Source: Phoronis australis (Eukaryota > Animalia > Phoronida). Taken from it: a stretch of 59,178 nt of DNA. How positions within the stretch are numbered: the stretch's first letter is position 1; each line of letters opens with the position of its first letter. The notes beneath the pieces were generated by a model. It made no database searches, was not told the origin of the DNA, and was given only the letters and a program-made list of their open reading frames with translations. A program made the translations under genes and the position numbers. Location of the stretch: the NCBI GenBank assembly GCA_002633005.1, contig NMRA01000109.1:347846-407023 (forward strand), in the 5' to 3' direction. Shown here piece after piece: positions 1 to 59,178 of this stretch.

Positions 1-329
1 AAAGATTAACCAGACTCTGGCTGGCGACTGACTGCCGCGAAGTCGACATCGGCGAGTGCCTCAGTTAACAGGCATCGGTAGAATAATCATGGAATAACCG
101 TAAAAATAATCACAAACCTTACCTTTGTATGAGGTCGTGCTTACTTCCTCTCATAGAAGCACCCTTTTTACACAATCTCAGATTTAGTTGGCACGGCTGC
201 AAGCCATTTCACCATGTATTTAAAGGGCTCGCGAAATCGAGGCTGTTAATCTATCACCACTAGTACACGCACGCCCTCTAGTTATTGTAGATTTTCCGAA
301 TAGCCCCATTGTGCCAATTTGTGTTATCA

Positions 330-485
330 TGCTCCAGCGGCGAAATTAGGGGTCATTGAGTGCACAAAATTTGGCATTTCGGTTTTTGTTAGGATACCTA
401 TCCATGTACAAAAAATTAAGTTGTTTTAAATTTTGACGTATAGACTGATTTTTGAAAATCTACTGGTTTTTATATGAACTGCCTC
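330..485. mobile_element. Right end fragment of a Sola3-like DNA transposon
   Basis: Ends in ctggttttttatatgaactgcctc followed by TTAA, resembling the right end of the 5015-8957 element; also shares the ggtcattgagtgc subterminal motif (350 vs 8823). Confidence 0.45.
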
Positions 486-696
486 TTAACGAGTTTTAAA
501 AAGTATACACTGTATTATACACAAAATACGTCATTTAAAACATATTACTTGAACTCGTTATGAGTGCCCGTCAGACTTCGTCAACGCCATGGTTTTCATA
601 CGGCACCCGAATTCATCAGATGCCTTTTACGTTTATGGTTTAGCACATTAACGGTTTGTTCCATAATCAGTTCCAACTTCATTGTACTGGTTTCAG

Positions 697-870
697 GTTG
701 CATTAAACCTACACAGCAATACGACAAGTTTCATCCGCTTCCAAGACGACAGTCATATGCGTGCCAAGACAACTGCAAGAGACCTCCGACATTAAATTTA
801 GGCCAGATAACGCAGTGCCATTCTCATTATGATGACTCCGCCGAAGAGTGCGCCGTACCATATTGCCTCT
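697..870 (+). CDS. Exon of mosaic extracellular protein: degenerate/short kringle-like module
   Basis: tttcag acceptor, gtaagt donor, 174 nt, phase 1-1, open frame GCIKPT...ACQDNCKRPP...TQCH...EECAVPYCL with six Cys in kringle-like spacing (cf. NYCRNP..PWC..EYCDIPxC). Confidence 0.75.
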
Positions 871-1149
871 GTAAGTATCAATAGTGTGTTACCTGTCATA
901 CCTAAGCAGAAACACTGTACAATAAACCGCGTTAGATGAGTTTTGTTGCGAGCTGAACATGACGGGATAGACGTAGGTATGAAAATGGTGGCCGATAGGG
1001 GCCAGAACGAACGAGGTTGTTGTCAATGAGATCTTTGGATGATTTGGAGATTGCTGTGGGCTCGTTGAACAGTTGAACAAACTCATTTACAAGTAGTACA
1101 TCGAATATTTCATTGCCTGCTTGATTATCGTAGTCGTCACAAAACTTGG

Positions 1150-1730
1150 TACTATTTCAATTTTTGATTTGCACTCGACAGAAGACTGAGAAGGGGAACG
1201 ATAGAAGAAACTGTTTTTATTTTGCTTAAAATTATTTCACTCCAGCAATTGAATAAACTTTCACTAATTTTATCAGACAAGACCTTATATCTTACACATT
1301 TGTGAATAAAAAAAATTATAGCTTGGCCATTGTTACTATCGTATGCCAAGAAATAATAGGGAATAGATAATTTAGTTTTGTGTTTGTCGCAAGTAACTTT
1401 CAGACTCACATATTGCATCAAGTTTGTAGCTGCAATCAGCAACAGTGTGTTTAAGCAATTCAAACCCTGAAAAGTTATTGAATTTAAGAATGTTGATGTT
1501 GGTCAAAAGAATAACAAAATTGTTAAGTCCTGGGTTGAACTCAATGTCACCTGATCTAAGGAGAAGACCTGAGATGCAAACAATACCTGGGTCCAGGATT
1601 AGACATAAATTACAAACTAGGTAATTGTAACAAGTCAACACTGTTGAGACGTTATTGAAAGACCTGATTTCTTGCTCAAAAGTTTGTTCAAATGGTCTGT
1701 AAATTCTGCTCGTTATTTCCAAACTAGACA
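1150..1730 (-). mobile_element. Decayed CR1/L2-group LINE fragment (APE endonuclease start with 2A-like motif)
   Basis: LLLRSGDIEFNPGL followed by LDAICESESYL and YRSPSQS motifs typical of LINE AP endonucleases; stops and frameshifts present. Confidence 0.7.
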
Positions 1731-2718
1731 ATTTTTCAAGATAAATTTCAATAAAATGTAAATTTGAGGCAAGTCTTTTTATAACTCAAGATTAACTCGT
1801 TAGCTGTATATTCTAAAAGTTACACAAGACTGCAAGGTGCAATATGGCCGTAAATAGGTAACAAAAACGGCCAGTAAAATTTGCCAAACAAATTGGTCTG
1901 TGGATTACCTCAACTGTCTAGCACAAAGCTGCCAGATTTTAATAAATGACACAGAATGATACACAGTATAGGTTGGTTAATGCAGCCACTAAAGTAGAAC
2001 TTTTGATCTATTTTGTATGTTTCTGAATTTTCGTTGCTCAAAATATGCGAATTTGGAGACGACTTACATGCCCAATTGTGGCAATTTGTGGTCTCATGCT
2101 TTAGAGGTAAAACTAGGGCCCATTGAGTGTGCACAAAATGTGACATTTAGATTTTGTTGACTAGGGTTGACATTCCTAGAAGTGATGGCTCTTCGGCTCA
2201 CATACATGTATTTACAATTTCCACACCTTCGTGATTTTCTTGAGTAGTAACGGATTGATGCTTGCTATATCTGACATCAGACAGCTAGCTTGCAAACTAA
2301 TTGAAAACTAAAGATATTTAATTAGTCTTGCAGAAAACGCAGGATTCACAGAAGTACCAATTGGGTAAACAAATCATTGAAATTGATGTTCTGGCACACC
2401 CCAACGTGTAAAAATATTCTCTGCTATTGTTCTCGCGTAATGTTTTGAGGTTTCTTGCGAATGCATGGCCTACATCCCGTGTACAATCATGTATACACAC
2501 ACTAGTTCAGCGTAAGTACTAACGTTTGCTTCACTACGAAAATAGCGACACGAAAATGGGCGTCTATTCAAAAGAAAAACTTTGCATGAACCGTATTTTA
2601 GAAAGTGTGTTGTGACTTGTAAGAAAAATCTGCTGATGAAGTGAGACTCAGTCCTGTGCTTCACCCACTAATCTAAACTTTTTGAATGAAAACTAACTTT
2701 CGCGTTTGCGACGACCAG

Positions 2719-2748
2719 GAACTCATGTTGATCAAAACGGTCGAGTAG
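2719..2748 (+). CDS. Candidate 30-nt phase-1 microexon (xTHVDQNGRV)
   Basis: ctaac branch-like motif, ccag acceptor and TAG|gtaagg donor. Direct joining to exon 697-870 would create TGA, so an intervening exon is needed. Confidence 0.4.
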   Translation, partial: ELMLIKTVE

Positions 2749-4449
2749 GTAAGGAGCCACAAATGATGTTTCCCCTTTTAATTGGATATTATTTTATTAT
2801 CTTGCATATGACATTCAGTCATGTCTGGCATTCAAAAATATCTTGTTTCCGAAAGAATGCCTATATTATGTTCATGATTTTTCAGAGAGAAAAAATCACT
2901 CTGAGTTCCCGTTCCGAAGTTAAAGTCGATTTCAGTTAAAGTGAAAAACTAAATAGCGTACAGCAAGAAAGATCGGCTGACATTAATTGGAAATGATTAG
3001 TCCTATGAACCCGGACAATGTCATTAAAATCGTTTACACCAAATTAAAAATGATTTTGGATTTTGGCGAAGTGTGTTGTTCTATAAGATAGCAGATTAAA
3101 AATGTTATATATTTAATTTGCTTGTGAATGAAAGTTGGATCACCCTGCAATACTTTGCGACGCTAATAAGTCTGCAAGTGATACCAAATACCTATTACCT
3201 GATATGAATATAACTGTCCTTTTGGCTGCTCTTGTTATCGCGCCCAAAATCAGCACGAAGACTACTGACGTGTTGATCGGAATCCCCTCCGAAACCCTTA
3301 CGCACATCAGAATGGCGGCAATCAACAAATACATGGTTATCATAGAATCATAAGCACGGGCATTAGAATCATACGCCCAAACAACCACTTGATGCATAGA
3401 CTCGTAGGTGGTTCCTGCGCAAGATGCAGTCCCCGGGATTATGATTCTATGGTACCCTTGAAAGAGGTCTATTAATTTTAATTTTAATTTTGTCCGCATT
3501 CGGCGAAACCTGACGTTATTAAATCAATTGCTGCCAATTAATTTAAATAACAACAATACATAAAGGCACAAATGCCTATAATAACAGTTTAAACATAATT
3601 TATTATTTTTTAAAATGCCTAGATTTGAGATTTTGACCAACGTCTAATTCTACGTCCCTGAATCACCTTTCGTTTTTCAAGTTTTCGCAAATTCGTTAAG
3701 CCATAACTCGCGGTCATCAATGAATTGTATTCGTTCGTATCGAAAGCTTTTGGTAGCAAAAAGTATCGTCTTCGATGTCCCAACAATAGAAATGCAGAAG
3801 CATTTTTGAAAACATTTAGGGATTGTTTTTCCAGTCCTTTCAATGACGCACGGAAGAATCATGTAGCTAGAAGTATAGTATAAACACTTCCCTTGAAACT
3901 TGATTTCGCTCGCGCAGGAAACCATTATTACCCCCGGGCGCATGGTGTGTCGTTAGGTAGGCCTGCATCACTGCGTATTTTTGCGTGTAAAAATATGAAA
4001 AATACACCCGAGTACAAAATGTGCACCTTGAGAGTACCGCCATGTTGTCGGTTAACACTATGAGGGCGTCTTACCAGTAAAGGGTAGAATATTCAACGTA
4101 TGCAAATTACGTAGCACTTTAGCTGTATTGATGGCATTTATAATGCAAACAGTAATAACAAAACCTTCCAGTTTAGATGTTGGTGTCTATATTTTAGGTG
4201 TTACATCACGTAACCTAAATATTCTGCCATCATACTGCTATTCTAATCTTTTATATGATGATGTAATTTATTCTATGAGTTCGTTAGCACAATGCAATTT
4301 TTTTTAACGGACTATTAGACGTTGCTCTTTCCATAAAGGAACCGTAAATTATCTTCTTCACTTTTCAGTTACATGTATCTTGCTGTGTGTACCATATGTA
4401 ACAAAATCGAAGACAAACTTTCTATCATAACCTATTTATCTTTCCACAG

Positions 4450-4641
4450 GGCCTAAAGTTACAATGACAACATTTGGCGAATGGTCGGAGTGGTCTTCTT
4501 GCGATCCAAAGACGAGAGTGAAAACGCAAACCCGGACCTGCAACCAAGGAACTTTTGGCCCCATATCTGACATTCAGTGTAGATTGAACGAATTTCTCCT
4601 TAATAGATCTATAAGTTGTGCCAATGAAAGGCCCTCTAAAG
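4450..4641 (+). CDS. Exon encoding a thrombospondin type-1 (TSP1) repeat
   Basis: tttccacag acceptor, G|gtaagg donor, 192 nt, phase 1-1; FGEWSEWSSCD...KTQTRTC motif. Confidence 0.9.
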
Positions 4642-4753
4642 GTAAGGCTGAGTGATGATATTTGGTCTGTACGACTGTCCCTATGTCTCTTTATTCCCTG
4701 CTCCTATGTTGCTTTTCCTCAATGTTCTTCCGGCAGAATGTTCCCCCTTCCAG

Positions 4754-4858
4754 ATGTTGCCCCTGCAATATGCTGCGCGCGCCAGTGTTCACCTGGAATA
4801 TTCATATTTCACTTATATCGGGATTCAATTTTTGTTGTTAACCAAATATATTGTGAAT
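4754..4858 (+). CDS. Exon, Cys-containing module (DVAPAICCARQCSPG...QIYCE)
   Basis: ttcccccttccag acceptor, T|gtaagt donor, 105 nt, phase 1-1, open frame. Confidence 0.7.
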
Positions 4859-5014
4859 GTAAGTGGGAGATTATATGACTAAAAACCCGTGAAGATTACG
4901 GCCAATCATAAAATATGTAACACGTAAAGTGTTTTTTTCCGTAGTCATTTCGGCGCAGAACGTAAAGTAATTACTGTAGTTTTCCCGATTCACCCTAACG
5001 TCATCAACTTTTAA

Positions 5015-8000
5015 GAGCAATTCCATATAAAAACCAGATGGTAGGCTATATATCCAAAATCACCATTTTTTGAAACTTAGGCACATCAGCTGGCCTTTTC
5101 AAAAGAAACATGAGCCTGATTTCTTAAGCGTTTCTGAGTTTTTTAGACCTTTTTATGGCCACTTTTTTCTGAAAAATAGCAAATAAAAGTACTGGAAAGT
5201 AGGTGACATTTTATCAGCAACAACACATCATCGCTTCATGTTATTGAAAACATAACTATATGGCAGAAAGAAAAAAGAATGACATACAAGAAAAATTGGC
5301 TCGGGTGTATTTATTAATTTTTTATGACCTCCCATTTTAGCCTATTTTCACTGCTTATTATAAAGGCCATTTTTACGCATTTTTATCGCTATCCCAAATC
5401 TACATGTATATCGGATTCATTTGGAACATGAGTTAACTTCCATCTGTTACTGCTGTCTTTGTTCAGCCCAACGCAAGAATAAAAAATCTTGTCTCTTTCA
5501 TAGTTTTTGTGCAGTCAGTTTTTTACATAATTCACTTACACACTTTTCTGCCAATCTGTTACTGTCAGTTAGATTAAAAGACTCTAGGAGCCGCTACTCG
5601 ATTGTGCAATTATCTATCGACCAAGGTGCCATATAGAACAAATATCATTCGTTTTGCTACATCAGTGACGAAGCAGATCGTGGGAAGCTGTATGAGAGAT
5701 TTTGTCTTCGCGGATTTTCAGTTTTGCTGCTGCAAAAATAAAAATCTATTATAGGATTAGAGAACTCAAAACAGTCGACTTTAATTCACTGATGAGTTAA
5801 AAATACGACCCCATCACTATCTCATACTTCAGAGAAGCAGGTTTTATTCGTATTAAGGGTGCCCATTCCCCCTTGCTTGGTCAGTTTTTGAACACCGTTA
5901 TGGACTAAGAATCCCACGCACTGCCTGCAGTGCATGCTGGTCCATTTTCAGACCTCCTGGACAAGTCCCTGTATATGCGCTCTCAAACTATTAGCAAAGT
6001 ACATACTAAAACTAATCAAGATCTTCGAGATCACAAGTGAAAAGAGGACGGTGGATACGAGCAGAAGTGTCGTGTTATTGGACATACAAAGGGTCACACA
6101 ATGCTACACAAAAGCGGCCGAGCATGGTGGCAGTGCGCCAATGGAATTTGCAAATTCAGAAAAATAACAGGTACGGGTATTTACCATTGAAAACATTATA
6201 CTTTCAGTGATATCCAAGTTACCGGATTTCCAAACCAGTATTTAAACAATTGGGTGTTGTTGCGACTTACCAGCTAAAAGTTTAACAATATGTAAATTCC
6301 GTTCATGCGGCGGACTCGAAACCACAGTTTTTTGAAGGTATGCTAGGTCTAGTGCATGATGCATTTCCACACAACACTTCAAAAAACCGCAAAATACGTC
6401 GAATCCATCACAAAACGGGAACATGTCATTGTTTCTTTATTAGAAAGCTATTTACCAAATCCAATAAAAATCCGTCAAGGAACTTAGAAGTAAATTTATA
6501 GAGGAAATCAAAAACATGAAATTGCCACTAGGGGGCGCCACAGTAGTCGATGTCGTTGAAAAATCATCATTAACCGTCCTCTTCACACTGAGAACATGTG
6601 TTGTAGTTTTCAAAATTATGCTTAGAGTGGTTTGGTTGGCAGAGGGGCGCACGCCAAAAACAGGCAAGGAAAGTACATTAAAATGCCCCTTAGATGGCGT
6701 AAAATATGTCAAATCATCCAAAAACGCCGTTTCTATAATAGAAAGCTGTTTGCCAAATTCCATAAAAATCCATCAAGGAACTTCAGAGAAAGAGGGGAAA
6801 ACGGAAAAAATGAAAATGCCACTAGGGGGCACAGCGTTTGTTACATCCGTCTGAAAGTCATCGTCGTCCGCTGTCAACTTCATATAAATACACTTGCTAA
6901 ATTTAATATAGATCCTGCAATGGGCTTAGTAGAAACAGTCATGTGCGCTACAAAAAACAAAACTGCCACTAGGAGGAGCCAAAGTCGTCAAAGTCGTCAG
7001 AAGGTTATCGTCAACCGTTCTCCTCACTCCAAGAACACATATGCCAATTTTTTCAGTCATTCTATGGATGGTTTGTTTGATGGAGGGGCAGACTCGAAAA
7101 CAGTAAAAATGGCCACTGGGTAGAACAAAATACCTCAAATACATCCGAAAATGGAAGGATAGTCTCATCTTCCTAATAGATGGTTTTGTGCCAAATTTAA
7201 TGAAAATCCTTTGAGGAGAGGTAAATGTATAAAACTAGGATTGCCACTAGGGGGCACACCAGTTGTTGGATCCATCCGAAATTTGTCGTCATCTGCCATG
7301 TGGGCTCATAAAAACCCGTGTTCCATTCAGAAACTGATGAGGTGCACATCTGAATACGGCTGACCGACAAGTCAGAGATGACTGCATGGCAAAAAGTACT
7401 GAATAAGTGAAAAATTATGATCAACTGCCATTACAATTTCAAAGAGGAGTGAACTGTATCATCAATTTTTGAGTCGTGGGGTATAATCATGAGTGGAGAT
7501 TCTTTACATACTTAGAAAATATTTTGACGTAAATATTAAAATACAAATTACGGCAAGCAATCACCTCAGAAATGGTCACCATAATTGCTCTGGCATAATC
7601 TGCTAGCTTCAATGACGACCCAATGGCAAATCTGGTGACGATTTCACCAGCTCTCAGAAGTCACAGATATGTACTTAAGATGTGTGTAAAGATGAATCAC
7701 CTTTTGTAAAAGTATGGTACATACTTTTTCGGTATTAACATGTGTCACACTTTTGAACCATTTGAATAAATATGGATCACAGTTGCGATAAATATGAAGT
7801 AAATTTTTAGCAATTGCTACTAATATATTACTAGCACCAACAGGGACTAACAAATCAAACTGGCGAAAAATCTTTTGCGACATGCGAAAGTCAACGCCCC
7901 GTTCAATCTTCTGCTTCGTTTTAGCTGTGTGTTCTGGATAACAGCACGTCATTTTTTGTCTAAAGCCAAGTCCAAACTCATGTCGATGTGTAAAACATAT

Positions 8001-8957
8001 AACGGCGCATTACCATTGGTTTGCGAGTCCAGCCTCCTCTCTCCAGCTCTGGCAAGAATCAACTGTAATTCCAATATACTTTCAAACTTCTGTGGCTCTT
8101 TGCACGACCTCAGATGACTTCTGACGTCTTTAACACAGCTAATAAAGGCCACATTTCCTCCGCGATCCCACTTTAGTAACGAAAGTTGACCAAATGTACA
8201 AGAAGGAAATTCCTCCCTATTCTTTGCAGTGACAGGAAGTGCATGTAATTTCGAACCCTAGTGAAGTTAACAGAGTGCTTCAGAAAACTGGGTACTCAAA
8301 AGTGAAACTTAAAGTTTTGTGATGTTTCATTGTTGATATTAGATCAAATATTTTAGGTGACATCTCTGAACTAAAAGTGTTGCCTCAGTTCTCTTGTCAG
8401 TCAGATTAAGGTCACATCTCAAAAATGCCCCAATTTGAGGGCCACTTTTAGCACTAAATATATAAGAGACAAGTTTTTTTAAAAGCAATTTCAAAGATCA
8501 GTCTTAGAAGTGTCTACACAGAGAATTTCAACTTCAAATATATTCCTATATAGAAGGCAGGTTGAGCAACATCTTGCCACTGGTGACTGGCCTTAAGAGT
8601 GGTCTCGGAGTTTTCTCCCCTGCTGGAAATTTAAATGTACCTATGAGTTTCAAATTTCATTTTCTTACTAACCTTACATGAGTATTTATGACCATCAATG
8701 TCAAACTTTGTCACCAGTTTTCCAAGTTTGATCTTTTGCCGTTCCAAAAATGCTGTTTTACTGACATGAAAAAATGCAAAATATGCCTTTATAGCCAAAT
8801 AGGTCACATTTCGGTAACCAAAGGTCATTGAGTGCAAATATTAAAGCAGTGTACTTTGTGCCAGCATCCCAACACATGCACAAAATATTAGCTCTGTATG
8901 AATTTTTGAGTATATAGTGATTTTTCATTTTCATTTGGTTTTTATATGGAATCATTC
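5015..8957 (-). mobile_element. Sola3-like DNA transposon, internally deleted
   Basis: TTAA on both sides (5011-5014, 8958-8961); TIR GAGCAATTCCATATAAAAACCA vs GAATGATTCCATATAAAAACCA. Minus-strand relic about 7830-8150 reads ELQLILARAG...ICFTHRHEFG...CCYPEH...LVPVGA. Confidence 0.6.
6400..7390 (-). repeat. Helentron/HINE-type degenerate tandem array (~140-160 bp units) with CTCF-like motif
   Basis: Recurrent gccactagggggcgc-like motifs at about 6524, 6685, 6818, 6965, 7112 and 7243; same family as 22641-27203. Confidence 0.65.
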
Positions 8958-9214
8958 TTAACCTCCCATTGTGTAAAAGAAAGCATGGATGACAATGAGA
9001 AAAAAGGCTTACACGATGAAACATATCGCGCGTGCCTAAATTAGTGACCAGTGACTTTAATAAGGTAGGACCACATGACCACACTGGTCCTCCTTCATCT
9101 TTCTGCACCCAGTATTTTCTGTCGTCATAAGGTTTTGGTTGTTTAAAGTCCTTATCTCAAAGGGCATTCTAGTTCAAAAACTAAAAAGTATTTACCAAAT
9201 TAAGTAATATTTAA

Positions 9215-9400
9215 CACGGCACATGCTAGAACTTCCTGGATTTTATCCAATCATTCTACAAACATGTACTAGTCTCTAGAATATTCTGGACTGCATTAAT
9301 CGCTGTCATGCTAGAGTCTTCTAGGAAGTTCAACACTTTAAATTCCATCATCACTGCACTTAACTCAGGGGTAATGCCAATCAAACAGCAACAAAACGAA
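9215..9400 (-). mobile_element. LTR fragment related to solo LTR 24657-25313
   Basis: catgctagagtcttctaggaagttc and cttaactcagg are reverse complements of motifs inside the solo LTR. Confidence 0.5.
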
Positions 9401-9879
9401 ACGATACAACTAAAAACAATGTCAGTCTGACAATGGAAATAGCGTATTCGAGTAACCCAGGATTATAGTGGCCTTTGTCGGTGATTATTTGATTTCCATT
9501 TTGTTGATATCGACCACCCCTTGGCTCAGTTGGTTGTGGCTCACGTACAATGTATGTCTGATCCATGTCTCGTGCAGGTGGGCAGAAAGTTCGCAAAGTG
9601 GGAAACCGAATTCATTGTCTGATTCTTCAATTACTTGAGTGCGATGCCCGCATCCCCTACCCTCTCTGTCTGCACGTTTATAGTCAAGTTCTTGCTCGAA
9701 ATCGTCCTCGTCTTCTCATCTGCTATTGATTGTCAAGTGACCATCGCCTTCCACCTATTAAGTCGTTTGGCCGGAAACTTGGAAATTAAAAAAATTCTTC
9801 TAAATTAAAAAATCGCAACTATTTGGCTTAAATAGTGCCTATTAAGTTAAATTTTATTATATTCATTTCAAAGTAGCTT

Positions 9880-11280
9880 ACTGAAACCTCTTATACTAAG
9901 ACAATGCATGGTGGAAACTCTTTAAAGTATTCCGATCAACCGTCTTTCAGAATTACGTTTGACTTGACAACTTAATAAATACTTTTCAAAATTTTTAACA
10001 TTATATTGTTCATATTTTCCTTATCATTTTTCCCAGAGTATACTTTTACAAATACAATCTAAAGACTTTGCAAAAGTCTATGTATGGACAATACATTTTT
10101 ACCTGATATGGCTAACTAACTGAACTAGTGTGTTTAGAACCGTAGTAATATCTAGTGTACTTTAACCTTTCTTATACCAGCCTGTGACAGATTGTTCACA
10201 GAATTTTCCCACTCTACTAATCGCTCATTAAAATACCCACATACACTTTAGACACGTTTGACAAAAGAGTAATTACTCCATATTTCACTGCACTGTCAGA
10301 ACGTCCACTTTCAAGAAGCGGAATCACCCCCTCGTTCTAACCATTTCTCTGGGAAGTAGCCAGTACTACTGTTGACCATGTTACATGACACACCCAACGT
10401 AACTTTTTTCTGTCTTTGAGGAGTTCACTGCATATTCCGCATTACTCGGGCGATATTACAGGCTTTAATTTTTCAACACTCTTCTCGACATCAACTGAAG
10501 TGATTCACTTCGCCGTCAAGGATATGATTGTAACACATGGGTTCCTCATGGACAGTTCTATTCTCATCGTTAACTTCTAAATTTGTGTATAAAGATGAGA
10601 AATGGTCAATAAGAACTCTAGCATTAACAGCAGACAAGAGATATTCCCAAGTTTTGTCAGAGTTTTCCAAGTTTTTTAAGACTGAAGTTTTATTTCGCAT
10701 TGTTTTAAAATACTGATATCTTGATCGTTTTTAAATACTGCAAATTATTTTCTCCCAGTCTTAGGCCTAATTGCACTCAATATGTTTTCACCTCGCTGTC
10801 TTAATTCCTTTATTGATACATACATAGAACATATCACTTTCCGACGTTCATTGTAAAACCACGAGGCATCACCTCGTTGCTTTTTCGCCGGGTACCACTG
10901 ACATTCCATTTTCCCCACACCATCCCACAATATTAATTATTTTTTGAAAAGTCCCTTCAATGCTCATCTAAGTAGTCACTTCACATCCTGCAATTGCATT
11001 ATATATTTCCCCTGATGGACTCGCTGTATTTTCTTCCCTTGTGTGTGTGTCACAGGCAATATTTTCTGGCACGTCGTCACTGCTAACATAATTTATGCTC
11101 GCAACAAAGGGAAATGCCCCTTCTCAATTCTGCCAATCATGCCATATGCTGGGAAGAGTTCCAAAATATTAATTGAGGTGATAACATAATAAGTCGTCCT
11201 GGCTTCTTGGCTACCTGCTTATGAAATTAATATATTTCACTTGCATTGCCATTAAATCTTCCATTAACGATGCGCATCTC
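9880..11280 (-). mobile_element. Old LINE reverse transcriptase relic (CR1/L2/Daphne group)
   Basis: Across frames: FPEKWLERGVIPLLESG...YGVITLLS, WYKKG.STLD and YCPYIDFCKVF.CI..ILWEKM, matching N-terminal RT subdomains; many stops. Confidence 0.6.
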
Positions 11281-11374
11281 GTTTTCTAAGCAAAATACGG
11301 TTATTGATTTACGCCGTGATCTGGTTGACCTGGGCCCGGTCTCTAATCTTTGTACTCGAAACGAACTCGAAACT

Positions 11375-11690
11375 ATTTTTGGCAATTTCTCTGCTCCTTT
11401 TGTGCGAACTTAAGATAATTGGTTATCAGACTGTGCTCGAATACATTATAGTTTATGCATAGGAGTTTCTAGTTCAAGTTTGCCCTTGAAGACCATTATA
11501 TTCGTGCTACAAACAATGAGTAAAAACTAGAAATTTCGAGTTCAAACTCGAACTTATTGCTTTAATATTGGGTTTACAAACTGTGAACTAAGGGCAATAA
11601 ATTATCTACGTAAGTTATTGTGTACTCGAGCATAGAATAATAGACACTTATCTTGTGTTCGCCCAAAAGTAGAGTAGAAAATGCCAAAGC
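11375..11690. repeat. Imperfect foldback/MITE-like palindrome
   Basis: Left arm ttttggcaatttctctgctccttttgtgcgaacttaagataa pairs with right arm ttatcttgtgttcgcccaaaagtagagtagaaaatgccaaag; centre near 11540. Confidence 0.55.
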
Positions 11691-11838
11691 TAATTGGGCT
11701 ATTCGGAGAATTCTCCTAGCGGTGTCGCTGCTGTACTAGTGGTGATTGACTGCATGTAAACAACTGGTAAAAGATGGAATTTTTATCAAAATACGTCGTC
11801 GCACTAAGCCTTATTACTGCTAATTTCCCTGGTGCAAG

Positions 11839-12003
11839 TCTTCGACAGGTGGCCACAAATTCCCAAAAGACCTAAGGTTACTATATTCGCGGACAACTGC
11901 GGTCAACAGGGTCAACTAACTGACAAAAAGTGTGTGGATGTTGAAGCCCCGTGTGTGCTCTATGACTATGCAGTTCTATTCGGAGACTACACAACATTAC
12001 TTG
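11839..12003 (+). CDS. Exon, Cys-containing module (FDRWPQIP...DNCGQQ...KCVDVEAPCVLY...)
   Basis: G|gtaagt donor; caag acceptor after gctaat branch-like motif gives 165 nt, phase 1-1, open frame. The acceptor choice is less certain. Confidence 0.6.
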
Positions 12004-12059
12004 GTAAGTTTTTAGCAATCAGTTTCTATCAACATCGTTCGGTGATGTTATCCCCACCA

Positions 12060-15000
12060 TAGTCGGTGGGCCAGATTTTGTAGGGCCTCTAGAAAATGGT
12101 TTTTGTGAGTACTTTAGGGGGGCAATTTTATTTTGGTGTTTTTTAATTCATTTATAAGAGTGTTTTCAAAATCTAAAAAGTTCCCACATATAAAGTTGCA
12201 CATTTTTGAGAAATTTGAGTTTGAAGTTACCTAATAATCACCAAAGAGCTTAGTAAACTTATATTTGTAAAAAACAACAGTTTTGGTGACTTTTTTGTAA
12301 AACAAGTTATATGGTCCCATCACTGCCATTGTATTGAACAATATCACACTCACATTACATGTTTTACTATTGTAGATTAATTGTAAACAGGGAAATTTAA
12401 AAAATGTAAAGAGACACCTAGTGGCAAAAATGCAAACTAAGTCTGAATGTTACTAGGATGTTATTCTGGCATTGTCAGGCAACAAAAATAACACAAAACA
12501 CTTGAGACTGGGCAAAATTTGTGCCTCAATGACAAAAACATTGACTAATGGTGTAAAATACAGCTTGTTTGAATAATTCACCAGAAATACGTTATAGTAC
12601 AAAAACAATATAGTTGAATGATCTCTGTGAATGTGCACAACGACTGTATGAAAATAATAGATTATTCTGACAGCGTTTATCAAGCAGTATGAGACAAATA
12701 CATGACGGTGATCAAAGTATGTACTTTCTATGACTTAATCAACAAATAGAATTAACTTTTTAATACAAAAAAGGAAATAACGGGGTTGGAGGTCTATTTA
12801 GGGTTGACTTGTCAAAGAACTATCCAATGTTATGCAGTCATTGTTGCTGATGTTACTACAGTTGTCACAGCTGCACATTTCTGAACAGTTTGACCCAGCA
12901 TTGCAGCACAAACTCAGTTTCCCAGCACACATGTTCTTTTTGCACTAGCAGCGTTCATCGTTTAGTACTGTCAATGGAGATGCGGTCATTGCCATACATA
13001 TTAACTGCAAAGCTCCACCGCCAAGGAGCCAACTATGGTCGATTAGAGAGGGTACAGCACTGCACACTGGTGATTAGCCCGCAGGCAATGAATGGTCAAA
13101 CACTAAGTCCTTGTTTGGAGGCGGAGAGGATTTGGACAAACGTTTGATTCAAAATATGTTATAATGGGCTGTGTTAATTAGAGTCAGCAAGTGAATTATT
13201 GAACACTAGCCTCAATTCACTTTCGTATATCTTAGTCGGGCACAAACTACAACAGTGAGTAGCTTCAACAATATTTCTTAAGATTGCCTGTCCAAATAAC
13301 TTCATGCACACCAGCTTTCTGAAGAACAGCTTCAAAGTCTTGCTTTAGTTTTGAAAGGCAAATGACATCTCCTTGGGTTAGAAGCTTCGATTCAATGAAC
13401 TCCAAACAAAACTGTAGAAAAACATCTCTGAAAAGTGTGAATTCGTCACTCTTCACAATAGTTGTCTTTCTATTTTTTATAGCATGATGATCTGTGGTAC
13501 TTGGCTTCTAAGACGCAAGGTCTTTATCTTTGAATTTCATTTGAGTATTCAGGGCTCTGGACCGAGCTGTTGCTTGTCCAACTGAAAAAAACCCGAACTG
13601 TTAACACTAATTTAACATTCAACTGTGAGTCAGTTGGCATGCAACTTTTTCAGACGGACTTATCAGGAACTGATCCACCACCAGCCTAACAAATTTACAT
13701 GCCATCTGATCTGTAGCCTAATAATGTTGATCGTCTAATAATTAGATCAGTTGATGCAACTGAAAATACATCAGCTGATATACCAGTGCAGTGATTGAAA
13801 TATAATTTTTTTTAAATCAGATGCTCAAACCATAGTCAATCGATTTACACTTAAGGTAATCGACGTTTGACGAAATGAACAGTGGCTTCCATCGTCCTCA
13901 AATTTCGACGGCGACGATGGCCACTTAGGCACTTTAATTTAATTATCATTGCAGCTACCTAAGTAATTAATGTTTACAAAAAATTGAGACTACGGCAGGG
14001 GATGACGGGCACTTGGGCATGTTGTTTGCAACCATCTACTCCATTTAACTTTCTCAATTTTTTTTACTTAAAGTGGTTTAAAATCACACCCACAGTATAA
14101 CGCCATATGATTATCCCTTAGCGCAAGCAGTGTCGATGTAGCAAATGAATGGAGTGTTCGAAAAACAGGATTGCAGGAGTATTTGTTTAAACTGGGAACA
14201 AATGAAAACATTAACGACCTCCTCAGAGGCATCTTTCTACACGGTACTTCTAAACTTATAGGAACATAATTTGCCGAAAAGTATCCGGCATATGGAGTAC
14301 CTATGGTATGATCATCGTCTCTACTGGGTCAGCAATATTGTCTAAGGCCTAGGCAGCCAAGGGGCTAAAAAAGTTAAAAAAAACAACTGGTGATAATACT
14401 GAAACACACATGGCAAACACCAAGATGTATTTTTCAAAAACACGTACCTGTTTTTGAAAGCTATACTTCTTTCTCTTTCTTGAAATGTGGCCCATAATGT
14501 ACTTTTCCTGCTAACAAATGGTGCACTCATGCTACAGAATGTTCTTATCCTGTTCAGGTTAATTGGGTGTTTCAGATTTTGGAAGTATAATCGATTCTCT
14601 TGGGAAATTTTGGATAACATCTGTATCACGTTCAGCAACTTCAGCTTTAGTACTACTGTTGGTGCCTTGAAACATTGCTATGCCGTTCTATGTCCTTTCA
14701 ATTTTTTGGTCTGACACTTGGTCTTCTAGTCTACCTCAGCAGTATACTGTGTAGGCTACCAGGACATGCAGCTGTTTTCTGCACAAGCGTTTGTGACACC
14801 TCTTCTTCTTTTTGATCTACTGATCTACAGAGTTCCACAGTCAATCATCTTTCGTCAGGAAGCTTTCCTAAGCTTTTTTTAGGCTCTGACATCACAATTT
14901 TGTGCTGTTTGATAAACCTTGAATTATACAGGCATCAAACTCTATGGGAGCAGCCATATTGAAGTAACTAAGCACAACAATACAATCTGGCTCTCTGATT

Positions 15001-15218
15001 GGTCAATTCAATAGAAAAGCGCCATCAAGTGGCAGGAAAGTGCATCATATTTTGTACAACAAAAACACCCTTTTTTAAAAAAATGTGCAAGTGTAGACGT
15101 GGGAACTATTTGGAATTTGATTTATAGGTATATTATCTAGCCACATAGAAAAAACTAGGTTGCCCCCCCCCCAAAGTACTCACAAGGATGAAGGCTATGA
15201 GATCTGGCCCACCGACTA
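12060..15218 (-). mobile_element. Academ DNA transposon, internally deleted
   Basis: TIR TAGTCGGTGGGCCAGAT at both ends and 3-bp TSD CCA (12057-59, 15219-21). Minus-strand relics PPNKD..HCLRANHQ and C-terminal Cys cluster C*CKKNMC...CCNAGSNCSEMCSCDNCSN (about 12855-13125), plus ORF 13265-13456. Confidence 0.85.
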
Positions 15219-16190
15219 CCAGTTACCCCACTGAATAACAGTTTTATTGAGTAGAGCTAAGTGTTTCTTTTTGGAAACTCACCCGATGCCGAGTAGGCTA
15301 GCAGCACATATTCATGTTGTCCTGGGTGGGAGTGCTATCAAAATAAGAGTTGTATGGTACGTGATGCACAGAAGTCAAGAGTGACTTTTTCACAGCAGTT
15401 TCTCTTCAAAAATATGTTGCTTCCAATAAAATTCTCTAGATGAGTGAGTTTCCTTATTTTATCGTGGACCCCACCCCCAGGACCACCAGCTCAGTTATCG
15501 AATTAACATGAATAAGCCTTAATTCAGTAAATGTCGTAACATTGCATTGGAAAAAAANTATGGTGATTGGTCTACAGTTTCACATAAAAGTAAATAATTA
15601 CTATTTTCAGAAACCAAGGGTGTATATAATGAGTATTGCATAAAACTGTGTCTTTATTTTTATCCCTAGCCATAGCAATTCTTTAAACGCATAACTTGTC
15701 TGTAAAATATACAAGTTTTTTGAGACAACTTCAAACATTTGTTACCCATTTTCAAGCCTTTTTAATTTTGATACTTTCAGCAATTTTAAACTCAGATTAC
15801 AGGTTCATGGGTCTGTCAAGCATACTTCTAGCCTAAGGTTGAGGGAACCGTTTTTCTTCTAATAGAAGATATGAAGACTTGGGTCATTTAAAAATGATGG
15901 ATTATCTTTCTGTTGTTTAAGAGTAATTACAAATCGTAAGGCACCATCAAAAATGCAATTTTCACAAAATGGCAGTCATTTGAATTTATAACGACTTGCA
16001 ACATTTCAAGGCATGAGTTAAGACTATTCAGTCACTGTGAATTCGGAAAATGTAATATATTTTTGGTGGTTTTACAATTGATACAAGTAGCAAAACAGTT
16101 TCATGAAATCAACTTGAAGGGACTTCGTGAAGGTTAAGAATTACCTCACCATGCTCTTTTCCTCAAACATGTATTACCTGTTATTTCCAG

Positions 16191-16347
16191 TTGTACCAAA
16201 TATTACAACCCCCAATGCCAATCCCCCCTCGGAAAATTTCCCAAAACCGTATTTTGATATCAATTGTCTAAAAGAAGAAGATACCCAAGTGTTTTTCCAT
16301 CCCGATCTAAATCAGCTAACATGTTATAAGCCCCTTTAGCGTATATA
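16191..16347 (+). CDS. Probable exon (VVPNITTPNANP...DINCLKEE...LTCYKP) with a +1 frameshift near its 3' end
   Basis: Strong ttatttccag acceptor and A|gtaagt donor; 157 nt = 3n+1. Removing one C from CCCC 16331-16334 gives ...KPFSVY and a phase 1-1 exon. Confidence 0.6.
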
Positions 16348-17336
16348 GTAAGTGGAATTTTCAACAACTGTAGCCAATATTTTACGTATGTGATCAAGTA
16401 CTTTGCATGGAGCGGATAAAACTCGCATTCGTCCCATGTAGCTGCGTTTGGGAATGAATTTCTAACTCCAAGAGCATTTAAATTTTTCAAAGTTTAACAC
16501 ATACCATTTCAGGTGATTTTTGATTCAGTCTGAAGAGTTTTTTCAATTATTAACCCACAATCGCACAATGCCTTCCACACCGAACTTTGTGTCACGGAAT
16601 AGAAGGAATACGTGGGTGGTTAATAAACTATTGTTATAAGATCGCCAACAGCTGAAAAACACTACAGATTGGTTAATATTTGTATTTTTGATTTGCCTTT
16701 AATTTGGTGTAGTGCACTACAAATTTCATCAACATGAACCCGATTCTCTGACTAAGCTCCCTAAGCTTTCAAGGAATTCCCAATTTGGTGTGTACGCTAT
16801 CTTAAAATTAAGCAGAATTCTAAGCCCAAGCATGCAAGAGCATTCAACAACACAGTCTTCGTCAGCAAAAAAAAATTCCATTCACACTACGTTGGCCATC
16901 TTTTTTCAATAACGCACAATATTTAATCAAAAATTAAGCCGAAAATCTGCATTAAATCCAGTTGACTTTGAAAAAATTCAACGTCATGTTCGAAGACTAA
17001 AATTATTTGGGCTGAGCTTTATTTGAATAAAATGGTTTGTGTAAAGTTTTGTTTCATGAAGGTTTTTACCAAAAATGAAGCGGAAGTAGTATCTTTAAGA
17101 TCGTTGTGGTATTTTTATCAGAAGAATGTCTTTTGGAAAAGAAGTTTTCAATCCAGCAGCTTTTTTACGAAAACAGCAGTTTTCGATAAAGGCACATGCC
17201 ATAAACGTCGCCGTTAAACAGAACAGTACGAGAAAATTTGTTTTTTATGAAAAAAAAAACTAAATATTGTCGAACTCCATTTTTGCCTTTCGTTTTTTCT
17301 GAATTTGGGTTAACCTTTTTATTCCTCATATTCCAG

Positions 17337-17639
17337 ATTGGATTCCAAACATCGATTGTAGGACAACACAAAAAGGGGAAAAGTACGTTGGTTACGTGAG
17401 TATGACGGTTCAAGGGACCATGTGTGAACCGTGGAACAGGCCTAATGTTGCTCAGGGATCAATTCATCCTGTGAAAAATGGCAAATTCGAGCCGTATACC
17501 CACTTCCCTGATGGCCTTAATTATACGAAATTCTGCCGAAACCCAGATGGCTCAAGACAACCATGGTGCTTTGTTTATTGGAAAGATGCCCTACCGGAGG
17601 GCAAGGGTCGATGGGCTTATTGTGATATACCCATGTGTC
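17337..17639 (+). CDS. Exon encoding a canonical kringle domain
   Basis: ttccag acceptor, C|gtaagt donor, 303 nt, phase 1-1; DCRTTQKGEKYVGYVSMTVQGTMCEPW...FCRNPDGSRQPWCF...WAYCDIPMC. Confidence 0.95.
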
Positions 17640-19465
17640 GTAAGTATACAGGAAACTTTTGAAGCTGTCTACTAGCTGAATGTCGGAATAACTAGCCGTA
17701 TTGAAATTCACTATCCCGGCAGACGGCGATCAGGTCTTGGTGGACAGGCAGCTCCTCCAGATCCCATGTAGTGTGGTACAAACTTCAAATGTCCACCCGC
17801 GAATAAAAGAAAAGTTTTAGAAATGTCAATATGTGAACAGAGATCATCTCCCATACGCTTCCCACTATGCTTAGGAATCCGAGACAACGCCTGTGGCTGA
17901 GTTTGGTTAGTGGGGGTATTTCTGTCTCAGCCGGCTTCAAAAATATAAAATAAATTTGTGAACTTAATGTAATAAAACAATGGGATGGGCTGACCATGGC
18001 GTTTGCTCCCATGCTTTTTAATTCATGAACCAATGCCTACTAATCGGACGCCTGCCCACCAAATCTGAGTCGGGACCAAATAGAAGTCACACGCTCTAGT
18101 TACTCTAGAGGAGTATCAGAAAATACCAACACTGGCAAAAATCGAGTAATTGGAGGAATTCAGTCAGCGAGGATAATGTATATTTTAGGAAACAAATCAC
18201 AAGCAGGGTGTTAGTAAACAGTAGCAACCCCATGGAGAAGGGAGATTGGACAGTATGCTGGTATATATCCTAGAGGATTCTATCCAAGGAAGTGGCCTGT
18301 GTGAAGTAATAAACATATGGTAGGCCTGCAGAAAGTATAAGCAAGAAGGCTACATTTCTTTTCAAAAACGATCATCTTAACAACATATGAAAATGGGTAC
18401 AATTTCAAAAAAAATCAAAATACACGACATGGTGACTTAGTGCAGGTCCAATGTAGCAGATATATTTCCAAAGCACTACCCACTCATGTAGCGCTCAATA
18501 TGCCTCGAAAGAAATATTTTCTTCAACACTTCCTATGGCAAATTATAAAGCAGGTGATCTGGCACACAATTAAATTATATCACAGAAGTCGATACCACGA
18601 TAGAAACTAAACGTTTACCTAAAATTGGAATCAATTTGTACGAAAAAAAAACTATTGCCGCCATATATCCCCGTGTCATTTTTCATCATCAAACGTTTAC
18701 TTGTATTAAACGCCTCTCGTCCGAAGTATTATAAAAAATTAAACATGCACATTTGCACACACAGTCAACGTATTAAAGATTTGTTCTCTTCTTTTACGGG
18801 CAGAATATACACATTCAATAACAGATTATTTGGATTAGTTAACAGGAAAACACAGAATTCTTGAGTTGGATAATTCCATTAAACTCCTTTCATAAAACGT
18901 GACTTAAGTTCACAATATCCCTTTCAAATCAAAATAAAAGGTATTTATCCTCTATAATACCATCATTTCAAATCAAACATAATGTATTATAATATTCCAC
19001 TTTATCGTGTCTACCCACTTCCACTTGTAGTTTATGGTTGGAGCAAGGTCCATTGAATTCGAAAAGCCTGACTTACAAACATGTAGGCCTATTGTTGACT
19101 CACGAGTAGGTGTTAACTTCGAGTCTGCTGTGGCAGATCTACATTAGGATGCCGCAGAAATGGGGCCCAACCACATATTTTCGAAGGCAGAGGTCCGCGT
19201 GCATTCCAATCCGTCTCTGAATAGGGGCCCAAACGCAAATATAAAGGACAATAGCCCTGCAACACTCAGAAACGAAATGCTGGTGGCGTTTTCAGTCGCC
19301 CGTTGTGTGTGTCTTGCGGCCCCCTTTATCCACCAATAGTAATTGTTACTTTATCTTGAAATATTAATCAAACATTCCATAACTCGTCGAACATTTTTTA
19401 CTCTGCAAGCTTAAAAGAGTAATTACACAAAAAACATGTTACAAAAACACTGACATTTTATTTAA

Positions 19466-21296
19466 AGTCCTTCTCTCAAACTGCCTATGTGGTTCCAGTA
19501 TCCGAAAATACTTACTACATAAATTCTTATTTTCGACACTCTTTCTTTATATTCTTTTCGCCTTTCTTGCCAAAAGCGATTTTTAACAGTATTTGACCCT
19601 TCTCTCTGAGCGTATGATTACCGGTTGTCATCGGTTATTTCCGTACCCACATTTCCGGGTCATCAGTTCAGGAACTTGTCCTGAACGCTGCCATTTTTTC
19701 CTTGTAACTGAATGTGCTATGGCTTGCTCGAAAAGTCTTCATTATTTTGTTTTATTAGTAATATATCGTGATTCGTTTGCATATGTAGTGTATTTATAGT
19801 TTGTAGTTAGTGGTCGTTGATTTTTTTGGAATGTTACGCGTACTTAGTATGTTAAAATAGCATTGGTGTTTAGTTCCTTACGTAGGCGGGTCGAACCTAG
19901 GAACCAATATGGGTCGAACCAATTTTTTTTCGGTTTTATTTTTTTCCTCGTTTTGAAAAAGTACTTTGCTATCATCGGAAAGGTAGTACATTCTACTCAG
20001 TAAAAATCGAAAAAGTATCAAAATCGGGGCAAGCAGTGTAAAGTTATTGCAAGTTTTGTGGCGAAATTTGGGTCACTTTGTTTGGATCGCGTCGGCCATA
20101 TTGGAGGACAGCGGGATGAGTTACGAGTTTAAAACTTTGTGTAAATTGTTTTCGCCAACAAATTACGGTAAAATTTAGTTAGACATATCTTTACTTACTA
20201 TTCTGCACGATTTAGCAGTGTTCACCAAATTTCAGCCTCGCAGTTGTTACTCATTAAGTGATAAATGTGCTCACAATTCCCGTTGGACTTCGTCTCATTT
20301 CTGGCGGCACCTACAATGTCGACTTTTGCTGAACTGAAAGGCATGTTCAATCGGCTACTTTGTAATTTGTGAAGATTTAACGTTGATACATTTTGACAAA
20401 CGTTGCTACAAAAAAGAAACTTTGTTCAATTTTCGTGTTTTTTGTGTTTGTGGCCAGCGACCAGTTAGGCCTAAGGGTAGTCTTGGCGCAAAGCTGTCTC
20501 CCGTTCAGTAACGCTAGGACCTCGCTAAAAAGCAAGACTTCGCGAGAATACGTGAGATTTCGCCGTGTATTTTGAATAAGAACACGTGACTTTGACTAGG
20601 TTTTAGCTAGGTCCTAGCGTAGGTCCTAGCGTCTACTGAACGCACGCCTGTATAGGCCTACTAACAAGCTGTATTTTGACTATAGTCTTCACTGGTTGCT
20701 GGTGACTGAGGCTAACTAAGGTCTGCCGCGGCAGTGTGACACAGGACTAACCAGCCCGTAATTTCATGCAAGTGTCTGAAACTACCCTTGAATATATGCA
20801 GCATTTATGATTTGACCATTTTACTTCGACAAAACAGCTTGCAACCTGCATGCATTTACCGTTCGCCAGTGTCTGGTCTCGATCGGCACCGGGTCCGATA
20901 GGCTGCGGTCCCGAGTCTGGCAAAATAATTTCTGTCAAAATTTATTCGCCACATTTCTTCAGCAAATTCCATAAAATTGTCCGTAGTTTGATTTTATCAA
21001 AATTAAGGGGCGCTGTCGATTAATTTATCACCGTTTGCTGGCTGGTAACAGTACAGGCACTGCTCCAGTCGCACTGACGGCGTTTTCTCGGCCTGGGTTC
21101 CTGAATGAATTGTACTTCCGGGTTCGCGGCAAGTTCAAAATGGCGGTGGTTCTTCGGGTGCGAATCGTGTGGGGCTCGTTCATTTAAACTTTTTTCGAGT
21201 ACGGATCGTGTATTAGTTATGGGGTAGGTACTTCTTGGATCCTTATAACATCTTCTAACCATGTAATAAGGGTTAACAACGCGTGAGAGAAGGACT
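19466..21296. mobile_element. Kolobok-like non-autonomous DNA transposon
   Basis: TIR AGTCCTTCTCTCA, TTAA TSD (19462-65, 21297-300); empty site with a single TTAA at about 34891 in the paralogous hAT copy. Confidence 0.8.
20497..20647. mobile_element. 151-bp MITE (Harbinger-like, CWG TSD)
   Basis: Subterminal inverted repeats CGTTCAGTA..CGCTAGGACC; flanked by CTG on both sides. Confidence 0.6.
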
Positions 21297-21580
21297 TTAA
21301 TGCACACACATGCCTGCTGTTACATGTATATACAGTGCATGAACTCCAAGTAGGGCTTTCTTGCAGTTTTAAAGTTAGTAAAATACCAGGTACTAGTGAC
21401 CTGTCCAAAGATAGAATGTTTAGTTACAGAATCCTCTACAAATGTTCTTGTCCGCAGTATTGTTCTTGTCCAAGTTACATGATCTGGACTGATATCTATC
21501 AGCAGTTCTGTGTTGTCGAATCCAAGTTTCGGCATCAGGTTGCGGGTAGAACATGCAAAGCGGGGGAAAACAAGCTGAAG

Positions 21581-21733
21581 CATGGGCGGCGCACCATAGA
21601 GGGCTCGGGTTTATAGCCAACCCCCCCCCCCCACTTTTTTCAGTGTTACGCTTCACATGGTATGTAGGCAGTGCACCAAAGGGGGGCTGAGGGGCTTTAG
21701 TTCCCCTCTTTTTTCAGTGCTGTGCCACCACTG
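21581..21733. mobile_element. hAT5-like MITE (5-bp TSD)
   Basis: CATGGGCGGCGCAC...GTGCCACCACTG with tgaag duplicated; absent from the paralogous copy near 34590. Confidence 0.55.
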
Positions 21734-22920
21734 TGAAGTAAGAACGAGCCTCCTTTACAATCCGATTCACTTCGCTGAATCCTCGCTCGCATTCAGCTGT
21801 ACTGCAAGGAAGAGTCTTGTGCAGAGGTCCAGTTGTAGCAGAGCACTTGGTAGGTTGTCTACTCTAACCGTCTCCTGTATTGCTAAAAACTCACGCATTC
21901 CCCTGATTGCTGTTGTGGCAACCAGCCCAAACATCTCGGAAGACCCCTGAATTCGTGCTCGCCATGTCTTATCTAAAATCCCATCGGCAACGTTTTGGGG
22001 TCGAAGATGCACAGAAAAGAGCAAAGTGGCTGCTCATCATCGTCAATTGAACGTCTCTCTAAGTTCACGAGAACATTTTGAATAACCTGTCCAGGACGTA
22101 TGGTCAAGGTTGTCATTTTTGGGGTTTCCTTAAGTTCCATTGACCCAAGCCTTTTCTCTTGAGGGCATGTCAGTGTAGAATCGAATGCCTTCCCAATATT
22201 AGCTTTTAGCACAGTTTTGCTTCTGCATTGTAGATCCACAAACAGGCATGACAACTTTTCTAGCACATCGTGCATCAGCGTTTGATTCTGAGAGAACGTG
22301 GGACTTTCTAAATATTGCAGTTATCCCAATAACATGCTCCGATCTCATGGATCAGGGTTTCTGTGCTCACTGGCTAACTCGAAATGTTGATGTAGCGGGT
22401 TCAATGAAATGGGGCTGTTTATTTTTAACGATTTGCAGTACATCCGAGTTTTGCTAATCGTAAGCTCATTGAATCATGCCTGGCGGTCGCGCGCGCCGTA
22501 ATGTTCTGCAACAATGATGTCGTCAGCTATTACGCATCGATACAGTAAGTTCTCGCATGAAGAAGACTAAGTCCCACTAGACCGTCACTTAAATTTCGGT
22601 GCGTAGAGACTACGTTTTAAAGTACATTTTAAGAAATGTAACAAGAGAGAACTGCACCCACGAATGCACTACAAACGGTGTGCGTCTAGAGTTGTATTTT
22701 GTTCCATAAAAATAGCCACTAGATGGCGCAAAAACCTCAAATCCATCTGGAAAGAGTGACATGTCGTCCCTTGTTTAAGAGAAAGCTATTTCCCAAATTT
22801 CATAAACAATTGTCAAGGAACTTCAGAGAAAGAAACCAAAACGGAAAAAATGGCACAGTGTTCAAAAAATCCACCTGAAGGACATGGTTGTCTGTTGTTA
22901 GCTTCATACAAATGCCGTTA

Positions 22921-25640
22921 AAAAAGAGTTCAGGTGGCCTGATGCCTTTTGCGGTACATCAGGAGTGATTAGGCCACAAGACCAGGCCCATTACACAAAT
23001 CAGTTCAATTTGACTCATGGGGACACGACATCTCCGGATTCCTCATGGGTAAAATCTTCCAATCTTCCTGTTTGTTTCAGGAAGACATAAAGACTATTAA
23101 ACCTGTATGAACTAACAATGTTAACCGAGCAGGTTATTTGTCTATCAACTAGTAGATTACGGTGTCTATTATAGGCAGGGCAAATCTTCACCAGTTGTTG
23201 AGTCTTAGCTTCCAAGCCTTAGTTGGGATGCAATGAGCATGCCACGTGGCCTGAGATGTCCAGTAATAACCTGGGTCAGCTGTCTTATAACAAACCTATG
23301 CAAATATAACAGTTTCGTTGAACCTTTTGGTTAAATAGGACTTGGAAAAGTTATTTGGTTTGTCTGCAGGCAGAGAGCTTTCTCCATGCATCCAAGGACA
23401 GTTTGCGCACTTAGTGTCTTGCCTTTGCTCTGCAGCACCTATAGGCCACCAGTATGCAAGACTCTGGTACAAAACAGGCATTAATGACTGCTTGGCTGTC
23501 TGAGAGTATGAAGAGTTCCTTGTTTCCAAGGACAGCTTCGTGCTCCCTTGCCAGTTGGGCAACCTTGTGAATGGCAACAATTTCAGCCTGAAAGACTGTA
23601 ACGGTGTTACCCAGTGAGATCCAGCTTTCTTTGTGGTCCCCTGCAAGGTCTTTAAAGTAAATTCCTTATCCTGACTGGTAGTTGTCAAGTTTAGAGCCAT
23701 CAGTGTAACGAACGGACTGTTGGTCATGTAATCAATGATTTCGTGACCATCTCCAATTTCTATCCAAAAGTTATGTTTGTGATTTAGGGTAGTCACTAAA
23801 ATATCACATGGCATTGCCAAAGGTGTTCCAGTTTCTGACATTAACCTGGCTCTCATGAGCAACAGTATCAGTGATTTGCACATTACTCCGTCTCCCTTTA
23901 CGCCGCTGAGGTAAATGTACAAGGGTGGCAAACCAATAAGCATTGCCATTGCAACTGTGGGTGTCCCTAGAAAAGCAGAAGTAAGGCACAAGCAAGCTAA
24001 ACGCTGTATTTGTGTCAGTTTAGTTCTAACAGTGCTCTGTTCAAGAGATGTTATCCATACAGATGCGGCGTAAGCTAACATCGATCTGATAACATCAATG
24101 TATATCCAGAGAGAATTCTTGGGAGAAAGTTCCCAAGTTTTACCGAATACTCGGCAACACCTTATCAGGGCCGACTTGGCCTTGGTTATCTTGTTCATCA
24201 CGTGAAGTGTCCAACAAAGGCGATGGTGGAGATTAACGCCTAGGTAGGTGACTTTTTTCTTGAAGTGGGAGTTCAGTACCATAAAGCTTTAATTGTATTA
24301 CATTCCACTTCCGCTTCCAGGTGAACATGACCCCTTTTATTTCACTGCTATGGATCTCCAAGCCAACCAACTGTCTTGGTCCATCGAATAGCAATATTAA
24401 GTGCCTTCTGGACAACACTGCTGCATGTGCAAGCATCAACACTCGACACACAGAAGACAAGGGTCATTAGCATAGGTCTGTACAACTAGACCTTGCTCTA
24501 TGTTAGCCAACAGCTGCGTAAACAGGAAGTCCATGACCATTTTGATGAGAGCACATGAAGCGGTGCCACCTTATGGAGTACCTCTAGTCAGACAGACAGC
24601 CGCACTACATGTAGCTCAGTCAAGCTTAGCTGTTACATTCTGACTGCTCAGCATGTTGTCAGAATATAGAGTGACACTGTTTTCAGTTGTATTGGTTTGT
24701 TTTGTTTTCTTTTGTTTTGTTTTGTTGTTCTGTTTGATTGACATGACTCCTGAGTTAAGTACAGCGGTGGTGTAATTTGTTTACTACTGATTAGTATGGA
24801 ACTTTCTAGAAGACTGAATTCAGTGCGATGATGAAGTAATTTGTTCACTAGTTTATAGTGTGGAACTTTCTAGAAGACTCTAGCATGGCAGTGATCAATG
24901 CATTAGTATGTGTAGATTCCGGAAAGTTCTGGCATGTGCTTGAATTGATGAAAAGTTGTAGAACAATGCATTAGTATATAAATATACAAGCACATGTCTG
25001 TGAGTCAATTAATCAGAAAAAGCAGTTCAAGAGTTCAGCAGTTGCAGTTAACAGGCATCAGGTTGTTTATTCAGCGAGTGTAACAGTTAATGAAAGTGTC
25101 TCAGAAGTTCACCACAAGTCAAGGCGTCGCTGCGCTGGCTGGAGAGTAGAACAGACATTACGTGAGACTTTTTGTTCGAATAGGATTGTGAACGTACAGT
25201 CGAGATTAATAAAGGATTAACTCGAACCAGTGTTCAGTCTATCATCGCACCGAAAGCTATTAGAACCGGTATGTAACAACCTGCGGCCACCCACACCCGG
25301 GAAAAACGTGACAAATGTACATATTCCAGCTCAAAAGTCCTTTGCCAATCTGAAATTGAACAATTGCATTATAGACAGCATCATGTTTAATGTAGGTGAA
25401 GGCACCGACAATGTCGATGAAAGCGCCAAGAGCAAACATTTTATTGAATACAGCATTTTCTGACCTGGTGATGAAGAGGAGTCTCTGTAGAAAAGCCACC
25501 TCTGTAAACGTACTGATTTCTCAGAATTCTGCTCATCTTGCCTTGCTAAGTGCCACAGAACCAAGACCTTTCAATAAGAAGGAAGTTAGAGTAATAGTAC
25601 TAAAGGATTCAGTTACTAAATCTAATAAAGACACTGCAGT
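22921..25640 (-). mobile_element. LOA/Lian-like non-LTR retrotransposon (RT + RNase H), 5' truncated, decayed
   Basis: TSFLLK, GAFIDIVGAF, RGTP*GG, VTYLGV...GKTWELSPK...IQRLACL..TP, and RNase H ICYTDGSK...VFQAEI (frameshifted). Confidence 0.85.
24657..25313 (+). mobile_element. Solo LTR
   Basis: TGTCA...TGACA termini, 5-bp TSD catgt/aatgt (one mismatch), TATA-like tatataaata at about 24976 and AATAAA at about 25209; splits the LINE RT frame. Confidence 0.75.
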
Positions 25641-26412
25641 GTGTTTAGGAGATGCAGCTAAGGGTGCGAAACAAAACAAAACTACCACTAGGAGACGCCT
25701 CAGTAATCGATTTCGTTATCGTCAACCTTCCTCTTAACACTGAGAAAATATACCTCAATTTTCAAAATCATCCTTAGAATGGTTTGGTTTAGACGCCAAA
25801 AAACATACTCGAAAATAGGAAACATGGTCCATGGGTGGCACAAAGTACCTCGATTCCATTCGCAAACGGAGGACAGCATCACCTCACCAATAGATGCCTA
25901 TATTCCAACTTTGCTGAAAATCCGTGGAGGACCTATGAAGATACAGAGGTCAACCTAAAAAACTAAAACTGTCACTAGGGGACACATTGGTAGTCATATC
26001 ACTCCCAAAGTTGTCGTAGTTCGTTGTACACTTGCTAAATTTAGGAAAGATCCTGCAAATGGTTTAGGAGATACAACCATTGGGCCAAAAAACTGCCAAT
26101 AGGGGCGCTACAGTGATCAACGTCCTCGTAAATAATCGTCAGCTTCATGCCAATTTTCACAATTATCCTTGGAACTGTTTGGTTGATAGAGTGGTGGGCT
26201 CCAAAATACAGACTAGAACAGTAAAAAGGGCCACTAGGTGGCGCAAACTACGTCAAATCCACCCGACAACAATAAATTCAATTCCTAAATTTAGTAAAGG
26301 TCCTGCCAACGGTTCAGGAGATACAACCATGGGTGTAAAAACACTGCCACTACGAGTCGTCACAGTGGTCGAAGTCGTCGGAAAATCATCGTCAGCCCTT
26401 CGTAGTAAGAAC

Positions 26413-26746
26413 CATAGACGGATTTGCACCCCCCCCTTTGGCTGCCGCAAAAAACAGGAAGAGGAGTGTGAGGAAACATTGACCTCAATGAACATGTGGC
26501 TGAAACAAGATTTAATAACTTGTCCAATTCCAGTTTGCGTGATTGCGTGAGGGCTCGGACCACCGGCACAGCCGTCTTCCTTTTTTTTAGTCCTCCGTTC
26601 GCGTTAGGCAAAACTTTCGAAAACGTTCACGCTCTCAGTATTTAGAACTCCCTACATTTTATGCTGGATGTGCGTATGCTTACGCGGCTACCCAGAACAG
26701 ACTGCCCCCCCCCCCTTATCATATCCTACATGTAGCTCCGCCACTG
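26413..26746. mobile_element. hAT5-like MITE (5-bp TSD)
   Basis: CATAGACGGAT...GCTCCGCCACTG, agaac duplicated (26408-12, 26747-51), internal poly-C runs. Confidence 0.55.
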
Positions 26747-29700
26747 AGAACTTACATGCCAAGTTTAGCAATCATCATCATTACAGCGGTTTGGTTGATG
26801 GAGCTGTGGACGCCAAAAAACAGAATCTAAAACACCAAAAATGGCGACAAGGTGGCGCAAACTACGTCGAATTCATCAGAAAACGGGAAGGTAGCGTCAT
26901 CTCACTGATAGATGTCTATATGCCAAATTTTATGAAAATACGTAGCTAAAGAGGTAAGCATAAAAATGCCGCTAGGGGGTACACCATTAGTCAGATCGGT
27001 CCGAAAGCTCGCTCATGCCGTCCCTATTACGAAAGGAACATATGTGCAAAATTTCATGAACGTACGTCAAAGGGTGTGGGAGATAAACCAGTGGACGCTG
27101 AAAGCCAGACGGACAGACGCCGGACGGATGGACTCCGGACGAACCCCGGATGGACGGAGATGACGTTATAATGTTTCTACATATAATTATGTAGGGGTAT
27201 ACTAAGGTAGTTGGCTGCGCTTACGTGCGCCCACATCCCACTATACCGTAACTTACGGTCCGTAGGCACTACGTTAGATTGCAAAAAGGTGGGTGGCTGC
27301 GCCTACGTGCGCCTTCGGCCCAGCAAAGAAGTGTCAAAGTTACAACAGTATTTAAGTTTTGCATTATGCTCAATTTCTGACCGCCAACCTTGCACGTAGC
27401 AGTCATTAACTCTTTGTGCGGAGATACTTAAAACTGAGACTACACACGTGGATTTCTTGGGGGTTTGGTGAAATTTCCAAAAATGACCTAAACATTTCTG
27501 ACGATGAAACCATTGCTGACGCATGTTTGATATTGACGCTTACGTATTAATATATCATATATACGATATTTTGTTCTCTGTTTGCTATTGAACCCAAGAC
27601 CTACTTTGATTGATATCGCATGCTGCAATCTAGCGTCATTTTTGTTTTCAATTTTTACTTCTAATTGGGCCAAAGCTAATAATATTTAAATGCATGTTTG
27701 CGAATGATTCTAACCTGTGCTAACCCACCATTGACTGTTTTGGCATTTTGAAACTGTACCTTTCTCCCCCAGTATGGTGCTAACTGATGCTGTGCCTTTG
27801 TTAATCTAAGAGTCATTTTTGCATGATGCTTGCCGTTTAACTGATTTCATCCAAACCTGATTTCCCCCCTCTTGTCGTACTGCTGTAGGAAATGACATAT
27901 CTTAAAAATATGGGTTGCACGGGTTTCAAACTGTCATTGTAGCTTGGGCCTACATCTAGCAAAATGGTCTCAGAACAAAGTACAATGTAAAATTAAACGA
28001 TCCTAACAACTTTTTGCCATACAAAGTAACTTCGAATTTGAGCAATACACGCTGAACCAAAATCATGCTAAGTACAAAAGTGGACATGCATAATTATTAC
28101 CATGGCGACTAAGTACCATAAAAGCGGTTTTTCTGAACTGGAATTTGACAAACGTGATAATAAAAATATGAAACGATGAGGTTAAAGGATTTGAGTAAGC
28201 TTCATAACCAAATGTAATCTATTACTTTAAAGCAAGTGAGAGTTTCACGTAGTGTTACTTTGGTTCATGTATATCCTGAAGTAGACATTTAGGGTGACAA
28301 AACATGATTCAAAAACACAATTTATGCATAACATTTAGAAAAATATATGTCCTTTCCTAGCACCTCATCATACCTTTTAGAAAGTTTGACTTTCAAACAA
28401 AAAACGACTTCAACTATTTTTAGCATAGTACAATGTGAATTGAATGGACAATTCCAATGGCAATTCATAATAGTCATGACACAAACACCAGGAATCTGTA
28501 AAAGAAACTGGGTATTATCGTTAATGTAGTCGGTTCATCATGCCTTTCAATTTAGCAAAAGACCTTATGATTATGAATTGTGAGCACATGAACCAATAAA
28601 TAAGTTGCATCTGCGTGACTCAATTCTGGTATAATTTCTTGGATTGTATTGAATCGTATGTAGGGATATATGTCACTAAATAGTTGCAAACGCATTTTGA
28701 ACTCGTAATCTATGCCACTGAATATCTGCAGCCCCGTAAACTGGCTTGTGGAAGCTCTGGAGTAACACCCGATATCAACAAGAAACTGCCCCTGGATTTA
28801 CTTCTTCTGTCACCTGATGGATGCAGTGAAAATATTAGTATCAATTTTATTTGGTAGTCCTGATGTCCCACTTCCTAATCCCATGATGTGTTTTCTCTCA
28901 TTGCATGTAATCTACAGCAAATTTGCTGTTTTCGGCATGCAAACAAGTTGCGTTTTCTTCGTGAACATTTGAAGGCATCTAGGTACATTTAAAAAGTTAA
29001 GACGTCAACAAGTGCAATACTGGTGATTTTTTTATCACTGCCGCACCCTGATCGCATACACAAAGCTTAAGCTGAATCTGAAGGATTACCCCTAAAGGAA
29101 ATTGTTGGAAGAATGTAAAGTTTAGATTCATCCATAGAACAGTCAATGGGCTTAGCATAACCTAGTCAGTAGCTCCCAAAATCGTGCTAATTAAGACCGA
29201 TAATTTTCTATGTAAGTAATAAAGTTTAGGTAGGTATATTCAAACCGCCCTATCGAAGTCATTGGCTGATTGGCAACAGTTTAATGTAAAAAATCCTTAA
29301 TTTCAATCATATATCTCACGGATATTTGTCAATGGCAAAACGAAAAAATCTTAAGCCACGTTTTTTAACTGACTTAACTTTTTCTGCAACCTACTGGACA
29401 CAATACATGGCGTTGACAGGAGAAAATTGTAACTATCGCAACAAGAGATATGAAACACCCTGTGGCTAGGTACATGTGCACACTCCACAGTCATAAGCAT
29501 GAATAACCATGAAATCTAGTGCATCAACATGTTAGGCCCAATGGCACGATAAACAATGTCACAACATAGTAAACATGAACCACAAACGAGGTATTCTCTC
29601 CGTTGTGTTCCGTTTAGAGAGTAATTGTTAGTAGGTGGATACTGTCATCTGTTCAACTGAACTGTTACATTAATCCGGCCAGGACAGTACACATAGCAAA

Positions 29701-29989
29701 AAGGAAGGGCATAGACTAGCAGTCTTTACATGTACAAGCTGTAACATATGTCATGATAATAAGACTATGGAGTTAAAAACGCATACGAATATAGCGAGAG
29801 AACGTCTTTTCTCCGTGTCACTACAACTAGTTTCCATCAAATATGGTGCTGTCGCGCGCACGCCCGCTTGGGACGCTGTGGTCTTTGAAGAAAGATTTGT
29901 GGCATTTTGAGGAAAGACTGGCAATAGGGTGCTTCCTGTTATGCGTCGGCCTAGCTTGAAACTTCAGAATTCCAAAAGGATCCCCAATG

Positions 29990-32900
29990 CTGTATTGGGG
30001 CGGAGGAGCACGTAGGCGCAGCCAACCACCTTTTTGCAATCTAACATACATGTAGCGCCTGCGCACCGTACCTTACGGTATAGTGGGACGTGGGTGAATG
30101 TAGGAGCAGCCAACACCTTTTTACATATTTAAGTAGCCCCTACGCACCGAAATTTAAGTGACGGTATAGTGGTACGATACCTTACGATATCGATGCGCTG
30201 AGACTTTGACGACAGCATTGTTGAAGCACGTTTCGGTGCGCGCTACCGCCATGCATGCATCGATGAGCTCATGATTAGCAAAACCCGGGTGTACAGTAAG
30301 TCGTCAAAAGTAAACAGATTCATTTCATTGAACCCACTACATCAACATTTTGAGTTAGCCAGTGAACACAGAATTCCCGACTCGTGAGATCGGAGCATGT
30401 TATTGGGATTACAGAGATGTTTGTAAAGTCCCACATTCGTTCAGATTCTTGAGCTGATACACGATTTTCTAGGAGTGTTGTCAAGCCTGTTTGTGGATCT
30501 GCAATGCAGAAGTCTGTGGTTGATAATAGCGGGCAGGCATTCGCCACCTTTAAATGAACAACCGTGACCATACGTCCTGTACACGTTATTAAAAATGTTA
30601 TTGTGAACTTGTAGAGTCGTTCACTTGACAATGATGAGCAGTCATTTTGCTCTTTTCTGAGCATCTTCGACCACAAAACATGGCCGATAGGATCTGCAGT
30701 AAGACATGGCAAGCACAAAGCCATAGGTATCAGGGCTCGACGCTATTAAAATCGCCAGGTAGCATTTGGCGACCTAGCCAAAATCCCAGGTCGCATTTTC
30801 AAAATCCAGTTCGCATTCATAAATGCCAGGTCGCAAAAATTGCCCGCCATTTTACGCTCCAAAACTGAGTTTTAGATCACCGAGAAAATGTTTAGGTTAT
30901 GCTCTTATCTGCAGCATTAAATACTTACAAATTTCAGACCCCAAAATTGACTTCGTTCATGCAGGTACGGCGTTAATGTTTTTCACGACCGCCATTGAAA
31001 GGCTCTATAGCTCAAGGTAAGTTGCCGACGTGAAAGTTGAATCAGTGATCTCTAACTGACACGTGCATTCGAGTAGCTGAGTTTGCGATTTGAAACGGAA
31101 GAAAATGCCCATTGAAAAAGTATCCGGGATTTTGCTTGGTCTGACCTGCTAATGGCTGTCATCAAAGTCCTTAAAGATTCAAACTAACTCTGAGTGGAAA
31201 GTCCCTCCACTTTTTGTTCGCAGCCCAAATTTTGCAGCTTAACTCGATGTCTGAAAAAAATCTGTCGAAAAAATCCGTGAAACGCCGCCCTAACGTAATG
31301 ACCTATTCGGATGCGCTGGAACAATACAGTGCAAATTTCACAACAAAATTGTGGTACTTATGCTGTTTACCTACTCAACAATTAGTTGTACATGAAAGGA
31401 ATAGCCTCGATATTATTCCCGACTCTCTCCGTGCGGGTTTCCGTCGGTTAATAGTGAGTTTGCTCCAATACCTTCCAAGTACGGGAAAAATAGGTCAGTC
31501 ACAAAACGACACGCATGGAGGCATAAAACAACGCCGGGATTTGGATTTTACATATTGAGAAACGACGTTTTTTGAAAACTGAATATGTTTTAAAATGAGA
31601 GTGACACACCATAGAGGCTGCATGTCAATTTTAAACGGCGCGCGGTCGTTTGTAGAGCGCTATGATGGGCGCTAGCCTAAACTGTGGGCGCCTAATTGGA
31701 AATTCTTTAAAAAATGAGGAGAAACGCTTAGTAGATCAGTGAGCGCTTATTATGAAACATTTAAAAGGTAGGGAGTAGACTTGTGCGAGAACATAGACTC
31801 TATTCACGCGGCGGACATTAAAATCCAAAGCGAGGCTCACTGCGATAAACAAAGCGAAAGTAGACATTGCGTGAGTTAAATAGCCGGTCTTTCGAGTCCA
31901 ACCTGGATATTGAATTTTAATAATGTGTCAACAATTAAACCACACAGACGTAGAAAATTACATTAGAGAACATGTTAAGGCATCAATGAGTTGTCTGACG
32001 AAAGGGTTTAATTTTTTTCGGAAAACTAGGTTCGAAACATGAAAAGTAAATATGACCAAATTGCGGCGATCGTAGTGTTACGGATTAGGTATTATGCTGA
32101 ATGCAGGGTTACTTTTTTTCTTGTAAATTGTTGATCAAAATACTTTCTAGGCGGACCAGGTCATCTGCTCGTATTGTTAACAAGTTGAAGACATATTCGA
32201 CAGTGGTGGCTGTCATGTGCAATTAGTCACATCTGGTTTAATTTGTTGATCAAGAATATTAAAATCAAGCATAATCTGATCCTATGCACTCCCTGGGACT
32301 AACAGTTGATTTGTCATTGATCTGAAAGAACAATTGATGTTATTAAATATATTTTTTATTAAAATAATAAACCAGACTCGTAATTGAAAATAATTTGACC
32401 ATCAATTATGCTTTCTTGGTTGTAATAATTCTTACGTCTATTTCATGTGTTAGATTTCAAGTATCAATTTGGACCAAGTTGAATTTTAAAATTAAAACAC
32501 CTAATTCGTTCGTCCAAAACCTAACCTCGCTTTAGAACTCAATTTCAGTTAACTGGACATTGAAATCATAGTTATCATGTTTCTGCAGGAACCTCGTTCA
32601 TCCGAGGGGAAAGGTGCCAGTGCCTACCTGAGAGGCGATTTTTTCGCCGAGTGAGGGTGGGAACAGTCTACCTCCCGATCACCATCAATAGCACCCCTGC
32701 CCTGTTGCAAGCTCTCATAGCCTCTGTCTCATTTTAAAGTAGCCTTTTGTGCTCTTAAAAATTGTCACCTGTGTGGTTACAGGTTATGTGAACTCAGAGA
32801 GATTTTTCACTAGGGGAATTTTTATGCCTCGTGGGGGGAATTTCGCGTGATATTTCAATATTTTTGAGAGAGGAATAGGGCCGATATTGGGCCCTAAATT

Positions 32901-35312
32901 TGAGGGATTGAGGGCTCTGTCCTTTTTGGAAAGAAAAATTATAATGTTTCAACCCGTAGCAGGGGCGAATCCAGGATTTTGAATTGGGGGGGCAGGCACA
33001 GGAATAAGCAACATTTCGGCAGATGCGCGCGCCCAGCCTAAAATCTGGGGATGCAGGGGTCTTGAATTCTTGGATTTGCGGACCTGTTGACTAAAAAAAA
33101 CGGTAAACGGGGTTCATTCAGCGCCTATGCGTTGTTTATTCACCCCCAAGACCCCCTGGTTGCGCACGTGTGCTAGTCAGCAATTCGCACCCGAACTCAA
33201 AAATGGGATCTGATACAATTTTAGTGCCCCCCCCCCAAATCCGTAGTCATGAAAATACAACCTGGCTGGCCCATTCTCTGGTCGTTACTATGATGCTTAA
33301 CAACTGACCGAGATGCGACAAAATATGATCTAACTTTTCGAAAACATTTATTTTACACGGACATATTTTGCTTTGTCGGCGTATGGCAACGACCCAACGC
33401 TTCCGAATTTAAACGTCTTTAGAGATTGTGAAGCGTGTACATATTTTTTCTAGCCGTTCGGGGAACAACACGGACTGAAACACAGACTCCTACGCCGATA
33501 AGCTAACAGAGCTATCGTAGCGAGCCTCGTTTTGGAACGCGCCTCCTGTCGGCGTGAATAGGGTCTATAGTCGTTAACCTGAGTGTTTGCGGTGATAAGA
33601 TATTGAAAGACTGCAATGGTAAGAAACGTTATAATAATACGATTTTGCTAGGCAACCTCCATCTATTAGGGGTGACTTTCTGGATATCGTTACCACCTAT
33701 ACTGTACCCTTTTTAGCCACCCGGAATAATTTTGTTTTTAATTGCCGCTTCAGCCGGAACAAAATTGTTTCTATTGCAGTCTTTACTGCGGCGTGGTCCG
33801 GGGGAGCGAAAAGTTGAAGAGAAGAATAAAAAGTTCGCTAACCACAATTTTGCACCTAGTACCCGTTTAGTTGCATTAGCTGGCTACGGACATAGAATAT
33901 AGGGTTTAGGGAACATCGACCTCGGGAGACATCGAAACAGGTAATATCAGGTCTGCGTTACTATATCGGTCCCGGGGATTTTCTTAAAGCATCGGGACTT
34001 TTATAACCGCCGGGAATGGGAGTTCATTTTCAAATTAACCACTGGCACCCGGGTGCTTAATAGAGCCAAGCCGGTATACTTTTTCATTTAGGACTATCGC
34101 TGTTCTCTTTTGATGTGCAGCTTTGAAGTAGTGCGCACGCGTGAGCTCACGCACTTGAATCGCTGGAGTAGGCCAACACGTACTTTACGCTGGCAACAAC
34201 GTGTGAAGGACAAATCATATTTCGCGCACGTAGCCTCAGAAACAAGTAAAGGGGTTTGAGAACTTCTTGGCAACTGAAAGTAAGACGTGGTCGTCGTTTG
34301 GCGATTAATAGGGTTGTCATGTGGCAGTCTTATGCGATAAAAACGAGACGCACATCTCTAAGTCACGACTGTCCGCCGGGATCGCTTGCGCGCTAACAAC
34401 GCGGGGAATGTGTTCGTAGCAATGGATGGGACGGTTAGACTACAGAACCTACGAAATGCTCTCAACTGGACTTCTGTATAAGACTCTCCTTTGCAGTACA
34501 GCTGAATGTGAGCGAGCATTTAGCGAAATAATAGGATTGTAACAGAGGCTAACTCTTGTTTGCTATTAGAAACCACCTTCAGCTTGCTGTTTTCCGAGGC
34601 CAATGGTCCCCGCTTTCCATGTTCCACCCACAACTTCATGCCGAAATTTTGATTCGACAACACAGAACTGTTGGTAGTTATCAGTCTAGATCATGTAACT
34701 TAGAGAGGAATAAGACTGCTGTCAAGAAAGTTTGTGGAGGATTCTCTAACTCAACAATCTATCTTTGGAAAGGTCACTAGTACCTGGTAGTTTATTAACT
34801 TGAAAACTAAATGAATAACAAAACAGCTGCTTACAAGAAAGCCCTACTTTGAGTTTATACATTGTATATAAGCGCGAAGACGAGTGTGCATTAAATAAAA
34901 CGTCAGTGCATGTGTAACATCGTGTTTGTGCAAATACTCTTTGAAAGGTGCAGAGTAGCATGTGTTTGTCGGGTTATGAAATTTGAAATTAATATTTCAA
35001 GATAAAGTAAAAATTACGGTGTTATACTATTGGAGGGTAAGGGGGTGTGCGGAGGACACATACAACGGGCGACTAAAAACGCAACCAGCATATCGTTTCT
35101 GAGCGTTACGGGCCTATTGCCCTTTAAAATTATGTTTGGCTCCTATTCAGAGACCGACTGGAATGCCCGCGGACCTCTGCCTTCGAAAATATGTGATTGG
35201 GCCCCCTTTCTGCGACACCCTAGATCCTCTACAGCAGGCTAGAAGTAAATACCCACTCATAAGTCCAAATCAATTTACATTTTTGTGAGTAAGGTTTTTC
35301 GAGTTCAATGTA
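29990..35312 (+). mobile_element. Decayed hAT transposon copy B (inverted relative to copy A), interrupted at about 30730-34370
   Basis: Segments 29990-30720, 34380-34900 and 34900-35312 are diverged reverse complements of copy A segments. Confidence 0.6.
31795..33566. mobile_element. ISL2EU-like non-autonomous DNA transposon
   Basis: TIR AGACTCTATTCACGC / AGACCCTATTCACGC extending to about 60 bp (gcgaggctcac / gcgagcctcg); 2-bp AT TSD. Confidence 0.65.
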
Positions 35313-35549
35313 CTGTTTTAATTCTAGGCGATAGGCAGGGCTTTGGGCGCCTTCTTACCTCTAATTTTATCTCTACATCACTTATTGGGAATGTTGCTAC
35401 CTTTGTATTTGGTTAGGTTCATAGTCTTGATGTTAAATAACGCCTTGATACTGATCTTTCTCTTTGAAGCAAACAACTTACTGGATTCAGATGGCCATCC
35501 CGCAGTTCGTCGGAAGTCAGCTAGGCGGAAAAGTAGGTGTCGTCGTTGA

Positions 35550-36158
35550 ACCGTAAATGTAATAGACTATAAATGTAGTGACCAAGGAGCATTATATTAC
35601 AGCCGACAACATCTCGTAATTTTGAGCAAATTATTTTTTTAATATCACCGGGTAGGATCAGACATATGAATTGTACATTCGCAGCACATCGTACTTAACG
35701 TACCGAATTGACGTGACTTCCACAAGTCCTTGACGGGTGATTTTACGTTCTCGACATTCCAGAAAATATTCTTGGATGGCGCCATTTTGTTGATGCATTG
35801 ATATCCCACGGAAAAGACAGCAAACCCATTTGACCAATGAAACATTTCTGGACACTTGACCGAAGACAGTCATGCGTAGTACATACTAGCTCATAAATAA
35901 CACTACACTGGACAATGGGACGGACTTTACCTTTTGAAATGTTATTGCACATGACAGAGCTGGAGGACTTCCTAATCCGATAAAAAAAATTATACCACAA
36001 TATTAGCCTCGAGTGCCAGATACAACCGTGTAATAACCCGGCCGTGAAGTTGTCTCACTGGTGAGATAACATTTTGGCGGGAAACCGAGGCCGGATTCGA
36101 ACCCGGGCCTCAAGAGTTGTGAGTCGCCGACTTTACCACTACAGCACTCAGAGGCTGA
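35550..36158 (-). mobile_element. tRNA-derived SINE (head 36085-36155); 3' limit uncertain
   Basis: Pol III A-box TGCTGTAGTGG and B-box GGTTCGAATCC, anticodon-like loop CTCACAA; acceptor stem does not pair, so not a functional tRNA. Confidence 0.55.
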
Positions 36159-39100
36159 CGTTATCGAAAGTGAAAGTAGAATACTTAAGTGAGCAACAAT
36201 CGTATGTTCAGCAAAGGGCATTGCACCGACATTTATACGCTATGAAAAATAAGACGCATAATTTCCATAAAAACGATATTTTAATTCAGTGAAATTTTTC
36301 TCTCGTGTTCTCTCACTTGTAAATCACCGATCTCCAATTTGAATGTAGGTGTCGTGTGGTCGGGATCCTCTGACTTGAGCATTATAGTCAGTTACTAGTG
36401 GTAACCTACTTTAGCAGACGATATATTCCCGGTCGCCTAAAGCTTGGCCTGATAAAATGTGTAGTAAGCTATAGTAGCTGTTACACCTTAATTTATAGGT
36501 TCACTTCATTTCTTTTTTGTTTAAATTTCCAATTGGTTTTGAGTATAAGCATTATTTGACAAAAATAGCTCAGCTTTTCTTAAAAGGTCACGACCTCCGA
36601 CCCCGGGCCTCGACATAGAAAGTAGTTACAAAGCTGAGGCGAGTCGAGAAAGGTAGATCGATTCATTGCAATGTTTCTCGTTTCGTATGTAGTATAAACG
36701 CCCCTCGGGCGATAATTTTCCAAAATCCACTCGGGCTCTCGATAACGGGTGATAACGACTTCGCCATGTAATAATCTGTGTATATGTATCCAGGTAATCA
36801 ACAGACTTACAAACGTCAATTTGATACGTAGGACACAGTGTGCTGTACTTGAAAGTATGTGATTCCTTTTTTATTGCATTCGAGATGCCTGTTTTGAAGC
36901 AAACACGCTTGGTTTGCGTTTTTTTTTTTCCCAATACCAGCCTCCATTTGTCAATCGTTGCAGTATTTAACAACTGCCATTTCTCACAGAGTATGTTTTC
37001 AGCTTTTGCCATGTAGTTGAATAACTGCGTCATTTCATTACCTCTTGAGAATGAAACAAGTATATTTCGAAATATCGTGTGTCTTTCAATCATGTCGATC
37101 GGTTAGTTGCTTTACTAATGTTCTGTTAAGTGTCGAATAATCAAAATATAAAGTAACGTCACCTTGTCGTGAAAATCCAATCCCAATCGTAAAGGATTAC
37201 GACCACTGACTAAATGTAATGTTGTTTACCAATTAACATGTCATATGGACAAATTCTCATGAACAGTGTTACGTTACACGGTGTGCTCTCTCTCAAGGCG
37301 GTTGTCCATGCACTTATAGGGCAGGTCCATTCAAGATCATTTTGTGCATCAACATGGCCGAAAAAATAACTAGGCAAGAAATATAGATAATACCATCTGT
37401 CGCTCAGTTAAAACCGACACATTTCAGCTAACGATTTTGGGATTGCTATTGATTAGTCACGAAAAATTTACCTGTATCTATATACATTTTCTGGTTTCAT
37501 TTTTAATTTTCGAGGGCTGCGTCAACAAATGTGAAAAATCATAAGTAGAAAACTCCAGCAAAGCGCATTTTTGTATAAACGCATTCACTTGGCTACAAGT
37601 ATTTTAAGGTAGTAAAGCCTGTGTTCAACTTGAAGTAAAAAATATTGAAATAACAGCCATATTTCGATGGATTTAGAGGCAACTGATAAGAAACCACGAG
37701 CTGTTAAGGCATGTTGCGTTTCATTAACAAACGCTTTAGTAGCAACATTAGGCTGCGGACGCTCTTCGAATACGTGACAAAATATTTTGAAATATGAGCC
37801 GGCGGGCGACATCCGCGCCATGTCGCAAAACCAGTGTAGCCACCTTACTAAGCTGACGCCCGCACGGAAAGCTCATATCTCACATTTGCGGCATTGTCAC
37901 CTAACTCAGTTCATTGCTATTCCTCCTCCCCGAGAAAGACTATTGAATTGGTTGATTATAGGTTAAGGTCATAGGCGGACTTTGGTGCAGAAACTGCTCC
38001 GTATTCAGTCACGATTCAAACCCGGGATGTTGTTTTCATAGCATACCGTTTCGGCATTAATAACTTTGCTTGCCAATTTTACAACTCTGGCCAAGTCATC
38101 ATACCTTTCCACCTATCCTGAACTGAAAAAGTAGTGTCAAAATTGACTGGAGTTTCAGGCTATTGAGACTAGGATCTTTGTTTATAGAGACATCGATTTG
38201 TAGAACATTCTGACTAAAAAATCTTCGGGTAACAAAACCTTCGGACAATAGGCATGGAGTCATAATAAGCGTGGTAATCTTTCCTCAGACGCCATAACAT
38301 CGCCAAAGCGCATATAATGCTACTGGTCGCAAAAGCTCGGGGATTGTGGACACTTTGATGTGAAACAACCCAGGGGACTATATTGGTATCAGTTATGATT
38401 CATTCATTGTGAAAAGGGATAAAAAGGAATCATGGCACAGTATTTCTTACCTATTATTTATGCCCTTTCATAGGGTGAAAATCATACTTTCAGAAGTATT
38501 TAACGTTAGGGTGGCCGGTGACCGGTCTGGGGACTAAAATTGGTAGCAACCTGTGGGAACATTACAATCTGATTGCAAAGTTACAATGAGTTTTGACCGA
38601 GTTGAAGATTTTTTTGCACTGAGCAAAGGGCCATAACACCCTTAGGTGCCTCCCTTTCTGTGTCCGTGGCTCTCACAACGAAGATAAAAAATACGAGCAA
38701 AGCAGATTCGGCTGGTAGTCGCTTCCACAGTCTCCATGTAATCAAACAGCAACGCCATCTATCATTTAGACGAAACAAGCATGCCAGTCACAACTTATGT
38801 ACATAAGTTACGTAATAAGCAATAATCATCAGTGTGATTTTGAGAGAATGTTGTCTGCTTTTTCTCCAAAACACCAGCTTCTTACGTTGTTTTGCAAGCT
38901 AAGCACACGAATTTCAAGAGGCCCCATATTGGTGGTTGAAACAACTGAGAACACGTAAATAGGACGAAGTGCAGGTGGTGTAATGCTTGGCAAGCAAAAT
39001 CTACGGAGGAGGCAAGAATTTTTCATTTTAGACTACGAAGAGGTTAGGAATAACTAAACAAATTATCAGCAGCTTAGTTTTTGAAAAGGTGAAACATGGA

Positions 39101-40140
39101 TGCTACAGACCGCCAAATTTTGCCGTAAATGGCTTCAGTGAAAACTTGCAAAATAGCTGTTCTTGTCACAAAAATATCCAAAATAACAAATCTGAAAACA
39201 AAATTTGAAAGTTATGCCATAAAATTATTGAATAACAGTCCTTTAAAGTGCATCACTCATTTGTTACCAGATAGCTACACATGTTAGTAAAATGCATCCA
39301 AATCTTTTTTTCTTCAGCGCCTATATTTGTTGCGAAATGGAGGTTCATGTAACAAAAAAGAGAAATAATGGATGAAAATTCTTTAAAAAGTTTTTTTCAC
39401 ATCTCTTCAAACCGAACTCAGGTGTTAAGTCTAAAAAATCTGTGAGTTGGGGTATCGACTCTACCTGTTTTTATATATGGTGTCACTCTTATTTATTCAG
39501 CTACAACGCGTACTGTTTTTCAAAATTGAATTGTTTTGCTTACATTGATAAATAAATGTTTGAAAGTTTCGTTTTTACGTCGAGTAATATTACACTGAAG
39601 TATTGTGTCTCAGCCATTGATTATCCTTGCACGCAATTTGTTTATTTTTCATCTCTGCTTGTAGTGCATGTGCCGTGGCTTAGCCGTAACGTGTTCGTTT
39701 GTAAATTCAAGTTCAAGTCCCTTGCAAACCAAGTTTCGAATCTCCCGTCATATCATAATGTCACCCCGGGACATGGTTTTTATGATAGTCGTCTAGAAAT
39801 TGTCAGATGTCAAGAAAAACCACCGTAAATGGCCGATAGAATGTTTATGCATATGCTTTAACTTAAACTCAATTAAGTGTTTTGAGCTAAATGTAATATT
39901 TCATTAACTTAGATAAAGTTATTTGTTAACGTGCACCTCCAAGTACATGTAGCTAACTTCTCAGGTTACATCAGAGTAGAACGGTTATTATTATTATTAT
40001 TTTGATACTTTCATCGACTGTTTTGCCAAATTGTCCGTATACGAGCCAAGATTTACTTATATTGATTATTCATTGGTTACTTGCTTTAAGTAACGTTCTG
40101 AAGTAGGGAATGAGCACACTAAGGTTATTGCATTATATAC

Positions 40141-40360
40141 ATGTATGTTATGGTAATACTTAACAGCGAGCTTGTCTGTACATAATGTATGTTATGGTAA
40201 TACTTAACAGCGAGCTTGTCTGTACATAATGTATGTTATGGTAATACTTAACAGCGAGCTTGTCTGTACATAATGTATGTTATGGTAATACTTAACAGCG
40301 AGCTTGTCTGTACATAATGTATGTTATGGGAATACTTAACAGCGAGCTTGTCTGTACATA
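40141..40360 (+). repeat. Minisatellite, 44 bp x 5
   Basis: atgtatgttatggtaatacttaacagcgagcttgtctgtacata repeated five times, with one substitution in copy 5. Confidence 0.97.
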
Positions 40361-40444
40361 ATAAACAATCGGTGTTACTAACCCAAGTGTCATTAATCAA
40401 GCATCCTTACGAAGCTAAAATCTTTCTTAATCTGTGTTTTACAG

Positions 40445-40474
40445 CTGCAAAGGCGAAAAAAAATCCTAGCGTAG
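40445..40474 (+). CDS. 30-nt microexon (PAKAKKNPSV)
   Basis: tctttcttaatctgtgttttacag acceptor, TAG|gtgagt donor, phase 1-1. Confidence 0.65.
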   Translation: MQRRKKILA

Positions 40475-40883
40475 GTGAGTATTCAAATACGTGTGCATGG
40501 ATCGGGCATGGAGGCGGGTCAATTAGATGTATTTACCAGAATTCGCCGATTTATGATCGACTGATCATTTTTAGAATGCACAAATGCTTGCAACCGAAAG
40601 CTTTTGCAGAAATAAAGTCAGAAAACAAAGGACTATTCTAAAACCCCCTCTAACTCACTTCCCTTCGAACCCTCGACCCACGATCCACGTCTCCTTAACC
40701 CACAGCCCACAACTCCTAGACCCAGAATACAGCTAAATTATTAATATCAATTTTATTTGGTAGTCCTTGTATCCCACTTCCTAATCCCATTATGCCATTT
40801 CTATCGTTGTATGCAATCTACCAGTTTTTATATTAGAAATTTGCTTTTTTCGGTATGCAAAACAATGTCATTGTCTTCGTAAA

Positions 40884-41449
40884 AGAACGGTGCAGGTGGT
40901 CTGATGTCATTTGCGGTGCATCAGACTTGCGCAGGCCTCATGGTTGGGCCCATTGCACAAAACACCTGAGCGAAAGCTCGAGAGCCCAATTATGGCTCCT
41001 CGTGAAGAAAGTTTTCAAGTCTGTCAGTCTCCTTTAGGAAAACGGACAGACGTTTTCACTTGTTGCCATGCACTATATGTTGTAGGCATGTAACAGTGCC
41101 ATCCAGTAGGTTGCCCCTTAACCTATAAAAAGCTGGGCAAGACTCTACCAGGTGTTTAGGAGATTCTACGTCAGTACCACACTCGGGACACCCAGGACTC
41201 CCCATATGCCCAGTAATGTGTCTGTGTCGGGCTAGGTTGCAGTGGCTCGTCAAAATTTGAATGACATGTCTTATACCCAATCTATCTAGACTCAGAAGGT
41301 TTTTTGAACCTTTTAATTCGATCACGTTGGGAAAATACTCCTTGGTCTCTCTGCAGGAGTTAAGTGATGCCCACTGGGCTTCAGACTGGGTATGTACCCA
41401 GTTGCGTATACTCATCCTGCAACATCCGTAAGATACCGGTATAGCAAGG
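40884..41449 (-). mobile_element. 5'-truncated LOA-like LINE (C-terminal CCHC knuckle + 3' UTR)
   Basis: ILTSHCNLARH...CPECGTDVESPKHLVESCP; 7-bp TSD tcgtaaa (40877-83, 41450-56); a homologous empty site lies at about 28955-28985. Confidence 0.85.
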
Positions 41450-43859
41450 TCGTAAACCTTTAAAGGCCTGTAGGAAAAAAAGTAAGAGATCAATAAGTGC
41501 AAAAGTGGATTATCGAAGATATGCCGCTTCAAATAAACTAAAACATTTTTTCTCAGTCTTACCTTTTTCAATATTTGTCTTTGATTTAAAAAAATGCAAA
41601 ATTTGAAAATTTTCGAAGATTTGGTGGGATTTTGTGAATCTAGCCTGTTGGGTAGAATTTCGAAAAGGCTTTTAGAATTTGTTCTCCAATTTTAGCTACT
41701 ACGTCTCGTTTTTGAGTTGTCCGGACTTTCTGATGACGCTGTTCCTTTGCTGACTGAATTTTATGGCTCTTGTTTGTTTTACGTTCTATTAAATACACAC
41801 TATTTCTTACTCATTTCTGTCACCTTCATTCGTCTCATGATTGTTATCATCATGTTCATCATGGGTGCAATAATAATTTTCTTTCTTAATTCCCATTCCC
41901 GTTTATTTTTTGTAATTTTGGCGAAGAGCTGCTCCTCTGAGCGCTTTCATTATTTTGTGTCTGCTTTGCACGTTCATTTGATTAACATGATATTACATGT
42001 AACCTTCGTATTAGCTGGTCGTCCTCACTGAGCATTACTGTCCAAGTAACAGGCTCTGTCCATATTGAGAGACGGTACGGACCACGACATCGCAAGATCA
42101 CATCGTTAAAAGATTACTGTTTTGACGATTTCAACCAATGGTCGTCCTGTTTCCTGTTAATTTATCATCAGTTTCAAACCTGAAAGATAAAGGCAGCATT
42201 CAATTAAAAACTTCTATACTCTGGATGTTATGGTTGTTGGTGGGCAGTCTTTCCTACCGTCGTCGTGTAACTCGCCAAAAGCACAGGTCACGCTTGCCTG
42301 TTTAGCATACTTTCTTTTGAGGGTTGTCGAAGGTTATAGGGCAATATAGACCGGCAGTCCAGAGAACTTAGCATAGATGAACTAGGTTCCAACATCTGAC
42401 CACGGGAGCATTTAGAATTTCCCTCAGTATGCCCAGAAATGGACGTCTGCCGTTGTCTACACTCTGGTTGTGACCCCTGGGGGCCTTGTAAAGGGCCCAA
42501 AAATGAGCTAGATTAGATATTCGAGGTAACGGCCAAAACTAATTTAAAACGAACGACTGTACCGCACGGAACACCGAATGACCCATGACAGACAAATTGT
42601 ACTCTGGAATGGGTCCGGCAGAAACCAAAAAAATGACCCCCCCCCCCAAAAAAAGGGCTAGCACAAACATTCGAGGTACCACAAAAAAAAAACAATTCCA
42701 TGTGATTAAATACATGTCAGAGATCTTCATACCTCTCAAGGCGCTGTTCTAATGCCATTGTTATACACGTCGAATATTCATCTCCACTAACGCGTACTAT
42801 TAGTTTGAAATTATGTGTGCGTTCAAAAGTTGTTCCGAGTTACAAAATATAGTGTTCGAATGCCAGTATGCTATTTCAAGAACAGAGCCTGGAGGTGGCT
42901 CGTGTAGTTTCATTTTTGATTGTCAGTAGTGAACGGGTGCGTCTCTTTAAAGAGAAGGTTCATTGTTCTGGAGGTTCGATAGTCCGAACTATTTCAAGTA
43001 AGGCAAGGAAATACAGAAGGGTTCTATACATGTACGTGTAGTTCAAAGGGTTAGAAGACTGAAGTCGTGATAGTTTGAATGCCCCGTGGTCTAAATGGTC
43101 CATCATACAATTGTTCGCTCATCAAAAATACATGTACCAGGAATTTCCAAAAACAGGCCTTCGAGAAGACCAAAAAGAAACTGGTTCGGGAGGACAACAA
43201 CCATTTCCAAAACGATGGTTGAAATGACTTGCTGCCACATGACGACCCACGCCCGTCACTTGGATCTCGCAAGTTGAACAATAGCTTGAGAAATCCATAC
43301 GACATCATTTGGCATGGGTGATTTTCTTGCCAAAGCTCAAGCAGCGCGGAGTCAAATTGAGAAAATCGTAAGAGTAGGCAAAATCAACTTCATAAGGAAA
43401 GTACTACAAAAATATCGAAGGCATTTGTTTGGTCTGAGTGTAAGCTCCCTATCTCTTTTAAATTCAATGCCATTTGTTGTAAATTAAATTCAGTTGAATA
43501 CGAGCAGGATTTTATGTTTGATTAACAGTACAAATTGACATCTCTCACCTAGTACCCAACTTCCCATGCAGGCTTTAGCGGAATGAGACCATTATAATTG
43601 ATTCAGTATTTTTCAAGACTGTTTCGTAAAATTTGTTAAGTCGGCATCAGATCAAACATGCAATATATTGAATGATGTCCCTTTCTGCTGCACGAAAGAA
43701 CGGGTTTCTTTCAGGTTGCTATTACAAGTCACGTTTTCTTGTGATTTTTGAACCATGTATGTTCATTATAATAAATAAACACAACATGTACAGCTTATGC
43801 TCCTGAAACATTTGAAATTTCTTAACTGAGCAATTTATTTCGTAATCTTTGTTTTACAG

Positions 43860-43880
43860 TTTTCAAAGTGGGCATGCAGT
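43860..43880 (+). CDS. 21-nt microexon (VFKVGMQ)
   Basis: atctttgttttacag acceptor, T|gtgagt donor, phase 1-1. Confidence 0.65.
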
Positions 43881-44068
43881 GTGAGTAACAACTATACTTT
43901 ATTGCCAACAATCAGATGATGCATTTCGATCCAAATCATTTACAGTTATAGAAATAAAGTGAAAAATCAACTTGAAGAATATTTACCATATTTAAATGCA
44001 TGTGTATTGTTAAGCTGTGAGATAATACTTAAAATGTGTTTCTAAATTTGCGTATGGACGTTTTACAG

Positions 44069-44080
44069 ATTTTAGAGATG
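44069..44080 (+). CDS. 12-nt microexon (YFRD)
   Basis: ttttacag acceptor, G|gtaagc donor, phase 1-1. Confidence 0.6.
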
Positions 44081-44953
44081 GTAAGCATTTATTGCCAGGT
44101 TAAATGAAACTTTTGCAAGAAAGCTTCTACGTTATATTTTTGTTTGTTGTATTTTATGTTGTTTGCACTCTACTGTTCGCATCTCTCAACCAATCAACAT
44201 CAAATAATAAACATGCAAGTCTCATTATCAATCAAACACCTTGAGAGGCCAGGTGGCCTAATGGGTTTCTGGGAACTCCCCTACATGAAAATAGGATCAA
44301 TTGATTAATGTTTGAACCCAGAGTTGCTTTTAACCGAAGACACTTACTCTGGAAAGATTTATTCCGGTTACATATCGAAATTGTGTTTGGCCCTTGCTCG
44401 ACCAATGTATTGAAACCATGACATCCTGAATTGTGCCCTGGCACTCCGACCAATGGGCTAAAGAGACGAACCTAGAAACAAGCGATGCAGGTGGCTGCGG
44501 TATCCCAAAAACAACGCAAATACCTGACTTTCCAAATACTACCACCATATTTAAATTAAGCATGCCGCCAGACAGCAATCAGGTCTTTGGTGCACAGACG
44601 TTTAGCGGCACGTACAGATCCCGTGAAATGCAGACCGGAGATTAAAACCTAGTGGTACACCTTCCCTGTTATATTAGCATATTATATATTTATTTAATAT
44701 AGTGACGTAAGGGTGCAAGTAAATAAATTCTCGAAGACAGACTATTCACCACCCCCCCCCCCCCCNGTAGGATGTAGTGTACTAATACATGTAGCTTGCA
44801 GAGAAATCGAAACTCTTGAAGTATCCGTGGATGAAGAACATTTCCCAATGCAAGGACGAATCCTTGGCCGCATGGTCAGTAGTTGTGAGATGTAAACAGG
44901 TGAATTTCGATACCAGAAGATCTGAACTAGGTATTGTGTTTTAGAGATCTTAA

Positions 44954-46858
44954 AGAAGAATGTCACCCAAAAACAACCAATTTTGTATCAATTTAGATCG
45001 AGTAGTTTCAATCGATAACAGCAAATACAACTCTTTTACTTGACATCTGACTGCAGACGGCGTGTTAAAATTAACCAATGAGTTCAGATGTTCGAATGCC
45101 GTCTGTTTTACACCAACAAATATCAAAATTCGATTGAAAACCCTTCAAAATACATCGAGTTATTAAACAAACGTGTTATTTGATTTCGCTGTTACGAACT
45201 TTAGGTTATTGGACGTACCGTAGCCTACAGAGTTCGGTAGGGCCAATTTACCGCAAGGCCGGGCGAGGGAGTTTGAGGTTTGGATGGTAATAAATTTTAA
45301 TTATTTTTCCGTGAAATACAGGCTGGAGAACATAGCTGCGTGTTGTTCTAAACACGCAAAAGACTTGCTATCCCGGCCAGTGGCTCGGAACCCGATCAGA
45401 TCCGTCGCGGCCGAACTGAACACACCACAATCATAAACCAGCCAAAGTTACAAACTAAGTTTCCAGTCACGAAAAGGCTATGCTAATGAGCCAAAGAAAT
45501 AATGTGCACGTGATTATTTTGGTGAATTAGACGCAAAACTGCAAATCTACTTACTGCATGTAGCTCGTAGGGGGCCGCAAAGTCAGGTTACCCTTCCACA
45601 CAAATGTCAGGACAAAAGTTGTACACTAACAATGATTCGAATAATGTATATGAATATATAAATAACGATTTCCCTAACATTTGACATAGCATATAAAACG
45701 GAGTAATTGTTTCACATGACAGCTTTCTATCAGCAAACACTGAGTCAGCATGCGCACACATGGCCTCGGTGCCCGCGGTTAATTAGCCGGTTTATTGCAT
45801 CTAAAGCCGGTATCTCGGTGATTTATTCATTGATGGCTTCTCAAAACATTTGCACTCACGAACACTTCAAGGTATTACAAATTGTAGGTAATGAGACAGA
45901 CTTTGTTTCAGTTTGATATAAGCATTGGTTAGGGTGATAATAATTCATTTTGCAACAGAACGCACAATATGAACGTGCTCAACGTGGCAATCCCGACTTA
46001 GACGAGCGCTCATCCGACGAAGACTTCACAGGTCGATTGCTAGATTTCTCAGGAATACACTGGTCAAGAAATCATAGAGAGACTCCGTGAAAGTGCACAG
46101 AAAACGGAACACATGAATAGCTCCGAAAAACGTTTGCACTTATGGTGTCTTTAGCGAGCTAACTCCACGATAATGGAACGACTGACCCTTGCGTTTGCTG
46201 CCACAAAATTCCGCAATTGAAACGAATTCCTGGAGAAGCGCAGGTTTGTCTCACATACCATCCTGATTTTGCACCGCATCTAAGGCGTGCTTACGACATT
46301 TTTAGGGCTGAGAAAAAAGTGACGAAAACAGCCTTCAGCCGGAGGACCAAACAGAGGATCAACGAAAAAGACAGTCATCAAACAGGTTATATAAAACGTT
46401 ATGTTCTCACGCCTTGAATCAATTGTAATTGTTTGGGTTTTCATGGCCATGTACAATTCTCCATAATCAAAGACTGATCAACAACCGATCCGACGAAGTG
46501 CAGTCCACTGACAGACGCGGAGAAGTTTCAGGGTCTCATGCTTGGTATTAACGGCGTGCTTTTCATTCTTCAGTAACACTAGCCACTTCCAAAGCATTAT
46601 GGGCTCTCGAGGAAATCGAAAACACGATATACCCGATTTCCTCGCAGCTTCATGGTTCGCACCAGAGGGAACAAGACACCACACCATAGCAACAATCACT
46701 CTGCGTAGAACCACTGACGTCTCTGCAGCGATTCTCACCTTCCTCACATGTTAACGCGACACCTCTCGGCGAGGTAAGATCGACCGTGAAAGAGGTGATG
46801 CCAAAATAAACCGATTAAGACGTTAAAAAAGACTAATTAAACCGGGTGGCATTCTCCT
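44954..46858 (-). mobile_element. Kolobok DNA transposon derivative with THAP-domain relic
   Basis: TTAA TSDs, TIR AGAAGAATGTCACCC / AGGAGAATGCCACCC; MVWCLVP...GISCFRFP...W...RVC..HF THAP signature at about 46495-46687. Confidence 0.8.
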
Positions 46859-47539
46859 TTAACCTAATTAAACAACGAGAGGGGTTGCCAATGTGAATTA
46901 CTCATCCTTAAATTTAATAAACCTACAGGAAAAGTATTTAAGGGGTTTAAAATCACCAATTTCATATCAAAATCGCCCAAAACAACCCTATCGGTCGATT
47001 AGTTTTTCATATTAGAGCAACCGCAAATGCTATCTCACGATATGTTAATTAGTTGAGTTACGTGCATTTATTAGTCGATAACTACCTGATATCGGGGCAA
47101 CGAATTGATCTATTGTAAACGAGCGAAAAATCAGGTGACTAGGAAAAGTTAAAGTGGAACTTGCAAGCTCATCCCTTATGTCGGTGGTTGTTTGATCAAA
47201 TTAGTTACAAACGTAACACATAGCGACGGTGTGAATTTGAAGTACGTATACAGTTTCCGAATACTTTTAGAAGGAGTTTACTGTCAACCGTGTGCAATAA
47301 TTTTCGTGACATTATGTTGGGGAATAACAATGCATGATGCGAACTTCGTGAGCCCCCATCTGACGTCATGAGTGCAAGGTCAACTACATGTGTTTACAGA
47401 ATTTTTTGGTTTTCACATTTTCAAGTTGTCAATGCACACAACTGCATTTTTAGCGTAGATGATATTCAAGTAGTAATGTCGTTTAATTCCTGTTCTACAT
47501 TAGCATAGCGAATTTGAAATGACGGTTAAGGCCGAGGTT

Positions 47540-48400
47540 AAGGGGTTATTCCAATGCAGCTGTTGCGGTGGTGGTTTGAATGCGTGTGCGAGCCGAAAAC
47601 GGTGTTAGAGAGAAAGTGGCGTCTTTGAGGGGAAATGAGCAGAAGGTACTGATTCTGAGCAAAAACATCCCCCGTTCTTGAACAATTTGGCTATGGATGT
47701 GCAAGATGACTTTAAAGCCAATTGGCAATGTTATATATGTTTTTGGTTTCAAAGGAGAAACCGGCAAGTATTCAAGAAAGATCAAGCAGATTGGAGAACA
47801 TTTTGTTGCGAGGCTAAAAAAATGACGAGTAATTGTGACTTCGGAACCAAGCAACAGAAAAACAAACAGATCAGGGATCAGGCCATCAATCAATGTAAGC
47901 CATTACGATTTCGTCGTAAAGTGCAACAGGAAAGTCCCGGGTTCACTGTGAACAAATTACTGAACATTGCTAAGTTACAGGAAGTCGTTGATTGACAGCT
48001 AGTCAAAGGGAAATAAGTAATAACAGTCCCAGTGCCCCCTTTTAAAGACTGGGGGTGATCACCAAGGATACTCATAAAGGAAAAGAGAGCACCAGCATGT
48101 TTTTCTTAAGGACAGACGTTTAGGCCACATTCGCACGGATAACTGCTGTCGAGTGAGTCTTTTTGCTGTTGAGTGTGAAACAAAGTTAAAGATACAGAGA
48201 ACAATGGAAAAACTGAATGTGGTGCTTCAAACTCTGTTTAGCAGCTGTAGACAACCAACGGTTATGACAACCGATAATGAACCACATTTTAGCGAATGTG
48301 TTTCAGCACTTGTATGCAACCCATTAGCATACAGTACAGCACAGGCAATTCACACCGTTATATCCGGTTGGAAACGCCGAGGTGAAACGCGAGAGGGAGG
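47540..48400 (+). mobile_element. Gypsy LTR-retrotransposon relic (gag + integrase fragments)
   Basis: NCDFG...QIRDQ...RRKVQQE..FTVNKLLNIA (gag-like) and LQTLFSS..QP..TTDNEPHF (integrase-like); internal pol deleted. Confidence 0.65.
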
Positions 48401-49439
48401 ACTGCATACTTTACTTTTCCAATATTCAGCGCTAATGTTTTGCCGCAATTTGCGTGTCAGAAGAAGACTGACCTTTGTCTTAGTGATAAGCTTGTTTTTA
48501 ATGAATATTTGTGTACTTAAAGTTAGCACTTGCTTGACATGGTCCATTAGGTCTGGACAGAGATAATGTAATCTGTGTAGAATGGAGTAGCAAACATGGT
48601 TGACTACACGGCACTTGTCGTTATGAACAATCTCTATTCCATTCCGTTCGTATCCTCGGAACAAATTTCTACTCTAAGTAGAACTTTGGTAAAGCAACTG
48701 AATGCGAAATGTGTTTAATAGACACTCGATATTTCAAAATATACGGATTGAAGTTTGTCTCATACACATTGAATTTGACGAGGAAAATAGGGCCATGTAA
48801 TAAACTTTTCCAAATTCACCTCCCGTACTACTTCAACACGAAAAGTTCAAAACGTATGTCAATATCGGCTCAAAGTCGTTAACCGGTTCGATCACCAAAC
48901 TTTCGGAAAATAGTTTAAAGTACTACAATTATAACAGTGTAAATAACGCTCAACATACAATCAGGTCTCAATCATAACATATGGAGCAGGACTGCTAATA
49001 TATGATAGTTCTGTCTCAGTTATCATTTGTTCAACATTTTATCGTCTGCAACTCAGGCACCCATCCTTCGGTAACAACAATATCAAATGCTGTCGTTATT
49101 TAACTATTTTTAGGAGATGTTAAGAGTTCAATGAAAAGTTACCCTTGTTTTCATCTTTGTTATCTCTTTTCAAGTTATAAATCGTCACATTTAAAACCGT
49201 TTGTTTTACTAGAGAAAACTTGCAGCCTAGCGCACAAGTACATCCACATAGAATTTGATCCGCCACGTGAACAGCCTGGGTCAACTATTTAAAAAATCTG
49301 CGGAAAATGTAAGAAACTTAGGAATTCGAAGCGTATGGGTAAATACAAACGTACCTCGATTGGCGTACACGAAGCAATATCCCACTCAACATTATTCCGC
49401 GTATAGACCCAGACCGAAGGTCTCGGTCGATACAAGTAA

Positions 49440-50589
49440 TAATGGCTCGGAACCCTGGCAATCAGGCCTGTCACGGCCGCCGGGACTGGTACGAACATAA
49501 ACCAGCTTGAGTTGGAAACTAAACCTCCAGTCACGAAAAGACTATAATAGTGAGCCAAATAAATAACGCGCACGTAATTATTTATGTGAATTAGCCACGA
49601 AACTGGAAATCTATTTACTTGTTGGGGGTCCGCGAAGTCGGGTTCCCCTTCCACAGACCGTCAGGGCAAAGGTTGTACAGTAACAATGATTTGAATAATG
49701 TATTTGTATTTCTAATTAAAGATTTCCCTAACATGTGACCATACCATATAAAATCGAGTAATTGTTTCACAACAGCTTTCTGTCAGCAAACACTGAATTA
49801 GCATGCGCTCACACGGCCTCGGTGCCCGGTCAATTACTGTACCTTTGTTGCCGGCATCAAAGGCCGGCCGGGTAACGTAGTGGTTTATTCATTGCTGGCT
49901 TCTCAAAACATTTGCACTCACGAGCACTCCAAGGCATAAAATATTGTATCTAATGAGACAGACTTTGGTTCAGTTCCGTATAAGCAATGGTTAGCATGAG
50001 AACAATTCATATGCATGGCAACTCGCCTGGCGCCAATCCGACTTAGTCAAGAGCTCATCCGACGAAGACTTCACCGGTCGGATCGTTAGGTTTCACAGGC
50101 TTTCAGTTCGAACCGGAATACACTGATCAAGAAATACTAGAGAGGCGCCGTGAACATGCACAGGCAACGGAAGGTATGGATAGTTCTTTGGTAAGCCGGA
50201 ATTCGTCAGAGAAATCACTGTGGACGAAATGTCAGCCCAGAACAGATACGGAGATTTTTCACGGCCTCATACTTGCTATTAACAGCTTACCTTTCATTCT
50301 TCACTACCGTGAGCCACTTGCTAAGCATTTCGGGCTCTCGAGGAAGTCGAAAAACGATATACCCGCTTTCTTCGCAGCTTCATAGTTCGCACAAGCGGGA
50401 ACGATGCACCGCAATATAGCGGCATTCACTCTGCAGGCGAACCACCGAGGTCGCTACGTTTTTTCTCACCTTCCTTACAGGTTAACGCGACACCTCTCGG
50501 CAAGGTGAGGTCGACCGTATAAGAGGCGATGTGGATATAGACCGATTAAGACAGTAAAAAAGACTAATTAAATCGGGTGGCATTCTCCT
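49440..50589 (-). mobile_element. Second, partial copy of the THAP-Kolobok element
   Basis: Direct diverged repeat of 45380-46858 ending cgggtggcattctcct plus TTAA; retains CIVPACAN..AKKAGISFF. Confidence 0.8.
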
Positions 50590-51690
50590 TTAAGGGATTG
50601 TTTTTTAGATCTTCGTTGTAGAATCAACGTCCATGTTAAACAGTCTAGTGTGATTGTCTTGCCATTTCTTATCTAGTTAGTAGCACTTGCGCTTGTAATT
50701 GTGATTATGTCGTAGTACTGTAGTGTTCCGTATAATAGTTATTTATCCGTGATGTTTGATAGTGTGTTGACTGATCTATAAATGTCGTATTTTGATGCGT
50801 GGAGATATAGTTTTGTGGAAAAATTAAGCATGATAGGCTCAAAGCTCACGGGTTGCAACTCATTTAAATGCGATTCCTGCAATCATGTTAGAAGATGTGA
50901 CAGCGCACGTTTTCGGTCAGCTGGAATCGTAAATGTCTGTTAGAAATCAAAATTATCTTATCAGACAGTGTTCAAATGACACGACCTCTGTTATGACCAC
51001 CATTTTTTCCTCGCATAGTAGAATGTGTGTATGAAAGTCAACAATGCAGCAAACACTCGATCGGGTGGCAAATGTTGCAATTCCGTCTTAACTCCGTCGC
51101 AAATTGACGTCTCTTTCATCAGAATTGGAAATTGTGTTGGGACAATAACTTAATTGGACGAAATATAACTCAAATTTCTTTTTTATTCCACATAATCTTG
51201 CTTAGTTGAGTTTCAAATAAATTCTCGTTTAAACACATTTGTAACTTAGATAAAGTATTAGAAAATGAAAGTTCTCTAAATGACGAGCTAGCTACTGTCC
51301 ATGACTGGCTGGTTCACAATAAACTAATGAACTCTCTGTTAACGTTAGTAAAACCATGTTTATGCTGTTGAGAACCTAGCAGAAAGTAAAACAATAAAAC
51401 TTGTCTCTTTCTACCAACGTTTTCTTAGTCCAAATTGTCGACAACTTTAAAAACTTGGGCCTCATTTTAGATCCCAACCTGAAATTTAATATCCATTTAG
51501 TAAACGTCACAAAGAAATTGTAAAGAAAATTGTCGGTTTTACGCATCCAAAGCATTTTTTAATTTCAAGATATATGTAGGTCAATAAAACAACAAGAATG
51601 AATCAACTGAAATTCTCGAATATAATAACGTCCTTCGTCAACAGAAACAAAGTAAAATCAAACACTATATGACAACTGACATGTAAGATG

Positions 51691-52815
51691 CACAGGCGCT
51701 TGGGTTTATCGCAAATGACGTCACTAAATAATATATATAAGAAAACATAAAGGTTGGGCACTTAAACTTTGCCAAGCCGAGGCTCCCAACTTCAACGGTC
51801 CAAAATCCAAATAAAATCTGCGTGCACCTCCCTTAGCCTGGTATTGCATAAACATTCAAAGCCTTATCTTTCCTAGATCCCATTTAACTGTCTTCGTGAG
51901 TGGTGAAGTGGCGATGGAATATCCAAAACAATCTCAAAACTCTGAATTCAAGGACCTGAAATAGTAAACATGGCGGATTTCAGTTGTGCTTCAACTTGTA
52001 CGCCTGTCGTAGGTGAAACTTCGAGTTTGCGCAAGCAACCTATATTTCAAATTCAATAATTCTAATCCAAAACTCAACTATTGAGAATGTTAAAGTTAGT
52101 ATTTTAATGATTATTTGTAACTTTATTCCACTGACGGCTCATTTTAGCCCTTAACTTAGAAATTTATTACATAAACTGGTGTATCTTGTTTCTCATCTTG
52201 ACATAACGCACTTTTTTGATTGAAACACAACTTACTCGTCCAGGAAACGCAGTCCGTGCAAGTATTACAATGCGCGTGGCCGACGAGTTAACTCAATGGT
52301 TTTGGCCAAAAGTAAAACCTTCATAGGAAATCACAGTACACAAAAACTTCGCATATCAATACAGTATCAGGATAATTTATATTTGACACAAATATGTGAG
52401 TAATTACATTTATTTGGCAAGTGCTCTCTGCTTCTCATGATCAAGTAGTCGAGGGATTGACGATGAAAGCCGCGCGAAATTAGACCGTGGCTTTCGGATT
52501 TAGCTCGGGAGCGTCCGTTAAAAACCCGGATGTGCGAAGACCGTCTGCCATGACATCACGGAATCAGGTCCTTGAATTTGTGATTTTGGTATTCTTTTGG
52601 CATTGTTGTCGCCAAATCACCACTCGAAGGCAATTTGAAGAGATCAAATGAAAGAAGGTATTCTAAGAGTTGTTCGATGCTAGTTTCGTGGAGTTCCATG
52701 CACATTTGAGTAGAAAATTTTTAGGAAACAAATTTCGAGTGTCCAACCTTTATGTTTTCTTATATATATATATATTATTGAGTGACGTCATTTGCGATAA
52801 ACCCAAGCGCCTGTG
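51691..52815. mobile_element. Non-autonomous TIR element with 8-bp TSD (P-element/hAT-like)
   Basis: TIR CACAGGCGCTTGGGTTTATCGCAAATGACGTCACT (about 80 bp near-perfect, degenerate to about 270 bp); TSD gtaagatg at 51683-90 and 52816-23. Confidence 0.85.
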
Positions 52816-55668
52816 GTAAGATGTAGCGTAATGAATATGATACATTGTTGCGGAAATAGTTAAATGATATCATTTAAGAAGTTTTTTATGTTTAATCCAT
52901 GAGGTTCTAGTGTATTGAGCTTTTCTATCCAAAAATTTTCTCTTTTGAGTCTATGAGGTGTACTGGGGTGTTGGAGATTTTCTATTATTTGTACAGAACG
53001 ATCTTGAAGATTATGGTTTTTGGAATTGAAATGATTACCTATAGTATCAGAAATGTTTTATGTATTATGTTAAATCTATGATTACGAAATCGAGTTTGTA
53101 GATTATGTTGAGTTTGTCATACGTATTGGATAGAACATTTTTTACATGTTACAAGGTAAATAATATTGTTGGAGGTGCAATCAGAGTAATGCTTTATTTC
53201 AAAGTTGTCATTGATTCGGGAAGACTGGAAAAAAGTGCTATCGTTGATAAAGTTACACATTTTACACCTAATTTTGTTACCTTGTGTGTTGCCAATAGGT
53301 TTGTCAGTTTGATGTATATTGTCGATATTGGCTTTAACTAATTTTTGTTAGATTTTTACATTTTCTCCAAGAAATTATAGGCGGATGAGGAAATAGGTTT
53401 TTCATTTGAGGGGAAATATGCAGCGTGAAGAGATGTTTTCTGAAGACGTGGCTAATTCAGTTTAAACATGGATTGGACATAGTTATGAATGGTATTCTAT
53501 TAGTAGTATTGCCTTTTGTTTTAGATCCTTTGTCAAACTGTTTGTGTATAAGATGTAAGGGGAAATGACGTTGAACTAGATAGTGCTTGAGTTCTTTTAA
53601 ACGATTATCAAAGGAAGTTTCTTCTGAACAAATGCGTCGAATTCTTAGGGCAAGGCTATATGGAAGGCTTTTTTGCAATGAAAGGGATGACACGAGTGAT
53701 ATGACAGATATTGGTGTTTGTCAGTTTCTTTACAGAATAAGTGAGTTTCAACTTTATCATTACTAAGGATTATCGTTACATCTAAAAATGAGACTTTATT
53801 TTGAGAAATGTCATGAATGAACTTTATAGTATGGTGAAATTTGTTCATATTTTCTAAAAAATACATGTAATTTTTGTGAGCCATGGGTCCAGATCATAAA
53901 AATGTCATCAATGTACCTTAGCCACAGAAGAGGATTTTCAGAGCAGGATTTGATGAAGTTGTTTTTAAGATTTCCCATAAGAATATTGGTAAAAGTAGGA
54001 GCAACCCTAGTGCCCATAGCTGTGCCTAATATTTGGAGATAGTGATTATTATTAAAGGTAAAATGATTCATGGTAAGTACATGTTCAAGAAGAGAGCGAA
54101 TAAAAGATGTAGGCACATTAGGATTATTACGGTGACTAAGAAACTTGGTAGTATAGAGGCTTCTATGCCTTCATGTTGAGGAATATTAGTGTATAAGCTT
54201 TTAACATCAAGAGTTACGAGAAGGGCATTTTTAGGTATATCACTGCTGTTTTTAATTATATTAAGAAAATGATTGTATCTTTAACATACGAAGGAAGAGT
54301 GGGGACAAATTGCTGAAGATGGTAGTCGGCAAACTGAGAATTTTTTTCTGTAGGGCAGTTGTTGCGGGCTATAACTGGGCGTCCATGATTGCCTACTTTG
54401 TGGATTTTAGGAAAGAGATAAAAGCGACTTGGTTGAGCATCATTATGAATGAGGTAGTTTTTGGTGTTTTTGTCAATGTGACCTAAATGGAAAGCATTCA
54501 AAAGAGTTTTAGTTATAAGGCTGATATGTTTTGTGTTGGGTTATTATCTAAAAGTTTGTAGTATGCTGTGTCATTAAGTTGTCGGAGAGCCTCGTCAATA
54601 TATTTCTGCTTGTCCATTATAACAACTGCTGATCCTTTATCAGCTGGTTTAATTATGATTTCTTTGTTTTTAGCGAGATTTGTGAGGGCATCTTTTTCGG
54701 ACTTAGTAATATATATTAGTAGGTACGCTTTTTGTTATTCATAACGTCACATTCGAGGGCATGGTTTTGACTTTTAGGTGGATTCCATTTGCTTTTTTCT
54801 TGAAAGGATTAATTTCTAAAGGGAAGTTCTAGTTTTCATCTTTGGTGGGATTGTGAAAATATGCTGCCAATCTAAGACGTCTAGCGAACGTGTAAATATC
54901 AATTAGTTATTCATCTTTGTCAATATTAGTTTTCGTTGGACAGAAGTTAAGTCCTTTAGAAAGTAGGCTAACCTCACTATCAGGTTATGATTGATAAATT
55001 AACTACGTTTGTTTGTTTCGCATGTTATTGTTTTCCAAGTAATTGGTCTACGGAACCTTCTGGTGCGTTTTACTTTTTTATGGTGTCGTTGGTATTATCT
55101 GCAGGACCGTAGATGACGGTGGTAGGAATAGGTCGAAACGAAGTCGTTGTAGATGTCTTAGAGCATTTGTTCTTTCCTTTGTTCTTGTGGTGCCGTACTT
55201 TTTTCAAATTAGTGTGGCCGTTCTTGGGTGCGTTGAATTGTGCAATGTTGTCTTCACTTTGGGATTCATGTAGAGGCTCGAATCTGTAGGTGGTAGAGAT
55301 TACTTCATCTGATGTATACGACATATATTTGTTGTAGAATTGTTTTTGCCGTTTGATTTTCCAGTTACTTTAATCCATCAACTTTATCTTGGACATCAGC
55401 TGTGATAGATTTTTCTTTTGGAGGAGGTGTTGAGCACGTGTCTTCTATTGTTTGAATGAGATAGTTATTTGGAGCGTGTTTGCTGTCCAACAGGTTGAAA
55501 TGGTGGTTGCGGTGTAGAAGTAATATGGGCTTGCTGTTGATATTCTCTGAGGTGTATTTAATCCAACGTATTTTATTTCTAATAGTAGTGTTGACATAGA
55601 TGTCTCTATGAAAAAGGTACAAGTTGCGAATATTTCATATAGTGTTTGATTTTACTTTATTTCTGTTT

Positions 55669-55706
55669 CTGTTGACGAAGGACGTTATTACATCCGAAAA
55701 TTTCAG
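55669..55706 (+). ncRNA. Minimal hammerhead-ribozyme-like motif in the Penelope terminal repeat
   Basis: ctg-TTGACGA-a-ggacg(ttatta)catcc-GAAA-attt-cag; core has U instead of C3. A sense-orientation copy at about 51607-51644 (minus strand) is more degenerate. Confidence 0.5.
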
Positions 55707-56319
55707 TTGATCCATTCTTGTTGTTTTATTTACCTATTCATAATCTACATTTAGTGAAACAACAGTATCCTTAAGAAGATCTGGATCGCCTTATTTAGTT
55801 TCAGATTTATTTTCTACTTTATTTAATTTCAACACACTGAAAACACTTCATCATTCTATCATTCAGCCCCATATTGATTATTGTTAGCCGGTGTGGGTAT
55901 ATACCAGCGACACACTTACAAGCAACGTCCGGGTAATTCAAAATACAGCCGCCAGGGATAACCTGGGTACCAGAATTAGGAATACCGAGTCAACATCTTG
56001 TACTTCAAGCTTGAATCATGAAAGTAAAACAAAGAAACAAGTGACTCTGTATGCTTCATATGCAGAGCTGCAAATCCAATTGCAGTCAAGCTGTATACTC
56101 AATTTCCAAGCATGCCAACTTTTTCCATGCAGTGCGGCTTATTCTAAAGTGACGAATGAGTCCATTCCGGGCCTGAAACAGATTGTTATTGCAATTCATA
56201 ATTTGTTGGACTTACTGAACATTATGCTTGTCACTATAACAAAGTGCACTACTATGAATGTACATGTCGTATTTACAAAGGTAAACACAACAATTCATTT
56301 CTTAATGTATGATTTATAG

Positions 56320-56343
56320 GTGATGAAGTACACTGGTTCAAAG
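56320..56343 (+). CDS. 24-nt microexon (GDEVHWFK)
   Basis: cttaat branch-like motif, tttatag acceptor, AAG|gtaagt donor, phase 1-1. Confidence 0.75.
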
Positions 56344-56501
56344 GTAAGTATTTCATATTCCACAGTTTCAAAATAAGAATGACCAATGGAACAAGGGCAG
56401 TCATCAACGAAAAATTGACTAAATATTGCCAAATTCAACTTACTTTTATATAGTTCTTTCTGAGCGTAGCGATCACAAAAAGTAACAAATAATCTTGATT
56501 G

Positions 56502-56535
56502 TTTTCTGTTCTGTTCTGTTCTGTTCTGTTCTGTT
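56502..56535 (+). repeat. (TTCTG)n microsatellite
   Basis: About six TTCTG units directly upstream of the 56550 acceptor. Confidence 0.9.
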
Positions 56536-56549
56536 TAACGTTTATAAAG

Positions 56550-56575
56550 GTGCTGAAGGCTACAAATACTTTACA
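56550..56575 (+). CDS. 26-nt microexon (GAEGYKYFT)
   Basis: Pyrimidine tract plus aag acceptor, A|gtaagt donor, phase 1-0. Confidence 0.62.
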
Positions 56576-57038
56576 GTAAGTTTGCGGTCTTAAGCACATC
56601 CCTTCTGAATGTGAAAAAGCGGTTTTGTAGAGTACGCAAACACTTCTCAATCAACAAAATGTTTGTTGGAAGCGTTACTCAATCTGCTCCTTGGCTCTGA
56701 AAGCGAAGCCAGGAATTACACGCTTTATAATTTTGTGACAATGTCTGCCCACCTTATGCACCTAAAACAGAATCACACTTCCTCTCTTCGTCTTCTTAGT
56801 GGTGTATATTTCAAATGCCCACATTTTTGCACATTTTATTAAAGCTATTGACAAAGTCTGAACAATGAAGATGTGAATCGTTCTTTCCCAAAACAATCCA
56901 TGCGTTATGGTAGCTGTTTAGAGGAAATGGGAAATATAACGTACAGTAGAATTGTATTTTGCTTATTTGTGTCCCGTATGGTTTCAAATTATCCATTGTT
57001 TATACATATATCTTATACAACGTGTGTGTATCCACCAG

Positions 57039-57061
57039 TGGTTACCCTATTGAGATTAGTG
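57039..57061 (+). CDS. 23-nt microexon (xGYPIEIS)
   Basis: tccaccag acceptor, G|gtatgt donor, phase 2-1; carries the hemopexin GYPxxIS motif. Confidence 0.62.
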
Positions 57062-57834
57062 GTATGTAAAATTATTTGAACGTGGGCGAAGCCCAAATCC
57101 TTTTGCATGTCACAAATAGAGACATAATAGCATACTGGTAAAAACACGTACGTTATTTAACGCATTTACGCTATATGCCCCGATGAGGTCTCTTTAAAGA
57201 AGCAGGTTTATATAGATTGCTCTGCTTGTTTTTGTGACGTTTGCCATCTTTTATCAATGATGATTGCAGGTTGCGTGAAACGTATACGTGTAGGCAATGT
57301 ATTTTATGAATGAATTTTTGCAGCCTGCATGACACGGCAGTTCAAGCTGTATTTCAGAGCAGCTACAGACTTGGGGTGCATAACTGTTATTTTCAGTATT
57401 TTCGTCAGTGTTAAACCTGAAATCTATTGCTAAGTTAAAGTTTGCACACATTTTTGACGGTTTTCTTGATTTTCTTGAGTAATAACAGCAGAACACCCAG
57501 ACTTTGCGGCTGATGCACGTTCGCACGCTTCCTAAAAATGCTCCTTGTGCGTACTTCTTATCATTTTTAGGTGCAAAATATTCAGAAATTTATCATAAAA
57601 TTGACAAAAATACAGTGTTTACAGTAGTAGCAGATTTGCTTTTGGGCTAGGCGTATTTTGATTTTTTGAGAATGAATTTTAAATTGTCTCATATTTGACC
57701 GTAGAGAACCTTATCTGGCTTACTGCGACGGGTGACCAAAAGGAGTCATGGATTGGTACTGTTTATTGCTTTTCTCTGAATCAAATTATATTGATGAAAT
57801 GTCGAGATTTTTGTGCTTTAAGTGTTCTCTTCAG

Positions 57835-57849
57835 CTGCAAATTTTCAAG
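57835..57849 (+). CDS. 15-nt microexon (AANFQ-G)
   Basis: gttctcttcag acceptor, AAG|gtatat donor, phase 1-1; completes GYPIEISAANFQG. Confidence 0.55.
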
Positions 57850-58080
57850 GTATATGATGACAAAGTGTCAACAATATTTTTATTACACTTTTTCGTTTAG
57901 TTTTGAAAACGCATATCATAGTATTGTCATGCGAAAATATTGCGCACGGAGCTAAACCCAAAGTCATGCTATTTATCCCATACGCGCTAAATCTGACGAG
58001 GGAAATTCGGCCATGTAATAAAGTTTTCCGCATTCACCTCCCGCACTACTTCAACAGCGACCTCTGACATGGAAAGTTAA

Positions 58081-59178
58081 AGTCCTTGTCTCACGCGTTG
58101 TTAACCCTTATTACATGGTTAGAAGATGTTATAAGGATCCAAGAAGTACCTACCCCATAACTAATACACGATCCGTACTCGAAAACAGTTTAAATGAACG
58201 CGCCACTCACGATTCGCACCCGAAGAAACACCGCCATTTTGAACTTGCCGCGAACCCGGAAGTACAATTCATTCAGGAACCCAGGCCGAGAAAACGCCGT
58301 CAGTGCGACTGGAGCAGTGCCTGTACTGTTACCAGCCAGCAAACGGGGATAAAAAAAATCGACAGCGCGTCTTAATTTTGATAAAATCAAACTACGGACA
58401 ATTTTATGGAATTTGCTGAAGAAATGTGGCGAATAAATTTTGACAGAAATTATTTTGCTAGACTCGGGACCGCAGCCTATCGATCGGGACCCGGTGCGGA
58501 TCGAGACCAGACACTGGCGAACGGTAAATGCATGCGGTTGCAAGCTGTTTTGTCGAAGTAAAATGGTCAAATCATAAATGCTGCATATATTCAAGGGTAG
58601 TTTCAGACACTTGCATGAAATTACGGGCTGGTTAGTCCTGTGTCACACTGCCGCGGCAGACCTTAGTTAGCCTCAGTCACCAGCTACCAGTGAAGACATA
58701 GTCAAAATACAGCTTGTTAGTAGGCCTATGCAGCCTCCCGTTCAGTAGCGCTAGGACCTCGCTATGAAGCAAGACTTAGCGAGATTACGTGAGATATTGC
58801 CGTGTATTTTAAATGAGAACATGTGACTTTGACTAGGATTTTGCAAGGTTCTAGCGTAGGTCCTAGCGTCTACTAAACGCACGCCAGCTTTGCGCCAAGA
58901 CTACCCTTAGGCCTAACTGGTCGCTGGCCACAAACACAAAAACACGAAAATTTAACAAAGTTTCTTTTTTGTAGCAACGTTTGTCAAAATGTATCAACGT
59001 TAAGTCTTCACAAATTACAAAGTAGCCGATTGAACATGCCTTTCAGTTCAGCAAAAGTCGACATTGTAGGTGCCGCCAGAAATGAGACGAAGTCCAACGG
59101 GAATGTGAGCACATTTATCTCTTAATGAGTAACAACTGCGAGGCTGAAATTTGGTGAACACTGTGGAATCGTGCAGAA
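58081..59178. mobile_element. Second copy (inverted, runs off window) of Kolobok-like element 19466-21296
   Basis: Starts TTAA|AGTCCTTGTCTCACG; close reverse complement of 20201-21296. Confidence 0.9.

Follow-up and report, generated by a model that had tools for sequence, protein, structure and literature searches.

The hemopexin repeat (PF00045), found in the propellers of MMPs, vitronectin and hemopexin, is encoded in familiar genes by one or two ordinary exons. Four such repeats close the propeller, usually with a disulfide, and MMP genes carry a phase-1 intron within the FKG motif; our literature search gave no documentation for this intron or for the exon number. Schistosome MEG proteins provide the known cases of long microexon runs, whereas single microexons serve as regulated loop inserts. 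Typical MEGs have most of their coding region in very small symmetric exons, form an isoform pool by skipping exons, and encode secreted products with a signal peptide. In the consulted parts of the corresponding reports, schistosome MEGs are described as having many very short, mostly symmetric exons between long introns (10.1101/2023.06.21.545858), VAL-6 as a composite schistosome gene that joins an ordinary gene part to a MEG-like part (PMC4350168), and Srrm3/4 microexons as having distant branch and pyrimidine signals, with UGC in 74-79% of cases and not obligatory (10.1101/2024.09.17.613571).

The window, that is, the whole stretch of 59,178 nucleotides of Phoronis australis DNA analysed here, contains an expressed gene on its plus strand with a kringle exon preceded by a TSP1-like exon. 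As judged from sequence, seven tiny segments further downstream are probably a real microexon chain on this gene. The features are as follows.

697..870, plus strand: 174-nt candidate exon upstream, phase 1-1, with six Cys and a kringle-like end
4450..4641, plus strand: TSP1-like exon, 192 nt, phase 1-1, with a predicted acceptor at 4450
17337..17639, plus strand: kringle exon, phase 1-1, expressed, both boundaries defined by reads
35470..35532, plus strand: basic-linker exon after the kringle, phase 1-1 and 63 nt long if it ends at the donor at 35533
40445..40474, plus strand: microexon candidate 1, 30 nt, phase 1-1, basic; acceptor-motif rank 1 of 6508, donor in the top 0.1%
43860..43880, plus strand: microexon candidate 2, 21 nt, phase 1-1; acceptor-motif rank 1 of 6508, 2 mismatches in 22 against the 40445 acceptor
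44069..44080, plus strand: microexon candidate 3, 12 nt, phase 1-1; acceptor-motif rank 8 of 6508, donor in the top 0.4%
56320..56343, plus strand: microexon candidate 4, 24 nt, phase 1-1, ending WFK(G); acceptor-motif rank 1 of 6508, donor in the top 0.1%
56550..56575, plus strand: microexon candidate 5, 26 nt, phase 1-0; donor in the top 1%, acceptor in the top 7%, motif rank 727 of 6508
56576..57038, no strand assigned: gap of 463 nt in which no bridging exon was found; spacing requires a phase 0-2 exon of 14-23 nt
57039..57061, plus strand: microexon candidate 6, 23 nt, phase 2-1, GYP..IS; donor in the top 0.7%, motif rank 2646 of 6508
57835..57849, plus strand: microexon candidate 7, 15 nt, phase 1-1; acceptor in the top 2.7%, donor in the top 3.5%, motif rank 35 of 6508

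Similarly to the schistosome MEGs, the locus combines a run of very short, mostly symmetric candidate exons among long introns with two sequence forms that differ by many amino-acid changes. Unlike in MEGs, 558-732 nt lie here in domain exons of 63-303 nt against 151 nt in tiny exons; the introns of the locus reach 12-18 kb, and the product of its tiny exons would be a folded module. Six of the seven segments fall within the 3-27 nt range of the Srrm3/4 (eMIC) neural microexons. Contrary to those single inserts, they form a consecutive chain, and the presence of UGC within 30 nt in only two of seven, together with branch-like sites at -15 to -18 in four of seven, sets them apart from that class. 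The likeness to the hemopexin repeat consists of FKG, GYP..IS and, at the end, aromatic-x-Gly, correctly ordered, whereas the lack of DAA, the low score, the single repeat within the window and its proposed division into eight tiny exons are unlike it. Among individual proteins, the Ciona 'plasminogen-like' P0173 shares a TSP1 domain adjoining a kringle and differs in its terminal trypsin domain, and the unnamed P0134 (hemopexin plus four kringles) shares the pairing of kringles with hemopexin repeats within a single chain but is without TSP1. Both match the gene at about 39% identity over the kringles only, and neither is orthologous; hemopexin repeats occurred in 1 of the 151 kringle proteins examined.

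Expression of the gene was assessed with reads from three raw RNA runs, taken by species label (read sets X1, X2 and X3). The kringle exon, which matches PF00051 with E 4e-15 and 56.4 bits against a Pfam cut-off of 34.3, was covered about 100-fold in X1, about 90-fold in X2 and 2-fold in X3. Reads demonstrated the joins 4641-17337 and 17639-35470, the last 30 nt of the TSP1-like exon being joined to the kringle exon in 82 + 53 reads. The TSP1 likeness is weak (Pfam E 0.59; E 0.16-0.62 for the best PDB matches, C6/C8 TSP1 repeats; TSP1_spondin 10.9 bits against a cut-off of 41), with the W..WS.C and R.R.C motifs both in place. The candidate exon at 697 has good splice scores and an open frame; it gave no Pfam and no Atlas match, and its kringle profile score was just 3.3 bits. 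No first exon was found in 1-4449, and the first exon of the gene is probably located upstream of the window. The kringle occurs in two sequence forms with a pN/pS of 0.68, for which positive selection is not claimed. The introns of the gene are rich in mobile-element debris.

The first-pass annotation had spliced the kringle exon directly onto 40445. Reads leaving 17639 (76 in X1, 60 in X2) continue instead at 35470, in an exon which that annotation had missed, and the direct join accounts for at most about 1-8% of them. The 3' end of this exon would lie at 35532, as the donor at 35533 is the best near the exon, belongs to the top 2% of GT sites, is in frame and has the needed phase. Thereby the proposed stop-free chain loses its direct kringle join and can stay stop-free by way of 35470-35532: nine exons spanning 697 to 56575 connect in this manner, eight of them in phase 1-1, and a basic run crosses the 35532/40445 join with 9 K+R in 23 residues. 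Without that donor the frame runs to a TGA at 35547-35549, 15 nt past it. No AATAAA or ATTAAA was found within 4 kb 3' of this alternative stop, and 35550-40444 contains no convincing first exon of a separate gene.

All seven segments previously reported are located at their coordinates, bounded by AG and GT and in the phases given; their lengths of 30, 21, 12, 24, 26, 23 and 15 nt add up to 151 coding bases across 17,405, and five are symmetric, being divisible by 3. The first five chain without a stop in phases 1-1-1-1-1-0. By generic splice scores alone the excess over chance is only modest: 35533-59178 yielded 12 small-exon candidates, where 40 Markov simulations gave 7.2 +- 3.0 (maximum 17), and three top-class candidates, one of them a repeat copy, where the simulations gave 0.4 +- 0.5 (maximum 2). 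In a template-free scan, 9 of 12 blind candidates were divisible by 3 (p 0.004), compared with 8 of 20 controls. A 22-nt acceptor motif is common to 40445, 43860 and 56320 (the last with 4 mismatches in 22 against 40445), each ranking first among 6508 AG sites in leave-one-out tests; the acceptors of 56550 and 57039 are without it. Good-acceptor pairs with at most four mismatches numbered 5 among 28,441, two of the five being named segments. The motif is not merely a generic consensus, since the read-verified acceptors fall outside its top 25. Its copies have different flanks, and downstream of each there is a strong donor at a distance divisible by 3, which is the case at just 2.1% of AG sites. 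Copies of one dispersed repeat were ruled out as the origin of the segments, their flanks beyond the motif being unlike; a higher-scoring candidate at 50481-50504 was rejected as a repeat copy. Segment 57039 has a poor acceptor, no better than the top 31% of AG sites, and its case consists of its donor and the GYP..IS reading. Judged in this way, the sequence support is strong for 40445, 43860, 56320 and 44069 and moderate for 57835 and 56550, and no fewer than four or five of the segments are likely to be true microexons.

The bridging exon already reported as missing between 56575 and 57039, where a straight join leads to a stop, was still not found: none of the 13 open candidates in the gap has two good splice sites, and 56576-57038 offers no GC donor. 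The sole candidate of 14-23 nt has poor sites on both sides, and the FKG-GYP spacing of 16-19 residues depends on the bridging exon. A 112-nt phase-0 exon at 56950-57061, which would need no bridge, was rejected for an acceptor only in the top 75%. Two further candidates, of 2 nt at 56800 and of 11 nt at 56845, have fair acceptors but were discarded for weak donors and too short a spacing.

Hemopexin likeness was evaluated with our own profiles, built from 121 Pfam-confirmed repeats rather than taken from Pfam's model itself. The joined peptide scored 5.9 bits, ungapped, at positions 13-42 and in the register first proposed, a value reached by 19 of 3000 shuffles; shuffle p-values are optimistic here, as the segments were chosen with hemopexin in mind and the gap length was set afterwards. 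Against P0134, an independent target, the peptide aligned in this register too, with a score reached by 4 of 2000 shuffles. The best profile match, with a 7-residue gap, gives an FKG-GYP spacing of 18, as in 68 of 87 true repeats. The segment at 57039 ranked first of 380 candidates for the GYP segment and holds the sole G[YF]P..[IL][ST] among the six frames of the 59-kb window. All scores are low, local ones being 4-8 bits against a Pfam PF00045 cut-off of 21.3 and the glocal one 19 bits, where 114 true repeats score 38 or more; the first five segments alone reached 1.4-2.2 bits, and the genomic exon order ranked only 43rd of 720 permutations. FKG and GYP..IS are present, YW is replaced by GY and the final W by F, Trp residues are missing, and KVG stands in place of the DAA of the first strand, local alignments beginning at profile position 13. 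The register is ambiguous, since 43860+44069 also fit onto the FKG..YWRY positions. In a blind chain search the region scored higher than all 60 simulations and all 4 control regions, and 40445, 43860 and 56320 were taken; the register and the other pieces differed, one piece lying in a repeat, and the chain originally proposed was not recovered. The best chain from the original set was equalled in 1-2 of 60 simulations. Thus, of the hemopexin claim there stand the weak above-chance match and the GYP rank, against scores far under those of true repeats, the missing DAA and a chain not recovered blind; a divergent hemopexin blade has about an even chance on these data.

We propose, with belief and doubt evenly balanced, a plus-strand gene in which the TSP1-like, kringle and 35470 exons, joined as the reads show, are followed by a chain of 12-30-nt exons encoding a basic linker and one divergent hemopexin-like blade. 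The donor at 35533 would be used, and the seven segments would be spliced in as a set, with no skipping; the spliceosome could define exons this short by way of their compact acceptors, a branch-like TAAT at -18 and strong donors. Further blades may follow past the window, which ends 1.3 kb past 57849, and the product might be secreted and act in binding or adhesion. That the acceptors are nearly identical points to growth of the chain through successive duplications of one unit, an acceptor with its exon. A larger construction, namely a four-bladed hemopexin-type propeller built strand by strand from some 30 serially duplicated microexons on a fast-diverging TSP1-kringle protein, with in-frame strand skipping that gives an animal other than a schistosome a MEG-like set of binding variants, is speculative and rather improbable. 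Skippable isoforms are doubtful because most coding sequence of the window lies in ordinary exons and the loss of a strand would be expected to break the blade.

It seems somewhat unlikely that only the first four or five segments are microexons of this gene and encode some other short beta-hairpin or low-complexity tail, in which case at most one of 57039 and 57835 would be an exon and the hemopexin reading would be a by-eye fit to a template. Such a tail would agree with an acceptor motif that mainly covers 40445, 43860, 44069 and 56320, with the low score of the first five segments, the ambiguous register and the absent bridge; however, the unique GYP-type motif has a top-0.7% donor and lies on the right strand 463 nt after 56550, and the P0134 alignment falls in one register. 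An end of the kringle gene within the 35470 exon, at the stop 35547-35549, would turn the segments into exons of a different gene or remnants of a tail no longer in use. The proximity of that stop, 15 nt beyond the donor, is compatible with this, and the missing bridge could be a lesion amid introns full of mobile-element debris; the phase of the best nearby donor, the lack of a polyA hexamer for 4 kb and of a convincing first exon in 35550-40444, and segment splice sites that look intact make it improbable. Chance AG..GT pairs in AT-rich introns are an improbable source of the segments: the candidate count stays below the simulated maximum, 1-2 of 60 simulations match the best chain, and the false candidate at 50481 scores higher from within a repeat, but the common 22-nt motif with unlike flanks, the strong donors at multiples of 3 and the excess of symmetric lengths argue against chance.

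Searches of proteins, the Atlas and metagenomes found no homologue with the TSP1-like/kringle/microexon-tail architecture. One of four candidates among longer proteins matched the kringle query, at 40%, the Atlas returned generic kringles for this query, and the homologue search with the TSP1-like exon gave none. Metagenome contigs gave one locus among 83 stretches, of 23 residues only. No close relative appeared in the best 150 of 990 from 1.84 billion representatives, and the Rfam scan had 0 matches. No paper on the combination of hemopexin and microexons was found in a search that covered few subscription papers, and none of the listed papers on microexons and propellers, judged by title and abstract start, dealt with this.

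Microexon runs as such are already known, and what is new would be a folded module split strand-wise into microexons. If the proposed reading is true, annotation and short-read assembly truncate such genes, with which the lack of database relatives is in agreement, although it is not proof. Such a module, cut at about one strand per piece and with acceptors nearly alike, would offer a natural experiment on how consecutive 12-30-nt exons are spliced across introns of up to 12 kb, and the chain would likewise test if microexon duplication can build or rebuild domains.

The exon at 17337-17639 encodes a kringle (Pfam PF00051, 56.4 bits), and the spliced domain exons together with the mobile-element debris mark the window DNA as animal. 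RNA reads from four runs (X1 to X4, about 18-19% of every raw run being sampled) were aligned to 17150-17850 and covered this exon about 100-fold in X1, 90-fold in X2, 2-fold in X3 and had no coverage in X4; the covered stretch ends sharply, and the read orientation fits a plus-strand transcript if the usual stranded library is assumed. Overhanging read ends 5' of the kringle (82 + 53 reads, agreement 0.99) match 4620-4639. On the 3' side 76 reads of X1 and 60 of X2 overhang, and the X2 consensus is an exact match at 35470, the X1 consensus being a diverged form of that exon (8 of 30 letters changed, 35470-35499) not present in the window. Agreement there is 0.86 and 0.89, which two forms at 40-50% explain, and at most about 1-8% is left for any other join. 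Since reads leaving the kringle enter the 35470 exon, the kringle is not spliced directly to 40445, contrary to what the first-pass annotation had proposed. This overlooked exon would nevertheless restore the proposed frame through its phase-1 donor after 35532, giving a stop-free chain of nine exons (697 to 56575) and 281 residues; alternatively, the frame of the 35470 exon continues to a stop at 35549.

Exons, candidate microexons (segments, AG/GT-bounded) and repeats in the window
697-870, plus strand: candidate exon, phase 1-1, six Cys, end kringle-like, without family match
4620-4639, plus strand: last part of an exon (192 nt, phase 1-1) that carries TSP1-like motifs
17337-17639, plus strand: kringle exon
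17701-17738: short intronic repeat piece attracting RNA reads from elsewhere in 4/4 runs
20201-21300 and 58077-59178: inverted mobile-element copies, 96-99% identical, the second just past the last segment
23296-25520 and 41056-41691: other reverse-transcriptase-like debris
35470-35532, plus strand: exon following the kringle, with a predicted 3' end
40141-40362: minisatellite, 44-nt unit, 5 copies, 99% identical, 82 nt upstream of the first segment
40445-40474, 43860-43880, 44069-44080, 56320-56343, 56550-56575, 57039-57061 and 57835-57849, plus strand: the seven segments
45427-46862 and 49491-50593: element present twice, THAP-like frame at 46481-46750 (E 3e-4), strong decoy exon inside either copy (46729-46773, 50481-50504)
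53457-55634, minus strand: disrupted reverse-transcriptase element (RVT_1, E 5.5e-5) within the intron of 12 kb that separates segment 3 from segment 4

The two forms, each at 40-50% in X1 and X2, differ at 11 codons of the kringle, of which 8 are nonsynonymous changes (pN/pS 0.68); they represent either an allele that has diverged deeply or a second copy of the gene.

All seven segments have the positions, AG/GT boundaries, lengths and phases originally claimed. Ranked by approximate splice matrices, six of the seven have an acceptor in the top 7% and a donor in the top 3.5%; segment 57039 has a poor acceptor. Small-exon candidates numbered 12 versus 7.2 ± 3.0 in 40 simulations, counts that by themselves are not decisive on whether the segments are exons. 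Stronger are three template-free signs, namely symmetry, shared acceptor bases and a leave-one-out profile. Among the blind candidates 9/12 are multiples of 3, versus 8/20 in control regions (p 0.004). The 22 bases 5' of 40445 are repeated before 43860 (2 mismatches) and 56320 (4), the next plus-strand match having 7, and the unlike flanks of these copies rule out a dispersed repeat as their source. Only 5 of 28,441 pairs of good acceptors are this close, two of them among the named segments. The acceptor tests are partly circular, the sites having been picked for their splice-site look; when each acceptor was scored by the other six over 6508 AG sites on both strands, 40445, 43860 and 56320 ranked first, 44069 eighth, 57835 35th, 56550 727th and 57039 2646th. 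Read-verified acceptors fall outside the top 25 for the shared motif, an argument that this motif goes beyond the generic consensus. Judged from sequence, a microexon chain is likely, counting within it the alternative that the first four or five segments are real microexons and the hemopexin reading a template fitted by eye. The original observation is thereby borne out in part, with one claim, the direct kringle join, corrected.

The predicted tail is the peptide joined from the segments. Against profiles built from Pfam-confirmed hemopexin repeats it scored about 4 bits (narrow profile) and 5.9 bits, ungapped, at positions 13-42 of a 121-repeat profile, with 19/3000 shuffles (2719 scored) as high; adding the unnamed ENA proteins P0134 and P0223 gave 7.7 bits (10/3000). 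The optimal gap of 7 residues yields an FKG-to-GYP spacing of 18, as in 68/87 true repeats; MMP genes have a phase-1 intron position inside FKG. Scored for the GYP segment, 57039 comes out best among 380 small-exon candidates, and its motif is the sole one of that kind in six frames; the other segments rank unremarkably for their strands. The tail also aligns in the proposed register with one hemopexin repeat of P0134 (4/2000 shuffles as high), which is the only one of 151 kringle proteins with hemopexin repeats and is not an orthologue. Against this weak ungapped match, spacing and register stand the absence of a DAA motif from the tail, the lack in 56576-57038 of any well-spliced candidate for a 14-23-nt bridging exon, and an end-to-end score of 19 bits (8/12,000 shuffles), where 114 true repeats reach 38 or more. 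The six pieces in genomic order rank 43rd of 720 permutations. A blind chain search placed the region above 60/60 simulations and 4/4 control regions, choosing another chain and register and not recovering the proposed one. The tail resembles a divergent blade, not assignable as a hemopexin repeat member, and the case for a hemopexin blade appears evenly balanced.

P0134 and P0223 (1268-1284 residues, N/K-rich) carry hemopexin repeats flanking four kringles and, at a guess from composition, possibly derive from a giant virus. A bacterial-bin contig with hemopexin reading frames (L003; G003:C335), many of whose close relatives are animal-looking, is possibly misbinned host DNA.

The most likely arrangement would be a single gene with a candidate Cys-rich module, a TSP1-like module, the kringle, a two-exon basic linker and a blade in eight pieces, one of them unseen, continuing past the window end. 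Reads define the two joins around the kringle, and the rest of this model we infer; no signal exon was found within the window. Because the acceptors are compact, with branch-like sites close (-15 to -18 in 4/7 segments) and UGC in few (2/7), constitutive inclusion would fit better than regulated skipping. Loss of one strand would be expected to unfold the blade, and the combinatorial isoforms envisaged earlier are unlikely. Compact acceptors and UGC in only two segments distinguish the segments from the Srrm3/4 pattern (10.1101/2024.09.17.613571). The closest precedents for the layout are schistosome MEGs (10.1101/2023.06.21.545858) and composite VAL-6 (PMC4350168); none of the papers listed in literature searches reports a hemopexin repeat encoded by microexons. 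Acceptors this similar point to serial duplication or to a single common splicing element, and the gene would be predicted to encode a secreted module for binding or adhesion.
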